Assembly (NCBI GenBank): GCA_947477885.1
Contig: CANJUD010000004.1
Span: 36,997 to 100,996 of the forward strand
Length of the DNA: 64,000 nt
DNA from: Bacteroidota bacterium
GTDB taxonomy: Bacteria; Bacteroidota; Bacteroidia; UKL13-3
Direction of reading: 5' to 3'
The position numbers and the translations under genes were made by a program. Positions within the stretch are counted from its first letter, which is position 1. The number at the start of each line of letters is the position of its first letter. The notes under the pieces are model-generated. The model was not told the origin of the DNA, did no database searches, and saw only the letters and a list, made by a program, of their open reading frames with translations. This document shows, one piece after another, positions 1 to 64,000 of the stretch.

Positions 1-103
1 GTAGCCGCAAATGAAATACAAAACTATATAATGATCTTTGAGCCGCCGCCGTCCAGATAGCGATGCACTAATTACTAACTACTAACCACTGACTACTAGA
101 AAA

Positions 104-1090
104 ATGACTAGAATTATATATATATTACTACTCTCATCAACACTCACCTCATGCAGAAACGATATTAGTATCAATGCGGCTTGGAAAGAGACAGCGGTTG
201 TATATGCTTTATTAGATGCAAATGAATCGACACATTATATTAGGGTCGAGAAAACCTTTCTAAATTCAGGCTCGGATGCTTTGCGGGTTGCGGGTGTGAG
301 TGATTCTATATATTTTGATACTTTGCAAGTTTCAATTAGGCTAATGAATGGCAGCAACGCAGTACAAAATATTGATTTTTCTGCAGATTATAATGCACCC
401 AAACAACCAGGAGTATTTGGCACAAGCAATGCCGTATTATATTCGTCGCAGGCAAAACTAAAGCAAAATGGTACTTATAGTTTGTATATAAAAAATCCGC
501 GAACAGGTAAAGAATATACCAGCACGATAAATATGGTACATAATTCATATGTATTAACTAAAACAACCTTGTTCTCAATTTCTCCAGGTCAAACTATTGT
601 ATATTACTTTTACACGGGAATTAATGCATTTGAATATGAAACAGCGCTCACGTTGCATTACTCAGAATATGATTCAGTAACCAATAAATTATTAGGTAAA
701 CATTCTTTTAATTGGATAGCTAGGAATAATATTATAGTAAACGATCCCAAAACGAGTAAAGAAGTAAGATTTGAATTGGATGGAGGTAGTTTTTATAATC
801 AGATTGCTGCCAATATTTCAAAAACTCCTGGTGTGTGGCGAACGATGGATACATGCGATGTTACATTTCACGGAGCAGGTGAAGAATTGTCGAATTATTT
901 AGCTTTAAATAAACCAAGTTTGTCCATCGTGCAAAAGAAAACAGATTATTCCAATATTACCAATGGTTTAGGAATATTTAGCAGTCGCAATACCAATCTT
1001 GAACAACAAAATTTACCTATTTCAGATAGTACAAAGTATTATATATATTCAAATCCAATAACTGCTGGTTTGGGGTTTAGGAAACCGTAA
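104..1090 (+). CDS. Lipoprotein of unknown function (possibly DUF4249-like)
   Basis: Long ORF. N-terminus MTRIIYILLLSSTLTSC has a signal peptide and lipobox. No catalytic motifs recognised. Confidence 0.5.
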   Translation: MTRIIYILLLSSTLTSCRNDISINAAWKETAVVYALLDANESTHYIRVEKTFLNSGSDALRVAGVSDSIYFDTLQVSIRLMNGSNAVQNIDFSADYNAPKQPGVFGTSNAVLYSSQAKLKQNGTYSLYIKNPRTGKEYTSTINMVHNSYVLTKTTLFSISPGQTIVYYFYTGINAFEYETALTLHYSEYDSVTNKLLGKHSFNWIARNNIIVNDPKTSKEVRFELDGGSFYNQIAANISKTPGVWRTMDTCDVTFHGAGEELSNYLALNKPSLSIVQKKTDYSNITNGLGIFSSRNTNLEQQNLPISDSTKYYIYSNPITAGLGFRKP

Positions 1091-1317
1091 ACCATTTAAA
1101 ATCTTAGAATTATTATTTTATATTTGTTTGCACAATCAACCTTATTTATTGCTAATTTTTATGATTTAATTTTAATTATTATTAAATCCCTATTAGCATC
1201 ATTTTGTCTGATAAGTTTATTTTTTGCTGCCTAATCTAATCCTCGATTGAAAAGTAATTCTAGCATGGTAATTATTGTCTTTTTTGTATTGGGTTATAAA
1301 TTGTTATACAAAATACA

Positions 1318-1992
1318 CTAAGGAGCCAAAGTTACAACCTCCCACTTATCTCCTCCATCTTTTTTATACGCAACCCTATCATGAAAGCGATTCGGCCTTC
1401 CTTGCCAAAACTCAAAATAGTTTATATTTACGATATAGCCTCCCCATTCTTTTGGTTTCATCACATCGTGGCGGCCACCAATCATTAGTTGTTTGGCTTT
1501 TTCTTGTAGGTCTTTTTTGCTTTCTATCTCTTGGCTTTGGGGCGAGACTGCCGCACTCACTTGGCTTTCAAAAGGTCTAGAGTTAAAGTATTGTATAGAT
1601 TCTTCTTCTGATACTTTTTTTACGGTGCCTTCCATGCGAACTTGTCTTTGCAAATCGAGCCAATTAAATACCAGAGATATATTGGGATTTTCGCTAAGTT
1701 CTTTTCCTTTTCTACTATCATAGTTTGTATAAAACACAAGTCCATCATCATCGAAACCTTTCATTAATACAACACGGGCCGAGGGTTTGCCATCGGCTGT
1801 GCAGGTAGCCAGCACAAAGGCATTTGGCTCATTCACTTCCGATTTTACTGCTTGCTCAAACCATAATTCAAATTGATGAAATGGACTGGGATTAACTTCA
1901 TCTCTGTTTAAAGTCCCCATGGCATAATTAGCCCGCATTTGTTGTAATATATCTTTTTCCATTTGGGTGCAAAAATAAAGCCGCATATCCAA
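1318..1992 (-). CDS. pdxH: Pyridoxamine 5'-phosphate oxidase
   Basis: 224 aa. Conserved PNPOx blocks (ATCTADGKPSARVVLMKGFDD, NSRPFESQ, C-terminal WGGY...FEFWQGRPNRFHDR). Confidence 0.9.
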   Translation of the reverse strand: MDMRLYFCTQMEKDILQQMRANYAMGTLNRDEVNPSPFHQFELWFEQAVKSEVNEPNAFVLATCTADGKPSARVVLMKGFDDDGLVFYTNYDSRKGKELSENPNISLVFNWLDLQRQVRMEGTVKKVSEEESIQYFNSRPFESQVSAAVSPQSQEIESKKDLQEKAKQLMIGGRHDVMKPKEWGGYIVNINYFEFWQGRPNRFHDRVAYKKDGGDKWEVVTLAP

Positions 1993-2028
1993 GGATACAC
2001 GGCTTATTATTATAATATTGATGGCATA

Positions 2029-4461
2029 TTATTCTTCTTTATTTGCTGGACTCTCCGCAGTTGGCTCTTCCACTTTGGCTTCAGCAGTAGGAGTGGGGGC
2101 AGCAGTTTTTACTTCTTCAGTCTTTCCCGTTTTTACATTACGAAGTGTACGAAGCTGATCCATAAGTCCGCTTATTTTCTTTTGGGCATCTTTAATTTTT
2201 TCTTCTATCTGTTTGGTAAATGCACCTGAGTTTTTACTATTTGCAAAGAAACCCATATTGTTTTGCCAAGTATCAATATCATGTTTCATTAACTTGATTC
2301 TTTCACTCAAACGCTTCTCCTCACTATACAACATATCCTTGCCGTCTGTTTGCTTGGCAATAACCTCATAATGGTTGCGGTGACGTGTTACATTGTTGCT
2401 TTGGAAATCTTTGCGTATGCGCTGGTATATGGCATCCAATACCGCTTTGAAACGTTTTTGCACATCATCTTTTAGTTTGATAGGAACAAAACCATAATTG
2501 CCCCACTCGTCTTGAAGTGTTTTAGCACGTTCAATCAAATTTTCATTGCTTTCTTCTTTGGCAAGTTCTTCAAGCTGCGTTATAATTTGATTCTTCGCTT
2601 CTAAATTCTTAGTTTCATCCTGAATTTTCGATGCGAAAAATTCTTTCTTCCTTTCAAAAAATACATCACAAGCAGTACGGAAACGAACCCATACTTTCTC
2701 GCTATGTTTCTCGTGCACAGGACCCGTTTTCTTCCACTCATCTTGAAAAGCTAATAGACTTTTTGTAGCATTGCCCCAGTCTTCGCTGTTTTGCAATTCT
2801 AATGCTTTGGCACATAACTCATTTTTAATTCTGAGGTTTTCTGTACGGGCTTTTTCTATATTTTTAAAGAAGGTATTTTTGTTATCATAAAACTTATTGA
2901 TGGCTGCTTTAAAACGGTCCCAAATCTCATCACTCAGTTTATTAGATACAGGGCCAACAGCTTTCCACTCTTCAAATAATTTATTGGCATCATCTATTTT
3001 AGCTACCCATTCTTTCACAGTATTTGCTTCAAACAAACCAAGCTCGTCGGCTTTTTCGCAAAGAGCTATTTTCGCATCTAGGTTTATCTGACGCTCGCCT
3101 TCAAATTCTTTATATTTATTGGTGATGATTTCATATACTTTATCAGCCGCTTCTTTAAATCGCTCCCACATCATGTCTTTGGCTTCCATTGGCACAGGAC
3201 CGGTATTTTTCCAATCCTCCCAATACTTCTTTTGCATGATAATTGTTTTACGCAAAGAAGGTTCTTCAAGCAAAGCATCCATCTTCAAGCAAAGTTCTAT
3301 TTTTACTTCAAGGTTTTTTCTGCGGTCAAGTTCTTTTAATTCATTATTTATACCTAAATTATCATAAAACTTATCGAGGAAATAAGTATATTTATTCCAA
3401 AGCTCTTCTCTAGCTTCGTTAGGAATAGCTCTAATAGCTTTCCATTGATTTTGTAAATCTTTTATTTGTTGTAAGCTGCCACTAGAGTCTTCTTGCTCAG
3501 CAATCTCTTTTATTTGATTTAAGATAGCACGCTTCGCTTCCAGGTTCTTAAGCTTCTCTTGCTCAAGTTGCTTGCGATAAGCTTCTCTGCGGTTCGCAAA
3601 TTCTTTGTAGGCACTATTATAATCTTCTTTGGTAGTATCGCTATACTCAAAATCTTCACGAACACCACCATTCTCAATAAACACTTGCAGTGCAGCTTGA
3701 AAATCTGCATTCCAAAGTACTTCAATAATAGGACGTAGTTTTCTGAAAGTTTGTGAAGCCTCATTCAGTTCTGGCATTTTAGCTGCCTCCCAAGCCATAG
3801 CTACTAGTTCTTCTTTGCTATGCTTTTTTAAACTTGCCACCTCAGCTTCCGAAACATATTCAGTAACTTGGTCATCACTATGCTCTTCCTCGTGTGTTTC
3901 AAATAAGGGTATATCAGTAGTTGCAGTTTCTGCTTTTGCCTCGGTTGGCTCAGCTACAGGAATTTCCTCAGCTACTACCTCAGCAATTTTTTCAACCTCC
4001 GTCTCAGCCACAGGTGCTTCTATAATAGTGGTTTCTTCAACCACTGCTTCAGCTACAGGAGTTTCTACAACAGGATTCTCCTCAACTATTACTTCAGCTG
4101 CAGGATTCTCAATTTCGGGAATCTTCTCTACCTCCGTTTCAGCAATGAGTGCTTCTGTTATTTCTTCAGCAACTACCTCTTCCAAAGGAATATATTCTAT
4201 CGTATCTTCAGCTACTGTTTCATATGCAGGTGCCTCTTCAACAATTTCGTTTGTAGTAGATAATTCAGGATTTCCCAACTCAGCTTCTGCAACTTCTTCC
4301 GTTAAGGCTTGCGTGTCAACGGATTCGCTGTTTTCAATAGTTTCTGGTGTTTCGCTGTTGGTTTCTTTAGGTAGATTTTCTTGCTCGTTCATTACGTTTT
4401 TGGTTCTTGGTTCAACTGATAAGGTACCTTTTTCAGTAGGAAGGGTTGCATCTTCTTGCAT
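2029..4461 (-). CDS. DUF349 domain-containing protein with acidic E/A/V/T-rich repetitive N-terminus
   Basis: Multiple DUF349 repeats (W..K.IGPV / EWKKTGPV / WGNYGFVP). The first ~250 aa are low-complexity acidic tandem repeats. Confidence 0.8.
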   Translation of the reverse strand: MQEDATLPTEKGTLSVEPRTKNVMNEQENLPKETNSETPETIENSESVDTQALTEEVAEAELGNPELSTTNEIVEEAPAYETVAEDTIEYIPLEEVVAEEITEALIAETEVEKIPEIENPAAEVIVEENPVVETPVAEAVVEETTIIEAPVAETEVEKIAEVVAEEIPVAEPTEAKAETATTDIPLFETHEEEHSDDQVTEYVSEAEVASLKKHSKEELVAMAWEAAKMPELNEASQTFRKLRPIIEVLWNADFQAALQVFIENGGVREDFEYSDTTKEDYNSAYKEFANRREAYRKQLEQEKLKNLEAKRAILNQIKEIAEQEDSSGSLQQIKDLQNQWKAIRAIPNEAREELWNKYTYFLDKFYDNLGINNELKELDRRKNLEVKIELCLKMDALLEEPSLRKTIIMQKKYWEDWKNTGPVPMEAKDMMWERFKEAADKVYEIITNKYKEFEGERQINLDAKIALCEKADELGLFEANTVKEWVAKIDDANKLFEEWKAVGPVSNKLSDEIWDRFKAAINKFYDNKNTFFKNIEKARTENLRIKNELCAKALELQNSEDWGNATKSLLAFQDEWKKTGPVHEKHSEKVWVRFRTACDVFFERKKEFFASKIQDETKNLEAKNQIITQLEELAKEESNENLIERAKTLQDEWGNYGFVPIKLKDDVQKRFKAVLDAIYQRIRKDFQSNNVTRHRNHYEVIAKQTDGKDMLYSEEKRLSERIKLMKHDIDTWQNNMGFFANSKNSGAFTKQIEEKIKDAQKKISGLMDQLRTLRNVKTGKTEEVKTAAPTPTAEAKVEEPTAESPANKEE

Positions 4462-4580
4462 TTTTTTGAATCTTTGTTTTTAAGGTTTTGATAATCTTTC
4501 GATTAGAAATTAGATAACATGCTTTATTTTTTATGGAGGGCCTCAATTGAATTGGGTTTAACTTTGCACTCAATAAAAAA

Positions 4581-5435
4581 ATGGATGCGAAAATAGTTGA
4601 ATGTCCGCGAGATGCCATGCAAGGGCTGAAAGAATTTATTCCAACTGATGTAAAAATCAGGTATTTAAATTCTTTGCTCACTTGTGGCTTCGATACTTTA
4701 GACTTTGGAAGTTTTGTGTCTCCGAAGGCAATTCCTCAATTGGCAGATACTGCCGAAGTGCTTAGCGGACTGCAGATGACCGATACAAAATTGCTGGCTA
4801 TTATAGCAAATTTGCGTGGTGCAGAAACGGCAGTATTGTATGATGAAATAACTTATTTAGGTTTTCCTTTTTCCATCTCCGAAACTTTTCAGCAACGCAA
4901 TACCAATGCCTCGCAGGCCGATGCTTTCGAAATGGTGAAATCAATTCAAGAACTTTGTATTAAACATGATAAGATATTGGTTGTATATCTTTCTATGGGT
5001 TTTGGAAATCCTTATGGCGATGTATGGAATGTAGATATAGTAGCTGATTGGGCCAACAAAATGCAAGCCCTCGGCATTAAAATTATATCATTGGCAGATA
5101 CCGTGGGAGCAGCCCAGCACGTAAATATATCATACTTGTTTAAGAACTTAATTCCATTATATCCTGAGGTAGAATTTGGAGCACATTTTCATACCACACT
5201 CACCAACTGGCAAGATAAAGTAGATGCGGCCTGGCAAAGTGGTTGCCGCAGATTTGATGGTGCTCTTAAAGGTTACGGTGGTTGCCCTATGGCCAAGGAT
5301 GAATTGACTGGAAATCTGGCCACAGAGAACTTATTATATTATATACAAAATACGAAAATAGAAACGAATATTAATATTAATAAATTTAATGAAAGTATGA
5401 TAATGGCAGATCAGATTTTTAATCGATATCATTAA
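4581..5435 (+). CDS. Hydroxymethylglutaryl-CoA lyase-like (HMGL family)
   Basis: 284 aa. N-terminus VKIVECPRDAMQG, TIM-barrel HMGL-like blocks (GADTVGAA, FGAHFHTT, GGCPMA). Confidence 0.8.
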   Translation: MDAKIVECPRDAMQGLKEFIPTDVKIRYLNSLLTCGFDTLDFGSFVSPKAIPQLADTAEVLSGLQMTDTKLLAIIANLRGAETAVLYDEITYLGFPFSISETFQQRNTNASQADAFEMVKSIQELCIKHDKILVVYLSMGFGNPYGDVWNVDIVADWANKMQALGIKIISLADTVGAAQHVNISYLFKNLIPLYPEVEFGAHFHTTLTNWQDKVDAAWQSGCRRFDGALKGYGGCPMAKDELTGNLATENLLYYIQNTKIETNININKFNESMIMADQIFNRYH

Positions 5436-5453
5436 TTATATATAATAGTTTTA

Positions 5454-6317
5454 ATGAAACAAATCGGTTACTTCCTTTTTAGAGCAACAGCACGTGTGGT
5501 GGGCTTAATGCCTTTGTGGGTATGGAGGATCTTGATGTTTGTATTATATATTTTTATCTATTATCTATTTGGATACAGAAGAAAAGTAACACGAGATAAT
5601 CTAGAAAAATCTTTTCCCGATTTTAGCAAAGAAAAAATTAATGCCATCGAGAAAAAATATTATAAACATTTGGCACGATTGGTAATAGAAGTATTTGCCA
5701 GCAAACACTTAAGCAGAAAGTTTTTCGAAAAACAAATTCCTGTTCACCATGCAAATTTAATCACCGACTATACCAGCCAAGGCCGCAAAGTAATTATGAT
5801 GAGCGGACATTTTGGTAATTGGGAATGGGCGGGAATAAGATTGGGATTATTAGATGATTCACCCCTGCATATTATATATAAACCTGTTACGGATCCCTTC
5901 TTCGAAAAGTATATGAAACAACTGCGTATGAACTTGGGAAACGAAACGCTGAGTTTATATATGATGCCACGTCACCTGCTCACACTCAAAGGCTCCTGCA
6001 TTACCTGCATTCTCGCCGACCAAACACCTGCCAGCACTGAGAATCTTTGGTTAAGTTTTCTTGGAAGAGATACTTTATTTTTTAGTGCTATTGAAAAACT
6101 GGCACGCCGAATAGACGCGGTAATAGTTTTTGGAAATATGTTGCCTGGAGAAGATGGACGCTATAATATATCAGTTGAATTAATTGCTGATAATATGTCC
6201 CAAATTCCCGAAGGACAATTAATGCCGATGTATGTGAAATTACTAGAAAGAAATATATACGAGAACCCCTATAACTGGCTGTGGAGCCATAGAAGATGGA
6301 AACACCAGAAACATTGA
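5454..6317 (+). CDS. Lipid A biosynthesis / lysophospholipid acyltransferase (LpxL/HtrB family)
   Basis: N-terminal TM helix. HX4D-like GHFGNWEW motif typical of LpxL/LpxM-family acyltransferases. Confidence 0.7.
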   Translation: MKQIGYFLFRATARVVGLMPLWVWRILMFVLYIFIYYLFGYRRKVTRDNLEKSFPDFSKEKINAIEKKYYKHLARLVIEVFASKHLSRKFFEKQIPVHHANLITDYTSQGRKVIMMSGHFGNWEWAGIRLGLLDDSPLHIIYKPVTDPFFEKYMKQLRMNLGNETLSLYMMPRHLLTLKGSCITCILADQTPASTENLWLSFLGRDTLFFSAIEKLARRIDAVIVFGNMLPGEDGRYNISVELIADNMSQIPEGQLMPMYVKLLERNIYENPYNWLWSHRRWKHQKH

Positions 6318-6869
6318 ATGATTGAATGAAGTATGATTTAATAATTTGTTGAATATAGTAATTAAATTTATATGATATGAAAAAAGTTAAACTAGTGATT
6401 TTGTTTTTCAGTTTGTTATATATTGGCAGGGCAAATGCATAGGAAAATATCAAAATACTTCCATTTCAAGATTTACTAACTTTGCTTATGTTGAAATTTT
6501 GAAAGTGAATATTTTTACAGTGAAAATTTGTAATTATCTATTAGATTCAACCCAAGACGGATTCAATGTGTACTGGAATCTGGGAGTTTTGTACTTAAAT
6601 TCTAATTATGGCTTTAGAGAAAATATTACAAACACTAAATATATAATAATAAAAGACAATTTTTTGCCAAATGTTGGATATGAAGGGCTATTGGTATTAG
6701 GATAAAATCGCCTTATTCTTTTGGGATTTTTATTGAAGCCGGCTTTAATAAATTAGGCGATAAAATGAGAACAGTAATTGAAGGCGGTTTATCCTTTTAT
6801 CTATACTGATAGCAATTAAAAAATAGCTAAAAATAAATATATATATTAAGCTTGGAAAGAAAATCTATA

Positions 6870-7403
6870 TTAGTTCTCTACTATAGGAGTTGTATCCTCA
6901 ACCGAAGTTGTTACATTCGCATCCGTACTTTCTTCTTCCACAACTTCCTCCTCCTCAACAGGTGCTTCTTCCACCAAAGGATTTTCCATTGTTGACGGAA
7001 TTTCATCAAGCGAAGGAACTTCGGGCACTTCAGGATTTTCTGCAGCCGCAGCAGCATTTGCCTGCATAACTGTATTGGCAGAAATAGACATAACAAATTT
7101 ATTACTCAATACAAATTTAAAATTGCCAACTTTTAGCAAATCTTTGGCTGTATCGTTTTCATTTAAAGCACGTGCAAAGTCAAGTGCGATTGCAGAAGTT
7201 TTTTTGCTTTTTTGAGAACGGCCCTCGTTCATTTCCAAATCGAACGGGAACTTGCTGTTCTTTTTATCACTAGCTCTTTCAAAATCTATTTTATCCATTT
7301 CTATGGTTTGCACTTCACCACTTCTAATAGCTGACTTTACTTTCAGCGTAATTAGTGGTAAAAATTTATTCCATACAGATTGATATATATTGATATTGCT
7401 CAT
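6870..7403 (-). CDS. Hypothetical protein with acidic C-terminal tail
   Basis: ORF with good coding look. Start likely at internal MSNINIYQ. C-terminal EEAPVEEEEVVEEE low-complexity tail. Confidence 0.45.
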   Translation of the reverse strand: MSNINIYQSVWNKFLPLITLKVKSAIRSGEVQTIEMDKIDFERASDKKNSKFPFDLEMNEGRSQKSKKTSAIALDFARALNENDTAKDLLKVGNFKFVLSNKFVMSISANTVMQANAAAAAENPEVPEVPSLDEIPSTMENPLVEEAPVEEEEVVEEESTDANVTTSVEDTTPIVEN

Positions 7404-7549
7404 AAATTGTGATTTGGTTGCCTGATAATTTGAATGAAACTTGAAGTTTTCTTGGTGCAAAAGTAGTTGATTTTATGCTTATTTCCTTCAATAATAAATA
7501 AGTTGCCTATTTTCAAGTGTTTTACTTTGCGGTTTGATAGAAATAACTA

Positions 7550-8131
7550 TCATATATTGCGAATATAATCCTTACAAAAATCCTGTAATTCCGGGAAGAA
7601 TGCTTCGTAATCTTTTTTATAATATATATATTCTCGTTCCAAATCGCTTGCTGCAACAGCCATATTAGAAGCATATTTGGTGCGGCGTGACATGGCCTTC
7701 AATATAAAATCCATTCCCTCAAGGGTTCGGTAAGCAAGCAGCCAATTATCTTTTTGCATATATACCAACATATTCTGCGTGCGTTGCGGCAGTAAGCTTT
7801 CATTGGCTTTTAAAAGTTTGAAAACATTATCTGAAAAAATTTCAAGAGGGGTGGGGCAGAACAGCTCAAATTTACTGGCTAAGAAATGATCCATAAATAC
7901 ATCGGCCACAACCGGACTATATTTCCCTTGTGTGGGGCGAAGGCGTTCTTTGGTTTTCAATACCACTGGATGATTGTCAGTAAACGCATCAATGGCTCGG
8001 TGCATATGTATGCCTTTCAAAATATGTTTATCTATATGGTCTATTTGGCTCCCTTTTAGATGGTCGGCGATAAAATTACCGATGATCAAATGGTCTTCAT
8101 TTCCACTTAGATAGATATGGGCTAAAAAATT
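7550..8131 (-). CDS. acpH: Acyl carrier protein phosphodiesterase (AcpH/YajB family)
   Basis: MNFLAHIYLS start, GIHMHRAID, DVFMDHFLAS and WLLAYRTLEGMDFI blocks align with E. coli AcpH. The longer ORF begins upstream but the conserved start is MNFLAH. Confidence 0.8.
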   Translation of the reverse strand, partial: NFLAHIYLSGNEDHLIIGNFIADHLKGSQIDHIDKHILKGIHMHRAIDAFTDNHPVVLKTKERLRPTQGKYSPVVADVFMDHFLASKFELFCPTPLEIFSDNVFKLLKANESLLPQRTQNMLVYMQKDNWLLAYRTLEGMDFILKAMSRRTKYASNMAVAASDLEREYIYYKKDYEAFFPELQDFCKDYIRNI

Positions 8132-8207
8132 CATATAAATATTGTTCAATATTAAAGAACATTTATTTGGTAATTCTGTTTTAAGTTGCAAGCCGAAAAA
8201 TCAACCA

Positions 8208-8987
8208 ATGAATTTTACCGATACCGATTCTCATAAGCGGAATACGCTTTTCCTCATCCTGGGTTCATTCTTTATTACCAATGCTTTGGTGGCCGAATTT
8301 ATTGGGGCCAAAATATTTTCATTGGAAGGAACTTTAGGAATTAATCCTTTTGATATTAGTTTGCTAGGCAATGAACACATGTCTTTCAACCTTACGGCGG
8401 GCGTTCTGCTGTGGCCTGTTGTTTTTGTTATGACAGATATCATTAACGAGTATTTTGGAAGCAGGGCCGTACGATTTTATAGTTATCTGGCAATTGCAAT
8501 GATATTATATAGTTTTATTATGGTGTTTGGAGCTATGAAACTTGAACCTGCAGGCTTTTGGATAATGAAGGAAACCAAAGCAGGGCCTATTAATATGGAT
8601 GTGGCTTACAATATTGTTTACGGTCAAGGCTTATGGATTATTGCAGGCAGTATGGTGGCATTTCTTATTGGGCAGTTATTGGATGTGGCTATCTTTCATC
8701 GAATAAAGCGTGCTACTGGCGAAAAACATATATGGTTGCGAAGCACAGGCTCTACCTTAGTTTCGCAGTTGGTTGATAGCTTTGTGGTATTATATATTGC
8801 TTTCTATATCGGGAACGATTGGCCTTTAGAAAGAGTACTTGCTATTGCATTAATGAATTATATATATAAATTTGTAATTGCTTTAATTATGACTCCTGTT
8901 ATATATTTGGTGCATGGAATTATTGATAGATGGCTCGGGAAAGATTTATCACACAAAATGATGCAAGCGGCACATAGTAAACAGTAA
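8208..8987 (+). CDS. yhhQ: Queuosine precursor transporter (YhhQ/VUT family, DUF165)
   Basis: Multi-TM protein. FVMTDIINEYFG motif characteristic of the YhhQ family. Start placed at MNFTDTD to avoid overlap with acpH. Confidence 0.75.
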   Translation: MNFTDTDSHKRNTLFLILGSFFITNALVAEFIGAKIFSLEGTLGINPFDISLLGNEHMSFNLTAGVLLWPVVFVMTDIINEYFGSRAVRFYSYLAIAMILYSFIMVFGAMKLEPAGFWIMKETKAGPINMDVAYNIVYGQGLWIIAGSMVAFLIGQLLDVAIFHRIKRATGEKHIWLRSTGSTLVSQLVDSFVVLYIAFYIGNDWPLERVLAIALMNYIYKFVIALIMTPVIYLVHGIIDRWLGKDLSHKMMQAAHSKQ

Positions 8988-9065
8988 TAAGGAGTAAGGA
9001 GTAAGTTTTGCCGAATGGTCCATACTCCTTACTCCTTAATCCTTCCCCAAATAACAACAACACAC

Positions 9066-9911
9066 ATGAACAAAATATTCACACCAATTATAATAAGTTT
9101 TCTTTTGTTTTCATGCAATGATTGCAAGAATGCTGCAGAGAATAATGATTTAACAAAATCCAAAATATTGGATAAAGTTAAGACATTGGCAGTAACAAAA
9201 TATTCATATATAATAGATTCTGGAAAATATGTGAAGGGTGGTATGATATCAAAACTCAAATCACATTATGATGAAAAAGGGATGGAGGTAGATGTTAATG
9301 TATATAATAAGGATGAATATTTAACCAATAAATTCCAAACAAGCAATAATGATAAAGGGCAAAAATTAGAAAGTAAGGACTTTAAGCCAGATGGTAGTTT
9401 GGGAAGAAAAATTGCTTATAAATATGATAACAGTGGAAATATGACTGAAATTAATTTATATACCGCCAGCGATAGTTTAGTTTATAAAGGGGAAAAAAAA
9501 TATGATAATCAGTGCAACGAGATTGAGTATAATGAATACGAATCAACAGGTAAATTAACCAAAAGAGCTACTTATAAATATGATGAAAAAAGGAATGGGA
9601 TAGAGGTAAACTATTATAGTCCCGATGGTAGTATAATAAATAAATATACAAGAAAATACGATTCGAAAAATAACATGATTGAGCTATTGATGTATAATAA
9701 TTCAAATACATTATTAAGCAAATCATTATATAAATACGATGACAAAGGAAATAACGTTGAGGCTAAAAGATATCATGCAGATGGCAGTTTAAGCAATCAG
9801 TCTTTTTTCAAATATGAATATGACAAGAATAGTAATTGGATAAAAATGATAGAATACAATACAGAAAATATTCCCGTCAGGCTTGAAGAACGAATGATTG
9901 AGTATTATTAG
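9066..9911 (+). CDS. Small YD-repeat-containing lipoprotein
   Basis: Lipoprotein signal MNKIFTPIIISFLLFSC. At least six tandem ~24-aa repeats of the form YKYDxxGNxxExxxYxxDGSL (canonical YD/RHS-type repeat). Confidence 0.6.
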   Translation: MNKIFTPIIISFLLFSCNDCKNAAENNDLTKSKILDKVKTLAVTKYSYIIDSGKYVKGGMISKLKSHYDEKGMEVDVNVYNKDEYLTNKFQTSNNDKGQKLESKDFKPDGSLGRKIAYKYDNSGNMTEINLYTASDSLVYKGEKKYDNQCNEIEYNEYESTGKLTKRATYKYDEKRNGIEVNYYSPDGSIINKYTRKYDSKNNMIELLMYNNSNTLLSKSLYKYDDKGNNVEAKRYHADGSLSNQSFFKYEYDKNSNWIKMIEYNTENIPVRLEERMIEYY

Positions 9912-10117
9912 TTTGAAACAATAAAAGTTAGCTCCAAATAAAACAAGCATCTTTTCTCTTTATTTTTTGTCCTTCATCTATTTCCTGTGTTTGTTTGCAT
10001 TTGCTTAATCAAAAAAAATATGAAGAAACTATCTATTGTCATTCACCTCTTGTTTAAATAATGAAAGAATTTAAAGTGGTAAACAAGAAGAAGAAATAAA
10101 TTATAATAGCGGTCTAA

Positions 10118-10609
10118 TTAATAAGTGAGTTCTTTTAGTTTAGCCAAGTATAATAAATATAGGTTGGCACAAGCCATTGCGTCACTTAATGCATCGTGGT
10201 GGTTTAAAGATATTTCATATTGCCTGCATAAGGTGGCTAAATTTTTTCCATATATTTTATAGGTACATGCTTTTTCAAAGTCGGGCTTAACTATATTATA
10301 ATAATCCAGAGTTTCGTGAAGACAACCAATATCAAAAGCGGTATTATGTGCTACCACTTTTTGATTATGTATATAATGTTTGATGTCGTTCCAAACAGCA
10401 CTAAATAGAGGAGCATTCATCGTATCTCTCGCACTAATACCATGTATTTCGGTGTTTCTGTAAAAATAAAAATTATCTGGTGGGCGAACTAATCTATTGA
10501 TTTTATCTACCACTTCACCATTTACAACCCTCACCAATCCAACCTGACAAATGCTCCAGCGTTTGCCGTGTGCAGTTTCAAAATCTATGGCGGTAAAGGT
10601 GTGTGGCAT
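10118..10609 (-). CDS. 3'-5' exonuclease, DnaQ-like (DEDDh family)
   Basis: MPHTFTAIDFETA (Exo I), HNTAFDIGCL (Exo II), HHDALSDAMACANLY (Exo III). Confidence 0.8.
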   Translation of the reverse strand: MPHTFTAIDFETAHGKRWSICQVGLVRVVNGEVVDKINRLVRPPDNFYFYRNTEIHGISARDTMNAPLFSAVWNDIKHYIHNQKVVAHNTAFDIGCLHETLDYYNIVKPDFEKACTYKIYGKNLATLCRQYEISLNHHDALSDAMACANLYLLYLAKLKELTY

Positions 10610-10620
10610 GTATAAAAAAA

Positions 10621-10697
10621 GTCCTTAGTTTATAATACAAAACTAAGGACTTTTTATTATACAACTTTCCAAAAGTTATAAACTTTTGGAAAGCTAA
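10621..10697 (-). terminator. Tandem hairpins downstream of the metalloprotease gene
   Basis: AAAAAGTCCTTAGTTT...AACTAAGGACTTTTT, then CTTTCCAAAAGTTATAAACTTTTGGAAAG. Confidence 0.6.
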
Positions 10698-10704
10698 CAG
10701 CTAA

Positions 10705-13314
10705 CTATTTATTACTTTCAAATGCTTGCTTAATCAAGAAACTTATATATTGTCTATGTGCTGTAGTTTCTTTGTTAACTGGCGTTGCACCCACAGCTGG
10801 TGCTGCATTCACCATGCCATTGATATTTTTCAATGATTGATATACTGCTGCTTTGGCAACAAAATCACCACTGAAACTTCCCAACATATCTATCAAACGA
10901 GTTACATAAGCTGCTTGCAAATTTTGGCGAACCGTATTCACATTTGCTCCTTGGTCATCTTTGAAAATGGCATTGGTTAATTCGCCCATCATATCTGTAA
11001 CGGTATATTTATTTCCATACTGGCGGCTATCTGTTAAGCGACGCAAAGTATTACTGCTAAGCAAATGTCCGAGAACACCTGTTTGTATATTTAATATACG
11101 TGAATGTATTTTTGGGTCTTCTGTATTTCCAAAGAAATTAAATCCCCTGCGTTGCATTTGTAAGTATGGATATAAACTTTGAGCAGCATCAAAAGCATCA
11201 GGGGCAAATATATTTTTCGCCAGTATGCTCATCGCTTTCTTTTGGTCGGTTAATGGCACTGGAGTATAGGGTTGGGTAGATCCAAGTTGCCCCATGAATC
11301 CTCGGTTCACATACACGCCACCCACATAACGGCTTACTACTGTTGCAGCACTGTTCATCTCACCAGTTAATATCAAATATCCTTGACGCAATTCTTGATA
11401 GCTTTGTGCGGGTTTATTATATTTGTCTTTCAAGCCAAGCATATAAGCATTCACCAATTTAAAACGACTAGCTGAATAACCCAAAACGTCTTTACTAATA
11501 TCATTGACATTTACTCTGGGGTCGATACCGTTAAATGAACTACGCATATCATCAGCATCATTACCAAAAATAAGCAAACTATCATTCGATTTTTCTAAAA
11601 TCTGTGTGATTCTTCTTTCTTCAGTTGAAGCATTTTCGTCGGCTGCACTATATGCATATTCTATTGCCCAATTATCATAAGGACCAGGTTTGTTGGTAAA
11701 GTACAATCCTTGCTTGGCCTTGTCAGCAGCTAGATTCACGGCTGGGTAATCCATTACAGAGGCTGTTAATCCCAATCTGTCCGTAATAGCTTTATCATTC
11801 AATTGGTCGGGCCACAGCATTTGACTAGCTTTCATATTGTGATTCAAACCCATGGTATGTCCCATTTCGTGCAATACCAAATAGTATAAACTTTGTTTTA
11901 GATATTCTTTTACATCAACCTCACTTGCACCTTGAGCTGCCAAAGCTGTGCGACCCAGTATCATATTATGCTGCATACTTTCGCCCAATTGGCAGCAGTG
12001 TTTTCCTTTCACATCAGTCTCTTCTTTTTCATTCTCTATATTTAGTCCCGATGCATTGAAAAGTTTTTCTTGTTTCAATCTGTTGGTCACAAATATATAT
12101 TCGAGCATTATATCAGCACCCATAATCTGACCAGTACGTGGGTTCACAAAACTAGGGCCATAGCCACCAAATGGGGGATTGGGAGAAGAAGTCCAACGTA
12201 ATACATTATATCTAATATCACCTGCATCCCATGCTGCATCATCGGGTTGTTCGTTTATTACAACTGCATTTTTGAAACCTGCTTTTTCAAAAGCTAAATT
12301 CCAACGCAGTCCAGCTTCTTTTATAATAGGACGGAATTCTTTGGGAGTGGAGTTTTCAATCCACCAAGTGATTGGTTCAACAGGTTCGCTGATAGCAGCT
12401 GTCGGATCTTTCTTTACTAAATCCCACCGATGTATCATATCTTTATATGGAGTAGGAGATGTAGAAGTCATATCCTCTACCTCGGTGCTGAAGTACCCTA
12501 CACGCGGGTCATCACGGCGTGGTTTAAAATTATTGGCAGGCATTTCAATCAGCGTATGTTGCAAACGCACAGTTACTGAGCGTGCATCCGCTACTTCGCT
12601 TCCACCACCATTCATGGGCATGGGATTATCATATACATAATCAACTATTACATTGGTATTATAGGGATAGTTATGAATGGAAACATATTTAGATTTGTCT
12701 TTATTCAATCCACCCAGGCTAAAAAAGAAAGCGGCAAATGGACCACCCGAAGGAGCAGGTTTTACTTGGTGAAGGGCTTCACCCATAAATATACTATTAG
12801 CATCCAATAAATATTCTTGCTTGGCAGTATCATATACAGTTACTTTTAAACTTGCCAATACCGCATCGCTCACATTTGCATCGGCCGATTTACTGATGGC
12901 ATTTTGTGGGTCGAAATAGAAATTGGTATTTTTACTGATGAATTCAATTTTATCATAATATTTGCGTAGACCGAACACACGATTATCTCTAAAATTTCCG
13001 CGATTATGACCTGTTTCCACCAATCCATTTTCAGAATAGGCAAAGTAAATATATTCTTTATCAATTTGACTTTTCTTAACGGATATCCATAAATTCCCAG
13101 TCGTGGTGTCCTGATAGAGATTGAATAGCCCTTCGAATTTTTTGCAAGGTTTTACTTTTTCTTCAAAAGCATTTTTCTTTTTTTCATCGGGTTTTGAGGG
13201 CTTTTCCTCGGTTGCGAAAGTGCTTCCAATTGAAAATGCAAAGATTAATGCGTAGGTAATATTTTTACTCATCATATTTTTTGTTTTAAGGAGTTCGTGA
13301 ATTGAAAATTTCAT
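10705..13314 (-). CDS. Secreted zinc-dependent metalloprotease (DUF5117/DUF5118-type, HEMGH)
   Basis: 869 aa, signal peptide, HExxH zinc site LVLHEMGHTMGLNHN. Architecture typical of Bacteroidetes DUF5117/5118 metalloproteases. Confidence 0.8.
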   Translation of the reverse strand: MKFSIHELLKTKNMMSKNITYALIFAFSIGSTFATEEKPSKPDEKKKNAFEEKVKPCKKFEGLFNLYQDTTTGNLWISVKKSQIDKEYIYFAYSENGLVETGHNRGNFRDNRVFGLRKYYDKIEFISKNTNFYFDPQNAISKSADANVSDAVLASLKVTVYDTAKQEYLLDANSIFMGEALHQVKPAPSGGPFAAFFFSLGGLNKDKSKYVSIHNYPYNTNVIVDYVYDNPMPMNGGGSEVADARSVTVRLQHTLIEMPANNFKPRRDDPRVGYFSTEVEDMTSTSPTPYKDMIHRWDLVKKDPTAAISEPVEPITWWIENSTPKEFRPIIKEAGLRWNLAFEKAGFKNAVVINEQPDDAAWDAGDIRYNVLRWTSSPNPPFGGYGPSFVNPRTGQIMGADIMLEYIFVTNRLKQEKLFNASGLNIENEKEETDVKGKHCCQLGESMQHNMILGRTALAAQGASEVDVKEYLKQSLYYLVLHEMGHTMGLNHNMKASQMLWPDQLNDKAITDRLGLTASVMDYPAVNLAADKAKQGLYFTNKPGPYDNWAIEYAYSAADENASTEERRITQILEKSNDSLLIFGNDADDMRSSFNGIDPRVNVNDISKDVLGYSASRFKLVNAYMLGLKDKYNKPAQSYQELRQGYLILTGEMNSAATVVSRYVGGVYVNRGFMGQLGSTQPYTPVPLTDQKKAMSILAKNIFAPDAFDAAQSLYPYLQMQRRGFNFFGNTEDPKIHSRILNIQTGVLGHLLSSNTLRRLTDSRQYGNKYTVTDMMGELTNAIFKDDQGANVNTVRQNLQAAYVTRLIDMLGSFSGDFVAKAAVYQSLKNINGMVNAAPAVGATPVNKETTAHRQYISFLIKQAFESNK

Positions 13315-13443
13315 AATTGGTTGTTTAGAAATTAATATTTTTTTGAATTTTAAAGGCTGCGAAATTAAGCCTGTATCTGTTTCAAAAATGCATTTATAAA
13401 AAAACCGCCATTGAGACGGTTTTAAAAAACATTTTGGTGGCGA

Positions 13444-14115
13444 TTATTTACTTGCAGGAATAGCCTTTTTCTTCTCCTCATCTACAAGCGTTGCCCACTG
13501 CAATAAGTAGCCGTTTTTGAAATAATTAAGTTTATTTATGTCAACCAAAAACCTTCTACAGTTTTCACGAGGGTGAATATCACGGCGTTTTAAGAAATCG
13601 GTTTTAGCGTATGATGCTCCAATTTTAGTGAGTGCTTCGGCTTCGGTTAAATTAGAAGTTGATTTAAGCAATGCTGACTGCATCAATATGCTGCAAGTGG
13701 AAACATATCTTCCTATTTGTCCAAACAATATATCAAATTCGTAGGTCATCTCAACTTGGAATAGGTGATTGCCATCGGGTGCTAATAAAACGATAGAAGG
13801 CAGAATAAATATGTCATGCTTCTTTGCATAGGTGGTCCCAAATTCCTGGGCAATATCACCATTGATACAAAAGTACTTTGGCCCAACAAATTTTCTAATT
13901 GAATCACTCGACATTATTTCACGCGTAAATTTTTTACTGGTATAGCAATGTTGCGAATGTATATAGATTAAAATGGGTTTGTTCTCCCTTTTTGCATAGG
14001 GAATTATTCTGTCTAAACCCTCTTTCGACATATAAGAAATGCCTCTTATTTCAGAATAAGCTTGAAAGCTTGTAATAAGTAATAATGATACAATAAATAT
14101 ATTGCGCACTTTCAT
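13444..14115 (-). CDS. Secreted thioredoxin-fold-like protein (hypothetical)
   Basis: Signal peptide. Segment KPILIYIHSQHCYTSKKF...LLAPDG resembles a thioredoxin-like fold with a degenerate CxxS/T site. Confidence 0.4.
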   Translation of the reverse strand: MKVRNIFIVSLLLITSFQAYSEIRGISYMSKEGLDRIIPYAKRENKPILIYIHSQHCYTSKKFTREIMSSDSIRKFVGPKYFCINGDIAQEFGTTYAKKHDIFILPSIVLLAPDGNHLFQVEMTYEFDILFGQIGRYVSTCSILMQSALLKSTSNLTEAEALTKIGASYAKTDFLKRRDIHPRENCRRFLVDINKLNYFKNGYLLQWATLVDEEKKKAIPASK

Positions 14116-14210
14116 TTTTTAAATTTAACATCACGAAAATAGGTTAAATTTTTTACTTCACATCACACTTTATCAAATGGTGCTATATTATGTCTGAAAG
14201 GTTAGATATT

Positions 14211-15638
14211 TTATACAATCCATATTTTTGATGGATTTAAGACTAAATTAGGATCCAATGATTTTTTAATAGACTTATAAATTTCAATAATTTTTGGATC
14301 CATGAATTTGTGGAAATAGGGTCTCTGCACATGACCTATTCCATGTTCTCCGGATATAGTGCCGCCAAGTTCAAAACATTTGGCAAATATTTGGTTAATT
14401 GCTTCGGGAATTTTATGCTGCCAGTAGTCGTTATCCAAATCATCTTTCAATATATTAATGTGCAAATTTCCATCGCCCGCATGTCCATATATTATAGTTC
14501 TAAAATTATATTCTTTTTCAATACGGTCTATTTCGGATAATAGTTCAGGCAAATAAAAACGAGGTATTACGGTATCTTCTTCTTTATATACATTTCCATG
14601 TTTAGCTGCTTCGCCAATACTTCGGCGTATTTTCCATATATTTTCTTTTTGGTCCGCACTATCAAATGTATATATCTCGAGGCAGTTGCTTGCGTATAAT
14701 ATTTCCGATGCCTGCAGTGCTTCTTCTTCCAATGTATTAAGATGATTACCGTCAAACTCAATCAACAGAAATGCTTTTGATTGAGGAGGGTATTCAAATG
14801 TTTTCCCCAGGAATGACAATGAAGTTTGCAATGCTCGAACTGTAATAAATTCACAGGCAGAAGGAGTGAGGCCGGCCTGAAAAAGCATGGCTACATTTTT
14901 ACACGCATCTATATTGTTTTCAAAACATGCCAACATCAAATAATCGAAACGGGGCAGAGGGATTAATTTTAAAACTATTTTGGTAACTATGCCCAAGGTT
15001 CCTTCGCTGCCCACCATCAATTGCGTAATATTATAGCCTGTTGAATTTTTGAGCACGTTGGCTCCGGTATTTATAATATCGCCATTGGCTAGTACAACCT
15101 CCAAATTGAGAACATAATCTTTGGTAGTGCCATATTTTACTGCCTTTGGGCCGCCGCTGCTATGTGCAATATTTCCCCCAAGCGAGCAGGAACCTTTGCT
15201 AGCTGGATCGGGAGGGTAAAAAAGGTTTTTTGCTTTGGCAGCATTCTGCAAATCTTCATTGATAACTCCAGGCTCAACTATTGCTTGCAAATTTTGTTCA
15301 TCAATTTGTATTATATGATTTAGTTCTTTTAGGTTCAACACCACACCGCCCATCACCGGCAATGCACCGCCAGACAGACCAGTGCCTGCACCCCGCGTAG
15401 TAACTGGAATTAGATTCAGGTTGCAATATTTTACCACACCACTAATCTCTGAAACATTTGCAGGTATGATAACCACCTCGGGCATAAAAGATAAATTTTC
15501 AGTATAATCTTTCGAATTAATTTCTAAAGTTTCAGCATCTAAATATACATTTTCTTCTCCAACTAGGGATTTGAAAATTTCTATATCTGTTTCAATTATT
15601 TTCTTATACATTAGAGTTGTTTTATATACGTCCGTCAT
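14211..15638 (-). CDS. FAD-binding oxidoreductase (GlcD / D-lactate dehydrogenase family)
   Basis: 475 aa. FAD_binding_4 region (TTRGAGTGLSGGA) and C-terminal FAD-oxidase domain (HAGDGNLH, GGTISGEHGIG). Confidence 0.85.
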   Translation of the reverse strand: MTDVYKTTLMYKKIIETDIEIFKSLVGEENVYLDAETLEINSKDYTENLSFMPEVVIIPANVSEISGVVKYCNLNLIPVTTRGAGTGLSGGALPVMGGVVLNLKELNHIIQIDEQNLQAIVEPGVINEDLQNAAKAKNLFYPPDPASKGSCSLGGNIAHSSGGPKAVKYGTTKDYVLNLEVVLANGDIINTGANVLKNSTGYNITQLMVGSEGTLGIVTKIVLKLIPLPRFDYLMLACFENNIDACKNVAMLFQAGLTPSACEFITVRALQTSLSFLGKTFEYPPQSKAFLLIEFDGNHLNTLEEEALQASEILYASNCLEIYTFDSADQKENIWKIRRSIGEAAKHGNVYKEEDTVIPRFYLPELLSEIDRIEKEYNFRTIIYGHAGDGNLHINILKDDLDNDYWQHKIPEAINQIFAKCFELGGTISGEHGIGHVQRPYFHKFMDPKIIEIYKSIKKSLDPNLVLNPSKIWIV

Positions 15639-15787
15639 CCTATAAGAGCCGCCTTGGTTAATTTATTTCAGCATGACGAATTATACATTTTTTAATCATG
15701 CAAAAATATATAATATATAGTGACTATTCGCATTATAAAATTAACATAATGGTGTTGGGTTTTATTTAATAACTTCGCGGATTCTAT

Positions 15788-16654
15788 ATGCTAAGGACTT
15801 TGCTGCTCATATTAATTTCACTGTTGATAAATTCTTGTCTTAAGCGGTTTATCAAATCGGATAAAGAAATTGAAAAACATTATAGTAATAAATTAATCAA
15901 ACCTCAATATCATACCTTGCATACTTTGGGGTTTAAAGTTAATTATGCAACAGTATGCACTGATAGCACACTTCCATTGCTAGTGATGATACATGGTGCA
16001 CCAGGTGCATGGTATGGCTGGATGGCGCAATTGGATGATACTATTTTGCAAAAGAATTTTAGAATGTTGGCATTCGACAGACCTGGCTATAATAAATCGC
16101 GAGAAGGTAGAACGGTGAATGATATAGATAGCCAAACTATGATCATAAACAAACTCATTGAAATGCATAGAATGGGAACAAAAGTAATAGTGATGGGTAG
16201 GTCGTATGGAAGCCCAATAGCAATAATGGCGGCTGCACTGCACCCTGAGTGGGTAGATGGACTAATGCTCATTTCATCAGCAACAGATTCAGTATCCGAA
16301 AAATATTATTGGTTTTCTAGACTGGGGAAAACCAAGTTGGTGCGATGGTTGCTGCCCGCACCATTAAATACAGCAACGAATGAAAAATTTGCACATCCAT
16401 TACAGTTAGGCAAGGCCAAAAAGTATTATAGTAAAGTAAAATGCCCCGCCGTAATTATATATGGCGACAAGGATTACGTGGCCTATAATATAAATTCAAC
16501 AAAACTTGATTCTGAAATGCTGAATAGTCCACACAAGTTGATATGCGTGAAAGGTGCTGATCATTTTATCGCATTGAAAAGACCCGAAATAGTGCGGGAA
16601 GAGTTAATGGAAATGCTATCTAAAATAGGAATAGTTCCAAACTACAAACATTGA
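15788..16654 (+). CDS. Alpha/beta hydrolase
   Basis: VMIHGAPG oxyanion region, GRSYGS nucleophile elbow, C-terminal GADHF. Confidence 0.8.
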   Translation: MLRTLLLILISLLINSCLKRFIKSDKEIEKHYSNKLIKPQYHTLHTLGFKVNYATVCTDSTLPLLVMIHGAPGAWYGWMAQLDDTILQKNFRMLAFDRPGYNKSREGRTVNDIDSQTMIINKLIEMHRMGTKVIVMGRSYGSPIAIMAAALHPEWVDGLMLISSATDSVSEKYYWFSRLGKTKLVRWLLPAPLNTATNEKFAHPLQLGKAKKYYSKVKCPAVIIYGDKDYVAYNINSTKLDSEMLNSPHKLICVKGADHFIALKRPEIVREELMEMLSKIGIVPNYKH

Positions 16655-16671
16655 TGATTAGCAGATATAAG

Positions 16672-17025
16672 TTATTTCCCTGGACAAACTATTTCACCTT
16701 CTGCGGTTTTCTCACCTTTTTCGCTTTTTGCGGTATACTTATATTTTCCGGGTTTCTTCATTAGCGATGTTTTGTTACGGAATACTACATCAATAGCTCC
16801 AGCATATTTGCCTTCTATGAATATATAAATTTTACCACAGTCTGTGCAATCGCAGGTAAATTCTACCATGTCGTATTGACTCTCATCTACCATCGTAGTT
16901 GATTTGTCATCGTCTTGAACTTTTGCTGTTACTTTCAAATCCAAAGTGTTTTCTTCAATCAACTTAAAGCTACTAAAGCTAAAAGTGATGGAGGCAGCTA
17001 TAATAATATATACTAATTTTTTCAT
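16672..17025 (-). CDS. Hypothetical small secreted protein
   Basis: 117 aa, N-terminal signal peptide, Cys-containing. No known motifs. Confidence 0.4.
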   Translation of the reverse strand: MKKLVYIIIAASITFSFSSFKLIEENTLDLKVTAKVQDDDKSTTMVDESQYDMVEFTCDCTDCGKIYIFIEGKYAGAIDVVFRNKTSLMKKPGKYKYTAKSEKGEKTAEGEIVCPGK

Positions 17026-17037
17026 GATCTTAGTTTT

Positions 17038-19065
17038 TTATTTACGGGCTTTTGGTGTTTTACCTTTTGGAGCTTCTTTTGCTGGTTTCTTAGGAGGAAG
17101 TTTAGAGATGAAAGCTTTACCAGTAACTTTCACTGTTGTACGCCTGTTTGCCTGATGTTCGGTATCCGTACACTTTATAGATGGTTCCATGCCTTTTTCT
17201 TTTTCACAAGCACAATCATTTACCAAATATGTTTCTCCATATCCTTTGGCAACTAGTCTTTCTTTTTCAATACCATTGCGAATCAAATAATCAACAGCTG
17301 AATCAGCACGACGTTGGGATAGGTTAATATTATAATCGTAAGTAGCACGACAGTCAGTATGCGACCCTAGCTCAATAGTAATTTTAGGATATTTATTTAA
17401 TATACCAATTAATGAGTCTAGTATCAACGCAGCATCAGGACGAATGCGGGCACTATCCAAGTCGTAGTATATACCTGGAACATTGAAATATTTGTCAACA
17501 GGTAATTCATCCAAACAAAAATCTTGACGGAGCGTAGTCGATACTTCTATTCCCATTGTGGATACTTCTTCTACTTTGCTATCAATATATAAGTCCTCAC
17601 GTTTTTGTGCATATAAACTATATTCAGCATTGGGTTTTAAATTGCATTTGGTTTTGTACTCACCCTTCGCATCTGTTTTAATAGTAAGCACTTCATTATT
17701 GATACTATTATTAATAGTAACTGTTGCATTCGGAATTGGTTGATGATCCACACATCCAGTAACTTTACCCACTAAACAAATTTCCATAGGCAATAAATAG
17801 AAGCGGTAAATATCGTCGCCACCCTTACCTCCAGGTCTGTTTGATGTGAAATATCCAGTCTCTTTTGTTTTGTCGCAAATCAAGGCAAAGTCATCTCCGC
17901 CTGTGTTTATAGGCCATTTCATATTTTTAGGTTTGGTCCATTCTTTACCTACACCAGCTGAGTAAAAAATATCCATTCCACCCATTCCAGGGTGTCCATT
18001 TGAAGCGAAGAACAAACTTCCATCATCATGCACCCAAGGATAAACTTCATCTTTAATTGTATTAATTGTTGGGCCGCAGTTTACTGGTTCGCCCCAATCT
18101 TTGGTCTTTTTATTATAACGTGCAAACCAAATATCTAATCCGCCAATACCACCATCCATTTCACTTACAAAATATAGTGTTTCTCCATCAGGCGAAATAG
18201 ATGGGTCGGTGCATTGATACAAACTATCATTGTTGAAATTAAGCAACTCTGGTGCAGCATATTCTTTACCATTGTCTTCGCATGAGTATATTTTGCAGCG
18301 TTTCTCTTTACCATCACGTCCATTGCAAATGGTCAAATACACTTTTCCTTTTTTATCGGCTTGGCATGAACCATCGTTATAAGGCGAATTAATTTTACCC
18401 TTCAAAATAACTGGCGGTTTCATTTGAGCCGTTTTAAGATTGATGGTAGTAGAATATAAATCTGAAAAACCTCCAGATGTCCATGGATATTTTTTGGTTC
18501 CATTTCCACCGGGTCTATCAGTAGTGAAAAGTACTTGATCTTTTTTATAATAGGCAGGGGCGTAATCAAAATAGCGTGTATTAATTACTTTGCAATTTTC
18601 GATGCGGTATTTTGGTTTATCCTTTTTCCACTTTAATGCTTGCTCACTACCAGCTATCATTACATCGGCAAGGCTATCATCGGGGTTAGATTTTTTATAA
18701 TTGTTAAATTCAACAATAGCTTGCTCGTAATGCTCATTAAGCATTTCAATGCGGCCAATGTAATAACCTATCAATGGGTCTTTGTGCTCCTGCTTAATGG
18801 CAGTTCTGAACCACTTTTCAGCGTCTTTAAAATTATCAGCCTTATAATATGCCTCGGCTGCACGGTATGCTGCTTCTGCACGTTCGGGTTTGGTTTTTGA
18901 TTTTGTATATACATTTTTGTATACTTTGGCAGCTTCTCCATAAGCCAAGCTTTCTTCTAAAATTTTGCCTTTTTGTATAGTATCCTTACCACCACCACAA
19001 CTAAATCCGAAGATCACTAACGCAATCATCATAATTGCAGATTGCTTGAGCGTTATTTTTGTCAT
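17038..19065 (-). CDS. OmpA-family lipoprotein with TPR, TolB-like beta-propeller, CRD-like and OmpA_C domains (PorE-like T9SS component)
   Basis: Lipobox FGFSCGGG at internal start MTKITL. TPR stretch (AEAAYRAAEAYYKADNFKDAEKWF). Propeller repeats (SPDGETLYFVSE, DDGSLFFASN). C-terminal OmpA_C (NINLSQRRADSAVDYL). Same domain order as PorE/PG1058. Confidence 0.75.
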   Translation of the reverse strand: MTKITLKQSAIMMIALVIFGFSCGGGKDTIQKGKILEESLAYGEAAKVYKNVYTKSKTKPERAEAAYRAAEAYYKADNFKDAEKWFRTAIKQEHKDPLIGYYIGRIEMLNEHYEQAIVEFNNYKKSNPDDSLADVMIAGSEQALKWKKDKPKYRIENCKVINTRYFDYAPAYYKKDQVLFTTDRPGGNGTKKYPWTSGGFSDLYSTTINLKTAQMKPPVILKGKINSPYNDGSCQADKKGKVYLTICNGRDGKEKRCKIYSCEDNGKEYAAPELLNFNNDSLYQCTDPSISPDGETLYFVSEMDGGIGGLDIWFARYNKKTKDWGEPVNCGPTINTIKDEVYPWVHDDGSLFFASNGHPGMGGMDIFYSAGVGKEWTKPKNMKWPINTGGDDFALICDKTKETGYFTSNRPGGKGGDDIYRFYLLPMEICLVGKVTGCVDHQPIPNATVTINNSINNEVLTIKTDAKGEYKTKCNLKPNAEYSLYAQKREDLYIDSKVEEVSTMGIEVSTTLRQDFCLDELPVDKYFNVPGIYYDLDSARIRPDAALILDSLIGILNKYPKITIELGSHTDCRATYDYNINLSQRRADSAVDYLIRNGIEKERLVAKGYGETYLVNDCACEKEKGMEPSIKCTDTEHQANRRTTVKVTGKAFISKLPPKKPAKEAPKGKTPKARK

Positions 19066-19277
19066 TTTTAAAAAAGTGAGTTTTTGGTCCTTTATTTCGG
19101 GTGTCAAATTTGCGGAAAGAATCGACACAAACAAAATTTTAAGATTGAACAAATTAAAAAAAATGTTCATAACACGCTGCATCCTTTGATAGTCCATGGT
19201 TTTATTACTTTGTTTAAGTAAAAAATATTTCCATAATTTTGTTTTTAAAGGCTAAATACTACTAAATTTGTACACCA

Positions 19278-19949
19278 ATGATTCATCAATCACCCCTAAA
19301 AGTTGTCTGCCTCGTCGTAATTTTTATAATTTCTTCATCTTTTACTGGAGGAAATAGTTCCGTAAAACTTGCCCGATTAAAATATAGTGGCGGGGGCGAT
19401 TGGTATGTGAGTCCAACTTCCTTGCCTAACCTTATTCAGTTTTGCAACCAAAATCTTGGAACACATATAGCCGAAGAGGAAGACCCTGTGGAAGTAGGGA
19501 GTCCTGAGTTATTTAATTATCCATGGGTTCATATAACTGGGCATGGCAATATGTTTTTCACAGATACTGAATCAAAAAATTTACGCAACTATCTCATAGC
19601 AGGCGGATTCTTAAATATTAATGACAGCTATGGTATGGATAAATTTATCCGTCGCGAAATGAAAAAAGTTTTTCCAGAATTGGATTTTATCGAACTTCCC
19701 TACACCCACGCACTTTATCATTCAGCTTACGATTTCTCGACTGGACTTCCCAAAATTCATGAACACGATAACAAACCCGCCCAAGGTTTCGGACTTATAT
19801 ATGAAGGCAGGCTCATTTGTTTTTATAACTATGAATGCGACCTCGGCGATGGCTGGGAAAATCCAGAGATACATAAAGATTCTCCCGAAAAAAGAACCAA
19901 AGCACTGCAAATGGGAGCCAATATTATTAAATATGCTTTTGGGAATTAG
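19278..19949 (+). CDS. DUF4159 domain-containing protein
   Basis: 223 aa. N-terminal hydrophobic segment. LARLKYSGGGDWY motif characteristic of the DUF4159 family. Confidence 0.55.
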   Translation: MIHQSPLKVVCLVVIFIISSSFTGGNSSVKLARLKYSGGGDWYVSPTSLPNLIQFCNQNLGTHIAEEEDPVEVGSPELFNYPWVHITGHGNMFFTDTESKNLRNYLIAGGFLNINDSYGMDKFIRREMKKVFPELDFIELPYTHALYHSAYDFSTGLPKIHEHDNKPAQGFGLIYEGRLICFYNYECDLGDGWENPEIHKDSPEKRTKALQMGANIIKYAFGN

Positions 19950-19951
19950 TG

Positions 19952-20027
19952 GTCAGTAAACAGTAATCAGTAGTTAGTGCTGACGCCGAATGGCACTGAC
20001 TACTGTTTACTGACCACTGTCTACTAA
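19952..20027. repeat. Long imperfect palindrome (24-bp arms) with conserved loop core CTGACGCCGAATGGCAC
   Basis: AGTGGTCAGTAAACAGTAATCAGT...ACTGACTACTGTTTACTGACCACT. The loop core recurs at 42567-42586. Confidence 0.7.
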
Positions 20028-20065
20028 AATGAAAAATGTTAATTATTAAATAAAAAATATTCACG

Positions 20066-21220
20066 ATGTCATTCTATTTTAAACAAGGCCAAATACCCCG
20101 CAAACGTCATACACAGTTTCGCAAACCTGATGGATCATTATACTCAGAAGAGTTGGTGAGCACTGAGGGATTTAGCAGTATATATTCATTGGTATATCAT
20201 TCTCACCCGCCTACTTTGGTTAAGGAAATTGGAGAACCATTTAGTGTGGAGCCTAAAGTCGCATTGGCCAAAAATATGCAGAACCGTTCTTTCTTCACCT
20301 TTAAAACCGAGCCTTGCGACGATTATATAGAAAGCCGAAAAATATTGATGTGTAATAAAGACTTATATGTTACTGCTGCTGCACCCCGCAAATCGACTGA
20401 TTATTATTATAAGAATGCCGACGCCGATGAAGTGATCTTTGTTCACGAAGGTAGTGGTACTTTTAAAAGTGTATATGGCCAACTGGATTTTGCTTATGGC
20501 GATTATTTAGTAATACCCCGCGGAACTATATATCAATTGCAATTTGTCAATGAACAGAATCGTTTGTTTATTATAGAATCATTCAGTCCCATTCGTGCAC
20601 CCAAAAGATATTGTAATAAGGACGGACAGCTATTGGAGCATTCGCCTTATTGTGAACGCGACATCAAAACCCCCGAAAGACTTGAAACACATGATGAACA
20701 AGGCGACTTTAAAGTAATGATTAAGAAACAGGATTTAATATATCCATATACTTATCAAACACATCCGTTCGATGCAGTGGGTTGGGATGGATTTGTATAT
20801 CCTTATATATTTTCAATCCACGATTACGAACCGATAACAGGTCGCATACACATGCCACCACCTATACACCAAACATTTGAAGGAAACAACTTTGTAATAT
20901 GTTCTTTTGTTCCCCGTTTGTTCGATTATCATCCACTATCTGTTCCTGCACCATACAATCACAGCAATGTGGATAGTGACGAATTATTATATTATGTGGA
21001 TGGAGATTTCATGAGCCGCAAACATGTAGAACGCGGTATGATATCACTACATCCCAAAGGCATTCCGCATGGGCCACATCCAGGCACAGTAGAGAAATCG
21101 ATAGGAGCGAAGGAGACTAAAGAATTGGCAGTGATGATAGATCCTTTCCATCCATTACAATTAACTGAATATGCCATGGCAATGGAGGATAAGGGGTACT
21201 ATAAGAGTTGGGTGGAGTAA
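20066..21220 (+). CDS. hmgA: Homogentisate 1,2-dioxygenase
   Basis: 384 aa, the size of the Bacteroidetes short HGD form. N-terminal GQIPRKRHTQF block. Cupin-type His-rich C-terminal region (HPKGIPHGPHPG). Confidence 0.7.
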   Translation: MSFYFKQGQIPRKRHTQFRKPDGSLYSEELVSTEGFSSIYSLVYHSHPPTLVKEIGEPFSVEPKVALAKNMQNRSFFTFKTEPCDDYIESRKILMCNKDLYVTAAAPRKSTDYYYKNADADEVIFVHEGSGTFKSVYGQLDFAYGDYLVIPRGTIYQLQFVNEQNRLFIIESFSPIRAPKRYCNKDGQLLEHSPYCERDIKTPERLETHDEQGDFKVMIKKQDLIYPYTYQTHPFDAVGWDGFVYPYIFSIHDYEPITGRIHMPPPIHQTFEGNNFVICSFVPRLFDYHPLSVPAPYNHSNVDSDELLYYVDGDFMSRKHVERGMISLHPKGIPHGPHPGTVEKSIGAKETKELAVMIDPFHPLQLTEYAMAMEDKGYYKSWVE

Positions 21221-21306
21221 TTTAATGATTGAATGAGGTGTGATTGAATGGTTTTATTAGTTAAAAAATAATGATATATATTTGTTGTTCAATTAATACT
21301 TAATCT

Positions 21307-21522
21307 ATGTATACTTACAAATTACATTTACATAAGGAGGAAGATGGAGGGTTCACAGTTATTGTGCCTGCTCTGCCTGGCTGCATTACTTATGGTGAAT
21401 ATATTGACGAGGCTGTTTCAATGTCCAAAGAAGCTATAGAATTGTATATTGAAGAATTGAAAGAAAGAGGCGAAAAAATTCCTGATGATACCAATACTGT
21501 GGAATACTCTTTAAGTATATAA
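21307..21522 (+). CDS. hicB: Type II toxin-antitoxin system HicB-family antitoxin (UPF0150, short form)
   Basis: 71 aa. Motif GGFTVIVPALPGCITYGEYIDEAVSMSKEAIELYIEEL is typical of HicB/UPF0150. Confidence 0.75.
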   Translation: MYTYKLHLHKEEDGGFTVIVPALPGCITYGEYIDEAVSMSKEAIELYIEELKERGEKIPDDTNTVEYSLSI

Positions 21523-21585
21523 AGAGATGAATTTATCTCCGACCTACCTAATAAAGTTATTATAGGCTCATGAATTTTATATTAA

Positions 21586-21729
21586 AGAACAAAAGGCTCA
21601 CATCGCTTATATTTCAATCCCAATACAAATAAAACGGTGACAGTGCCAGTTCACGGTGGAAAGGACATGAAAAAAGGAAAGTTCTTAGCCATACTAAAAC
21701 AGGCTGGAATAACTAAAAGTGAAATTTGA
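21586..21729 (+). pseudogene. hicA: hicA toxin remnant (N-terminally truncated)
   Basis: In-frame peptide RTKGSHRLYFNPNTNKTVTVPVHGGKDMKKGKFLAILKQAGITKSEI matches the HicA C-terminal two-thirds (GSH...VTVPxH...LKKGTLxxILKQAGL). An in-frame TAA at 21583-21585 cuts off the N-terminus. The only upstream ATG (21570) is in another frame. Confidence 0.6.
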
Positions 21730-21744
21730 TTAATATACCTATAA

Positions 21745-21972
21745 ATGTCCGACAACTTCATCACCATCCTCACATCCCAGCAACCCATTCAACTTGCCAT
21801 TATCCGCGGCAGGCTAGAGTCGGAGGGGATTGAGTGTTTTATTAAGGATGAGCTTACCATACAAGTGCAGCCGTTTTATTCCAATGCAATTGGTGGGGCA
21901 AAGTTGCAGGTAAGGGAGAGTGATGTGGATTTAGCGAATGAGATTTTGAGGGAAGGAGGGTATATAAAATAG
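21745..21972 (+). CDS. DUF2007 domain-containing protein (putative signal-transducing protein)
   Basis: 75 aa, sequence typical of the small DUF2007 family. Confidence 0.6.
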   Translation: MSDNFITILTSQQPIQLAIIRGRLESEGIECFIKDELTIQVQPFYSNAIGGAKLQVRESDVDLANEILREGGYIK

Positions 21973-22029
21973 CCCTTCGACTTCGCTCAGAGTGCACACA
22001 AAATAATAATTATAAAATATCAAATCTCC

Positions 22030-23007
22030 TTGAACCATCGTACCGAAATACAAACCACCAATGCCACGCCCATCATTGGCCTGGGCACCAAAGTTCTCAC
22101 TATCGGCTCTTGCTTTGCTGATAATATTGGAGAACGGTTGCACGATGATAAACTTGTAGTTAAAGTAAATCCTTTTGGAACTGTATATAATCCAATAAGT
22201 ATTTTTGATTTATTGGCTGACTCATTGACTCATGTTTTGCCTGATGAAAAATTATATTATAACGATGGGGAAACTTGGCAGCACCATGGTTTTCATTCTA
22301 CGTACTGGGATTTTGATAAAGATAAACTTAGCCATAAGTTGCAAAAAATATTAGAAGATACTGGGAAGTTTTTGAGAGAAGCAGATGTATTGATGATTAC
22401 TTTCGGCACCTCGGTTATATATAAACTTAAAGATACAAAAACTCTTGTAAACAATTGCCTCAAAAGGTCTGCAAAGGATTTTGAAAAAATAGTTTTGGGA
22501 TTAGATGAAATAAAAAAAGCGTTTGATTTATTATATACATTGCTAAAAAAAGAAAATCCCAATCTCAAAATTATATTAACCTTAAGTCCTGTCCGACATA
22601 TTAAAGACGGGTTGGAATTGAATGCTGTAAGTAAATCCTTGCTTAGGTTATTTTGCAATAAAATTGCCAATCAAAAAGATATATTATACTTCCCTGCCTA
22701 CGAAGCTATGATTGACGATTTGCGTGATTATAGTTATTATAAAGATGATTTATTGCATCCCAATAATAGGGCAGTTGATTATATATATCATAAATTTGGG
22801 GAACAATATTTCACCTCAGAATATCACACTTTTTTGAACAGGTGGCAAAAATTAAAACTTCAGTTAGCCCATCGCCCACTAAAGCCCGGCACTAAGGAGC
22901 ACCATTTTTTTTTACAAAACCTATATAGTGATTTGGAAATGCTTAAGGGCACTGTTGATGTGAAGAATGAAATGGAAGAAGTGTTTCTTTTGATGAAGAA
23001 TTATTAG
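22030..23007 (+). CDS. GSCFA domain-containing protein
   Basis: Family signature motif GSCFA (VLTIGSCFADNIG) near the N-terminus. Confidence 0.75.
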   Translation: MNHRTEIQTTNATPIIGLGTKVLTIGSCFADNIGERLHDDKLVVKVNPFGTVYNPISIFDLLADSLTHVLPDEKLYYNDGETWQHHGFHSTYWDFDKDKLSHKLQKILEDTGKFLREADVLMITFGTSVIYKLKDTKTLVNNCLKRSAKDFEKIVLGLDEIKKAFDLLYTLLKKENPNLKIILTLSPVRHIKDGLELNAVSKSLLRLFCNKIANQKDILYFPAYEAMIDDLRDYSYYKDDLLHPNNRAVDYIYHKFGEQYFTSEYHTFLNRWQKLKLQLAHRPLKPGTKEHHFFLQNLYSDLEMLKGTVDVKNEMEEVFLLMKNY

Positions 23008-23095
23008 TACTCTTTACATAAGACATTCAAAACCACTCGTCATGCTGAAATAAATTCAGCATGACATCATAAAGCAGATTCTTATATATAATAAT

Positions 23096-23818
23096 TTAAA
23101 ACCCATCATACTTCCTCAACAACTTCAAAAATACCTCTAAATCCTTTGGATAAGGTGCTTCAAAAGATAATTGTTCCCCATCCAGTTCAAAAGATATATT
23201 TCTGGCATGCAAAGCCACTCTCTCAAATACAGGTTTCTCTTCTGTATATTTTGCTATCTTATAATTTCTTTTAAACCAGCTCATCATTGGCGATTTACCA
23301 CCATATGATAAGTCCCCACAAATAGGCGTATTCTGACTCGCTAGATGCACACGTATTTGGTGCATACGACCTGTAGTAGGCTTGCATGAAAGTAAAGTAA
23401 AATGCCTGAAAAATTCTATGGAATTAAATATAGTTTGAGCAGGTTTGCCGGCATAGTCAATTACCACTGTTGCTTTCTTTGTCTCCCGGATCGGAAGATT
23501 GACTTCAAGGTTTTCCATTTTTTTAACGCCATCCACTACCGCATAATATTCTTTATATACCAATCTTGATTCGAAAAGTTTGTTTACTTTTTTAAATATA
23601 TCACTGTTGGTGGCAGCTACCATAATGCCCGAAGTCTCGCGATCGAGGCGGTGACAGAGCTGTACGCTGGGGAATTTTTTTCGGAGTAATTGTAATAAAC
23701 TCGTAGTGGTAAAATTTCGTTCGTCGAGACTGGGAATAAAGGGTGGTTTGTTTACCACCAGCAATCCATCATTATTATATATAATATTGTCTTCGTAATT
23801 AAATTTGGGTGCTGCCAT
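23096..23818 (-). CDS. RluA-family pseudouridine synthase
   Basis: Catalytic motif HRLDRETSGIMVAA. Confidence 0.85.
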   Translation of the reverse strand: MAAPKFNYEDNIIYNNDGLLVVNKPPFIPSLDERNFTTTSLLQLLRKKFPSVQLCHRLDRETSGIMVAATNSDIFKKVNKLFESRLVYKEYYAVVDGVKKMENLEVNLPIRETKKATVVIDYAGKPAQTIFNSIEFFRHFTLLSCKPTTGRMHQIRVHLASQNTPICGDLSYGGKSPMMSWFKRNYKIAKYTEEKPVFERVALHARNISFELDGEQLSFEAPYPKDLEVFLKLLRKYDGF

Positions 23819-24363
23819 TATTCTAGTTTATAATCCTTTATTATTTTTTCTATCTGGAAATTTTCTACTGGGTCATAAGTTTCATCCAAATCATAGCCAT
23901 ATAAACTAGAAAATGAATTATAAAAAAACTTTTCGGCACTGCCATAGTAATCACTCATGATCCCATACACGGTGCTTCCCGTTTCTCGGCTTACCAGTTT
24001 TACCATGATTTTACCTTCATCAATACTAAAGTTTTTGAGTTGTTTCTGAAATGATTCTTTTAACTCTTTGGAATATTTTTTAATAAATTTTTTTCTTTCT
24101 TTTTTTGACTTGATTGCTTGCAGTTTTTGCTCCACTTGTTGCAAATGGAAAGCAGCCATTTTAGCATAAGGCAACACGAATTTTACCCTATTGATAAGCA
24201 AATGATAAGCTTTCTTTTGCTCAGGAGTCATCTTGGAGGTGTAAGTAAATGTAGGCAACTCAGCAGCCTCAATGGTGTCGTTCTCAACTACTACAGTTGT
24301 GCGTTGAGCAAATGTATTGTTTGAACATATATATATTACAATAAAGAGAATCCTGAACTTCAT
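23818..24363 (-). CDS. Hypothetical secreted protein
   Basis: 181 aa, signal peptide, Lys-rich. Stop overlaps the rluA start. Confidence 0.5.
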   Translation of the reverse strand: MKFRILFIVIYICSNNTFAQRTTVVVENDTIEAAELPTFTYTSKMTPEQKKAYHLLINRVKFVLPYAKMAAFHLQQVEQKLQAIKSKKERKKFIKKYSKELKESFQKQLKNFSIDEGKIMVKLVSRETGSTVYGIMSDYYGSAEKFFYNSFSSLYGYDLDETYDPVENFQIEKIIKDYKLE

Positions 24364-24449
24364 ATATATAATCTAAGATGTTTATTTGTTATTAGATTTT
24401 GCTCTTCTTAAAAAAATCGCAAATCGACAATTGTAAATGTATTTAACAA

Positions 24450-25628
24450 TTATTGTGCTGAATTTTCCTCAACCACAAATTCTGGTTTTTTAGCAGCCCA
24501 TTTTTTTGTGAGTATAATACCTGCAATCCCTACCAACATTATTAACACAGCTATCAATTCAGCCTGCGTAAAACTGAAGCCACGCAAGTGATAACGCTCA
24601 TTCACTCTAATTTGTTCTATCAGCAAACGTTCTGCTCCGTTCATTATCATATATATAGAAAATAACATTCCTGGAATACTTATACGTTTGCGTAGCATCC
24701 ATAATACCCCAAATATTACAAGTGCCATCAATGTTTCGTAAATAGGAGTGGGGAATACGGGAAGCGGCAATTGACTGCAATGAGGGCCTATACATCCAGG
24801 TATGGGCAGCCCTTCACTATTTACATTGTGCGGGTAATTGAACGACCATACCCAATCAGGTAGGAAGCTCATCCAGCCTGGTTTGGGAGCCATATTTACA
24901 ATGCCCCAATCACCGTCGCCACTCAATTGGCAACCGATTCTTCCCACACCATAAGACAGTATTAAAGCAGGTGCTGAAGCATCAATTAAATGTAATAAGT
25001 TTATATGTTTCTTGCGAGCATACCATAATACAGCAGCTGCACCACAAATTAATCCACCATAAAAGGTGAGTCCACTAAATGACAGTAAAGAACCTACGGG
25101 GTCTTGTATAAGCAAAGCTGGATTTTCTAAATTGTCGAAAAGTTTAGCACCTATTAATCCCCAGATAGCTGCAAGGCCAGTGATATTTCCCATTAGTTGA
25201 TGGGGCTTAAATATAACAGTTTTGATTTCATGAGGCGATTTGCGATTTTCTCTATCTTCACTCCAAGTAAAATATGCCATTATCAGTGCCAAAAGCAATC
25301 CTCCTATAATACTTCCGTTCCACGATAAAATTGCATCTTGTGGGTTGGTAGAAAAACTATTATAGTCAGTAAACATTAATCCAAGTTTAAAACCTAATAA
25401 AAATCCTGTTACAATGGAAAATATATAATCAACTTTGGTTTTGGGTTTGCCTATTTCCATTTGTGTAGGTATATCAGCAAACAAGCCAACCTTACGTTTC
25501 AGCTCTTTTACCATTAACGAATAGGCAGCCATAAATGAGATAGCCAATAACAAACCAAATGTTTGAACGGGGAGTAATATATCAATACCGAACAGGTACT
25601 GCAATATTGAGGTGAGGGTAGGAAACAA
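24450..25628 (-). CDS. lgt: Prolipoprotein diacylglyceryl transferase
   Basis: Multi-TM protein. Lgt signature [14 protein letters not shown]. Long Bacteroidetes-type Lgt. Confidence 0.85.
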
Positions 25629-25715
25629 ATTATTTTATATTTTTTAATTGATATTTTATATTTTTCTAACACTGCCCATGGTTGGTGGCCCCACCAAACA
25701 CAAGGGGATGCACAA

Positions 25716-26195
25716 CTATTTCTGCGGTACTTGTTTATTACATGTTACACATTTTCCATTTTTATGTACTTTGGGGTCGCCATATAGATTGAGTGAATGG
25801 GCAGTGATATTAAAGTTTAAGATACCACCTATCATATTTTGTATTTGTTGGATGCGTGGATCACAAAATTCTAAAATTTTATTACAGTGATTGCATATCA
25901 TATGGTCGTGTTGCTTATATCCGAAGGCTTGCTCGAACACGGCCATATTTTCGCCAAACTGATGTCGAGCCACCAATCCACACTCTAGTAATAAATCTAA
26001 AGTATTATATACAGTTGCACGGCTCACTCTATAGTTTCTTGCTTTCATTTGGTCATATAAAGTCTCTACATCAAAGTGTTCTTTCTTTGAATATATCTCC
26101 TCCAAAATCGCAAACCGTTCAGGCGTTTTACGCTGACCTTTTATTTCCAGATATTCAATGAATTTTTGCTTAACAGTTACTTTTATATCTTCCAT
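25716..26195 (-). CDS. fur: Fur-family transcriptional regulator
   Basis: Winged-helix N-terminus. Metal-site motifs HDHMICNHCNKILEF and C-terminal CVTC. Confidence 0.85.
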   Translation of the reverse strand: MEDIKVTVKQKFIEYLEIKGQRKTPERFAILEEIYSKKEHFDVETLYDQMKARNYRVSRATVYNTLDLLLECGLVARHQFGENMAVFEQAFGYKQHDHMICNHCNKILEFCDPRIQQIQNMIGGILNFNITAHSLNLYGDPKVHKNGKCVTCNKQVPQK

Positions 26196-26217
26196 CAGAA
26201 ATTACATATTATCATAC

Positions 26218-28254
26218 TTACCAAATTTTTGCACGCTCTTTTTCAGGCTTGAACATATTGCCACTCTTTATATTAAATGCCTTGTAAAAATCATCCATAT
26301 TGCTCACAGGTCCGTTGGTGCGGAACTCTCCCGGGCTATGTGGGTCGGTCATTATACGTTGGCGGAGTGCAGCTTCTGTAATATTATTTTTCCAAGCATT
26401 GGCCCATGATAAAAAGAACCTTTGATCGGCAGGAACTCCATGCACAACCAAATTTTTCTTGCCTTCATCGGTACGTTTAAATGCCTCTAATGCAATCATC
26501 AATCCACCCAAATCTGCAATATTTTCTCCCAAAGTTAACTTGCCATTTACATGCACATCATCAAGTAATGTATATTTATCAAATTGCGAAACTACCATTG
26601 CAGTTTTAGCATCGAAAAGTTTTTTGTCTTCATCAGTCCACCACATTTTCAAGTTCCCTTCTGCATCAAACTGGCAACCTTGGTCATCAAATCCATGCGT
26701 CATTTCGTGGCCTATCACCGCTCCGATAGCTCCATATATCATGGCATCATCTGCATTCATATCGAAAAATGGAGGTTGCAAAATCCCAGCAGGGAATACA
26801 ATTTCGTTCAGTGAAGGATTGTAATAGGCATTCACCATTTGTGGTGGCATTCCCCACTCAGTTTTGTCAACCGGGCTACCATATTTTGCAATCATTCTAT
26901 TGTATTCATACTTCGATGCTTCCATTACATTCAATACGAAATGTTGGTTCTTTATTTTGCAAGTACTGTAATCTTTCCACTTATCGGGGTAGCCAATTTT
27001 CACCATGAACTTATTTAACTTCTCAGTGGCTTTTACCTTAGTTTCTGCACTCATCCAATCCAGTTTCTGTATACGATCACGGAAAGCATCTTGCAGATTC
27101 TTTACCATCTTCAGCATACGTGCTTTTGCTTCTGCTTGAAAATTCTTGGCAACAAATATTTGCCCCACCGCTTCGCCCATCATGCCTTCTACCACTTTCA
27201 TAACACGTTCCTCTCTAGATTTTTGCGATTTTACTCCACGCAATATCGTAGAATAAAAACGGAAATGTTCTGATACAAATTTGTGGCTTAAGTAGGGAGC
27301 AGCATCACGAATCAATTGCCACCGCAAATAGGTTTTCCAATCTTGTATCGTAAGCTCGGTCATCATCTTATTCACCTCCTTAAAAAAATCGGGCTGTCCC
27401 ACAATTACACTGTCCACTTTGGGCAATCCAAAATGTTTTACCATTACTAACCAATTTGTATTTGACGATAAGTCATTGGTAAAAGCTTGTAAAGTCATTT
27501 TGTGATAACTGGCATAAGGGTCACGCATGGTTACCCTGTCCATACTGGCCTTGGCAAGGCGTGTCTCCATTTGCATCACAATGTGTGCATGGGGTCGTGC
27601 ATCTGCATCTACTTCGCCCATCAGTTTAAAAACAGATACCATGGTATTCTCTAATTCACTGCGCAGTTTTATGCTTTTATCATCACTGTTTATATAATAA
27701 TCTCTATCAGGCATACTCAATCCTCCTTGATTGAAATAAGGAATCATTTGCGAGCTTTCTTTTAAATCCTGATCTACTGAAAAACTAAATAACATCCCAT
27801 TTCCTTCACTTTGCCATTTGGCCAACAATGCGTTAAGGTCATCCACATTTTTCATTTTTTTAATCTCTGTTAAAAATGGATTCAGTGGCTCAATACCTTG
27901 CTTCTCTAAAATCTCACTGTCCATTCCGCTCTTATAAAAATCACCAATTCTGCGGCGGTTGCTACCTATTGGGTCATTGCTTATGGCTGCACTTTCTAAT
28001 ATATTCAGTAATATTTTCTTATTACGTTCTTCCACTTCATTAAAGCTTCCCCAACGACTTTCGCTTGCTGGTACGGGATTGTTCTTAATCCAATTGCCCA
28101 CCGCATATCGGTAAAAATCATTCCCTGGATTCACCGTGGTGTCCATATAATTGTGATGCAGTGCGTCTCCCATGGTGCTGTGATTAAGGTTGGTAGCGGC
28201 TATAGCAATGCTTAGTACTGCTAAGATTGAAAATTGTATATATAATTTTTTCAT
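26218..28254 (-). CDS. M13-family metallopeptidase (neprilysin/PepO-like), secreted
   Basis: 678 aa, signal peptide, zincin motif VIGHEMTHGFDDQG, downstream ENIADLGG. Confidence 0.85.
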   Translation of the reverse strand: MKKLYIQFSILAVLSIAIAATNLNHSTMGDALHHNYMDTTVNPGNDFYRYAVGNWIKNNPVPASESRWGSFNEVEERNKKILLNILESAAISNDPIGSNRRRIGDFYKSGMDSEILEKQGIEPLNPFLTEIKKMKNVDDLNALLAKWQSEGNGMLFSFSVDQDLKESSQMIPYFNQGGLSMPDRDYYINSDDKSIKLRSELENTMVSVFKLMGEVDADARPHAHIVMQMETRLAKASMDRVTMRDPYASYHKMTLQAFTNDLSSNTNWLVMVKHFGLPKVDSVIVGQPDFFKEVNKMMTELTIQDWKTYLRWQLIRDAAPYLSHKFVSEHFRFYSTILRGVKSQKSREERVMKVVEGMMGEAVGQIFVAKNFQAEAKARMLKMVKNLQDAFRDRIQKLDWMSAETKVKATEKLNKFMVKIGYPDKWKDYSTCKIKNQHFVLNVMEASKYEYNRMIAKYGSPVDKTEWGMPPQMVNAYYNPSLNEIVFPAGILQPPFFDMNADDAMIYGAIGAVIGHEMTHGFDDQGCQFDAEGNLKMWWTDEDKKLFDAKTAMVVSQFDKYTLLDDVHVNGKLTLGENIADLGGLMIALEAFKRTDEGKKNLVVHGVPADQRFFLSWANAWKNNITEAALRQRIMTDPHSPGEFRTNGPVSNMDDFYKAFNIKSGNMFKPEKERAKIW

Positions 28255-28313
28255 AATAAGTATAACACGGATCCGGAGTGCAAAGGTTAATCAAAAAATG
28301 TTAAAGATATTAA

Positions 28314-29663
28314 TTATTTCTCCCAAAAATTTAATGTGATTCCATCAAACGAACCTGAGCTCATCAACAGCAATACTCGGTTATTATAATCAAGCTGTTC
28401 CAAGAAAATATTCAGGTCAGCAGTTTGGTCGAATATTTGGGCCTTGGCTCCAAATGCTTTTTGCACTTCGTCTTTCTGTAAAGGCTCCATCTTTTTTATC
28501 TCGAACGAATGGGCATTATAATATACTATAATATCATCGGCCACATCCATACTGCCTTCATATTCTTTCAAAAAATCTTTGTTCAGGCTACTATAAGTAT
28601 GCAACTCAAAACAAGCAGTTAGTTTTCTATCTGGATACTGCTCCCGCACCGCGCTCACCGTAGCTTTAAGCTTGGATGGACTGTGAGCAAAATCACGATA
28701 AACTGTAGTTTCATCTCTATCATATAATACTTCCAATCGTTTTGCCGTTCCTTCAAAAGTTGAGATTGCTTGGTAAAATTCCAGGTCTTCCACACCCAGT
28801 TCTTTCGCCAATAAATAGATGCCCGCCAGGTTTTGCAAATTATGTCTGCCAAATATTTTCAATCCCACTTGGCCAATATCTGTTTGTATCAAAGTCTTAT
28901 AGCCATCGGTATCGATAGGTTTGTTCTCTAATTCTTCGTAGGGCAATAATTTCAAACGGTCTTTGTGTTTTGCAGCCAGTGTTTGCAAATGTTCATCGCC
29001 TGCGTAATAGGCTAGGGGAGCACCATCGGGCAATTGGTTCACAAATATTTCAAACTGTTCAATATAGTTTTCAAACGTAGGGAATACATTGATGTGGTCC
29101 CACGCAATACCAGTAAGCATCGCTATTTGCGGATGATACAAATGGAACTTCGGTCTTAAATCTAAAGGAGAAGTTAAATACTCATCACCTTCTAATATAA
29201 TCAATGGAGCATCGCTCAATTTCACCATCGTATCAAACCCAGCAAGTTGCGAACCCACCATATAATCAAAATCTTTTTTGCACTCACGCAGCACATGCAT
29301 CAACATGGCCGTACTCGTAGTTTTGCCATGGCTGCCACCAATTACTACACGGGTTTTGTCCTTGGCATGTTCATATAAAAACTGCGGAAAAGAGTAGATG
29401 GGCAAGCCCAGTTCTTTGGCTTTAAGCAGCTCAGGATTATTTGCTCGAGCATGCATCCCAAGTATCACCCCGTCCAGTCCTGCATGTACTTTATCAGCAA
29501 ACCAGCCAATCTCATCGGGCAACAAACCCACATGGGCAAGCCTACCTTTTGCAGGTTCAAATATCTCATCATCGCTACCCGTAATGGTATGCCCCAGTTG
29601 GTGCAGAGCCAATGCCATATTGTGCATCACCGCCCCGCCTATTGATATAAAATGGTAGTTCAT
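28314..29663 (-). CDS. mpl: UDP-N-acetylmuramate:L-alanyl-gamma-D-glutamyl-meso-diaminopimelate ligase
   Basis: MNYHFISIGGAVMHNMALALHQLGHTITGSDD N-terminus and Mur-ligase central/C-terminal domains (GSHGKTTST). Confidence 0.85.
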   Translation of the reverse strand: MNYHFISIGGAVMHNMALALHQLGHTITGSDDEIFEPAKGRLAHVGLLPDEIGWFADKVHAGLDGVILGMHARANNPELLKAKELGLPIYSFPQFLYEHAKDKTRVVIGGSHGKTTSTAMLMHVLRECKKDFDYMVGSQLAGFDTMVKLSDAPLIILEGDEYLTSPLDLRPKFHLYHPQIAMLTGIAWDHINVFPTFENYIEQFEIFVNQLPDGAPLAYYAGDEHLQTLAAKHKDRLKLLPYEELENKPIDTDGYKTLIQTDIGQVGLKIFGRHNLQNLAGIYLLAKELGVEDLEFYQAISTFEGTAKRLEVLYDRDETTVYRDFAHSPSKLKATVSAVREQYPDRKLTACFELHTYSSLNKDFLKEYEGSMDVADDIIVYYNAHSFEIKKMEPLQKDEVQKAFGAKAQIFDQTADLNIFLEQLDYNNRVLLLMSSGSFDGITLNFWEK

Positions 29664-29814
29664 TTTTGTGATGCAAGAATAAGGAGGGAATTTTATATTT
29701 TAATAACGAGTAATATACAACTAAGCCAAATAGTATGTCACAACTGCGGTCTCCCCTCATGAGAGATTTAGAGGGGCTTTTGTGCCCAAGTACTTTATAC
29801 TATGTACTTTCTAC

Positions 29815-29915
29815 CTTATACTATTTTGGGCGTGCCCCTCTGAAGCATCGGGTCGGGCCATACGCCTTACTTCGTGCCGGCTGCTGTCCCTCACGCGGTC
29901 TGAACAAGATTGTTG
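29815..29915 (-). ncRNA. ffs: Candidate signal recognition particle RNA (small/4.5S SRP RNA, ffs)
   Basis: GC-rich patch in a 380 bp non-coding gap. The minus strand reads UUGUUCAGACCGC-GUGA-GGGACAGCAGCCGGCACGAAGUAAGG, i.e. a GNRA tetraloop followed by a GGrAnAGCAGCC motif. This resembles SRP RNA domain IV (E. coli CAGGUCCGGAAGGAAGCAGCC). Flanks can form an imperfect long helix. Boundaries approximate. Confidence 0.35.
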
Positions 29916-30045
29916 TGATTAAAGGATTAACAGGATTTTATACTGTTCATATGGTTGGACACAGTCGATGGTTGGTGTCCCCACCAACCCAAAGATGGAT
30001 TCTAATTATTTGCCTTTGGTTGGTGTTTTCACCAACCAAAATAAC

Positions 30046-30639
30046 TCACTTCATCCGCAACCAACCCAACACCCGTCCATTGTTAATTTTAAACTTGTGG
30101 TAGGCTGACTCTAGACCCATATCCACCCGAGGTTTATCAAATACACCGGGATTTTGTTGTATAATAGTTATGCTGCTTTTATTCACCGCCGATATAATAG
30201 CTACATGTCCATAGGTGTTTCCAAAATGCCCATCTAATATTAATAAATCACCCACCTTGGGTTTTGAATTGCTAGGGTTTGAGAATTGTAATAAGTTTCT
30301 AGCTGCATTTAGTTCGCCATCCTTTACGTTTTTATTATAGAAATCTTTGCCATTACCATACGCATCGGGCATTTTGTGATGATAGTATTCATAATAATAT
30401 CGCTTCACAAATTCCACACATTGGTATTTCAAGCCAATATTATAACCGTCCTTAGCGGTGTTCCTTCCTTCAGTGTGGCTCACACGGCCATTATAATATA
30501 CATATACGCCATTCAAACTATCTACTTTGTCTCCAATATGAAAAGTAGGATTGGGGCTGCTTGTTTCAATGCGATGATATATAAAATAACTACTAGCAAT
30601 TAGTACAACAGATATTAATATAATATATAGCTTTTTCAT
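30046..30639 (-). CDS. Secreted CHAP-domain amidase/peptidase
   Basis: Signal peptide. CHAP Cys (YQCVEFVKRY) and His (GHVAIISAV) motifs. Confidence 0.75.
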   Translation of the reverse strand: MKKLYIILISVVLIASSYFIYHRIETSSPNPTFHIGDKVDSLNGVYVYYNGRVSHTEGRNTAKDGYNIGLKYQCVEFVKRYYYEYYHHKMPDAYGNGKDFYNKNVKDGELNAARNLLQFSNPSNSKPKVGDLLILDGHFGNTYGHVAIISAVNKSSITIIQQNPGVFDKPRVDMGLESAYHKFKINNGRVLGWLRMK

Positions 30640-30758
30640 GAGGTGTATTGCAAAGATAATGTCAAAGTATGAGGTGCAAAATTAGCAACTCAAATTACCC
30701 CGACACAAATTGTCAAAACCACCCAATACATTTGCCATTTCAACAAAATATATGAAAT

Positions 30759-31274
30759 ATGCAAATACAAGTTATCCAAAAGAAAATTTATGAAATAAGA
30801 GATCAAAAGGTAATGATGGATTTTGATTTATCAGAACTGTACGAAACCGAAACCAAATACTTGAAAAGAGCAGTAAAGGCAAACCTCAAAAGGTTCCCAC
30901 CTGATTTTATGTTTGAACTTACTAAAAAGGAATTCGAAACTTTGAGGTGCAATTTTAGCACCTCAAAAAAAGGAGGAACTCGGTATATGCCTTTTGCATT
31001 TACTGAACAAGGCGTGGCAATGCTAAGTGCAGTGCTCAACTCCGATAAAGCCATTGATGTAAATATATCTATTATAAGAGCCTTTGTTATGATGCGGCAA
31101 TTTGCTATAAACTATAAAGACTTAGCAGATAAAATTGCCAAACTTGAAAAGAAAAATAACAAGCAATTTAAAGATGTATATGAAGCACTCAACTTGTTAT
31201 TATCAGATAAAGAAACTGAAATAGATTTTGAGAGCAGAGAACGGATAGGATATAAACAAGCGATTGCAAGTTGA
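30759..31274 (+). CDS. ORF6N domain-containing protein (phage antirepressor-like)
   Basis: Sequence IYEIRDQKVMMDFDLSELYETETKYLKRAVKANLKRFPPDFMFELTKKE is typical of ORF6N / KilA-N-related proteins. Confidence 0.75.
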   Translation: MQIQVIQKKIYEIRDQKVMMDFDLSELYETETKYLKRAVKANLKRFPPDFMFELTKKEFETLRCNFSTSKKGGTRYMPFAFTEQGVAMLSAVLNSDKAIDVNISIIRAFVMMRQFAINYKDLADKIAKLEKKNNKQFKDVYEALNLLLSDKETEIDFESRERIGYKQAIAS

Positions 31275-31363
31275 TTGCTACTAATGACGATGTGGTGATA
31301 TGGTGAGCAGCCTGCACTGAGAGATAGCCGAAGTGAAGTCGAACCACGAACCATACTCAAAAC

Positions 31364-31693
31364 TTAATTAGTAGGGTGCCCACTATCATACCAAGTCTTG
31401 AAAACTTCAAGCTCGCTCGCACTCAACTTTTGCCTAGGCATACTCCTTCTAGTATATATAACTTTGTATAATTGGCTTATATTGTTTTCTATCGTAGTAG
31501 CATCATAAGGATTGTATTCCCATCTGCCCGCATCACTGGCATTGGGGCGGTGACAGCCTCCGCAGTGGTTATCGAACCAAGGTCGCATTGTGGTATTTGC
31601 AAATACAGTTGGGCTTGAATGGGTGCATGAGTATAACAAAGTAGCAACAACTGCGAGTGCGAAAAATACGAGGGTTATTTTTTTTATGGTATT
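31364..31693 (-). CDS. Small cytochrome c-like lipoprotein (CxxCH)
   Basis: Heme-binding CGGCH plus distal RSMP (Met ligand). The ORF as tracked starts at TTG 31639. The in-frame upstream extension encodes KKITLVFFALAVVATLLYSC, a signal peptide and lipobox, with no ATG, next to an A8 homopolymer. The 5' end is uncertain. Confidence 0.55.
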   Translation of the reverse strand, partial: NTIKKITLVFFALAVVATLLYSCTHSSPTVFANTTMRPWFDNHCGGCHRPNASDAGRWEYNPYDATTIENNISQLYKVIYTRRSMPRQKLSASELEVFKTWYDSGHPTN

Positions 31694-31924
31694 ATATATA
31701 TTGCTTGTATTTGTTATTACGAAAGTTATTATAATAGGGTGGGGTAGTAGGTTTGTAAATCGTATGCTTCTCCCGATCCGAATAAGATTCGGATTTATTC
31801 GGGACCGCTCAGCATGGCAATCGTCATCGTAAATTCACCGCCTTTTTTTCATGACCATCATCATCTTTTGAAAGTACATAAGCCATACTTTCCACTAAAC
31901 GGCTAAAAAGTCTTATAACACCAT

Positions 31925-31945
31925 CAGGATATATATTTGCTAACC
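31925..31945 (+). promoter_or_regulatory. Putative Bacteroidetes sigma-A -7 box (TAnnTTTG) upstream of clpB
   Basis: TATATTTG motif about 15-20 nt upstream of the clpB ATG. Confidence 0.3.
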
Positions 31946-31957
31946 GATTTCACAATT

Positions 31958-34594
31958 ATGAATCTTAACAATTTTACCATCAAAAGTCAGGAAGCCATAC
32001 AGAAGGCTCAGGAACTTGCAGCCAGCAGCGATCACCAAGCTATCGAGACTGGCCACTTGCTCAAAGGAATTCTGCTCGAAGACCAAAACGCCATCCCATT
32101 CATCATGAAAAAACTGAATATGAATGTGAATCGAGTATCACAAACAGTAGATGTTATTGTAAGCAGTTATCCCAAAGTGAGTGGCTCTACAAATGGGCAA
32201 TATCTAAGCAATACTGCCCAACAAGTTTTAACCAAAGCACAATCAGAAGCTACATCTATGAAAGATGAATATGTTTCTGTTGAACATATATTAATGGCAT
32301 TATTAGCCAATAAAGATCAAGTAGCACAGATGCTAAAAGATGCAGGTGCTACAGAAAAAGATTTGAAAAAAGCTATCATAGAATTGCGTGGCGGAAATCC
32401 GATTACGAACGCAAACGCCGAAGAAACTTATAATGCATTAAATAAATATGCACGTAACCTCAACGAACTGGCATCAGCCGGAAAGCTTGACCCTGTAATA
32501 GGTCGCGATGATGAAATACGCAGGGTATTACAAATATTGTCACGTCGTACCAAAAACAATCCTGTATTAATAGGCGAACCTGGTGTAGGAAAAACTGCCA
32601 TTGCCGAAGGACTTGCACACAGAATTGTAAATGGCGATGTACCCGAAAATTTGAAATCGAAAACAGTTTTTAGTTTGGATATGGGTTCACTCATTGCAGG
32701 TGCAAAATTTAAAGGGGAATTTGAAGAAAGATTAAAAGCTGTAATAAAAGAAGTAATAGGCAGCGATGGCCAAGTAGTATTATTTATTGATGAAATACAT
32801 ACACTGGTAGGAGCAGGGGCAGGTGGCGACAGTGCCATGGACGCTGCCAATATATTAAAGCCCGCACTTGCCCGTGGCGAGCTTCGTGCCATTGGTGCAA
32901 CTACGCTTGCCGAATATCAAAAGTATATAGAAAAAGACAAAGCATTGGAACGTCGTTTCCAAAAAGTATATGTGGATGAACCCGATACCGAAGATGCAAT
33001 TGCGATATTGCGTGGATTAAAAGAACGCTATGAAGTGCATCACAAAGTGCGTATAAAAGATGAAGCTATTATAGCTGCCGTTGAACTTTCACAAAGATAT
33101 ATAAATGATCGTTTCCTGCCCGATAAAGCTATTGACTTAATAGACGAAGCCGCTGCAAAATTGCGTATCGAAATTGATTCTGTTCCAGAAGCATTGGATG
33201 AAATTGAACGCAGAATCATGCAATTGGAAATTGAGCGTGAGGCCATCAAACGTGAAGGTATGGAAGGTAAAGTAAAAGATATAGCAGCCGAACTTGCCAA
33301 CCTAAACGATGAACGAAATAGTATGAAAGCGAAGTGGCAAGGAGAGAAAGCTGTAGTAGAAGGCATACAAAAAAAGAAAGAAGAAATAGAACAACTTAAG
33401 CACGAAGCCGACCAAGCTGAGCGTGCCGGAAACTATGGACTGGTAGCAGAAATTCGTTATGGTAGAATAAAAGAAACAGAAGAAGCATTGGAAAAATTCC
33501 AAAGCAAATTGAACGATATACAACATGATAACCCCATGGTGAAAGAGGAGGTTGATAGTGAAGATATAGCAGGCGTAGTAAGCCGTTGGACGGGCATTCC
33601 TGTTACACGTATGCTACAAAGTGAAAAAGAAAAACTATTACATTTAGAAGCTGAATTGCATAAAAGAGTAGTAGGGCAGGATGAAGCTATTGAAGCCATA
33701 TCAGATGCGATACGCAGGAGCAGAGCAGGATTGGGCGATCCAAAAAAACCAATTGGTTCGTTTATATTTTTAGGAACTACTGGTGTTGGAAAAACAGAAT
33801 TAGCAAAAGCATTGGCGGAATTTTTATTCAACCAAGATACAGCGATGGTAAGAATTGATATGAGTGAATACCAAGAGAAACATACAGTAAGTCGTTTGAT
33901 TGGAGCTCCTCCTGGATATGTAGGTTACGAAGAAGGTGGACAGTTGACCGAAGCAGTTCGTCGTCGTCCATACAGTGTGGTGTTGTTAGACGAAATTGAA
34001 AAAGCACATCCTGATGTATTTAATATATTATTACAAGTTTTAGATGATGGGCATTTAACCGATAACAAAGGCCGCACAGCCAATTTCAAAAATACAATTG
34101 TTATAATGACCAGCAATATTGGTAGTCATATTATACAAGAGAATTACGAAAACTATGATCCTGCAAAAGCTGAAGAAATATCAGCAAAAACCAAAAACCA
34201 ATTGATGGATGTATTGCGTAAAACCATACGTCCTGAGTTTTTAAATAGGATTGATGATATAATCATGTTCGAACCTTTAACACGTGAAAACGTGGAAGAA
34301 ATTGTGCAATTACAATTCAAACATTTGCAAAAACAATTAAAAGAACATGATATTCAATTGGATGCTACTATGGAATCATTAGAATGGTTAGCTCAACTTG
34401 GTTATGACCCCACACTCGGTGCACGCCCCTTGAAACGCGTATTGCAAAAGAAAGTAATGAACGAACTAAGCAAACAAATACTAGCAGGTAATGTGAAAAA
34501 AGACAGCCATATTATGATGAGTTTGGATGAGGGGAAGAATTTGGTTTTTAAAGAAGTGCCCTTCGACTCCGCTCAGGGTGACAACAAGGAGTAA
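31958..34594 (+). CDS. clpB: ATP-dependent chaperone ClpB
   Basis: Clp N domain, two AAA+ modules (GEPGVGKT Walker A twice), M-domain coiled coil, C-terminal D2-small domain. Confidence 0.95.
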   Translation: MNLNNFTIKSQEAIQKAQELAASSDHQAIETGHLLKGILLEDQNAIPFIMKKLNMNVNRVSQTVDVIVSSYPKVSGSTNGQYLSNTAQQVLTKAQSEATSMKDEYVSVEHILMALLANKDQVAQMLKDAGATEKDLKKAIIELRGGNPITNANAEETYNALNKYARNLNELASAGKLDPVIGRDDEIRRVLQILSRRTKNNPVLIGEPGVGKTAIAEGLAHRIVNGDVPENLKSKTVFSLDMGSLIAGAKFKGEFEERLKAVIKEVIGSDGQVVLFIDEIHTLVGAGAGGDSAMDAANILKPALARGELRAIGATTLAEYQKYIEKDKALERRFQKVYVDEPDTEDAIAILRGLKERYEVHHKVRIKDEAIIAAVELSQRYINDRFLPDKAIDLIDEAAAKLRIEIDSVPEALDEIERRIMQLEIEREAIKREGMEGKVKDIAAELANLNDERNSMKAKWQGEKAVVEGIQKKKEEIEQLKHEADQAERAGNYGLVAEIRYGRIKETEEALEKFQSKLNDIQHDNPMVKEEVDSEDIAGVVSRWTGIPVTRMLQSEKEKLLHLEAELHKRVVGQDEAIEAISDAIRRSRAGLGDPKKPIGSFIFLGTTGVGKTELAKALAEFLFNQDTAMVRIDMSEYQEKHTVSRLIGAPPGYVGYEEGGQLTEAVRRRPYSVVLLDEIEKAHPDVFNILLQVLDDGHLTDNKGRTANFKNTIVIMTSNIGSHIIQENYENYDPAKAEEISAKTKNQLMDVLRKTIRPEFLNRIDDIIMFEPLTRENVEEIVQLQFKHLQKQLKEHDIQLDATMESLEWLAQLGYDPTLGARPLKRVLQKKVMNELSKQILAGNVKKDSHIMMSLDEGKNLVFKEVPFDSAQGDNKE
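34434..34557 (+). repeat. Direct repeat copy 1 (within the clpB 3' end); candidate attL
   Basis: ~124 bp matching 39126-39249 at ~89-90% identity (13 mismatches by eye). Confidence 0.8.
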
Positions 34595-34650
34595 GGAGGA
34601 GGGGTCTATCTTTAATTAGCTGTACCAATAGTTAAAGTTATATTATAATA

Positions 34651-34700
34651 AAAGACGAAAGGTGTAGTTTATACTATTGGCTTTCGTCTTTTTGTTTTTC
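34651..34700 (+). terminator. Rho-independent terminator after clpB
   Basis: AGACGAAAGG...(loop)...CTTTCGTCTTTTTGTTTTT stem-loop followed by a T-run. Confidence 0.7.
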
Positions 34701-35070
34701 TACCGCGTCATCCGATAGCTATCGGATGCGAGGAACGAAGCAATCTCATCCTAAGCAGAATATATTATATAATAGTATATAAGGGAGTTATTAAGAAATG
34801 TTAAAACTGGAAAACTATTTGGAAAGATTGTATTTATAGGATATTATTGCAAGTGTATAGGTAGTTGTTTATGAAAAGTATATAAAAGTTAGCTCCAACA
34901 TTTTTGAAAAATTGTTAACCATAATATTTCTGCAATAAACAAACTGACCAAGACAAAACACTGCCAATAATTAACGTAAGTAGCCGGCCATAATTTTAAT
35001 ATTTCACAGCGACATGGTTTGGCGTTTGCGGATTCTATTTTTGCATCGTAACAATCAAATCATTGTCAAA

Positions 35071-35772
35071 ATGAAAATTCAAAAGCATGAAACGCCACAG
35101 CAAAAAGAAAAAGAAATAGAACACCTTTCTTTTATTCAATCAAATGGTTCAGTAAGTAAATATGGACTTGAAACTTTCTTTGAGAAAACTTTCAATTGTT
35201 TAAAAGAAGAACTTCAACGATTGAGGAACACAATTTACGATTACAACCAGCATGAATACATTTTTGCCCTAAATGAAAGGGCTTGGGTAGGTGCATTTAA
35301 CAATGCTATTTTGAGAGCACTTCCCGATAGCACTGTTACACTGCAAGAGTTTGGAGTTTACGACAAAAAACATTTCATCGGCAGAGCTGATTTTCTTGTT
35401 TATTGGAAGGATAAAAATAACAAGCCGCTTTATCTTCTTTTTGAAGCCAAGCAGTATGAGGAGACAATCAAATCAGAATTGCTTGATGATGCAACCGAGT
35501 ATCTGCATACTGTAAGAATACAAGGACAAAAATATTTTGATGCAGAAGAAGAAACTGAATACTATAAAGATAAAAATGTTTTAGTTATTCCAATTGCTTT
35601 TGGTTGGATAAGAAAACCAGACTTTTTAAATGAGGCAAAAAAATATTTTGAAGGTGGAGAAAAGAAAGATAAGTCAACAGATTTTTGCTCTTTGTATTTT
35701 GAAGGTGAGCATGGTGCTTGGGTTTATGGGAAAATTTATGATGCAAGAGAATCAATTACTCTTTTAAAATAA
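35071..35772 (+). CDS. Hypothetical PD-(D/E)xK-like nuclease-fold protein
   Basis: RADFLVYW...LYLLFEAKQ fits a D-x(n)-hhh-E-x-K core. Paralog of 50749-51405 (shared W.G..N.AI, LQEF, R.DF, LFE.K, YYKD, P.I.FG, TDFC..Y.....WVYGKI blocks). Stop overlaps the WYL gene start (TAATG). Confidence 0.55.
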   Translation: MKIQKHETPQQKEKEIEHLSFIQSNGSVSKYGLETFFEKTFNCLKEELQRLRNTIYDYNQHEYIFALNERAWVGAFNNAILRALPDSTVTLQEFGVYDKKHFIGRADFLVYWKDKNNKPLYLLFEAKQYEETIKSELLDDATEYLHTVRIQGQKYFDAEEETEYYKDKNVLVIPIAFGWIRKPDFLNEAKKYFEGGEKKDKSTDFCSLYFEGEHGAWVYGKIYDARESITLLK

Positions 35773-36689
35773 TGTCTAAGCGAGGTTACGTATCAAGATA
35801 CTTGCTCATTCTGAAAAAACTGAAAGCAAAACCTTACAGTTCTTATGAGGAAATGCAAAATTATTTTGACAATCAGATTGATTACTTGCAAATGCAGGAT
35901 GATACATTGAGCATTGGTTTTTCAAAGCGAACATTTCAACGTGATATAAGGGAAATACGAAATCTATTTGGAGTGGATATAGAATATTCAAAATCCGAAA
36001 AAGGCTATTTTATTTCGCAGAGTGAGATGGAGAACATGAACTTTCAAAGAATGATTGAAACATTTGATATGTTTAACTCATTAAATTTTTCTCAGGACTC
36101 GAAGCCATTTATACATTTGGAAAAACGGAGACCCCAAGGAACAGAAAATTTATACGGACTGCTTCATGCAATCAAAAACAAATTGCAGATAAAATTTTCT
36201 TATCAGAAATTTTGGGATGAAGAATCAAGTACTCGGACAGCAGAACCTTATGCCCTAAAAGAGTTTAAGAATCGTTGGTATGTTTTAGCAAATGACATGA
36301 AGGAAGGACTAATCAAAAGTTTTGCTCTTGATCGTTTGGCAAATCTTGATATTACAAAAAAGTCATTCTTCTATCCTGAAAATTTTGATATTGAAGAAAA
36401 CTATCGCTACTGTTTTGGAATCATTAGCCCAAATGGAAAAGAACCGCAAGAAATAATTTTATCCTTTGACCCACTTCAAGGCAAATACATCAAATCATTG
36501 CCTTTGCACGATACACAAAAAGTTTTGGTTGACAACGAAGAAGAACTTCAAATAAAATTAACTTTATGTATCACCTTTGATTTTGTAATGGAACTTTTAT
36601 CATTCGGTGATCACATGAAAGTTGTTAAACCAAAATCACTGATAAAAGAAATTAAAGAAGCACATCAGAGAGCATTCAAACAATACTAA
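35772..36689 (+). CDS. WYL-domain transcriptional regulator with N-terminal HTH
   Basis: N-terminal DeoR/HTH-like segment (RTFQRDIREIRNLFG). Central WYL motif (FKNRWYVLANDMKEGLIKSFALDRLANL). Architecture of BrxR/CapW-type regulators. Confidence 0.75.
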   Translation: MSKRGYVSRYLLILKKLKAKPYSSYEEMQNYFDNQIDYLQMQDDTLSIGFSKRTFQRDIREIRNLFGVDIEYSKSEKGYFISQSEMENMNFQRMIETFDMFNSLNFSQDSKPFIHLEKRRPQGTENLYGLLHAIKNKLQIKFSYQKFWDEESSTRTAEPYALKEFKNRWYVLANDMKEGLIKSFALDRLANLDITKKSFFYPENFDIEENYRYCFGIISPNGKEPQEIILSFDPLQGKYIKSLPLHDTQKVLVDNEEELQIKLTLCITFDFVMELLSFGDHMKVVKPKSLIKEIKEAHQRAFKQY

Positions 36690-36790
36690 ATCAAGCAAAT
36701 TTGAACGGATAGTATATTATTTCAAATCACTGTTTGGTATACATCATGAAATAATAGAAACAACGAAAATGACACTAATAAAAAACATAT

Positions 36791-37402
36791 ATGAACAAAA
36801 TAATTGAGAGCCATTTTATACTTGGACAAGATAGTAAACTCACTAATCTTATTATTGAAGCTTTTGGCAGTAATTGGGATGAAAAAGATCTGGGTCAAAA
36901 TGGACATATTGTTTTTCTTGATATAGAACCAATACAGACTATTATTTCCTCTATAAGTTCAAGTTCTGAGCCTAAATTAGAAAAGCCATCCTTCTCAGAC
37001 TATTTAAAAAAGATTGATTATTCAAACTTTGATAATCTTTTGTTGCTTGTTTCTACTTATTCGTGGGGTGACTATGAGGAAATCTTGAAGAAAGTAAATA
37101 ACACATTCGGATTTGAGAATAAACATCTTGACATGGTGTTGAAGGAAACAAATGGATTGCTTATATACTCATACCAATTGGAAAACTTGTTCATTATGGC
37201 AACAGGCTCTGACATGGAACAAGCAGTTACTTTCAGAAAAGATATCAATAAGAAAAAGGCTATCACATTTGAAGAATCTAAAAAAATGAAATTATTCGGC
37301 ACCACATTGCATGCAATTATGGAGGACAGGATGCCACTAATAGGGACTCGTTATGGTAGGTATTCCGAAACATATAAATTGTATCAGTATCTGAATTTAT
37401 AG
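36791..37402 (+). CDS. Hypothetical protein (203 aa), third gene of the putative WYL operon
   Basis: ORF with a coding-like look and no recognisable motif. Convergent with the PIN gene. Confidence 0.45.
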   Translation: MNKIIESHFILGQDSKLTNLIIEAFGSNWDEKDLGQNGHIVFLDIEPIQTIISSISSSSEPKLEKPSFSDYLKKIDYSNFDNLLLLVSTYSWGDYEEILKKVNNTFGFENKHLDMVLKETNGLLIYSYQLENLFIMATGSDMEQAVTFRKDINKKKAITFEESKKMKLFGTTLHAIMEDRMPLIGTRYGRYSETYKLYQYLNL

Positions 37403-37404
37403 TT

Positions 37405-37914
37405 TTATTTTGCTAGCTTTTTTAATTTCCTAATCAACTTTTCAATCTCATCCAATGGTAAGCGATCATTCACAGTTTTAAGTATCTCTAAAAATCTAAT
37501 ACCTACCTCGGGTGAAATTATTTTTTGTTCTACTATAATTTGTATTACCCACAAACTCCCATGTACTATAACACCTTGTTCAAGTGCTTCATTTCGTAAC
37601 TTTGCATCACCTGTAAGCAGCGGACAGTTCAATTGCTTTGCTTTCCATAATACTGTTTTATCAATCAGCGTTTTGAAAAACCTCGTCGTTTTTAAATTTT
37701 GTACCTCATCAATTTCCTGTTCAGTTAGTTCAAATACTATAAGTTTTTGCGAGCGAATAAACATTTCAATTTGCTCTTTCTGTTCCGATTCTAATATTTC
37801 GCCTTTTACAAAATCTGTTGTGCATATTTCAAAATCCAACGCAAAGAACTCAGGCAATGCCTGAATCTTTATGATATCAAAAAACACACTCGAATCTGTA
37901 ATTACTAGTTTCAT
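37405..37914 (-). CDS. PIN-like domain protein (DUF4411-type), partner of ImmA/IrrE peptidase
   Basis: MKLVITDSSVFFDII, a PIN-like acidic N-terminus. The internal ATG at 37914-37912 overlaps the upstream gene's TGA as ATGA. Confidence 0.6.
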   Translation of the reverse strand: MKLVITDSSVFFDIIKIQALPEFFALDFEICTTDFVKGEILESEQKEQIEMFIRSQKLIVFELTEQEIDEVQNLKTTRFFKTLIDKTVLWKAKQLNCPLLTGDAKLRNEALEQGVIVHGSLWVIQIIVEQKIISPEVGIRFLEILKTVNDRLPLDEIEKLIRKLKKLAK

Positions 37915-38981
37915 ACTATCTGGTGTAATTGCTCCCGAAACTTCCATGCTGATACGCCGAGATAATAAGCCGCTTCATTTACTGTTAAAATTTCTTTTGA
38001 TAAGCCGAGATACACCAAACGCTCCATTCGCACAGGTTTTTCTTTACTCATATATCGTCCCGGTTCATTCAAACTCAACTTTCTTTCTTTATAGCCTATA
38101 TTAAATCTTCTATATATATAATCTGTAATAATTTTTAAATGCAATGCTCTCGAAAATATAGCAGTGAAAGAAATTCCCCACCGTTCTTTAATCAATACCA
38201 ATTCGTTTTGATAGAAATGAAAACGGTCTTTGCTTAATTCTTTCAAAGCCATATCAGCAGGATATAGAACAGCACTGGCAAAAGCATGACACAATTTTTC
38301 GGTTTCTTTATCAGTTAATTTATCCGAAAAATTTAGTGCGTGGTGAGCCAATTCATGCATTGCGGTAAATCGTTTTCTAACCACATCTTCTCCAGGCTTT
38401 TTACTTTTTCTTAGAACAATAATTTTATGATTGTCAACATCTGCTTTCATTCCATCAAAGCCATCGGGAGCATCTAATTCAATGACCTTGTAACCTTTGT
38501 CTTCCAGCATTTCAACCACATCGGCTATTGGATCATATCCCAGTTTCCATTTGTTTCTTAGCTCTTTTGCAGCGGCTTCTGCATCATCTGCATTATATAT
38601 AACTTTATCATAACTGAAATATTCTGATTTTTCTTGAGGGCTTATCAGATGCTCTAATTCCAAATAGCTTTCGCAACTTTCTTTTGCTTTTTCCTCAATA
38701 GCAATTTGCTCTGTTTTTGAAATTTTAGTAATATATTTTCGGTAGTCCACATTTGTGAGTTCCACATTTACTGCAGGAACTGAATAAAAATAATCAGCAG
38801 GAATACTCAAAGCATTTGCTAAGGCAAGTAATACCTTACTATCGGGTTTCATTTTACCTTGTTCGTATTTATGCAATGCCTGACGAGAAACAACTTTTTC
38901 AAGTTTGTTTTCTAAGTCCTGCAAGGACATACCTGCCATCTTCCGGGCCGACACCAGTTTATTTCCAAATACATTTTCCAT
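37911..38981 (-). CDS. Fused XRE-family HTH / ImmA-IrrE (COG2856) metallopeptidase
   Basis: N-terminal HTH_XRE (LVSARKMAGMSLQDLENKL...SRQALHKYEQG). Zn-peptidase HExxH (AMHELAHHALNF) in a DUF955/ImmA-like domain. Confidence 0.8.
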   Translation of the reverse strand: MENVFGNKLVSARKMAGMSLQDLENKLEKVVSRQALHKYEQGKMKPDSKVLLALANALSIPADYFYSVPAVNVELTNVDYRKYITKISKTEQIAIEEKAKESCESYLELEHLISPQEKSEYFSYDKVIYNADDAEAAAKELRNKWKLGYDPIADVVEMLEDKGYKVIELDAPDGFDGMKADVDNHKIIVLRKSKKPGEDVVRKRFTAMHELAHHALNFSDKLTDKETEKLCHAFASAVLYPADMALKELSKDRFHFYQNELVLIKERWGISFTAIFSRALHLKIITDYIYRRFNIGYKERKLSLNEPGRYMSKEKPVRMERLVYLGLSKEILTVNEAAYYLGVSAWKFREQLHQIV

Positions 38982-39008
38982 TGTTTTATTTATATGAGCA
39001 CTTTAATT

Positions 39009-39044
39009 GTTGACAAAAGTACCATATTTTTTAGAATTGTCAAC
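39009..39044. promoter_or_regulatory. Inverted repeat GTTGACAA-N20-TTGTCAAC in the promoter region of the HTH/ImmA gene (candidate operator)
   Basis: Perfect 8-bp inverted repeat seen directly ~30-60 bp upstream of the minus-strand start at 38981. A GTCAAC half-site recurs at ~39085. Confidence 0.4.
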
Positions 39045-39125
39045 CAATAAATTTTAACAAATTTTAAACAGTAAGCAAAAGGAATGGTCAACTACTTGCT
39101 TCATTCTAAGTAGATATTGACTCTA

Positions 39126-39251
39126 AAACGTGTATTACAAAAGAAAGTAATGAACGAACTCAGCAAACAAATCTTAGCGGGCAATGTGAAAAAGGACAGT
39201 CATATGATGATGAGTTTGGATGAAGGGAAGAATTTGGTGTTTAAGGAAGTA
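39126..39251 (+). pseudogene. clpB: Relic 3' fragment of clpB (direct repeat copy 2); candidate attR
   Basis: In-frame translation RVLQKKVMNELSKQILAGNVKKDSHMMMSLDEGKNLVFKEV* matches the ClpB C-terminus encoded at 34437-34557. No upstream ORF. Confidence 0.8.
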
Positions 39252-39258
39252 TAATATA

Positions 39259-40836
39259 TTACTCCTTAGTATCCCATTCCCACACAGAATAATACTTGGC
39301 AAACTCTATCAATCGTTTATGAGTTTTAAATACACCTGTAGGAGTTTTGGAGAGCAATAGGTCCCAATTTGCATTGGGTGTTATAATAAACTTATAAGGT
39401 GCCGAATCGAGTGCTTCTATGGTGCGAATTCCAAATTTTGTTTTTGCATAGCCAATCAAATCACGGTCGTACGGTTCATATTGGTCTAGTGGTTTCGAGA
39501 GTAAAATAAACTGGGTTATGTTTTTACGATTATTATAGCTCGATTTGAAATAGGTTTTCATGGAATACAGCCATTCATTGTAATAGATTGTTGGTTCTGC
39601 AGCTATTAGAATTGGCGTATTCTCATTCGTGTTTTCTTTAATATATTGCAGCATTAAATTTGATTTTATCCCTTCATCAGCATATATATAAGTGCGGTAG
39701 AAAGCCACAACTACTTGGCATGTAACCAAAAATACCGTGATTAAAATAACATACTTATAATACTTTTCGATATAGTTTAACATATATAACAATCCAAAGC
39801 ATACTGCCAATGCTGGTCCTATTGCAGATGGGATTAAATATCGTTCGGTCATAGCAGATTTCATGTATATAACAAATTGTGGTCCCAATAGCAATACATT
39901 GAATATAATAACAAATCCAAAATCGGAATAGAAGTTTTTGAATAGTGATTTTATTCGCTGCGGCGAATTATCTCTCTGATTTTTAATCCAAAATAACAAT
40001 ATCAACCCCAGTGAAATGGCAAATCCATTGGTGAGCAAAAACAACCACACCGCTGATTTTAAAATGTTTAATATATATTTGAGCGAGAATCCATCATACC
40101 CCGCATACCCTATATTTTGATTGCCCACCAAAAACTTGATGCAAGCCAAACCTATGACAACGAGTATAATATTAGTAATACAAAATATCTTGTTATTCTT
40201 TACAATATCCCAACTAAAAGTTTGATATTTCATATAGAGCATCCATACCACAAAAGCTGGAATAGCAATCAAAAATGTTTCTTTGAACAGTGCTCCTGAA
40301 ATAATAAATATGCTATAAAATATATATTTTAGAATCGTAGTGAGATTTGATTTTGTATGCAAGGTATATATATAACTTGCGGCTAATATGCAAGTAAGCC
40401 CTTCTGTTTCGCCCAAGCCCAGCCTGTACCAGAGGGCTACTTGCATACCCATCATACTCATAAACGAAAATAAAAGAGCGAATGAAGCATTGTTTTTATA
40501 AGTCTTTAATCCCAAAAATAAAAACAAACATGCAGTAATCATTGCATGCAGTAAATCATAATAGTAGTAATTGGAAAAAGTATCGCCCCAAAAATATATT
40601 TTGGTGATATAAGTAATATAATAAAAAAATCGGAAACGGATATCTAAATCATTACTAATCCACTTATGCATAGTGTGCCAGTATCCATTGGCTTTTAAGT
40701 CGTCGGATATTTGATATATGGCATGGTCATCAGTAAAATGAAAACCACTCTGAAAAGCCCCACTAAGTTTTAAAAACAAAAACCAAAATAGACTGAGTCC
40801 AATAATTATATATATATTCCTTTTGGTATTTTTCAT
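39259..40836 (-). CDS. Polytopic membrane protein, GT-C-type glycosyltransferase-like (ArnT/PMT family 39-like)
   Basis: 525 aa, about 12 predicted TM helices. Aromatic-rich loops typical of GT39/ArnT-like proteins. Assignment tentative. Confidence 0.5.
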   Translation of the reverse strand: MKNTKRNIYIIIGLSLFWFLFLKLSGAFQSGFHFTDDHAIYQISDDLKANGYWHTMHKWISNDLDIRFRFFYYITYITKIYFWGDTFSNYYYYDLLHAMITACLFLFLGLKTYKNNASFALLFSFMSMMGMQVALWYRLGLGETEGLTCILAASYIYTLHTKSNLTTILKYIFYSIFIISGALFKETFLIAIPAFVVWMLYMKYQTFSWDIVKNNKIFCITNIILVVIGLACIKFLVGNQNIGYAGYDGFSLKYILNILKSAVWLFLLTNGFAISLGLILLFWIKNQRDNSPQRIKSLFKNFYSDFGFVIIFNVLLLGPQFVIYMKSAMTERYLIPSAIGPALAVCFGLLYMLNYIEKYYKYVILITVFLVTCQVVVAFYRTYIYADEGIKSNLMLQYIKENTNENTPILIAAEPTIYYNEWLYSMKTYFKSSYNNRKNITQFILLSKPLDQYEPYDRDLIGYAKTKFGIRTIEALDSAPYKFIITPNANWDLLLSKTPTGVFKTHKRLIEFAKYYSVWEWDTKE

Positions 40837-40876
40837 TTACAATCAATCACTCCAGTTGTATATATAGTATTATGAC

Positions 40877-41602
40877 TTATCCTTTATAATCTTTCAAATA
40901 GGCTGCAGCTCTGTCTCTATCAGGAAGTTTACATTCATAAAATCTGTAAAATGCCAATCCTTTGCTAATTCCAAAGACCGAGCATTTACAGTCATCGTAA
41001 AAGTATTCGAGAACTTCTTGCACCTCTCTTGCCTTATTTACGTGTTCGTGGTTCATCAGCACATGATAGGGGAGTTTGTGTTTGAGCCAAAATTCAATAC
41101 CGGTGGTAAGGGTATAGCCCAATTTCCACATAATAGTTCCTTCATTGGGAATAGAAATACGCAGGCTCCCGCCTTCGTTCATCATCAAACAACTTTTAGC
41201 AACCACCTTCGGTAGGTCGGTAACATGCTCAAAAGTAGCTATAGCTGTTATGCGGTCATATTGTTGTTTAAGTTCTATTTCGTCAATATCATCATAAATA
41301 TTGCGAACTTTACTGAGCAAGGGATTTCCTTCAAACAAACTTTTGAAAGGCTCAATTATATCGTATGGGGATGCATCTTCATACTGCAATTGGTTTAAGG
41401 TGCCTGCACCGATTTCCAATGTGGCTTTATCGCTTTTGCCCACAAGGTCGGCAGCAGCTTTTTTGTGCAGCCACTCTTCCATCTTATTTGATACAGAAGT
41501 GGCGGCAGTAGCACCATCACGGTTTTTCCTGTAGTGTTCAGCATAAATTTTTTGGTAGGCTTCAGGCAGCACTGACCTTTGTTTGGGGAATTTTTCGAAC
41601 AT
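40877..41602 (-). CDS. Class I SAM-dependent methyltransferase
   Basis: Motif I LEIGAGTLNQL. Likely start at MFEKFPKQ. Confidence 0.7.
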   Translation of the reverse strand: MFEKFPKQRSVLPEAYQKIYAEHYRKNRDGATAATSVSNKMEEWLHKKAAADLVGKSDKATLEIGAGTLNQLQYEDASPYDIIEPFKSLFEGNPLLSKVRNIYDDIDEIELKQQYDRITAIATFEHVTDLPKVVAKSCLMMNEGGSLRISIPNEGTIMWKLGYTLTTGIEFWLKHKLPYHVLMNHEHVNKAREVQEVLEYFYDDCKCSVFGISKGLAFYRFYECKLPDRDRAAAYLKDYKG

Positions 41603-41695
41603 AGTTTTGGTTAAAAAAGGTTTCAAAAATACAATAAAATAAATATATGGAGGCACCGTATTTTATATCAGCTCAAAGTTTCTTAAATTTGACCC

Positions 41696-42550
41696 GTGAA
41701 AAAATATATACTTCCGTTGTTGATTCTGGTATTCATAAACAATATTAATGCTCAAAAAAAAGACGCTTATATAATCTATAACAATAAAGGCAAAAAAGTG
41801 ACGTATGCCCAAATGTTAAAATCAATGTCAGCGGCTGATATCGCTCTGTTTGGCGAACAACATAACTGTGCAATTGCCCATTGGCTGCAATTAGAAACAA
41901 TCAAAGATTTATATAGTAAGCGAAAGCTAACCTTGGGTGCCGAGATGGTTGAGGCGGACAATCAAACGCAATTGGATTTATATTTGAACGGTAAAATAAA
42001 TCAAAAGGCTTTTGATACTACTGCCAGGCTTTGGCCCAATTATGCTACAGACTATGCACCCTTGGTAAATTTTGCAAAGGATAGTCATTTGGTTTTTGTT
42101 GCTACCAATATTCCGAGAAAATTTGCAAATCAGGTAATGAAAAGAGGTTTTCAAACCTTAGATAGCTTAACTCCACAACAAAAGACTTGGATGGCTCCGC
42201 TACCTATGGCTTATGATTCTACATTACCTGGATATATAAAAATTGTAGAAATGATGGGCGGACACGGTGGTTCCAACATGCCCAAAGCCCAAGCCACCAA
42301 AGATGCGACCATGGCGTATTTCACGCTTAAAAATTATGTTTCCGGAAATCTGTTTGTACATTTTAATGGAGCATTTCACAGCGATAATCACGAAGGAATA
42401 TTATGGTATCTGAAAAAAGATAAACCCAATCTAAAATATATAACAATAAGTACCGTAACCCAACAAGATATATATAAACTAGAAAAAGAAAATATTGGCA
42501 AGGCTGATTTTATAATCTGTGTAGATGAGGATATGACGAATACTTATTAG
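41696..42550 (+). CDS. ChaN-family lipoprotein (heme/iron-associated Tiki/TraB-like fold)
   Basis: Signal peptide. GEQHNCAIAHW motif characteristic of the ChaN family. Confidence 0.6.
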   Translation: MKKYILPLLILVFINNINAQKKDAYIIYNNKGKKVTYAQMLKSMSAADIALFGEQHNCAIAHWLQLETIKDLYSKRKLTLGAEMVEADNQTQLDLYLNGKINQKAFDTTARLWPNYATDYAPLVNFAKDSHLVFVATNIPRKFANQVMKRGFQTLDSLTPQQKTWMAPLPMAYDSTLPGYIKIVEMMGGHGGSNMPKAQATKDATMAYFTLKNYVSGNLFVHFNGAFHSDNHEGILWYLKKDKPNLKYITISTVTQQDIYKLEKENIGKADFIICVDEDMTNTY

Positions 42551-42617
42551 GAATAAAGAGTAAGGAGCTGACGCCGAATGGCACTTATGCCTTAATCCTT
42601 TTTCCCTAATGATTCTT

Positions 42618-45600
42618 CTATTTCTTCGGAATTATATATTCAAACTCTTTGCGATAAAACAGCCCTACACCTCCTGACATTACATTCTGGCTTAATACTG
42701 GATTGCTAGTATTGCGGTTAAAAACGTTCAACCTGAAATTACCGTCCTTGGTAATTAAATATTGGGCCGATGCATAACCCAGTTGGGTATTATCAATATT
42801 GTATGCAGCTTCCAATATAAATTTATTATTGAAATTTTTAAGCAATCCGATAATAGTTTGTTTTGATTGCGTGGTATTCGAAGATTGATAATTAATAGTT
42901 ACTTCCCATCCCGGAACTACTTGCGAAAGCCAATTACTCGCTTGTGCTGATAGCAAATCATTCACACTCCCGTTTACACCACCTGTAGTGAGACTGCCTA
43001 CATTTAGGCCACCTGTAGATGAGCCCTGCCTAGGTAAAAAACTTTTAATAAACAATAAACTAAATACTTGTCTATTCAGCTCTTCCGGGTCGCTTTCTAT
43101 TTGCTTGAGTGCAGTGATTAAAAAAGTATTATTGTCACTATTTTGGTTAGCTACATCGGGAAACTCAAGGCCAAATTTTATTTCGGGTTGTAATAGTAAA
43201 CCTCGCAAGTACATGATGGTATTTACAGTAATAAGTGGGCTGCCACTACTTGATGAATTGAGCAATGGTGCTGGGCTTGCTTTTATTTGATTATATGCTG
43301 TCATGTTCATCTGTGCTTTAAATGGATCGCCATCCCATATTAATGTGCCACCACTTTTTATTTTGAACATTTTATTATATATATTGAGTGCAGTAAACAA
43401 ATATTCTCCTTTTTCAATAGTATATAATCCGTACATTTTAAATTCACCTCTGCTATCTATTTCTAGTTTTAAATTTCCGTTTCCTTCACCTTTTATAATA
43501 TCGTTTATTGCCTTGTCAAATATCAGTTGTACCTCGGCATCAGGAGTAACTTCCAAATTAAAGTTCATTACAAAACCACTTTCATCCTTGGGTTTCTGAG
43601 ATACCACTTTTTTCTTAATTTTTGAAGTGTCTCTAGAAGTAAATTGTATAAAATCGCTCACATCGGAACCTTTATCATAGTTGATAGGGATGAATATTTT
43701 TGTTCCCTTTTCGCTTTTTGCATTAATATCCATTTGTATATGATCTACTGGGCCTGTAAACCGAGCACTACCGCTAGCATAGGCTACACCATAAAATAAT
43801 ATATTGTCTTTTTCAGTAGTATTTAAACACATCATATTGCGAACTTTTTTTAATGCCAAATCCAATACATAATTATCATAGCTCTTGTGATAAATTCTTC
43901 CTTCTAACATCGCACTACCTTTAATTCCTGTGCGATCTTCGAACAACGAAGCAATGCCCATATCGATATATTTTTTTTCAAGTTTTACAGTATGGTTATA
44001 TATAATATATCTTGTTCTGAGGTAATCAATCGTTAATGCAACTTCTTCTATATATATATATCCAGTTACTATGGGCTCCTTTAAGGTTCCACTTACTTTA
44101 AGATTCGCACTGGCCTTACCTTTAAGATTACTGCCTAGAAATTTAGCATACGATTCAAAACGTGATAAATCGGCATTGGGTAAAAGTAAATCTAGGTCAA
44201 GGTTATTGTTTTTAGATAGGTTTACCGTGCCATTTATTTTTAAATCTTTCATATAGCCAGATACTATTTTTATATTGGGAATTAATAGATTTTTACCTTG
44301 GTCATACTTTATTTTAAAATCCATTTCACCAACAGTATCTTTACCCAAAACAAATTGTTGTACATCTAAATCGGCATTAATTATAGGGTTGTCCAATAAT
44401 CTGTTCACATATATTAGTCCCGATGCTTGGCCATGCATACCGCCTTGCACCGTTTTCAAAAAGCCATTGATGATATCCAAATTAAAATAATGGCAACGCA
44501 CATTCAGCCCGCTTTCATAACTATGGCTTACTTCGCCGTCCAGCGACACATAAGTGCTACCCTGTAATATATTAAATTCAGGAATTATATATTTGCCATG
44601 GTAATAATAAAACCGACTATCATTTCTAATTTTAAATTGTTCATCATAAGCCCATACTCCTGAACTATCAAAATAAGCCATAATGGTATCATGTCCCAAT
44701 CTAATATTACCCGTTAAATCGAAACCATAGTTATTTAATTTTTTAGCACAATTTATTTTGAAAAATATACTTCCACCCTGCATAGTTGCATCTAATTTTG
44801 TCATATCAAAATTGATAGAATCGTTTAGGTTCATTTTGGTAATACTCCCATTAATTTTAGTGATATCTTCATTCTCTGGCTTAACAGTATTAAAGTTAAT
44901 TCCTTTAAATGATACATCGTCCCAAGCAAATTCAGAACAGTTAATAACGAGCTTTAAATTTTCATCAGCTTTATTATAACTTCCTGTTACTTCCCCAGTA
45001 CCAATTTTCATGTGAGGAAATAATAAATCTGTAATGGGTTTTGTGCTTTTTATCGCAAGTTTAAAGTTTAAATTGTGATCGAAAGCAATGGGCATTCTAG
45101 TGGCATAGTCAGGGAAGTAGTGATTGAAGAAATTATTCATGGCCACAGGCAAACTTCCTAGGTTATACTGCCCGCTAAGGTCCAAATCGAGTATATCAGA
45201 TTTAATGGATAAGTTACTAATTTTATCATTGCTATTTGTATAAAAACCTAAACTCACTGTTTGAAAAGTTTTATTATTTCTATTCACAAAAAGATTCTTC
45301 AATATGATACCACCCTCTATATTTTTTGCAGAATTCCCAGTAATATCTAGTGATAAATTGGTGGCAATTGTAGATGCGATAGTATCGAAATGGAGTGGAA
45401 GAAGATTCGCATTTTTAATAGTCGATTCAAAACTAAAATGGGGCAACTTGCCGCCAAAATCGATTATCCCCGCCATATTAAAATCTATATTGGGGTCAGC
45501 TACTATAATATTTCCTTTAAACGATCTGTGCCCGAATTTGCCATTTGCAGTAATATTACTATAAGTATATGATTTATATTCTACAGAATTAATCATTGAA

Positions 45601-46991
45601 TTAATTTTAGTATCAAGGTCACCTATTGTAAACCCACTGCCATCGATACTTGCGCTGCAGGTAATAAGGCCAACCGTAGGACTCATATTATAGAATTTTC
45701 CTGCATCAAATTTGTCTAAAGTAAATTCTCCTTTATAGGATGGTTTCATTCTATTGTTAGTTGGAAACTTCATATTTAGATTGCAAGTGCCAATTCCCAG
45801 TTCTGTTTTTATATTTCCATCAATAGCGAAATCAGAGATATAACCTCTAAAATTTCCAACAAAATCTATAATCCCCATTTTAGCAATTTGCACAGGTAGT
45901 TCAGGGAGGTGCAAGATGGTTTCCATTTCATCTTTTTCCGCAGTAGCTTTACTAATATCAAAACTCATGTGCGTTTTTTCTACATCAGGTAGGCCAGTAA
46001 AGCAGGCATTTCCATGCACTACAGTTTTTGCTCCATAATTTATTTTCGCATTTAAAATTCTTAAATTGCTAATAGGACCTTTAATGTTTCCACTAAATAA
46101 ATAATCTTCAGTAACGCCTTGCATTATATAATTAAAGTACACCAAATCGCGTGCACTCACCTTCGAGTTTATAATATGCCCATCAATTTTAACTGAATCA
46201 ACAAAGTCTTCCAGATCCTCATAATCATTATAAGTCAACTTCAGTTTATTTCCTATTTTGCTGTATGGAGTACTAAGTGAGAAATTATCGAACTGCATTG
46301 TCTTATCGCTCACAGCCAGCTTGGCTTCAACATTGGTTACTTGCCAACCACATTTCTCTATAAAGTTAAATCCAGTTATTTTGCAACTGATAGAATCATC
46401 AATCAATTTTATATTGTTTACTGTGGCGTTGAGATTTCTGAACTCCATATAATTCAAATCCAGTTGCCGTGTGTCAGGTTTCTTTCGTTTATCGCTCCAA
46501 CTAATCAAACTATTTTTCAGTTCAACATCACTGATATTTATAATAAATGGAGGTTTCTTGGGCCCACCTTTTACACTAGGTTTAGAGAAATATTTTCGGA
46601 TAAAATCAAGATTATTTCCCTTCACACCCGGGTGAACCATAAAGTTTAATCGAGCTTCTTCCAACACAACTTTATGTACTACAATATCTCGAGTAGTAAA
46701 AGTTTTTAAATCAAGATAAGCTGTTAATTTTTTGATACGACAAAAACTATCTTGCTGCTGGTCGTTCATTATTACACCATAAAATTCGAATTTATAAAAA
46801 GTGAAAGCCACACTATCAATATGTAAAGTGGTTTTTAATTCTTCACTGTAATACTTCTCAATTTTATGTATAAAATAATTTTGAAATGGTTTGCTGTTGA
46901 GCAACACAAACAAATTGGTGGCCAGAAAAAATATGGCCGATACCAAAAATACTGATATTTTTGTGAACTTTTTACGCAAACCTTGCTGCAA
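42618..46991 (-). CDS. tamB: Translocation/assembly module protein TamB (AsmA-like, DUF490 C-terminus)
   Basis: 1457 aa, N-terminal TM anchor, beta-rich. Divergent from tsaD, as commonly conserved. Confidence 0.75.
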   Translation of the reverse strand: MQQGLRKKFTKISVFLVSAIFFLATNLFVLLNSKPFQNYFIHKIEKYYSEELKTTLHIDSVAFTFYKFEFYGVIMNDQQQDSFCRIKKLTAYLDLKTFTTRDIVVHKVVLEEARLNFMVHPGVKGNNLDFIRKYFSKPSVKGGPKKPPFIINISDVELKNSLISWSDKRKKPDTRQLDLNYMEFRNLNATVNNIKLIDDSISCKITGFNFIEKCGWQVTNVEAKLAVSDKTMQFDNFSLSTPYSKIGNKLKLTYNDYEDLEDFVDSVKIDGHIINSKVSARDLVYFNYIMQGVTEDYLFSGNIKGPISNLRILNAKINYGAKTVVHGNACFTGLPDVEKTHMSFDISKATAEKDEMETILHLPELPVQIAKMGIIDFVGNFRGYISDFAIDGNIKTELGIGTCNLNMKFPTNNRMKPSYKGEFTLDKFDAGKFYNMSPTVGLITCSASIDGSGFTIGDLDTKINSMINSVEYKSYTYSNITANGKFGHRSFKGNIIVADPNIDFNMAGIIDFGGKLPHFSFESTIKNANLLPLHFDTIASTIATNLSLDITGNSAKNIEGGIILKNLFVNRNNKTFQTVSLGFYTNSNDKISNLSIKSDILDLDLSGQYNLGSLPVAMNNFFNHYFPDYATRMPIAFDHNLNFKLAIKSTKPITDLLFPHMKIGTGEVTGSYNKADENLKLVINCSEFAWDDVSFKGINFNTVKPENEDITKINGSITKMNLNDSINFDMTKLDATMQGGSIFFKINCAKKLNNYGFDLTGNIRLGHDTIMAYFDSSGVWAYDEQFKIRNDSRFYYYHGKYIIPEFNILQGSTYVSLDGEVSHSYESGLNVRCHYFNLDIINGFLKTVQGGMHGQASGLIYVNRLLDNPIINADLDVQQFVLGKDTVGEMDFKIKYDQGKNLLIPNIKIVSGYMKDLKINGTVNLSKNNNLDLDLLLPNADLSRFESYAKFLGSNLKGKASANLKVSGTLKEPIVTGYIYIEEVALTIDYLRTRYIIYNHTVKLEKKYIDMGIASLFEDRTGIKGSAMLEGRIYHKSYDNYVLDLALKKVRNMMCLNTTEKDNILFYGVAYASGSARFTGPVDHIQMDINAKSEKGTKIFIPINYDKGSDVSDFIQFTSRDTSKIKKKVVSQKPKDESGFVMNFNLEVTPDAEVQLIFDKAINDIIKGEGNGNLKLEIDSRGEFKMYGLYTIEKGEYLFTALNIYNKMFKIKSGGTLIWDGDPFKAQMNMTAYNQIKASPAPLLNSSSSGSPLITVNTIMYLRGLLLQPEIKFGLEFPDVANQNSDNNTFLITALKQIESDPEELNRQVFSLLFIKSFLPRQGSSTGGLNVGSLTTGGVNGSVNDLLSAQASNWLSQVVPGWEVTINYQSSNTTQSKQTIIGLLKNFNNKFILEAAYNIDNTQLGYASAQYLITKDGNFRLNVFNRNTSNPVLSQNVMSGGVGLFYRKEFEYIIPKK

Positions 46992-47011
46992 AGTTAACTG
47001 TTATAAATTTA

Positions 47012-48019
47012 ATGTCCGATATAATCATTCTTGCTATAGAATCAAGTTGCGACGACACGGGTGCCGCTGTGGTGGCCAATGGCAATATTCTTGCCAACGT
47101 GGTTGCGAGCCAAAGCATACACGAGAAATGGGGTGGGGTAGTGCCCGAGCTCGCATCACGTGCCCACATGCAACACATAGTGCCGGTGGTACACGAGGCT
47201 TTGCAAATTGCCGAAATCGATAAAAAAAATTTAAGTGCGGTAGCTCTCACCGCAGGTCCTGGACTTATTGGTTCACTGTTGGTTGGTGCTACGTTTGCAA
47301 AAAGTTTTGCCTTGGCTTTGGATATTCCCCTCATCAGCGTGAATCACCTGCAAGCCCACGTAATGGCATTGCTCATTGATGAACCCAAACCCAGTTTTCC
47401 GTTTTTATGCCTGCTCGTTTCTGGCGGACACACCCAACTGATAGTTGTAAAAGCCCCACTCGAATTTGAAATTATCGGACAAACAACCGACGACGCAGCA
47501 GGGGAGGCCTTCGACAAAACTGCCAAAATTTTGGGACTAACTTATCCTGGCGGACCATTATTAGATAAACTTGCCCAACAAGGAAATCATACCATTCATA
47601 AATTTCCCAAACCGCAAATTGCAGAACTCGATTTTAGTTTCAGTGGATTTAAAACATCGGTATTATATTATATAGAAAAACAAAAAAAACTCAATCCGGA
47701 TTTTGTTGCCGAAAATATAAATGATTTGTGTGCCGCTATACAATATACCATTGTAGAAACGCTCACAGATAAAGTATTAAAAGCCATCGAGCAAACAGGA
47801 ATTACCCAAGTAGCCATAGCCGGCGGCGTAGCAGCCAACAGCGGACTCCGTCTAAAACTACAATTATTATCCCAGCAAAAAGGATTCGATTTATATATTC
47901 CCGCTTTCCAATACTGTACCGACAATGCCGCAATGATTGCAATTACTGCCCATTATCAATATATGAAAAATGATTTCGCGGATCAGAGTTTGGCTCCTTA
48001 CCCTAGAGTTTCAGTCTGA
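47012..48019 (+). CDS. tsaD: tRNA N6-adenosine threonylcarbamoyltransferase
   Basis: IILAIESSCDDTGAAVV N-terminus. Kae1/TsaD metal-binding His motifs (NHLQAHV). Confidence 0.9.
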   Translation: MSDIIILAIESSCDDTGAAVVANGNILANVVASQSIHEKWGGVVPELASRAHMQHIVPVVHEALQIAEIDKKNLSAVALTAGPGLIGSLLVGATFAKSFALALDIPLISVNHLQAHVMALLIDEPKPSFPFLCLLVSGGHTQLIVVKAPLEFEIIGQTTDDAAGEAFDKTAKILGLTYPGGPLLDKLAQQGNHTIHKFPKPQIAELDFSFSGFKTSVLYYIEKQKKLNPDFVAENINDLCAAIQYTIVETLTDKVLKAIEQTGITQVAIAGGVAANSGLRLKLQLLSQQKGFDLYIPAFQYCTDNAAMIAITAHYQYMKNDFADQSLAPYPRVSV

Positions 48020-48101
48020 GTTTATCGAACACGTTTGAAGGTTTGTAGAATCTATTAACTGCATCTGGTTTGCTTAGCAGCCAAAAAGAAGCAGCACACA
48101 A

Positions 48102-50600
48102 CTATCCATCCCAATCAATCGAATCTCCCTTAACAGGCTCATCAGGCTTATCTTTCTGAGGATTTAGTTTATCATCATTCACATCTTTAAATTCCTTTTT
48201 GAATAATTCTTTCACCTTTTCTTTTTCTTCTTTGATGTTTTTAGATGCTTCTTTTTTAAATCCTTTTTTATCATAAGCAATTTTCACATCAGGAGGTACA
48301 CCCGTCATGTGCAAATAGAGGTAGATGCCTCGCCTGCCTTCGTCTATCAGTTCGCCAAACTCATCGCCGGTATTTTTAGCACGTTTCTTAAACAATACTT
48401 CATTCAGTTTTACTTTTATATAATAGTTCAAGTTATTATTAAAATCGTGTTCGCCTTTTATACTCAGGTTTATGGCATTCGATTGTATATTCATTTGCGA
48501 CATGTGTATGATGCCATCATATATCACAATATCATTTTCTAGTTTGCTAATTTTTAAGTTGCGGAGTTCGTTTACATCAATAAACTTGGCCATTTTAAGT
48601 GCAGGTTCAAAATTGTTCAATTCCCCATTTTCTATCTGCAAATGTCCTTCTGTTTTCATCTTTTTGCTTAGTACATTTAGTTTTTCATCAAAATATATAA
48701 ATGCCTGCAATCCTTTGATGGTAGATTTCCCGCCAATTTGTTTATAAGTTAGAACATCTTGCCCAAAGTTATTAAAGTCTTTAAAAAACTCACTCATGGA
48801 TATATCATATATATTGCCCTTTGTATCGAGTAAAAATCCATTTTCTATTTTTCTAAAATCTAAAGATTCAAAAACTATATTACCTCCAAACGCATTTGCT
48901 TTTAGGTTTTTTACAGTTATATATTGCTCACCCATTTGTGCAGTTGCAGTCGCATTCTTAAACATAAGTTTATTGAAATCGAATTGGTCGCAATCAAATT
49001 TTATTTTAGCTGAAACTCTTGGTGGAAAAGCAAAAGCACTATTTTGAGAGTCGCTAGTAAGACTACTTTTATATATAAAATGTTGTGATGAAAGGGCGGC
49101 ATTCAAATCTAAAATTCCCTTATTAAATATATAACCATACCAATTGCCAAGTTTCCCTTTCGCATCAAAATCGCTCTCATTAAAATAACCAGTAAATTTG
49201 TTCAGTTCTATATTGCTTTTGTTAAAAGTCAATACGCCATTCAAGTCTTTTAAATTATGCTCAGGCATATTATAACTTAGGTTATCAAATGAAATTTGTC
49301 CTTCTGCCTTAATATTTTCTTGAGCCGACTTACCTTTTACAGGATCATATATAATATTAATATTAGCATTTAATTTCCCCGATACCCTGAGCGATCCCGA
49401 ATTAGATTCGGGAGAAGGGTTGCTTTTTTTAGCCAATAAAAATTGCAAATCAGCAGCATCAATTTTAGCATTAAGTTTTGCTTCAATACTAGGATTGGTA
49501 AGGCCTTTAAGGTATAAGTTGCCCGCAATATTACTTTGCTTTATATTAGCAGTAAGGGTGGGAATATGTAATATACCGTCTTCTACATCGCTATTTTTTT
49601 CTATATGATATTCACCTTTTAAATTTATATTTTTTACCTGATATTTATCTTTATATAATACCCCATTTTTAACGCCAAAATTTACTTTAAACTCAGGTGA
49701 ATTATTCTTGTCTGTCCTGCCATTTAATTTGCAGTCTATATAAATATCACCCTCACTTTTGTATTCATTTGCATTGATAGATAGGCCTAGCAACGAAGCC
49801 AAAGAGGTGATTTTCATTTCTTGTCCTTTCACTGATATATCGATAGTTGACGCATTCCCATAATATATATTCCCCTCAATTCCTGTATTTAATTCTCCTG
49901 AAATAATGGTACTTTTTTGTATTGCAAATATTTCTTTATCAAAATTTACAGCACAATTCAAATAGCTTTTGAGAACTCTGTTTTTACAAATGAATATTTT
50001 ATTATTTTCTATTTCCAATTGATTAATATCGCTTCGCTGCTCAAATACAATTTCATTATTTTTTATGGTTCCTGTTGCTGTTAAACTATTGATATGAAAG
50101 GCAGTAACGATTTGATTTTGTATATGTTTAAAATTGATATTCCTGAGTTCAATATAATTTAATTTTAGCCAAAATTTACTGTCTGCTTTGCTGCTATCAG
50201 CTTTTACTATATCATAATTGTAATTCCCTCTTGCATCCACAAATCCGTCAATAGAGCCATTATCTAAAAGTATATTGGAGATTTGATAGTTTTTGGTCAT
50301 CACATCCCAAATATTAAAATTAATATAGGCATCTTTCACGATCAGCAAATTTCCTTTTCCTTGTTCAGGTTTATTGATGATACGAACTTGCTCCAAATGC
50401 AAACCAATATTGGGAAAATGCTTGAACATAGAAATCTCGACGGAGCCCACTTCTAATTTCGCATCGATTCTATTATTTATTTGTGCAACGGCATATTCTT
50501 TTAGGTCTTTGGCAAAATACCAAGCCAAACCATAACCTATCAAGGGCAGCGACAGGATAACAAATAAGCTAATCCACAGTATTTTTTTGAGACGTTTCAA
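48102..50600 (-). CDS. AsmA-family outer-membrane biogenesis protein
   Basis: 832 aa, N-terminal TM anchor, AsmA-like repetitive beta-rich sequence, Lys/Glu-rich C-terminus. Confidence 0.7.
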   Translation of the reverse strand: MKRLKKILWISLFVILSLPLIGYGLAWYFAKDLKEYAVAQINNRIDAKLEVGSVEISMFKHFPNIGLHLEQVRIINKPEQGKGNLLIVKDAYINFNIWDVMTKNYQISNILLDNGSIDGFVDARGNYNYDIVKADSSKADSKFWLKLNYIELRNINFKHIQNQIVTAFHINSLTATGTIKNNEIVFEQRSDINQLEIENNKIFICKNRVLKSYLNCAVNFDKEIFAIQKSTIISGELNTGIEGNIYYGNASTIDISVKGQEMKITSLASLLGLSINANEYKSEGDIYIDCKLNGRTDKNNSPEFKVNFGVKNGVLYKDKYQVKNINLKGEYHIEKNSDVEDGILHIPTLTANIKQSNIAGNLYLKGLTNPSIEAKLNAKIDAADLQFLLAKKSNPSPESNSGSLRVSGKLNANINIIYDPVKGKSAQENIKAEGQISFDNLSYNMPEHNLKDLNGVLTFNKSNIELNKFTGYFNESDFDAKGKLGNWYGYIFNKGILDLNAALSSQHFIYKSSLTSDSQNSAFAFPPRVSAKIKFDCDQFDFNKLMFKNATATAQMGEQYITVKNLKANAFGGNIVFESLDFRKIENGFLLDTKGNIYDISMSEFFKDFNNFGQDVLTYKQIGGKSTIKGLQAFIYFDEKLNVLSKKMKTEGHLQIENGELNNFEPALKMAKFIDVNELRNLKISKLENDIVIYDGIIHMSQMNIQSNAINLSIKGEHDFNNNLNYYIKVKLNEVLFKKRAKNTGDEFGELIDEGRRGIYLYLHMTGVPPDVKIAYDKKGFKKEASKNIKEEKEKVKELFKKEFKDVNDDKLNPQKDKPDEPVKGDSIDWDG

Positions 50601-50748
50601 TGGGTAAATATATTAACGCAAAAAACGATATTATATTGCAAGAATGGGTAATATAATAATCAACAATAGTAAACTAAAAGGGGAGGGGTGACCTTAAAAA
50701 TGGATATATATACTTGCCCATTTACTCGGCTTTGTCTACATTTGCATC

Positions 50749-51405
50749 ATGATTGTTGAAATGCATCCATATCCTTATTATAGTGATAATTTAAAGCAGA
50801 ATGAGCCGCTTCATTTTTTTATAGCCAATACATTCAAGTCATTTCAAAAGGAATTTGATTTGATGGCCAGTAATTTATTTATGGAGCCTAAAAAACTAGA
50901 AGAGCAAGCATTTGAACAGGTTGATAGTTCGTGGCTGGGTTTGATGAATAGTGCCATAGTAAAGTATTTTGGAGATGATGTAACTTGTCTACAGGAATTT
51001 ACTTCGCTCGATAATAAAGAAAATAAAACCCGATGCGATTTCATGGCTCGTTTATTATATCCAAAAACTCCAATCGATGTTTTATTTGAAGTTAAAACAC
51101 AAGCTGAAACCAAAGAAAATTTAATGCTTGATTTCGGTTTTAAAAATGAAAAAGAGCAACTAAGATTGTATTATAAAGATGCCAGGGCAAATTATTTAAA
51201 AAAGGCATACGCTATGCCTATTTGCTTTGGTGTTCTAGGCAATTCAGAGATGGTAAAAGAGGCAATAAAAACTTATCCCAAAGGCTATAAAGAAAAAAAT
51301 CCACTTACTGATTTTTGTGTGATATATCATAATACAAGAAAAAGTAAAGGCTTGTGGGTATATGGAAAAATCAATATTCCACAAGGAGCAATTGTATATT
51401 CGTAA
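50749..51405 (+). CDS. Hypothetical PD-(D/E)xK-like protein, paralog of 35071-35772
   Basis: Alignable blocks with the island protein: SSWLGLMNSAI vs RAWVGAFNNAI, LQEF, RCDFMARL...VLFEVK vs RADFLVYW...LLFEAK, LTDFCVIY...WVYGKI vs STDFCSLY...WVYGKI. Ends 9 bp before ispE. Confidence 0.55.
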   Translation: MIVEMHPYPYYSDNLKQNEPLHFFIANTFKSFQKEFDLMASNLFMEPKKLEEQAFEQVDSSWLGLMNSAIVKYFGDDVTCLQEFTSLDNKENKTRCDFMARLLYPKTPIDVLFEVKTQAETKENLMLDFGFKNEKEQLRLYYKDARANYLKKAYAMPICFGVLGNSEMVKEAIKTYPKGYKEKNPLTDFCVIYHNTRKSKGLWVYGKINIPQGAIVYS

Positions 51406-51414
51406 ATTAATTTT

Positions 51415-52251
51415 ATGATTGAATTTCCCAATGCAAAAATAAATTTAGGTCTGCGGGTGTTGCATAAACGCCCAGATGGGTACCACGATATTGAAAGTAT
51501 ATTTTTGCCCGTGCCTTGGTGTGATAATTTGGAAATAATACAAAATAAAAGTACGGATAAAATTACTTGGAAGAATTATGGTTTGAATATTCATGGAAAT
51601 CCAAATGATAATTTAATTTCAAAGGCATACAATCTACTCGACAAAGATTTTAGTTTACCTCCAGTCAATATAAATTTATTAAAGCAAATTCCTATGGGAG
51701 CGGGAATGGGCGGAGGCTCTAGCAATGCAGCATTTGCACTTAAAGCATTCAATAATATATTTAATTTAAGTTTAAACGATGCCCAACTTATGCAGTGCGC
51801 ATCTCAATTAGGTGCTGATTGTAGTTTCTTTATTCAAAACAAACCCGCTGCAGTGCATGGTATAGGCGATAAAATTTCTATCATAGATTTTAAATGGCCT
51901 TGCAACTATATATATATAGTTTACCCTCCTTATCATATTAACACCGCAGATGCATATAAAAATATGATACCAAAAGATATATATGATACTACATTAATCG
52001 AATTAATAAAACAACCTATACAAATCTGGAAAGATACTATTTTCAATGATTTTGAGAACTACGCATTTAGTATATATCCAGAAATATTAGCTTTGAAAAA
52101 TAAAATCTATAATAGTGGTGCTTTGTATGCTTCTATGACTGGGAGTGGATCAGCGGTTTATGGTTTTTTTGATAATAAGGAGCATATAGACCTCCCAAAA
52201 AACTATAACTGTAAATGGCTAGAGATAAAGCCCGCTAAGGGACGCAGGTAA
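51415..52251 (+). CDS. ispE: 4-(cytidine 5'-diphospho)-2-C-methyl-D-erythritol kinase
   Basis: FPNAKINLGLRVLHKRPDGYHDIESIF N-terminus. GHMP kinase PMGAGMGGGSSNAA motif. Confidence 0.85.
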   Translation: MIEFPNAKINLGLRVLHKRPDGYHDIESIFLPVPWCDNLEIIQNKSTDKITWKNYGLNIHGNPNDNLISKAYNLLDKDFSLPPVNINLLKQIPMGAGMGGGSSNAAFALKAFNNIFNLSLNDAQLMQCASQLGADCSFFIQNKPAAVHGIGDKISIIDFKWPCNYIYIVYPPYHINTADAYKNMIPKDIYDTTLIELIKQPIQIWKDTIFNDFENYAFSIYPEILALKNKIYNSGALYASMTGSGSAVYGFFDNKEHIDLPKNYNCKWLEIKPAKGRR

Positions 52252-52322
52252 GCTCAATTACCAATGCTGGTTTAGTTAAGGTATTAAGAGGAAGACCCAC
52301 ACCTAAAGAAATAGAGAATCTC

Positions 52323-52919
52323 CTAGTAACAAAATATACAATCCCCATTACTGCTTGGCTTTGCGTATTTTTTCTCACACATCGTGTGCAACTTTTTACT
52401 TATTTCGTAATCAAAACCGCACATCACGCCTGGGGTCAGATTGGTTCCATCGTAATACTTACTGGCATAATATGCACCAGCGTATAGTTTCAATCCATCA
52501 ATCCGAGGTTGATATACAAAATTTTGGAAAATCCACATTCCATTTTTAATAGCAGCGTCGTTTCGCCCCAATTGAATACCAGTAGCAGTTTTTATTCTTT
52601 TGGTTAAAATGAACTCTTTTTGGACATTAATACATATCACCGAACTTGCATAATGCCCATGCTTAATGGAAAAATTGGTTTGGAAGACATTCATGCATAT
52701 TTCAAAACCTTTACCCAAGCCATAATCTAATGTGAGATTAGAAATATGTTGATTATTGAAATTTAACTGTTCCTGAACAAATAATTTATACCTAGTCGTA
52801 ATATCAGATGAAGGAGCATTAAACAAGCTTTGTTGGCTAATAGCAGAATTGTATAATATTAAAAAGTAAATTAAGGCTTGTAAACGCATCAATATAAATT
52901 GGGACAAAGGAAACTCCAA
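52323..52919 (-). CDS. Hypothetical outer-membrane/secreted protein
   Basis: Signal peptide. Alternating hydrophobic pattern and aromatic-rich C-terminal region suggest a small beta-barrel. Confidence 0.4.
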   Translation of the reverse strand: MEFPLSQFILMRLQALIYFLILYNSAISQQSLFNAPSSDITTRYKLFVQEQLNFNNQHISNLTLDYGLGKGFEICMNVFQTNFSIKHGHYASSVICINVQKEFILTKRIKTATGIQLGRNDAAIKNGMWIFQNFVYQPRIDGLKLYAGAYYASKYYDGTNLTPGVMCGFDYEISKKLHTMCEKKYAKPSSNGDCIFCY

Positions 52920-53004
52920 TAAGCTTTGAATTCTTAATTAGCATGCATAAAAAAGCCCAATACAAGAGTATTAGGCTTTAAATATTGTAAATACAATCAG
53001 ATTC

Positions 53005-53397
53005 TTAAATTTTGGTTATTCTTTTTGTTATTTTAGATGCATTACCATTGTTGAAAGTAACAATTTCCATCAAATAAATACCAGATGGCAAATCGCTAAG
53101 GTCTATTTCAAATTTAGGGCTAATGTTGTTCGTTTCTGTAATAAAGGCATTAATCATTTCTTTACCGATAAGGTTTCTAAAATGAATCTCTACCTGAGAA
53201 GTACCAAGCTTGTCGAAATTAATCTCGATATTAATATTTTTCGCAACAGGATTGGGATAATAGTTCATTTTGAAATTAGGCTCCCCAAAAACATCGGCAG
53301 GCTGATTCACATCTACTGGAGATGAAATGGGTTTAACAGCTGCAATAGCATACTGAAGGTTAAAAGCAATAAAAATAATAAGTAGAATTTGTTTCAT
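53005..53397 (-). CDS. Small T9SS C-terminal sorting-domain (Por secretion tail) protein
   Basis: Signal peptide. C-terminal LSDLPSGIYLMEIVTFNNGNASKITKRITKI is typical of the TIGR04183 T9SS CTD. Confidence 0.65.
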   Translation of the reverse strand: MKQILLIIFIAFNLQYAIAAVKPISSPVDVNQPADVFGEPNFKMNYYPNPVAKNINIEINFDKLGTSQVEIHFRNLIGKEMINAFITETNNISPKFEIDLSDLPSGIYLMEIVTFNNGNASKITKRITKI

Positions 53398-53439
53398 GTG
53401 TTTTTAGGTTGATATTTACAAAACTAAGTGATGTTTGAT

Positions 53440-54426
53440 TTAGTTACCAAATTTATTTTCGTTGTTAACATTTATTGATGCCCTTCGAAGTCTGTCGTTT
53501 ATTGCTAATCCTATGCCAAAGCTTGGAGCAGGTTCAGCAAATATTTTATCCACTTCCATGCTGTCTATTTTTCTGAGCATCTCAAAAAGGTTCTTTGCAG
53601 CCTCTTCTAAATTGCCTGACTTGCTAAGTATAAATTGGGTTGCTTCAGGTACAAATATTTTATAATTTTGGAAATTAAGCAATACATTATTGGGAGAATT
53701 TCTTACACCTGATTCTAAGGTTATTTCGCCAAAAATTAAAGTTGTTTTTGGTGCGTAATGACTACTTAGCATGCCCGGAGCAATAATATTTTCAAATGGC
53801 GCAATAGTTGGAGTTCTAATTATATCAATGTAGTTAGAAATTTGCTCTTGCGTAATAGCTCCAAATCTGAGAATTTCAGCCTGCTTGTCCACAAATGAAA
53901 CAATTGTAGATTCTAATCCAATCTTACATGGCCCTCCATCTAATATATAACTAATCTTGTCACCTAAATTTTCTTGTACATGCTCTGCTTTGGTCGGACT
54001 TATATACCCTGATGGGTTAGCACTGGGCGCAGCTAAAGGGAAATCTAGCAACTCTAATAATTGTAGGGTAACAGGATGATTGGGAACCCGTAAGGCAACT
54101 GATGAATGCCCTGCTGTTGTTAGGTCAGGAACAATTGCTTGTTTGGGTAAAACCAATGTAATAGGGCCTGGCCAAAAAGTCTCAGCTAATATTTTTGCTC
54201 CGTGTGGGATATCCTTGGCGAATCTTTGCATTTGTGCAGCATTTGCCAAGTGCAAAATCAAAGGATTAAAACTGGGTCGTTGTTTTATTTCATATATTTT
54301 GGCTACAGCATCCGTATTTAATGCATTTGCGGCAAGACCATACACTGTTTCAGTTGGGATAGCTACAACTCCGCCATTCCTCAATATTTCGGCAGCAAGC
54401 TCAATATCATGACCGATCTCGGCCAT
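53440..54426 (-). CDS. L-threonylcarbamoyladenylate synthase (Sua5/TsaC long form)
   Basis: YrdC core (VAIPTETVYGLAANA) plus C-terminal Sua5 domain. Confidence 0.85.
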   Translation of the reverse strand: MAEIGHDIELAAEILRNGGVVAIPTETVYGLAANALNTDAVAKIYEIKQRPSFNPLILHLANAAQMQRFAKDIPHGAKILAETFWPGPITLVLPKQAIVPDLTTAGHSSVALRVPNHPVTLQLLELLDFPLAAPSANPSGYISPTKAEHVQENLGDKISYILDGGPCKIGLESTIVSFVDKQAEILRFGAITQEQISNYIDIIRTPTIAPFENIIAPGMLSSHYAPKTTLIFGEITLESGVRNSPNNVLLNFQNYKIFVPEATQFILSKSGNLEEAAKNLFEMLRKIDSMEVDKIFAEPAPSFGIGLAINDRLRRASINVNNENKFGN

Positions 54427-55431
54427 TTAAAAGAAACATTCACAATTAAGTCGTTCAGAGAATGCCAAGTAAATAATCTCACTAATTAATTTCCAATCAT
54501 CTGGCTTTAATATTTTTTCTAAATCTTCTTTCTTTATCCAATACATTTCATCTACAAACGCATTTTCACTTCCAATACCGGTTGGGTCGTATAATGGACT
54601 AATTGCAAAAAGCATGGTGTTAATGCTTCCGGTTAGAGGGTCATTTACTATTTTTATGATAAATCCAAAACCCATCAGTGAATCAGTAATAAAAGGTATT
54701 TGATAAGCAGAGTCATAATCAAATTCAGGATTGCTAGGATCTGGTTTAATACGGATATTGCGAATCATTTGAAAACGGGATTTTACATCAGCACCAATCA
54801 ACTTATTAGTAAACTCTATATTTTCCCAAATCGTCGCACGATCAGATATTGCAGCATTATAAAGCTCAGGGCCAAATGCTTTATATTTTTTCCAACGGTC
54901 TGCAAACATTGAACTAATCGTTACGATATCTTTGGTCCCGCTTGTGAAATTTTCTATAGTTTTCCATTCATATTCTCCCAATAAAGCGTTGAACTGCCCA
55001 GCATTCACATAGCCTAGCAACAGCATATTGTCTTCACCATCTTTGGGGCGTTTATAATACCAAGCATATAAGGTAGGATTTACTCTTTTAAAACCCCATA
55101 ACCAAGTACCTTCAAAAGTTACCATCTCTGTGGTATCGCAGGTCTTATATATTTTCTCTTTTTCAAAATATACATCTTTGGTTACCTTAATACTATATTG
55201 TCCTATTTTTTTTAATTCAGCAGGTGTATATGTTTTTTGCAATTTATCGTCTTTATATACATAAATTTTATTCTGACTTATCGCATTATAAGTTTTTAAT
55301 GATATAGATTTAAATATACCCGAATAAAATCGATGAATGGCACGTTTAGAAGCTTGTACTACAATTTGGTCTTGTGCATTTAAGTTAATTGTAACAGCAA
55401 TGAGAAGAGATAAAATAATATTTTTTTTCAT
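54427..55431 (-). CDS. Hypothetical secreted protein
   Basis: 334 aa, signal peptide. No diagnostic motif. Confidence 0.45.
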   Translation of the reverse strand: MKKNIILSLLIAVTINLNAQDQIVVQASKRAIHRFYSGIFKSISLKTYNAISQNKIYVYKDDKLQKTYTPAELKKIGQYSIKVTKDVYFEKEKIYKTCDTTEMVTFEGTWLWGFKRVNPTLYAWYYKRPKDGEDNMLLLGYVNAGQFNALLGEYEWKTIENFTSGTKDIVTISSMFADRWKKYKAFGPELYNAAISDRATIWENIEFTNKLIGADVKSRFQMIRNIRIKPDPSNPEFDYDSAYQIPFITDSLMGFGFIIKIVNDPLTGSINTMLFAISPLYDPTGIGSENAFVDEMYWIKKEDLEKILKPDDWKLISEIIYLAFSERLNCECFF

Positions 55432-55437
55432 AATAAT

Positions 55438-56418
55438 TTAGATATGATGTTGGATCGCTTCTTCCAATAATTGTTCCTTTTTAATTGGCACAACACCCAA
55501 ATACTCGCAAACTAAACCACCAGCAAGATTTGACAATTGAACCACACGATCCACCGGTAAATTTAATGCCAAGCAAAGTGAAGCTACACTAATTACTGTA
55601 TCTCCAGCACCGGAAACGTCGGCAATAGTGCGTAAATGGGCAGGAATAATACTTCGTTGCCCGTTTAAACTATAATATACACCATGCTCACTTAATGTGA
55701 TCATTGAGATTTGATGTGGCATTTGTTCTTGCAGATGCTTAATAGCACTGTGTATAGAATCACCATCTGGTTTTATGGAGATTGTTTTTAGGCCATCAGC
55801 TAATTCTTTTAAATTGGGTTTAAACAGCGATACGCCTTTGTATGAAAGGAAATTACGTTTTTTAGGGTCGGCTACTGTGGGTATATTATATTTTTCGCTT
55901 AAGTTGATAATTTCCTCAATTACTCTCTGTGTAATTACACCTTTATCATAGTCTGAAAATATAACCACATTGGCTTGAGGGAGCAGTTTCGTTACTTTCT
56001 CAAGTAATTGGTTTTCTTCATCAGTATTCAGTAAATCTGTTATTTCCTGATCTATTCGAAGCATTTGGTGATTATTACCAATTACCCTGGTCTTTACAGT
56101 TGTCTGCCGGTCGGTTGATGAAACAATACCAGTATCAGCAAGTCCGTTTTCTTTTAATAGGTATTTAAATATTTGAGCATCGTTATCATTACCAATTACA
56201 GAGCAAAGCAGGGGAGTAGCCCCTAATGATTTAATATTGAGTGCCACATTGGCTGCTCCGCCCATCCTGTTTTCTTTTTTGTTAAGCGTAACAACAGGTA
56301 CAGGTGCTTCTGGAGAAATTCGGTCAACTTTGCCCAAATAGTAGGCGTCAATCATCACATCGCCAACAATTAGGGCTTTTAAATTGGTAAAGTCTTCGAA
56401 TATTTGATTGATTTCCAT
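55438..56418 (-). CDS. D-glycero-beta-D-manno-heptose-7-phosphate kinase (RfaE/HldE domain I; PfkB family)
   Basis: IVGDVMIDAYYLGKVDRISPEAPVPVV and VSGAGDTVISV align with HldE domain I. Confidence 0.8.
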   Translation of the reverse strand: MEINQIFEDFTNLKALIVGDVMIDAYYLGKVDRISPEAPVPVVTLNKKENRMGGAANVALNIKSLGATPLLCSVIGNDNDAQIFKYLLKENGLADTGIVSSTDRQTTVKTRVIGNNHQMLRIDQEITDLLNTDEENQLLEKVTKLLPQANVVIFSDYDKGVITQRVIEEIINLSEKYNIPTVADPKKRNFLSYKGVSLFKPNLKELADGLKTISIKPDGDSIHSAIKHLQEQMPHQISMITLSEHGVYYSLNGQRSIIPAHLRTIADVSGAGDTVISVASLCLALNLPVDRVVQLSNLAGGLVCEYLGVVPIKKEQLLEEAIQHHI

Positions 56419-56426
56419 TTCGTTTT

Positions 56427-57620
56427 TTAATGCAATTTTGCTAAAGCTGTCTTAAGACGTTCAACGGCTTCAATTAGTTTCTCATCGGCTGCTGCATAGC
56501 TAAATCTTAAGCAATTTGCATCGCCAAATGCATCACCTGATACCAAGCTAACATAAGCATTATTTAGCAGATACATACATAAATCTTCGCTGTTAGTGAT
56601 ATGGTTTGTACCATCAGTTTTACCAAAAAAATCCCTCACATTTGGAAACAGATAAAATGCTCCACCAGGGATATTGGTTTTCATGCCGGGTATTTGTTTC
56701 ATCATGTCCAACACCAAATTACGCCTACGCAAATAAGCATCTCGCATGTCCCAAGTGGGTTGCAAATTGCTATTAAGTGCTGCAATTGATGCTCGCTGCG
56801 CAATAGAACAAGCCCCACTGGTAAATTGGCCTTGCATTTTCTCGCAACTTTGAGCTATAAGTTTACTGGCACCGATATAACCAATTCGCCAACCAGTCAT
56901 GGCAAATCCTTTGGAAACTCCATTTACAGTAATTACACGTTCAAATATTGATTCAAATTGAGCGATGCTTTCATGTTTACCCACAAAATTAATGTGTTCA
57001 TATATTTCATCCGATATGATATATATATCGGGATATCGAGCAAATACTTCTGCGAGTGCGGCTAGTTCTTCTTTAGTATATAAGCTCCCAGTAGGATTGC
57101 AGGGCGAGGAAAAAATAAACAAGCTAGTTTTGGGTGTAATAGCTGCTTCTAATTGCGCAGGTGTAATCTTAAAATCATTCTCAACCGAAGTCTGAATATG
57201 AATAGGGTTGCCTTCAGCTAGTCTTACCATCGCGCCATAACTTACCCAGTATGGATTTGGAATGATAACTTCATCACCAGGATTCACAGTGCATAGCACC
57301 ACGTTCATAATACTATGTTTAGCACCAACACTCACCACTATCTGATCGGTAGGATAATTTAGATTGTTTTCCCTCGCAAATTTATCTGAAATGGCTTGTC
57401 TAAGTTCAGGATAGCCAGCTACTGGAGTGTATAATGTAAAACCTTCATCAATAGCAGCCTTTGCAGCATCTTTAATATGCTGCGGGGTTTGAAAATCAGG
57501 CTCTCCGAAACTTAGATTAATTACGTCATGCCCTTTGGCAGCAAGCTCGCGGCCCAACTTGGCCATGCCTATGGTTTGTGATTCGTTGAAACGGTTGAGT
57601 CTGTTGGCTAAGTGCAGCAT
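56427..57620 (-). CDS. Pyridoxal-phosphate-dependent aminotransferase (class I, aspartate aminotransferase-like)
   Basis: 397 aa. PLP-Lys region (SKGFAMTGWRIGY), class-I aminotransferase fold. Confidence 0.85.
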   Translation of the reverse strand: MLHLANRLNRFNESQTIGMAKLGRELAAKGHDVINLSFGEPDFQTPQHIKDAAKAAIDEGFTLYTPVAGYPELRQAISDKFARENNLNYPTDQIVVSVGAKHSIMNVVLCTVNPGDEVIIPNPYWVSYGAMVRLAEGNPIHIQTSVENDFKITPAQLEAAITPKTSLFIFSSPCNPTGSLYTKEELAALAEVFARYPDIYIISDEIYEHINFVGKHESIAQFESIFERVITVNGVSKGFAMTGWRIGYIGASKLIAQSCEKMQGQFTSGACSIAQRASIAALNSNLQPTWDMRDAYLRRRNLVLDMMKQIPGMKTNIPGGAFYLFPNVRDFFGKTDGTNHITNSEDLCMYLLNNAYVSLVSGDAFGDANCLRFSYAAADEKLIEAVERLKTALAKLH

Positions 57621-57701
57621 ATAATTGTATAAAAGGCTGCGAAGATACGGATAGTGTTATTTTGAATAATAAATTTTGTTCACTGATGTCCAATTAAATT
57701 G

Positions 57702-58436
57702 TCACACCAAATCGTGCTGCTCATCTGAAAACATCAAATGATTTGCCTGAATATCTTCCATTAATTTTTTCTCCATTACCAGATTATATACAAATTCCAT
57801 TTGTTGCTCTTTAGTCCAATGTGAATTATCCAAAACTATTGCATCATCGGCTTGCTGAAGCGGGCTTTCTTTGCGGGAAGAATCTATATGGTCGCGCTCG
57901 CTCAAATTTTGTTTTACTTCATCCATAGTTACATCTTCGCCTTTGGCCTGTAACTCTTTATAACGCCTTTGTGCACGTATTTCAGGGTTTGCTGTCATAA
58001 ATATTTTTAGTTCAGCATTTGGGAAAACAGCAGTGCCAATATCGCGACCATCCATTACAATCGCTTTCGATTTGCTCATTTGTTTTTGAAGGGCTACCAT
58101 GGCATTGCGAACTTCTTTTATTGTGCTAACATTACTCACATGCATCGAAACATTCATTCCTCTGATTTTGTCTTCCACATTTTCGCCATTTAAATAGGTA
58201 TCACTGTTTTTTGATTCTGTATTAAAATGAAATTCAATATGAATATTTGATAATTCTGCTAAAACTATTTCAGGCTTAGTATAATCCAAATGTTTGCTCA
58301 TGAAATGAAAAGTAACAGCTCTATACATAGCTCCAGAATCAATATAGCGATAATGAAGTTTTTTAGCCAAGTCTTTGGCCATGGTGCTTTTACCGCAACT
58401 AGAAAAGCCATCAATTGCTATGATTATTTTACGCAT
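57702..58436 (-). CDS. cmk: (d)CMP kinase
   Basis: P-loop IIAIDGFSSCGKSTMAK. Cytidylate kinase blocks (SGAMYRAV, MDGRDIGTAV). Confidence 0.85.
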   Translation of the reverse strand: MRKIIIAIDGFSSCGKSTMAKDLAKKLHYRYIDSGAMYRAVTFHFMSKHLDYTKPEIVLAELSNIHIEFHFNTESKNSDTYLNGENVEDKIRGMNVSMHVSNVSTIKEVRNAMVALQKQMSKSKAIVMDGRDIGTAVFPNAELKIFMTANPEIRAQRRYKELQAKGEDVTMDEVKQNLSERDHIDSSRKESPLQQADDAIVLDNSHWTKEQQMEFVYNLVMEKKLMEDIQANHLMFSDEQHDLV

Positions 58437-58659
58437 AGATTTCACTTCAAAATTGAGCAAATTATTTTATAAAAGCAAACATTATTTTTTAAGCATACAA
58501 TGCATAAATACAGAAGCGGTTATGTTAATCGTGACTCAATGATTAAATATAAGTAATTATGAATCAATAATAAATGCAATATATTCCCACTCATAATTTA
58601 TATTATGTTAAGTTGTCAATCGAACTTACAACTGATCATCTTAAATGTTTATACTTTAT

Positions 58660-59295
58660 TTAGTTGGTTGGAACATGCACCCCATCAGTATATCTTGTAG
58701 TAGTAGCAATCTTAGGTTCAAGCACTCTCCCTATCCCAACAAATCGTTGGCGATACCAAGCTTGATCTAGAGAATCTAATCGAATACCGATATTGCTGGC
58801 TGAATGTATAAACCAAATTTTTCCACCGTCAGTCGATGCGACAATTCCGCTGTGGCTTATATAGTAGCTTCGGGTTCTTTTATTGTAATATCCGAAATAT
58901 ATAATATCACCTTTTTGAGCAGTTTCATTAGTTTGGGGAATACTCACTTTTCTTTGCTGCCCTGCCTCATGTGGCAATTTGTATCCAAAGCGTTTAAAGC
59001 AATATAATACGAATCCTGAACAGTCAAATCCCCTTGCATCTGCACCTCCATATCGGTATCTAATTCCTAAATGACTTTTGGCGAAACTGTATAAACTATC
59101 GCCCGTTGTTGAATCGTTAGGGCTGTAAATATTTTTAGTAACGGAATTCGTATCTGAGAATGCGCGAACTGTAACCTTATGATTTACTTTACGTTTTTGA
59201 TAAGTCTTTTTGTGTTTTTTGCTTTGTGCATTACCTACAAAAGCAAGTGATAAAGCAAATAAAAATAATATTATATTCTTAACTTTTTTGTTCAT
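58660..59295 (-). CDS. NlpC/P60 (C40) family peptidase, secreted
   Basis: Signal peptide. Catalytic Cys (FDCSGFVLYCF) and His (HSGIV). Confidence 0.8.
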   Translation of the reverse strand: MNKKVKNIILFLFALSLAFVGNAQSKKHKKTYQKRKVNHKVTVRAFSDTNSVTKNIYSPNDSTTGDSLYSFAKSHLGIRYRYGGADARGFDCSGFVLYCFKRFGYKLPHEAGQQRKVSIPQTNETAQKGDIIYFGYYNKRTRSYYISHSGIVASTDGGKIWFIHSASNIGIRLDSLDQAWYRQRFVGIGRVLEPKIATTTRYTDGVHVPTN

Positions 59296-59377
59296 TTATT
59301 AATTCCCGTGCAAAGATAGAGCTAAATATCAAACAAATAGAAACCAAGTGTTTGCAAACAAAAAAATAGACTCCGCA

Positions 59378-60256
59378 ATGACAGATTTTCCCTTATTTGG
59401 ACTATCTTTGCCGTTCATTTTGAAACGGGTACCCCAAAATATTAATGTGTTAGTTTTGTGTTTCTTATTGTTGGCTGCCTCGTGCAAAACAGAATACAGC
59501 CGCATTAGCAAAGACCCTGACATGCAAAAAAAGTTGGAATTTGCGCATAAATACTACAAAGAAAAAGAGTTTGAAAAAGCGATGGTATTGTTCGACCAAG
59601 TGTCGGCCTTTATTACGGGACAAAAAGAGCAAGAGGAAATACAATTTTACATTGCCTATTGTAATTACAATATGGGCAATTACGATTTGGCATCCTACCT
59701 TTTTAAATCATATCACGAAAACTACCCAAGTTCAAAAAATGCTGAAGAATGTTATTATATGTATGCTTATAGCCATTATATATCTTCTCAAGGATCTGAA
59801 TTGGACCCAACCAATAACTATAAAGCTATAGAAGAATTGCAATCGTTTATAAATATATATCCGGATAGTAAACATGTTGAAGAATCGAACAAATGCATTG
59901 ATAAGTTGCGCAGTATTATGGCGACAAAGGCTTACAATAATGCGAAACTGTACTATAAAATAGAAGACTACAAAGCTGCCATTGTTGCAATTAGAAATGC
60001 GATTAAAGCCTGGCCTGATATTGAACAGCGGGAAGAAATGGAATACCTAGTAGTGAAATCGTATTACCTCTTAGCATTGAACAGTGCTGAGTATTCTGAA
60101 GAAGATGGAAAAATTAAAAAGATAAAATTGGAACGCTACCAAAGTATGATAGAAGCTTATTTATTGTTTAAAGAAATTTACAAGGAAAGCAACTACATGG
60201 ATGAACTGATAAGCTATTATAATAAAACTCAAAAAGAAATAAAAAAACTAAGTTAA
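59378..60256 (+). CDS. bamD: Outer membrane protein assembly factor BamD (TPR lipoprotein)
   Basis: Lipobox LLAASC, TPR-like repeats. Conserved bamD-rpoZ-coaBC synteny. Confidence 0.65.
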   Translation: MTDFPLFGLSLPFILKRVPQNINVLVLCFLLLAASCKTEYSRISKDPDMQKKLEFAHKYYKEKEFEKAMVLFDQVSAFITGQKEQEEIQFYIAYCNYNMGNYDLASYLFKSYHENYPSSKNAEECYYMYAYSHYISSQGSELDPTNNYKAIEELQSFINIYPDSKHVEESNKCIDKLRSIMATKAYNNAKLYYKIEDYKAAIVAIRNAIKAWPDIEQREEMEYLVVKSYYLLALNSAEYSEEDGKIKKIKLERYQSMIEAYLLFKEIYKESNYMDELISYYNKTQKEIKKLS

Positions 60257-60268
60257 TACATTTTAATT

Positions 60269-60598
60269 ATGCCAAACCCAAACAAGAACGTAACAACCAC
60301 TACAATTCCTCGCGATTTACGAAGCATGGAAGAAGCCACAGGCAATCTTTACGAGAGCATTGTGATTATTTCTAAACGTGCCAATCAAATTGCTGCTCAA
60401 ACCAAAGAAGAAATCCACACAAAAATTTCTTCATTCCACCACGATAGTGATACTTTAGAAGAAGTATTTGAAAATCGCGAACAAATTGAAATGTCTATGA
60501 CTTATGAAAGACAACCCAAGCCCACTTTGGTTGCCATTGAAGAGTTCTTAGATAAAAAAGTTTATCACCGCAACCCTCTCAGAGATACGCAAGAGTAA
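60269..60598 (+). CDS. rpoZ: DNA-directed RNA polymerase subunit omega-like protein
   Basis: 109 aa. ESIVIISKRANQIAAQ is an RpoZ-like helix. Position between bamD and coaBC. Confidence 0.55.
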   Translation: MPNPNKNVTTTTIPRDLRSMEEATGNLYESIVIISKRANQIAAQTKEEIHTKISSFHHDSDTLEEVFENREQIEMSMTYERQPKPTLVAIEEFLDKKVYHRNPLRDTQE

Positions 60599-60651
60599 AA
60601 ATTATTATAATATTAAAGGGGCTCAGCAACACGGGCCTCTTTTTTTGTTAA

Positions 60652-61866
60652 ATGAACTTAAGCGAAAAAAAAATATTGCTTGGTATCACTGGCAGCATTG
60701 CAGCCTACAAGATACCTATGCTAATTAGGGAGTTGAAAAAGCAAGGTGCCGATGTAAAAGTTATCTGCACACACGATGCTTTAAATTTTGTTACAGCCCC
60801 TACCCTGTCTACATTATCATGCAATCCAGTGTATTCCGATTTTATTAAGAATGTAAATGGAGAATGGGCTAACCATGTAGATCTTGCACTGTGGGCTGAT
60901 ACTATATTAATAGCACCAGCAACTGCAAACACGATAGCTAAACTAGCCAACGGACAATCGGACAATTTGCTGATTGCAGCCGCAATGTCTGCCAGCTGCC
61001 CTATTATTGTTGCTCCTGCAATGGATCATGATATGTATATCTATCCAGCAACTCAAAATAATATCGCCAAGCTAAAATCTTATGGGCATTATATTATAAA
61101 TCCAGAACATGGAGAACTAGCCAGTGGTATTATAGGCGAAGGTCGTTTGCCAGAAGAACGCACTATCATAAACCATATACAGCAAGTATTAACAACTCCT
61201 AAAAAATTTACTGGAAACACCGTATTAATTACCGCGGGCCCTACACAGGAAGCTATTGACCCCGTGCGTTACATTAGCAACCATTCAACTGGAAAAATGG
61301 GGATTTCATTGGCAAAGGAATTTGCATTTCATGGAGCGAAAGTTATTTTTGTGCACGGGCCTATCTTCATGCAACCAAATTCGGTATTTGGAGGTCTAGA
61401 TATTGAAGCTATTGAGACTGTTGATGGCGAGCAAATGGATAAAGCGGTATCAAAATTCTTTAAATCTTCCGATATTTGTATTATGGCTGCGGCAGTTGCT
61501 GATTATAAACCCAATATTGTTTCTATCAAGAAGATAAAAAAGGGATCTGACACCGCGAAGTTAGAACTTGTTAAAACTACCGATATATTATATAACTTGG
61601 GTAAAAATAAAAAGAAAGGCCAAACACTTGTAGGATTTGCTCTTGAGACCGACCACGAAGAAAAAAATGCAATTTCGAAACTGCAGAAAAAAGACTTGGA
61701 TATGATAGTGTTGAATTCATTGAACAACAAAGGAGCTGGATTTAAATACAATACCAATCAGGTAACCATGATATGCAAAAACGGAGAGAAACTAAAAACA
61801 CCACTTAAAAATAAAAATGAAATAGCTCTGGATATTCTAAATCAAATTTATAAAATAAGGTTATGA
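60652..61866 (+). CDS. coaBC: Bifunctional phosphopantothenoylcysteine decarboxylase / phosphopantothenate-cysteine ligase
   Basis: Flavoprotein N-terminus (ILLGITGSIAAYK). DFP/CoaB C-terminal domain. Confidence 0.9.
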   Translation: MNLSEKKILLGITGSIAAYKIPMLIRELKKQGADVKVICTHDALNFVTAPTLSTLSCNPVYSDFIKNVNGEWANHVDLALWADTILIAPATANTIAKLANGQSDNLLIAAAMSASCPIIVAPAMDHDMYIYPATQNNIAKLKSYGHYIINPEHGELASGIIGEGRLPEERTIINHIQQVLTTPKKFTGNTVLITAGPTQEAIDPVRYISNHSTGKMGISLAKEFAFHGAKVIFVHGPIFMQPNSVFGGLDIEAIETVDGEQMDKAVSKFFKSSDICIMAAAVADYKPNIVSIKKIKKGSDTAKLELVKTTDILYNLGKNKKKGQTLVGFALETDHEEKNAISKLQKKDLDMIVLNSLNNKGAGFKYNTNQVTMICKNGEKLKTPLKNKNEIALDILNQIYKIRL

Positions 61867-62771
61867 AAAAATTGGTGCAACTATATATAGTGTTCGTGTC
61901 GTTATTGTGCAACAACGTAACTGCCCAAGAACTGAATGCAAAAGTTACCATCAATGCAGAAAAGTTAGGGACAGTGCCTGATAAAACAATTTTTAAAGAC
62001 ATGGAAAAGGCCATCACAGAATTTTTGAACAACAGGAAATGGACCAATGATCAATATCAATTAGTTGAACGAATTAACTGTACCTTTTTTATCAATTTAA
62101 CGGAGATGGCCACCGATGTTTTTAAAGCTGAAGTTGATATACAAAGTACGAGACCCATATATAATAGCAATTACACATCGGCCGTGTTTTTTACGCTTGA
62201 TAAGGATTGGTTATTTAAATATAGCCGGTATGAAAATTTGGAATTTAACGAAAATCAATTTAGCTCTAACTTTACCAGCATGCTCGCTTTCTACGCATAT
62301 GTTATTATTGGAATGGACTATGATAGTTATGCTTTAGAAGGCGGAACTTCTAATTTTATTAAAGCTCAGCAAATCGTAAACCAAGCTTCTACTGCATCTG
62401 AACCAGGATGGTTGTCATCAACAGGAACACAAAGTAAAAACCGCTATTGGCTTATCGAAAATTTACTTAATGCCAGATACAAACCATTTCATGAAGCAAT
62501 GAACCAATATTATCGCAAAGGAATGGACGAGATGCACAAAGACTTAGATGGTGCCCGCAAAGAAATTTCCAGTGCCCTTACCCAAATAAAAACTGTTTGG
62601 AAACTATCACCCAACCTTTTTTTATTACAGTTGTTTTTCTTTACCAAATCGGAAGAAATTGTGAACATTTATAAGGATGCATTGCCTGCAGACAAAAACA
62701 AAATAGTAGAATTGCTCAATGAGATAAATGTGCAAAATGCCACAAAATGGCAGCAGATATTGGGCAAATGA
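61863..62771 (+). CDS. DUF4835 family protein
   Basis: Signal peptide. ATGA overlap with the coaBC stop. Position matches the Bacteroidetes DUF4835 gene after coaBC. Confidence 0.55.
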   Translation: MKKLVQLYIVFVSLLCNNVTAQELNAKVTINAEKLGTVPDKTIFKDMEKAITEFLNNRKWTNDQYQLVERINCTFFINLTEMATDVFKAEVDIQSTRPIYNSNYTSAVFFTLDKDWLFKYSRYENLEFNENQFSSNFTSMLAFYAYVIIGMDYDSYALEGGTSNFIKAQQIVNQASTASEPGWLSSTGTQSKNRYWLIENLLNARYKPFHEAMNQYYRKGMDEMHKDLDGARKEISSALTQIKTVWKLSPNLFLLQLFFFTKSEEIVNIYKDALPADKNKIVELLNEINVQNATKWQQILGK

Positions 62772-62792
62772 TTTATTAAATAACTCCAGAAA

Positions 62793-63302
62793 ATGTATCT
62801 AAAATCAATATATTATACCATTTTGATTTTAGGTATATTAAGCGGTTCTTACACCCCTATCCATGCTCAAAAAGGGAAAAATAGCTCCTATCAAGAGTGG
62901 TTCAGTTTGGGTTATGGATACACTGCAAAGATTGGAAAGAACGACTTATTGGGAAACACTTTTGGCCCCTCGTTCAATATTAAACCTCGCAATACAAGTT
63001 ATATGCATCATATAGGTTTGCAATATACCAAAGCTTTTACGGGTGCATCTATATTGTCCATCGATTATGGATTGGGCTTACCCTATTTCAAATCCAATAA
63101 ATTCCTTATGTGGGGTATCACTGCCCTGTCGGTTCTTAAGGCAGAGCTTTACTACTCCAGTGCTGCTTATGTAGGTGTTAACCTAAAAGTAGGTGCGGCA
63201 TGGTTTTTTGTAAAAGAAGCGGGTGTGGGTATTGAGATTTTTTCCAATATCAATTCATTTCACAACATGCATGGTGCAAGGATTCTGCTAATACTGAAGT
63301 AG
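62793..63302 (+). CDS. Hypothetical small outer-membrane/secreted protein
   Basis: 169 aa, signal peptide, Gly/aromatic-rich beta-like sequence. Confidence 0.4.
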   Translation: MYLKSIYYTILILGILSGSYTPIHAQKGKNSSYQEWFSLGYGYTAKIGKNDLLGNTFGPSFNIKPRNTSYMHHIGLQYTKAFTGASILSIDYGLGLPYFKSNKFLMWGITALSVLKAELYYSSAAYVGVNLKVGAAWFFVKEAGVGIEIFSNINSFHNMHGARILLILK

Positions 63303-63477
63303 GATTTAGGGGTCAGGTTCCGAAGTTTCGGAACGGGATTCGGGGGGCTGACGCGACAATTGTTAGGCTCATTCAATATTTCGTCCCTATATGACTTTGC
63401 TATTAATCGCTATTTTTTTTCTACCGATATCACGTCGCGATGAGACTTCCCCTGTTACCTGTTATTTGTTAGATTTT

Positions 63478-63579
63478 TGCGTAATTCCCCGAATCCTGAC
63501 TACTGAATCCCGAATCCCATCTAGGTGTGTGTAGCCTGTGCGTAATTCCCTGAATCCCGAATTCTGAATCCCGAATCCC
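63478..63579. repeat. Two 41-bp direct repeats (GCGTAATTCCCyGAATCC...TGAATCCCGAATCCCA) separated by a 20-bp spacer
   Basis: Seen directly. Each unit contains three GAATCC sub-repeats. An inverted copy GGGATTCGGGG lies at 63334-63346. Confidence 0.7.
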
Positions 63580-63604
63580 AATCCATATCTTCGCAACCCA
63601 TAAA

Positions 63605-64000
63605 ATGTCAGAAATAACCTCTAAAGAAATTTTATTAAAACGTGTAAGGCAGGCGTTAGCGGAAAAGACCAAAAACCCTTTCCCCGATGTAGAATTGGAT
63701 TCTTCAGTATACCGCGAATTCGATACTGATTTGGCAGTAGAGTTTGCTGAAAACTACACACTAGCAAAAGGCTCATTTGTATATAATGTCCATATATTTG
63801 AAGCGATAGATAATTTTATTTCTTTAAATGAGAATAAACGATGGACCAAATTAGTTTGTAAGGATGATACGCTTACTAAAAGATTTGCTGATACAGGAAT
63901 CGAGTTTCAAAAGAATCATAAAAGTGGTGACTTTATAGATGCATTTGTTATTTCATGCGAATGCTTAGTGTCAAAAACAGGTTCAATAGTAATTAGCACC
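63605..64000 (+). CDS. LUD-domain (LutC/YkgG-like) protein, 5' part (runs off the window end)
   Basis: Open frame from the ATG at 63605 to the window end. N-terminus MSEITSKEILLKRVRQALAEK resembles LutC/YkgG-family proteins. Confidence 0.45.
   Translation, partial: MSEITSKEILLKRVRQALAEKTKNPFPDVELDSSVYREFDTDLAVEFAENYTLAKGSFVYNVHIFEAIDNFISLNENKRWTKLVCKDDTLTKRFADTGIEFQKNHKSGDFIDAFVISCECLVSKTGSIVIST

Follow-up and report, generated by a model that had tools for sequence, protein, structure and literature searches.

A small integrase-less defence islet at the 3′ end of clpB, bordered by a second clpB gene end, in a Bacteroidota lineage

Introduction

Integrase-borne islands at gene 3′ ends, such as SGI1 at trmE and ICESt1/3 at fda, usually show a block of homology that reaches to the gene end, with the reading frame kept and a terminator brought along. 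Most hot spots of E. coli are occupied by recognisable mobile elements. RosmerTA (RmrT/RmrA), from Millman et al. 2022, is reportedly a toxin-antitoxin defence system. The ssrA islands of Dehalococcoides are reportedly a further integrase-borne case at a gene 3′ end (PMC3146451), and hot spots of defence-island integration are the subject of an E. coli pan-genome study (PMC10121019). Cis-mobilizable elements (CIMEs), described in streptococci, are decayed ICE or IME remnants that have att sites without integration or transfer genes (PMC5704250). No report of the clpB end as an integration target was found in the literature searched.

Here we describe such a gene end in a 64-kb stretch of Bacteroidota DNA (the window), where a 4.6-kb islet of five ORFs, of phage-defence and toxin-antitoxin type, lies between two copies of the clpB 3′ end (Table 1).

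Table 1. Features of the clpB islet and its flanks, in window coordinates
Feature	Position	Strand	Remarks
Intact clpB	31958..34594	+	878 aa; identical to database protein P0001; last 162 nt judged an imported end
Repeat copy 1, clpB 3′ end now in use	34433..34557	+	judged an imported allele
New C-terminal tail and stop codon	34558..34594	+	PFDSAQGDNKE; 34559-34582 is a dispersed 24-nt repeat
Non-coding left part of islet	34599..35156	.	perfect 20-nt palindrome at 34709-34728
Intrinsic-terminator-like hairpin and T-run	34650..34700	+	islet-supplied, 55 nt past the new clpB stop
252-aa ORF, PD-(D/E)xK nuclease-like	35014..35772	+	homologous core from about 35157; gene 2 of three-gene module
WYL-WCX regulator	35772..36689	+	gene 3 of nuclease module; Pfam WYL 6e-14, WCX 5e-9; PADLOC WYL 2e-30
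203-aa ORF	36791..37402	+	matches DNA polymerase III alpha in its finger domain only; Pfam DNA_pol3_finger 1e-7
DUF3368 (PIN-like), candidate toxin of RosmerTA-like pair	37405..37947	-	PF11848; 180 aa
RmrA-like antitoxin/repressor, HTH and M78 peptidase	37911..38981	-	PADLOC RmrA 2.5e-43
rmrA-like upstream/operator segment, islet right end	38982..39125	.	kept in L089 and L091; stops sharply at relic
Relic, judged the displaced resident clpB 3′ end	39126..39254	+	42 codons and TAA
Convergent membrane-protein gene, resident right flank	39259..40836	-	525 aa; no Pfam family

Results

The clpB 3′ end is present twice

A repeat search of the window finds 34433-34557 again, in direct orientation, at 39126-39250 (125 nt, 13 mismatches). 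MAFFT and blastn agree on an identity of about 90% (89.6%, E 1.9e-41), and in a self-blast of the 64 kb this pair is the sole sizeable direct repeat. A 14th difference falls in the last Val codon, just past the block, and the longest perfectly matching run is 23 nt (34445-34467). The block begins inside clpB, immediately 3′ of the codons for the invariant GARPL motif, and extends to the gene end. The downstream copy, here called the relic, is in frame, encoding KRVLQKKVMNELSKQILAGNVKKDSHMMMSLDEGKNLVFKEV followed by TAA at 39252-39254. Its clpB homology begins abruptly at AAACG (39126), and alignment and translation found no clpB-like sequence immediately 5′ of this point. Both ends of the islet thus hold the 3′ end of the target gene as direct repeats, the intact clpB ORF being retained and the relic having its own stop. 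An earlier note on this DNA had proposed a direct repeat of about 125 bp bracketing the islet, with nothing homologous to clpB upstream of the second copy; both points hold, and the alignment of the two ends upholds their identity and boundaries, the downstream copy being clpB-derived, in frame and closed by its own stop. The gene order 5′ of the islet (Mur ligase, CHAP, ORF6N, clpB) is shared with one relative (L083).

Of the 14 differences that separate the copies over 126 nt, 13 leave the amino acid unchanged (P ~3e-7 for random changes), which supports their being two distinct clpB alleles that diverged under purifying selection, and not a decayed local duplication. When L105, the closest relative found (its clpB is 90.5% identical in nucleotides to that of the window), is added as a third sequence, the odd one out is copy 1 at nine sites, the relic at two and L105 at six; identities over 126 nt are 115/126 for relic and L105, 112/126 for copy 1 and relic, and 108/126 for copy 1 and L105. 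Since the L105 end matches the relic at nine sites and the intact copy at two (binomial P = 0.033), we judge the relic to be the resident clpB end and the intact gene to carry an imported one, a polarity drawn from 11 informative sites only. Immediately upstream of 34433 the gene is no more divergent from L105 than on average, with 7-13 differences at third positions per 42 codons against a mean of 10, so no imported tract is visible there.

The new clpB end

Intact ClpB ends in 11 extra residues, which are absent from all 59 closest ClpB homologues listed; the next-best ClpB after the identical database protein is 86% identical. The earlier note had called this tail novel, which is right in that both the relic and the homologues lack it, but its first 24 nt copy a short dispersed repeat found also at 21972-21994 of the window and in related contigs. 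The recurring motif that it had placed at the clpB stop is indeed there: GAGTAAGGAG spans the new stop codon (34589-34598) and occurs four times in the window, against 0.09 expected. The terminator-like hairpin beyond it folds at -18.1 kcal/mol (z = -5.2; 0/200 shuffles fold as well). Six-frame translation of the non-coding left end meets stops throughout, and no homologue of it was found in any locus examined.

Islet cargo

Annotation of the ORFs agrees with the earlier count of five genes and no recombinase between the copies. The nuclease-like ORF has 46 homologues, typically of 208-220 aa, and its D87, E105 and K107 are invariant across 40 sequences. The best fold matches of its AlphaFold model (pLDDT 92.8) are Shedu SduA (probability 0.99, E 1.5e-3), HincII and NucC, with E-values that are weak; the restriction-endonuclease-like fold of the model and the conserved D...E-x-K would place the protein in the PD-(D/E)xK superfamily. 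In other genomes the WYL-WCX gene always comes after the nuclease-like gene. WYL-domain defence regulators (BrxR/CapW-like) carry an N-terminal HTH ahead of WYL and WCX; the islet protein has WYL and WCX, and no HTH family scored in its first 120 residues. Along with a coiled-coil protein, this nuclease and regulator make up an uncharacterised three-gene candidate defence module, which is 5′-truncated in the islet.

The 203-aa ORF scores about 2e-6 against NCBIfam DnaE models, far below the model cut-offs. The DUF3368 gene overlaps the rmrA-like gene by 37 nt, and their products are 88% and 93.8% identical in amino acids to their L091 counterparts. Fourteen PADLOC RmrA models match the RmrA-like protein, as do Pfam HTH_3 and Peptidase_M78, and PADLOC gave no RmrT model match for the PIN-like protein. 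A three-way alignment of the right-end segment has 79% mean identity and contains an inverted repeat, TTGACAA...TTGTCAA. The islet is not one coherent element; judged by its sequence, the cargo is a mosaic of the 5′-truncated nuclease/WYL module, the Pol III finger-like ORF and the RosmerTA-like pair. In other places these modules are found apart from one another, with neither clpB nor a recombinase beside them. At the clpB spot itself, a relative shares the RosmerTA-like pair alone.

The locus in relatives

Homologues of the membrane protein, 77-88% identical, are found in four related lineages, each with different adjoining DNA, and homology of the relatives' right flanks resumes at 39245-39256, exactly where the relic ends. 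In L105 a single small gene separates clpB from the membrane-protein gene; the relic is absent and so, as had been expected of a related genome, is the islet. The empty site predicted by the earlier note, with clpB directly adjoining the membrane gene, was not found in any relative examined: L105 and L093 have an OMP-like gene in between, L091 and L095 have a PKD-domain gene, and L089 has lost clpB altogether from the locus. L089 and L091 have the right-end segment of the islet yet no 125-nt relic. In L089 this segment ends in ...GAAACG and is joined straight to the post-stop sequence, while L091 retains AGCGTAA, the clpB stop region; both junctions can also be read as later deletion of a relic between short TAA repeats. 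These comparisons suggest that the junction of clpB and the membrane gene is a strain-variable defence hot spot in the related lineages.

Recombinases and other gene-end relics

No recombinase was found in the five islet ORFs. The genes called between about 28 and 50 kb gave none either, nor did another 20 window ORFs of integrase size. The 166 clpB loci and the plasmid, phage and viral-contig searches yielded no integrase-bearing element at the clpB end, and no cognate ICE or IME sharing its att specificity. No circular form or second copy of the islet was found. It is present in 24/24 contigs of the species examined and appears fixed in the species, so there is no evidence of excision or current mobility.

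Three independent clpB-end relics occur among the 166 loci: that of the window and two in other Bacteroidota contigs (L138 and L153), where they flank small integrase-less inserts and differ in their boundaries. Measured from the start of the window relic, that of L138 lies within about 8 nt and that of L153 about 50 nt further 3′; both of these relics carry non-synonymous changes and indels. A similar integrase-less layout is seen in L100, with three copies of the end of a 4-HPPD-like dioxygenase gene; its two relics are each preceded by the same roughly 110-nt arm, and these arms look like tandem att sites. No recombinase was seen adjoining the L138, L153 or L100 inserts. The same nuclease/WYL module is cargo at two different gene ends.

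Discussion

That an imported clpB end arrived together with the cargo, and that the resident end was left behind as a relic, we consider probable. For the way in which this happened, our preferred explanation, at a probability of roughly 0.45, is single-crossover insertion by a site-specific recombinase into the last 125 nt of clpB. One reciprocal crossover would have inserted the incoming DNA there, and the islet would be its fixed remnant. In our reading of the two copies, the incoming DNA brought its own clpB 3′ end (34433-34594), another allele lengthened by 11 codons from the 24-nt repeat and with its own terminator behind it; clpB therefore stayed intact. The resident end (39126-39254) was pushed to the far side, where it still lies 4 nt from the convergent membrane-protein gene. 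A duplication of this shape would need a circular or otherwise single-crossover intermediate. The recombinase, absent from the islet, would have been lost since or have acted in trans. The islet would then be CIME-like, with attL at 34433 and attR at 39126, and the interval from clpB to the membrane gene would afterwards have been a defence hot spot that varies from strain to strain. The repeat layout, usual for integrase-borne islands, the similar layout in L100 and the near coincidence of the L138 and window relic starts count for a recombinase; the differing boundaries of independent clpB relics, with the L153 start about 50 nt away, count against it, as do the mosaic cargo and L089 and L091, which share the right-end segment without the relic. 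RecA-driven or illegitimate recombination fits the local data about as well as site-specific integration. The site-specific integrative element that the earlier note had proposed is partly supported: the gene-end repeat, the clpB-derived relic and the imported end speak for it, while no recombinase was found in the ORFs annotated, the cargo is mosaic and the two independent clpB relics start at different positions. Its further suggestion of a decayed or trans-mobilised element recurs in our preferred explanation; there is no sign of current mobility, all 24 contigs examined carrying the islet.

Two origins of the arrangement can be set aside with some assurance. A chimeric contig or other assembly artefact has next to no likelihood: the identical arrangement, relic included, is present in independent ENA and Logan assemblies (24 contigs examined, the longest 255 kb), and nothing favouring an artefact was found. 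Hardly more plausible is that the clpB 3′ end was duplicated in tandem on the spot, that genes then inserted between the copies, and that the downstream one has been decaying there since. A direct repeat by itself is compatible with this, but an unconstrained copy should gain non-synonymous changes and indels, as the L138 and L153 relics have, whereas the window relic keeps its frame and nearly all differences are synonymous; moreover, private changes number 9 in the copy under constraint and only 2 in the free one, and L105 is a closer match to the relic than copy 1 is.

Two other routes deserve more weight, although we hold each to be unlikely. In RecA-dependent, Campbell-type integration, a circle with the 125-nt clpB 3′ fragment and the cargo would enter by a single homologous crossover in the resident clpB end. 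The same duplication is produced, no dedicated recombinase is needed and the absence of one fits; the circle could, for example, come from excision elsewhere by recombination between such repeats. The longest identical run, 23 nt, is roughly the RecA minimum. A crossover at 34482-34500 fits the L105 comparison as well as one at the left edge (9 sites fit and 2 conflict in each case), and if the end of any neighbouring gene will do, repeats of different length, as in L138, L153 and L100, are to be expected. However, 125 nt at 89.6% identity are a poor RecA substrate, neither a circular form nor a second islet copy was found, and this route does not account for the very first circle, whose clpB fragment would have to begin precisely at AAACG. 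To one-sided or illegitimate recombination we give the same low standing. Here the donor would be a related strain with an island beside clpB, joined on the left through clpB homology and on the right through AAACG microhomology lying 125 nt short of the resident stop codon; the resident end would remain as the scar. Suitable donors exist, given the related but different islands at the hot spot in sister lineages; the L089 segment abuts post-stop sequence without a relic, the L153 and L138 relic boundaries vary, and no recombinase was found in the islet or the window ORFs annotated. Against this, homology-facilitated illegitimate recombination in experiments normally deletes recipient DNA and does not duplicate it, no imported tract shows up 5′ of 34433, and later deletion of a relic between TAA repeats could also account for the junctions in L089 and L091.

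We see the clpB islet as a clean but fairly ordinary case of defence-island formation at a genomic hot spot. Its relic would be a dated scar, recording that the defence islet came together with a foreign clpB end and was not assembled gene by gene, and it places a defence hot spot of an uncultured Bacteroidota lineage at the clpB/membrane-gene junction. Should integrase-less gene-end relics turn out to be common, defence islets could be found and delimited cheaply in metagenomes by this sequence signature, and the relics would indicate a transfer route needing no element-encoded recombinase. More doubtful than either of the two routes just weighed is the idea that Bacteroidota harbour a class of small defence cassettes without an integrase, for which the 3′ ends of conserved genes (here clpB and, in L100, the 4-HPPD-like dioxygenase gene) serve as landing pads, each bringing a replacement end and leaving a relic, and moved in trans by a recombinase or simply by host homologous recombination. 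Hints of it are the three clpB-end relics, the gene-end array of L100 with its shared arms, and the nuclease/WYL module as cargo at two gene ends. If true, this would be a gene-end cassette system with a role comparable to that of integron cassettes or CIMEs.

Comparison with known systems

With the islands at gene 3′ ends (SGI1, ICESt1/3 and the ssrA islands), the islet shares a homology block from an internal point to the gene end, a replaced gene end and a relic at the far junction. Those islands encode or adjoin an integrase and have one fixed crossover site, whereas no integrase was found for the clpB islet and the independent clpB relics differ in their starts. Its antitoxin-like protein resembles RmrA in uniting an HTH with an M78 peptidase, in its match to RmrA models (2.5e-43) and in its gene's overlap with a small downstream gene; the partner differs, being a DUF3368 PIN-like protein without a PADLOC RmrT match, and the two would form a putative RosmerTA-like pair. 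The E. coli hot spots are alike in that related genomes carry different defence cargo at a single site flanked by two conserved genes, while at the clpB spot there are just small blocks lacking an integrase, and a gene-end relic. CIMEs differ in host, the islet belonging to a Bacteroidota lineage, and in that the islet had no cognate ICE or IME of the same target in the searches run, has a long repeat (125 nt) that is only 90% identical, and carries a patchwork cargo shared only partly with relatives. The likeness to CIMEs lies in the attL/attR-like repeats that include the target-gene 3′ end, with no integration or transfer genes, in an element-borne end that keeps the target gene intact, and in the tandem accretion that L100 shows to be possible in a similar layout.

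The displaced clpB end and the islet it borders

Self-BLAST of the window returned a single sizeable direct repeat, formed by two copies of the clpB end (125 nt with 13 mismatches, E = 1.9e-41; see table), besides which there was only a 42-nt direct repeat (63478-63519 / 63539-63580, 90% identical) and a 56-nt palindrome (86%) at 10609-10663. The repeat block spans from just past the invariant GARPL codons to the gene end, and its downstream copy, the relic, is in frame, coding for the last 42 residues of ClpB with a stop codon of its own; the repeat and in-frame second copy described in the earlier note are thus confirmed. Homology of the relic to clpB starts abruptly at AAACG, and the sequence upstream of this point is not clpB-like: the right end of the islet up to 39125 reads ...GATATTGACTCTA and the relic starts AAACGTGTATTACAAAAG..., while clpB upstream of the repeat reads ...GCACGCCCCTTG and copy 1 from 34433 reads AAACGCGTATTGCAAAAG....

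Features of the interval from clpB to the convergent membrane-protein gene (window coordinates)
Feature	Position	Remarks
clpB	31958-34594	878 aa
Repeat, copy 1 (clpB end in use)	34433-34557
Tail copy of the 24-nt dispersed repeat	34559-34582	CCCTTCGACTCCGCTCAGGGTGAC
Strong terminator hairpin	34650-34700	z = -5.2
Nuclease-like ORF	35014-35772	Start probably later than 35014, since homologues are typically 208-220 aa
WYL-WCX regulator	35772-36689	Domain matches
Pol III alpha finger-like ORF	36791-37402	203 aa, stand-alone; finger domain only
DUF3368 PIN-like gene	37405-37947	Overlaps RmrA-like gene
RmrA-like HTH/M78 protein	37911-38981	PADLOC 2.5e-43
Repeat, copy 2 (relic)	39126-39250	Own TAA at 39252-39254
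Membrane-protein gene	39259-40836 (-)	Right flank of the islet

The intact ClpB has 11 extra C-terminal residues, PFDSAQGDNKE, and its new stop is straddled by GAGTAAGGAG, which occurs 4 times in the window against 0.09 expected. Part of the tail is a copy of a short dispersed 24-nt repeat, CCCTTCGACTNNGCTCAGGGTGAC, whose usual position is right after a stop codon, as at 21972-21994 in the window. It is found elsewhere twice in L089 (1349, 12838) and once in L091 (3703), both contigs of relatives, and at 25/26 bases in a Marinilabiliales contig, with position 2240 of the fetched contig L027 among the copy sites; it is conserved across orders. No Rfam family matched this repeat, an Rfam scan of 30-43 kb gave nothing relevant, and a sigma-70 promoter and terminator scan did not rise above shuffled background. 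A separate hairpin family, AAGGAGTAAGGAG...CTCCTTACTCCTT with a GCCGAATGG loop, lies directly after stop codons at 8988-9037 (-26.3 kcal/mol, z = -5.9) and 42550-42600; in the related contig L083 the loop motif is found as its reverse complement directly beyond clpB. One ClpB homologue (P0009) has 1051 aa, compared with ~866-880 aa for the others, which may reflect a fusion or a gene-calling artefact.

Islet genes

The non-coding left end of the islet is stop-rich in all six frames. In the nuclease-like ORF, residues D87, E105 and K107 are invariant across 40 sequences, and its confident AlphaFold model (pLDDT 92.8) finds its best solved-structure matches, all with weak E-values, among the PD-(D/E)xK nucleases Shedu SduA, HincII and NucC. 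In every other genome examined, this gene and the WYL gene are preceded by a coiled-coil gene of 145-198 aa, making a three-gene operon that occurs in unrelated contexts, often defence islands, with clpB and recombinase genes absent nearby (L096-L104 and L185-L190; the module has ~46 homologue clusters, mostly Bacteroidota). The window module (35157-36689) lacks the first gene and shows DNA homology only from 35157, and is therefore 5'-truncated. The finger-like ORF may represent either a piece of a larger gene or a small protein in its own right; the RmrA-like and DUF3368 genes are predicted to form a RosmerTA-like pair.

The locus in related genomes

Relatives were found through homologues of the membrane protein (77-88% identity), and the DNA beside this gene differs in each lineage. 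(i) L089 and L090 have there only a remnant of the segment upstream of the rmrA-like gene and then the CHAP gene; ORF6N, clpB and all of the cargo are absent from the locus. (ii) L091 has a PKD-domain gene, then a RosmerTA-like pair, DUF2188 and a ubiquitin-like/E1 pair, with the RosmerTA-like pair at 89% nucleotide identity to that of the window vs 79% for the flank. (iii) L093 and L105 have an OMP-like gene, and L095 a PKD-domain gene. The stretch from clpB to the membrane gene is a hot spot whose contents vary among relatives. Small repeats and an insertion also occur at these loci: L089 (11579-12045) has an extra MITE-like insertion of ~245 nt beside a hairpin relative to L090, the OMP-like gene of L105 is flanked by TATATAATT and TATAAAATT (1630-1660, 2600-2640), and CCGATAGCTATCGG-type palindromes lie near cassette borders in L105, L091 and the window (34709-34728).

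The closest ClpB lineage (P0002, 86% identity) conserves the upstream synteny, and its contigs (L083-L086) all end 35-343 nt past the clpB stop (4/4), at or after GC-rich palindromes (GCCCGCCGCGGCGGGC), so that in this lineage, too, clpB may be followed immediately by a repeat or by DNA that varies between strains. Within the species itself the islet is present in 24/24 contigs read and therefore appears fixed, with no sign of excision; an exact-protein look-up of the membrane protein returned the same species only, always with the islet. A scan of the genome collection with the ClpB C-terminus, which was saturated by conserved motifs, produced no close relative (best match 72% identical), and none of its 80 loci contained a relic.

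Which clpB end is resident

Over 126 nt, copy 1 and the relic differ at 14 positions, 13 of them synonymous and the other a conservative Ile/Met change (P ~3e-7 for 13/14 under random substitution, with the synonymous chance set at 0.26). This synonymous excess, together with the intact reading frame of the relic, argues that both copies diverged while belonging to functional clpB genes, i.e. that they are alleles and not products of a local duplication.

A metagenome scan with the ClpB C-terminus recovered a 4.5-kb contig, L105, whose clpB has 90.5% nucleotide identity to window 32934-34557 and whose membrane-protein gene is 86% identical to window 39258-41158; it has neither islet nor relic, and a single 255-aa OMP-like gene separates its clpB from the convergent membrane gene. 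In the three-way comparison the odd one out is copy 1 at 9 sites, the relic at 2 (the adjacent bases 34480-34481) and L105 at 6; the one-sided binomial P for 9 vs 2 is 0.033, and identities are 115/126 for relic and L105, 112/126 for copy 1 and relic, and 108/126 for copy 1 and L105. Moreover, right-flank homology in all four related lineages picks up at 39245-39256, exactly at the relic end. Site pattern and flank make the relic the resident end of clpB, which has kept its place 4 nt from the convergent gene it used to adjoin, and the end now in use was imported together with its terminator hairpin; the polarity is drawn from few sites. The core of the earlier note, a replacement end brought in and the original displaced to the far junction, is supported. 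Duplication of the clpB end in place would leave the 13/14 synonymous differences, the intact relic frame and the L105 pattern unaccounted for and is disfavoured; an assembly artefact is excluded by the presence of the arrangement in independent assemblies.

In a breakpoint test with P0002 and P0005, the ClpB C-terminus resembled the lineage of 80% identity more than that of 86% identity; since the relic does likewise, the test is uninformative on import. Third-position divergence from L105, taken in sliding windows, gave no clear imported tract upstream of 34433.

Recombinase and mobile-element searches

As the earlier note had held for the islet, no recombinase is encoded among its five ORFs, nor was one found among the genes called from ~28 to 50 kb or 20 further integrase-size ORFs of the window, which has no tRNA gene. 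The islet had no match in plasmid and phage DNA collections. Neither the ClpB end nor RmrA retrieved anything from viral contigs, and a profile scan of these hit distant Clp ATPases only. In the literature searched, integration at the clpB end is not described. In a Bacteroidales species (IMG/VR L191-L195) a prophage region with a CI-like repressor, an antirepressor and RecT lies downstream of clpB; it was rejected as clpB-integrated, given >1 kb of shared DNA past the clpB stop.

Gene-end relics at other loci

Self-comparison of 166 clpB loci revealed two more clpB-end relics, both beside integrase-less, independent inserts in other Bacteroidota. In L138 a hydrolase gene occupies a 1.2-kb insert, beyond which lie a decayed clpB-end copy and its terminator (845-976 vs 2130-2236); this relic starts within ~8 nt of the window's. 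L153, found only by a protein-level scan of the clpB loci, has a 0.8-kb insert in which a small ORF overlaps a PIN-domain gene, then a ~85-nt relic with an 18-nt deletion (610-694 vs 1405-1490) that starts ~50 nt further 3' than the window's, with a SIR2-TPR gene beyond it.

When direct repeats were sought across the fetched loci (2.2 Mb, 2428 long ORFs in all), 68 matches came up, mostly tandem paralogues or repeat families; 2/68 were clpB-end relics (the window's own locus and L138), and one other gene-end case emerged, L100. Here the final ~55 nt of a 4-HPPD-like dioxygenase gene are present three times (6892-6957, 9189-9254, 11622-11687) and bracket an EcoEI_R_C/Bro-N cassette and a complete three-gene nuclease/WYL module, each of the two relics being preceded by the same ~110-nt arm. 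The array looks like tandem att sites. There is no recombinase within 10 kb, and the arm sequence is absent from the window and from beside the module in other genomes.

How the islet arrived

A duplication of the observed shape is what a single reciprocal crossover would naturally give if the chromosome recombined with a circle that contained a clpB 3' fragment. We tentatively favour a site-specific recombinase that has since been lost or that acts in trans (probability about 0.45). The extent of the block, from just after the GARPL codons to the gene end, speaks for it, and the start-point coincidence in L138 and the arms of L100 point the same way. Against it, recombinases are wholly absent, the L153 boundary lies elsewhere, the cargo is a mosaic, and L089 and L091 have no relic. 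A RecA-dependent single crossover inside the 125 nt is less likely: placed at 34482-34500 it would match the L105 data no worse than a left-edge crossover (9 sites fit and 2 conflict either way), but 125 nt at only 90% identity make a short substrate, the longest identical run being 23 nt.

Also less likely is one-sided illegitimate recombination, for which the donor must have carried the island next to its own clpB beforehand. Such events usually delete recipient DNA and do not duplicate it, and the sequence upstream of 34433 shows no imported tract. In its favour, the right-end segment of L089 ends GAAACG, joined directly to post-stop sequence; we have downgraded this as proof of an AAACG microhomology join because the junctions in L089 and L091 are explained equally well if the relic was deleted at a later time, and L091 keeps AGCGTAA. 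The further relics at clpB, like the array in L100, leave some room for a trans-mobilised gene-end cassette system, a more interesting reading that we consider improbable.

The repeat, relic and islet of the earlier note therefore stand, and its interpretation finds partial support, with site-specific integration as a tentative reading. With a recombinase lost or supplied in trans, as we favour, the islet would be CIME-like (defined in PMC5704250). The arrangement is of a known kind: what remains of an island, lacking an integrase and lying at the 3' end of a gene, now has the role of a defence islet.

Follow-up and report, generated by a model that had tools for sequence, protein, structure and literature searches.

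A Bacteroidota cassette of a fused HTH-M78 peptidase regulator and a PIN-domain protein, with an operator candidate over its predicted promoter

Two overlapping genes and their products

The minus strand of the window, by which we mean the whole 64-kb stretch of Bacteroidota DNA that was analyzed, carries two overlapping genes of the same orientation. The first encodes a large regulator and the second a small protein, designated toxin in the following, and the genes and their principal parts are located as follows.

37911..38981, minus strand: regulator/antitoxin gene, RmrA-like, encoding 356 aa (stop codon included), with an XRE-HTH, an M78 Zn-peptidase and a C-terminal three-helix domain
38778..38969, minus strand: XRE-type helix-turn-helix at the N-terminus, residues 5-68 (Pfam HTH_3 and HTH_19; structure model)
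38157..38504, minus strand: M78 (ImmA/IrrE) Zn-peptidase domain, residues 160-275 (Pfam Peptidase_M78; Foldseek IrrE)
38343-38357, minus strand: HExxH motif with H209, E210 and H213, in the sequence FTAMHELAHH
37911..37914, minus strand: ATGA overlap placing the toxin start over the regulator stop (junction ...ATA GTA TGA; ATG at 37914-37912)
37405..37914, minus strand: putative toxin/effector gene, encoding a PIN-domain protein of 169 aa (stop codon included), COG2405/DUF3368-like and PDC-S70-like

The 356-aa protein matches Pfam HTH_3 (E 8.8e-10, residues 12-65) and Peptidase_M78 (E 3.9e-9, residues 160-275), in both cases above the curated cut-off, and its HExxH motif is invariant. A preliminary description, made from the letters of the DNA, had proposed a fusion of an XRE-HTH with an ImmA/IrrE Zn-peptidase in which both domains are intact, and these matches bear it out. 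In the structure model, the HTH is formed by helices 4-15, 20-26, 33-40 and 48-57, and approximately residues 30-40 (VVSRQALHKYE) would provide the putative recognition helix. When compared by Foldseek, the HTH of the model superposes on the C.BclI, ImmR, DdrO and CapH N-terminal domains. Further matches of the model are IrrE/PprI and the M. tuberculosis transcriptional-regulator entries 6cyy and 6cz6, the peptidase domain matching IrrE 3dti with E 5e-4. An alignment of regulator homologs revealed that H209, E210, H213 and E228, the latter likely being the third zinc ligand, are invariant in 28/28 proteins. The active site is unchanged across homologs of 60-100% identity and likewise in distant copies encoded on plasmids, an invariance that argues for a selected sensing function of the peptidase.

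With respect to known families, the regulator is matched over its full length by 14 PADLOC models for RmrA, the antitoxin of RosmerTA, namely by PDLC03944 (E 2.5e-43, residues 3-338) and 13 further models. It is also matched by PHROG 2439, annotated as 'transcriptional regulator', with E 1.2e-56. The NCBIfam model for the spr1629 repressor/antitoxin (NF052239) yielded 108.3 bits, which is below the equivalog cut-off of 335, and the regulator is therefore a relative of the spr1629 family rather than an equivalog.

The longest open reading frame of the second gene (37405..37947, minus strand) would encode 180 aa, while the internal ATG at 37914 gives 169 aa. Since the homologous PIN toxins, nearly all of which comprise 166 aa, begin at the overlapping ATG, the start at 37914 is favored over that at 37947, in agreement with the internal start within the ATGA (37914-37911) chosen by the preliminary description. 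The ATGA overlap is kept in 68 of the 73 related loci with a readable junction, with one GTGA variant, and it implies translational coupling of regulator and toxin. The end of the toxin gene is separated by 2 nt from a convergent gene, and consequently nothing is co-transcribed downstream of it.

The AlphaFold model of the 169-aa protein reached a pLDDT of 94.5. All 21 Foldseek matches in the PDB at E <= 1e-3 are PIN-fold proteins, headed by Nob1, SSO1118 (2mdt), VapC4, HARP and VapC toxins; the toxin sequence itself had no match in the PDB at E <= 10, leaving fold comparison as the only informative one. Of the acidic PIN residues, D7, E39 and D103 are invariant in the toxin alignment and D85 is conserved in at least 90%. 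As judged from the model, the second protein is thus a PIN fold, and the PIN-like partner of the preliminary description is upheld. This does not apply to its 'DUF4411-type' label: Pfam DUF4411 (PF14367) matched neither the window toxin nor any of 33 homologs nor the three plasmid homologs at E <= 10, whereas matches to PIN, DUF3368 and PIN_6 were obtained for 27, 23 and 20, respectively, of the 33 family members. The known association of COG2856 with DUF4411, to which the pair had been referred, accordingly holds for a COG2856-HTH protein next to a PIN protein, but the partner is COG2405-like instead of DUF4411 (PMC5499597).

The subfamily of the toxin was addressed by several comparisons. 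With Pfam PIN, the window toxin scores 15.9 bits and stays below the cut-off of 23.6, which is passed by one of the plasmid homologs (L085, 25.0 bits). A precomputed annotation (PF11848.14), in which unmarked entries denote E <= 1e-5, gives DUF3368/COG2405 for the window toxin and for 120/120 homologs among the matches listed. Using PF11848.13 locally, the window toxin remained unmatched and 23/33 homologs gave sub-threshold matches (best E 0.0016; cut-off 27.3 bits). Alignment of the toxin with a canonical DUF3368 protein by hhalign yielded E 3.8e-4 over 129 columns, and 2mdt, the COG2405 structure named by Matelska (PMC5499597), is among the top structural matches. The toxin probably belongs to, or adjoins, the COG2405/DUF3368 PIN subfamily. 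PADLOC models for PDC-S70 match 28/33 toxin homologs (best E 3.3e-9) and the window toxin weakly (E 0.0016). No PADLOC model for RmrT matched the window toxin or the 33 homologs at E <= 1, and for this reason standard tools would not call the locus RosmerTA.

Operator candidate and predicted promoter

The region upstream of the regulator gene contains an inverted repeat and predicted promoter elements.

39009..39044, no strand assigned: operator candidate, perfect inverted repeat GTTGACAA-N20-TTGTCAAC, with arms at 39037-39044 (GTTGACAA, minus strand) and 39009-39016 (TTGTCAAC)
39041..39043, minus strand: predicted -33 element TTG, inside the left arm and 19 nt upstream of the -7 box
39014..39021, minus strand: predicted Bacteroidota sigma-A -7 box TAnnTTTG (TACTTTTG), the last three bases of which are the first three of the right arm

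The repeat is perfect, as the preliminary description had noticed, and its position relative to the regulator ATG has to be corrected from 30-60 bp to 28-63 bp upstream, the repeat ending 27 nt before the ATG. GTTGACAA-N20-TTGTCAAC has no second match in the 64-kb window and was obtained 0 times in 100 dinucleotide-preserving shuffles. Of 76 related loci without duplicates, 47 have a perfect 8-N20-8 repeat, and at least 7 of the 8 arm positions agree in 65. The arms are kept in the related loci while the spacer diverges, and where the arms do change, they do so in a compensatory manner, i.e. to GGCGACAA/TTGTCGCC in 5 loci and to GTTTACAA/TTGTAAAC in 1 locus. A variant of the recognition helix, KYVTRQTL, is found only in loci with GGCGACAA/TTGTCGCC (GGCGAC/GTCGCC) arms. 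This coincidence of operator and helix is perfect, and the covariation probably reflects a single evolutionary event. The operator consensus reads G-T-T-(G/T/A)-A-C-A-A N20 inverted. The sequence GT(A/T)(A/T)ACAA, followed after N20/21 by its inverted copy, is present upstream of regulator homologs in three other lineages, and the 8-N20-8 design recurs in plasmid homologs from other phyla at 33-35% protein identity.

The TTG at 39041..39043 was assigned on the basis of the Bacteroidota -33 consensus and its spacing to the -7 box. For the -7 box, the Bacteroidota consensus is TAnnTTTG at positions -12 to -5 (PMC9723704), and in 63/65 related loci this sequence occurs in exactly the register of the window, overlapping the right arm. 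Transcription is inferred to start near 39009. The arms of the repeat would hence cover both the -33 and the -7 box, which makes it a real candidate for an autoregulatory operator, as had been supposed, and the conserved arms, their compensatory variants and the overlap with the -7 box all speak for this assignment. Of note, the half-sites are 28 bp apart from center to center, corresponding to ~2.7 helical turns, a distance unusual for a simple HTH dimer.

Several additional candidates in this region were discarded. A third half-site, GTTGACCA at 39085-39092, is not conserved in the related loci and was therefore treated as a chance occurrence. A role of the repeat in RNA was dismissed, as there is no Rfam match, the fold energy is unremarkable (z = -1.36), the minimum-free-energy fold leaves the arms unpaired and the left arm lies upstream of the predicted transcription start. 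A sigma-70 scan returned TTGACA-16-TAGAAT on the plus strand (39010-39037), which we regard as a by-product of the palindrome; this consensus is not of the Bacteroidota promoter type. Finally, a wider regulon was considered, but the window harbors only one good operator: a match with 3 mismatches at 11692 is intragenic and within chance expectation.

Distribution of the pair and a candidate toxin-specific module at the C-terminus of the regulator

The regulator is directly followed by a PIN homolog at 80 loci of Bacteroidota genomes, the flanks of which are unrelated. The window cassette itself sits in a variable chromosomal region of a bacterium that is probably a member of the Chitinophagaceae. 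Plasmids of Runella, Sulfuricurvum and Agrobacterium carry the pair as well, with regulators that are 33-35% identical and toxin homologs detected with E 5e-25 to 2e-14. The preliminary description had named a partner lacking a PIN-like fold, or absence of the pair from other COG2856 neighborhoods, as findings that would speak against it; neither applies, since the toxin has a PIN fold and the pair is widespread. The pair is further present on one IMG/VR contig. The 2.9 million viral contigs of IMG/VR contain only 2 distant relatives, and the subfamily is therefore not typically phage-borne. Various homologs have as neighbors CBASS, type I restriction-modification (RM), a type IIG-like RM gene or a pair resembling E1/multiubiquitin. 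A CBASS operon is oriented divergently to the Runella pair, and the Sulfuricurvum pair has a type I restriction subunit gene immediately behind it, with which the PIN gene overlaps. A census of gene decay counted 63 intact pairs, ~10 loci in which the regulator is intact and the PIN gene degraded or absent, and 3 loci in which both genes are degraded; no locus of this census combined an intact PIN gene with a broken regulator. Such a pattern is the generic signature of a toxin-antitoxin system. Assembly errors may account for part of the decay seen in metagenome-assembled genomes.

Two further parts of the regulator are relevant for its relation to the toxin.

38028..38084, minus strand: linker, residues 300-318, (N)EPGRxxSKEKPVR, predicted to be disordered, conserved in sequence
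37914..38027, minus strand: C-terminal three-helix HTH-like domain, residues 319-356, a candidate toxin-specific module (model and co-inheritance with the toxin)

In the structure model, residues 300-317 have a pLDDT < 50, and the linker residues E306, P307, G308, E314 and P316 are invariant in the 28 regulator homologs. The C-terminal domain consists of helices 319-328, 334-341 and 345-355, modeled with a pLDDT of 77-84. Sliding-window comparison placed a recombination breakpoint between classes of loci within the linker (300-318): class B loci resemble class A over regulator residues 1-300, whereas their sequence from the linker to the end of the toxin is similar to that of another clade. 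By this pattern, the C-terminal domain is co-inherited with the toxin, separately from residues 1-300, which suggests that this domain is the toxin-specific part of the regulator. The exchange was probably a single evolutionary event, and it could alternatively be due to the toxin gene adjoining the regulator gene at its 3' end. When distance matrices were correlated with that of the toxin in a mirror-tree analysis, the C-terminal domain was not singled out (segment 71-150, 0.79; M78, 0.74; C-terminal domain, 0.72).

The C-terminal domain was also compared with UPF0175; locus L037, a canonical UPF0175-DUF3368 pair, was used for comparison. UPF0175 gave sub-threshold Pfam matches in 13/28 regulator homologs (best E 0.0029) and is the best Pfam match of the C-terminal domain other than HTH_3, aligned over the HTH core. 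By hhalign, the domain aligned with a genuine UPF0175 family with E 1.3e-4 and a probability of 54% over 26 columns. The Pfam signal did not become stronger in distant members, one of which matched the Fis-type HTH_8 instead. A profile of the C-terminal domain obtained 36 matches in 1.84 billion representatives, and those inspected are C-termini or fragments of HTH-M78 proteins, with no stand-alone UPF0175 protein among them. PDB matches of this profile were judged spurious, i.e. dTor designed toroidal repeats, in which short repeats are summed, and a lipase with E 0.76. Kinship of the C-terminal domain with UPF0175 is thus unproven.

Proposed mechanism, rival explanations and comparison with known systems

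Taken together, we consider it probable that the locus is a self-contained, autoregulated two-gene cassette of the toxin-antitoxin type, of the COG2856/RosmerTA kind. There is strong support for one promoter driving the regulator gene and, via the ATGA overlap, the PIN gene. Sequence matches and model likewise strongly support a regulator in which an XRE HTH and an M78 zinc peptidase with an intact catalytic site are followed by a flexible linker of conserved sequence and by a small C-terminal three-helix domain. In the mechanism that we propose, two HTH domains, contributed by a regulator dimer or by a toxin-bridged complex, would bind the two arms, blocking both promoter boxes and repressing the operon. 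The PIN protein would be a metal-dependent RNase causing growth arrest when free, and the regulator would neutralize it by direct binding, most likely via the C-terminal domain. By analogy with ImmA/ImmR, IrrE/DdrO and CapP/CapH, the peptidase may act as the trigger: a stress or phage signal would activate cleavage of the HTH-bearing protein, that is of the regulator itself, in cis or in trans. Cleavage would lift repression and free the toxin, leading to growth arrest or abortive infection.

A more far-reaching version of this mechanism is offered as speculation that we ourselves hold to be rather doubtful. Rosmer-type antitoxins might consist of three modules, i.e. a sensor-repressor chassis of HTH and M78, a flexible linker and a swappable HTH-like adaptor, which would represent a built-in UPF0175-type domain specific for the COG2405 PIN toxin. 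Lineages would exchange the adaptor jointly with the toxin, and the peptidase would cut the EPG...EKPxR linker, thereby freeing the toxin-holding adaptor from the chassis.

The rival explanation that survives best is a plain addiction or stress module, which would be selfish and stabilize the variable region or answer general stress, the peptidase merely tuning antitoxin turnover and phage defense playing no role. That the pair moves alone between unrelated neighborhoods fits this explanation, as does the decay pattern, and for RipAB of S. pneumoniae, a member of the Rosmer family, the physiological readout is induction of competence and not phage defense. However, homologs of the pair repeatedly adjoin CBASS, restriction-modification and other defense genes, the peptidase site is invariant even in the distant plasmid copies, and RosmerTA systems have been shown by experiment to be toxin-antitoxin as well as anti-phage systems, those tested defending against phages (Millman et al. 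2022; Ernits et al. 2023). On balance, we regard an addiction module as unlikely, though deserving of consideration.

The cassette could alternatively be a signal-responsive switch, a fused version of the ImmR/ImmA, DdrO/IrrE or CapH/CapP type, which would induce the PIN nuclease or adjacent defense genes after damage or infection and control the PIN protein through its expression only. Matches of the regulator to PADLOC capP (E 7.4e-13) and capH (E 2.2e-5), the divergent CBASS operon in Runella, the overlapping restriction gene in Sulfuricurvum and the operator candidate on the promoter point in this direction. In the window, however, the convergent gene leaves nothing to be co-transcribed behind the toxin gene and the operator is single within 64 kb. 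Moreover, co-inheritance of the C-terminal domain with the toxin speaks against control by expression only, and the lack of intact PIN genes without an intact regulator is hard to explain by repression alone. We therefore rate a mere switch as distinctly improbable. Finally, it is highly implausible that the Zn-peptidase domain is the toxin, the HTH its antitoxin and the PIN protein an accessory, as a table entry 'COG2856 / Xre: T - predicted Zn-dependent protease' (Makarova 2009; PMC2701414) and a passage of PMC10538038 discussing a Brucella Zn-metalloproteinase/HTH-Xre pair as toxin-antitoxin would have it, because RmrA-type peptidase proteins are antitoxins by experiment (a deletion of rmrA was unobtainable, and RipB and the RmrA of Kita neutralize their own toxins) and because regulators that have lost their PIN gene persist, which is the opposite of what this explanation predicts.

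Under the favored reading as a toxin-antitoxin-type cassette, the locus is a well-supported, ordinary member of the COG2856/Rosmer class, which it leaves unchanged, and it extends this class by a large Bacteroidota subfamily that is well sampled and has relatives on plasmids from other phyla. It also links the PADLOC PIN candidate PDC-S70 to a regulator partner. Three handles are provided for experiment, i.e. the operator candidate, whose arms vary along with the recognition helix and cover the two predicted promoter boxes, the linker, which is disordered yet invariant, and the C-terminal domain, which is co-inherited with the toxin. With these, it can be tested directly where a Rosmer antitoxin binds its toxin and what is cut by the peptidase.

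Among the known systems, ImmR/ImmA of ICEBs1, DdrO/IrrE of Deinococcus and CapH/CapP of CBASS share with the regulator the combination of an XRE repressor and an M78 metalloprotease. In these systems, the metalloprotease cleaves the repressor upon a signal. Repressor and protease are separate proteins there and control excision genes, DNA-repair genes or CBASS, whereas HTH and peptidase are fused in the window and the only target found is the own promoter. Moreover, the regulator is devoid of the GAF-like C-terminal domain of IrrE. VapBC modules resemble the cassette in that a PIN toxin with four conserved acidic residues is encoded behind an antitoxin gene that overlaps the toxin start, and in possessing an inverted repeat over the promoter. 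In contrast to VapBC, the antitoxin of the window is ~4 times larger and contains an enzyme domain, the half-sites are 28 bp apart, and the toxin carries a C-terminal helical extension of the DUF3368 type (residues ~117-169). In UPF0175 (COG2886)-COG2405/DUF3368 pairs, the PIN protein is probably from the same or an adjoining subfamily; the C-terminal domain of the regulator gives sub-threshold matches to UPF0175, and the window cassette lacks a free-standing UPF0175 gene. The PADLOC candidate PDC-S70, identified by guilt-by-embedding, is described as a PIN nuclease embedded in defense systems, with which the position of the Sulfuricurvum pair next to a type I restriction gene agrees; it is defined as a single gene, while the genes of the window family are always paired with a regulator.

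RosmerTA systems likewise comprise a two-gene operon encoding a small partner toxin and an antitoxin in which an XRE HTH at the N-terminus is joined to a Zn-peptidase resembling ImmA. The toxin families of RosmerTA are variable, those described including a membrane-depolarising protein and a protein targeting the sliding clamp. The partner in the window differs from them as it is a PIN protein matched by no RmrT model, while the described Rosmer toxins are not PIN nucleases. The architecture as such has already been described. Makarova 2009 predicted 'three-component' systems of a COG2856-Xre fusion and PIN, with 42-60 COG2856-PIN neighborhoods (PMC2701414), and Matelska 2017 listed COG2405, DUF4411, PIN_14, PIN_20 and PIN_26 as partners of HTH-DUF955, including a Geobacillus example of HTH-DUF955 with COG2405 (PMC5499597). 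Both thus present exactly the architecture of the window, a fused HTH-DUF955 gene immediately upstream of a co-directional PIN-like gene, but give no operator, promoter anatomy or toxin-specific part of the fusion; the present data add a description of the Bacteroidota subfamily and of its operator candidate.

The regulator and its PIN-fold partner

The two-gene cassette is real and well conserved, and the preliminary description of it was correct apart from the toxin family. The open reading frames, the ATGA overlap, the HELAHH site and the upstream inverted repeat that it described are all present in the window sequence:

37911..38981, minus strand: regulator ORF (putative antitoxin), 356 aa, containing FTAMHELAHH
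37405..37947, minus strand: second ORF (putative toxin); the internal ATG at 37914 yields 169 aa
39044..39009, read along the minus strand: inverted repeat GTTGACAA-N20-TTGTCAAC, with 27 nt between its end and the ATG

The internal ATG at 37914 and the TGA of the regulator gene overlap as ATGA. Translation of the toxin from this ATG, as originally proposed, is favored because its homologs are 166 aa long and begin with the overlapping ATG. A 9-bp stem-loop (GATTCAGGCATTGCCTGAGTT; window 37847-37867, minus strand) lies within the toxin coding region ~50 nt past the start, and both strands were flagged here by a terminator scan.

Pfam detected HTH_3 (residues 12-65, E 8.8e-10) and Peptidase_M78 (residues 160-275, E 3.9e-9) in the regulator, confirming the fusion of an XRE-HTH with an ImmA/IrrE-type Zn-peptidase. 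H209, E210, H213 and E228 are invariant in 28 regulator homologs (63–94% identity), and the HExxH site (H209, E210, H213) is indeed intact. The AlphaFold model (mean pLDDT 80) comprises four parts, i.e. the N-terminal HTH, a long helix (89-113), the peptidase core and a C-terminal stretch followed by helices. Residues 300-317 have pLDDT <50 but are still conserved (E306, P307, G308, E314 and P316 are invariant in the 28 homologs) and precede three short helices at 319-355. In Foldseek searches, the peptidase part superposed on IrrE/PprI and on the M. tuberculosis transcriptional-regulator entries 6cyy and 6cz6, the HTH on C.BclI, ImmR, DdrO and CapH. In PADLOC, the regulator matched 14 models of RmrA, the RosmerTA antitoxin (best E 2.5e-43, residues 3-338), and partially the capP and capH models. 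With 108 bits it stayed far under the cut-off of 335 for the spr1629 repressor/antitoxin family of NCBIfam.

The window toxin gave a weak Pfam match to PIN (E 0.021). Among 33 toxin homologs, 27 matched PIN, 23 DUF3368, 20 PIN_6 and none DUF4411; precomputed annotation assigns PF11848 (DUF3368) to the window toxin and to all 120 homologs among the matches listed. AlphaFold models the toxin with high confidence (pLDDT 94.5), and the 21 PDB entries matching this model in Foldseek at E <= 1e-3 are PIN-fold proteins, including Nob1, SSO1118 (2mdt, the COG2405 structure according to Matelska et al. 2017, PMC5499597), VapC4, PAE2754 and protein-only RNase P. D7, E39 and D103 are invariant in the family and D85 nearly so. 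PADLOC models for PDC-S70, a PIN protein found embedded in defense systems and listed as phage defense candidate only, matched 28/33 homologs (best E 3.3e-9); RmrT models matched none of the 33. Because of these Pfam, PF11848, fold, conserved-residue and PADLOC results, the label "PIN-like" holds but "DUF4411-type" is ruled out: the protein appears to be COG2405/DUF3368-like.

Recurrence of the pair and modularity of the regulator C-terminus

Scanning one genome per species with a degenerate pattern detected 282 relatives, of which the best 80 (60–94% identity) were kept. They derive from Chitinophagaceae, Saprospiraceae, Flavobacterium, Bacteroidales, Prolixibacteraceae and others, the nearest being a Chitinophagaceae MAG with 94% regulator identity. 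A PIN homolog directly follows the regulator gene in nearly all of these 80 loci, and the junction is ATGA in 68 of the 73 readable ones. The pair moves as a unit, since flanking genes vary from locus to locus. In a census, 63 loci carried intact pairs, ~10 an intact regulator gene with the PIN gene degraded or missing, and 3 had both genes degraded, decay counts that MAG assembly errors may inflate; no locus combined an intact PIN gene with a broken regulator. This asymmetry is expected if the PIN protein were harmful without its partner. At L041 (4001-6567), the regulator ORF breaks off at 331 aa, the toxin is missing and, by eye, a group II intron-type reverse transcriptase ORF lies just downstream; at L005 (5068-6323), an inserted ORF interrupts the toxin gene after residue 55.

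Using tblastn, 180 plasmid records were found at ~33–35% identity, mostly full-length. On plasmids of Runella, Sulfuricurvum and Agrobacterium, the next gene encodes a 163- to 169-aa toxin homolog (E 5e-25, 2e-21 and 2e-14, respectively), and neighbors include a CBASS operon, a type I restriction subunit and a nucleotidyltransferase. On Runella pRUNSL02 (278-3053) the cassette copy is divergent from the CBASS operon, and on Sulfuricurvum pSULKU03 (1507-4023) the PIN gene shares 4 nt with the start of the gene for the type I restriction R subunit. These arrangements hint that some distant copies may be co-transcribed with, or regulate, adjoining defense genes. In Synechococcus, the regulator gene is followed by a transposase and further downstream by a type I restriction-modification gene; on an IMG/VR contig the pair adjoins a large type IIG-like restriction-modification gene. 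In ~9 loci (L004 5581-7736; also L002, L003, L008, L014, L016, L024, L026), a small DUF2188 gene (75–77 aa), absent from the window, lies 3' of the toxin gene. Downstream of it in L004 come a small Zn-ribbon-like ORF and the genes of a 162-aa protein and of a ThiF/E1-like protein of 390 aa, which by eye look like a multiubiquitin/E1-type, ubiquitin-like defense system.

In the window, a free-standing 203-aa protein (36791-37402, plus strand) resembling the DNA polymerase III alpha finger domain (Pfam DNA_pol3_finger, E 1.1e-7; several NCBIfam DnaE models) is encoded convergently to the toxin gene, the two stop codons being separated by 2 nt; no occurrence of it was found outside this genomic context. 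Two genes overlapping by one base (35014-36689, plus strand) encode a 252-aa protein, whose sole family match is weak (TnsA-like endonuclease N-terminal, E 0.049), and a 305-aa WYL + WCX regulator (PADLOC WYL models, E 1.6e-30). They may form a small WYL-controlled defense unit and, together with the cassette, make up a variable region bounded by ClpB and a 525-aa membrane protein.

Beyond the HTH_3-type (XRE) and M78 families, the best Pfam match of the C-terminal three-helix domain of the regulator is UPF0175, an antitoxin family reported solely with COG2405 PIN genes (Matelska et al. 2017, PMC5499597). The matches are weak (13/28 homologs, best E 0.0029). Using hhalign, the domain aligned to a genuine UPF0175 family with E 1.3e-4 and a probability of 54% over 26 columns. 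The seed for this family came from a canonical UPF0175-DUF3368 pair in a Sphingobacteriia MAG (L037, 2948-3623; 78 aa, Pfam E 2.8e-20, and 153 aa, respectively), located ~400 bp upstream of a cassette copy (4001-5357), which has lost the N-terminal half of its PIN gene. Distant regulator members did not reinforce the UPF0175 signal, and a profile search with the domain against 1.84 billion representatives gave 36 hits, of which all those inspected proved to be C-termini or fragments of HTH-M78 proteins.

Two classes stand out among loci that share ~80–87% identity with the window in the HTH and M78 parts: the first has the window-type C-terminus and toxins of 75–88% identity, the second a different C-terminus and toxins of 60–63% identity. 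In a sliding-window comparison the switch maps to ~residue 300-315; beyond it, up to and including the toxin, the second class is similar to a more distant clade. Whatever its kinship to UPF0175, the C-terminal domain thus travels with the toxin, which suggests that it may be the part that holds the toxin; we put it no more strongly because the switch probably reflects a single recombination and the two segments lie side by side in the DNA. The regulator segments could not be told apart by distance-matrix correlations.

An operator candidate on the predicted promoter

The pattern GTTGACAA-N20-TTGTCAAC has its sole match in the 64-kb window at this site, was found in none of 100 shuffles, and no second good operator is present in the window. 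Of 76 non-duplicate loci anchored on the regulator start for comparison, 47 have a perfect 8-N20-8 repeat, and in 65 the arms match at >=7/8 positions; information content is concentrated in the arms, with little in the spacer except for a TA dinucleotide. In 63/65 loci, the final three bases of TAnnTTTG double as the first three of the right arm. Within the left arm, a TTG occurs 19 nt upstream of this box, at what we take to be the expected site of a -33 element. TAnnTTTG is the Bacteroidota sigma-A -7 box, at -12 to -5 (PMC9723704). Since the -7 box overlaps the right arm and the TTG is in the left, the arms would cover both predicted promoter boxes, and transcription is predicted to start near 39009, leaving the left arm outside the transcript. 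The repeat, which lacks an Rfam match and folds with a z-score of -1.36 and unpaired arms in the best fold, is unlikely to act as RNA.

Variant operators retain symmetry (GGCGACAA/TTGTCGCC in five loci, GTTTACAA/TTGTAAAC and GGTGACAT/TTGTCACC in one each). With its conserved arms, symmetric variants and location on the predicted promoter, the repeat deserves the name operator-like. The helix variant KYVTRQTL, which replaces (V/I/L)V(S/T)(R/K)Q(A/S)L, is confined to the five loci with GGCGAC arms and present in all of them. This association, probably a single evolutionary event, points to direct readout of the operator candidate by the regulator HTH. Upstream repeats also occur in Runella (GTAAACAA-N20-TTGTTTAC), Agrobacterium (GTTTACAA-N20-TTGTAAAC), Sulfuricurvum (GTTTACAA-N21-(A)TGTAAAC, plus a second site) and Synechococcus (GTTTACAA-N32-TTGTAAAC); the operator design is older than the phylum. 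An A/T-rich stretch (…GTTGAAAAnTTTTTTAAAC…-like; window 39045-39075) just upstream of the left arm occupies the same position in L004-L022, is conserved in part among close loci and could be an UP-like element or extra contact site.

Proposed mechanism and known systems

Beyond the gene anatomy, domain content, conservation of pair and operator, and promoter position, which are observations, we infer with fair support that the HTH would repress its own promoter, that the PIN protein would be a toxic RNase and that the regulator would neutralize it. By analogy to ImmA acting on ImmR, IrrE on DdrO and CapP on CapH, the peptidase would serve as trigger by cleaving the HTH-bearing protein, as proposed for Rosmer antitoxins by Ernits et al. 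The half-sites are 28 bp apart (centre-to-centre), a poor fit to a compact HTH dimer, and therefore an extended dimer or toxin-bridged complex would be needed.

The architecture is already in the literature. Makarova et al. 2009 (PMC2701414) noted that numerous COG2856-Xre fusions share an operon with PIN or RelE toxins and suggested a toxin-antitoxin system of three components, and Matelska et al. 2017 (PMC5499597) found HTH-DUF955 fusions to be followed by COG2405, DUF4411 and further PIN families, including a Geobacillus COG2405 example. Peptidase-antitoxin systems were named RosmerTA by Millman et al. 2022, who demonstrated phage defense; a phage-encoded Rosmer member and the pneumococcal RipAB system were added later. 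Although not a called member by the PADLOC toxin models, the window locus resembles a Rosmer system with a PIN toxin in anatomy and inferred function, and adds to this literature the operator anatomy and the modular regulator C-terminus.
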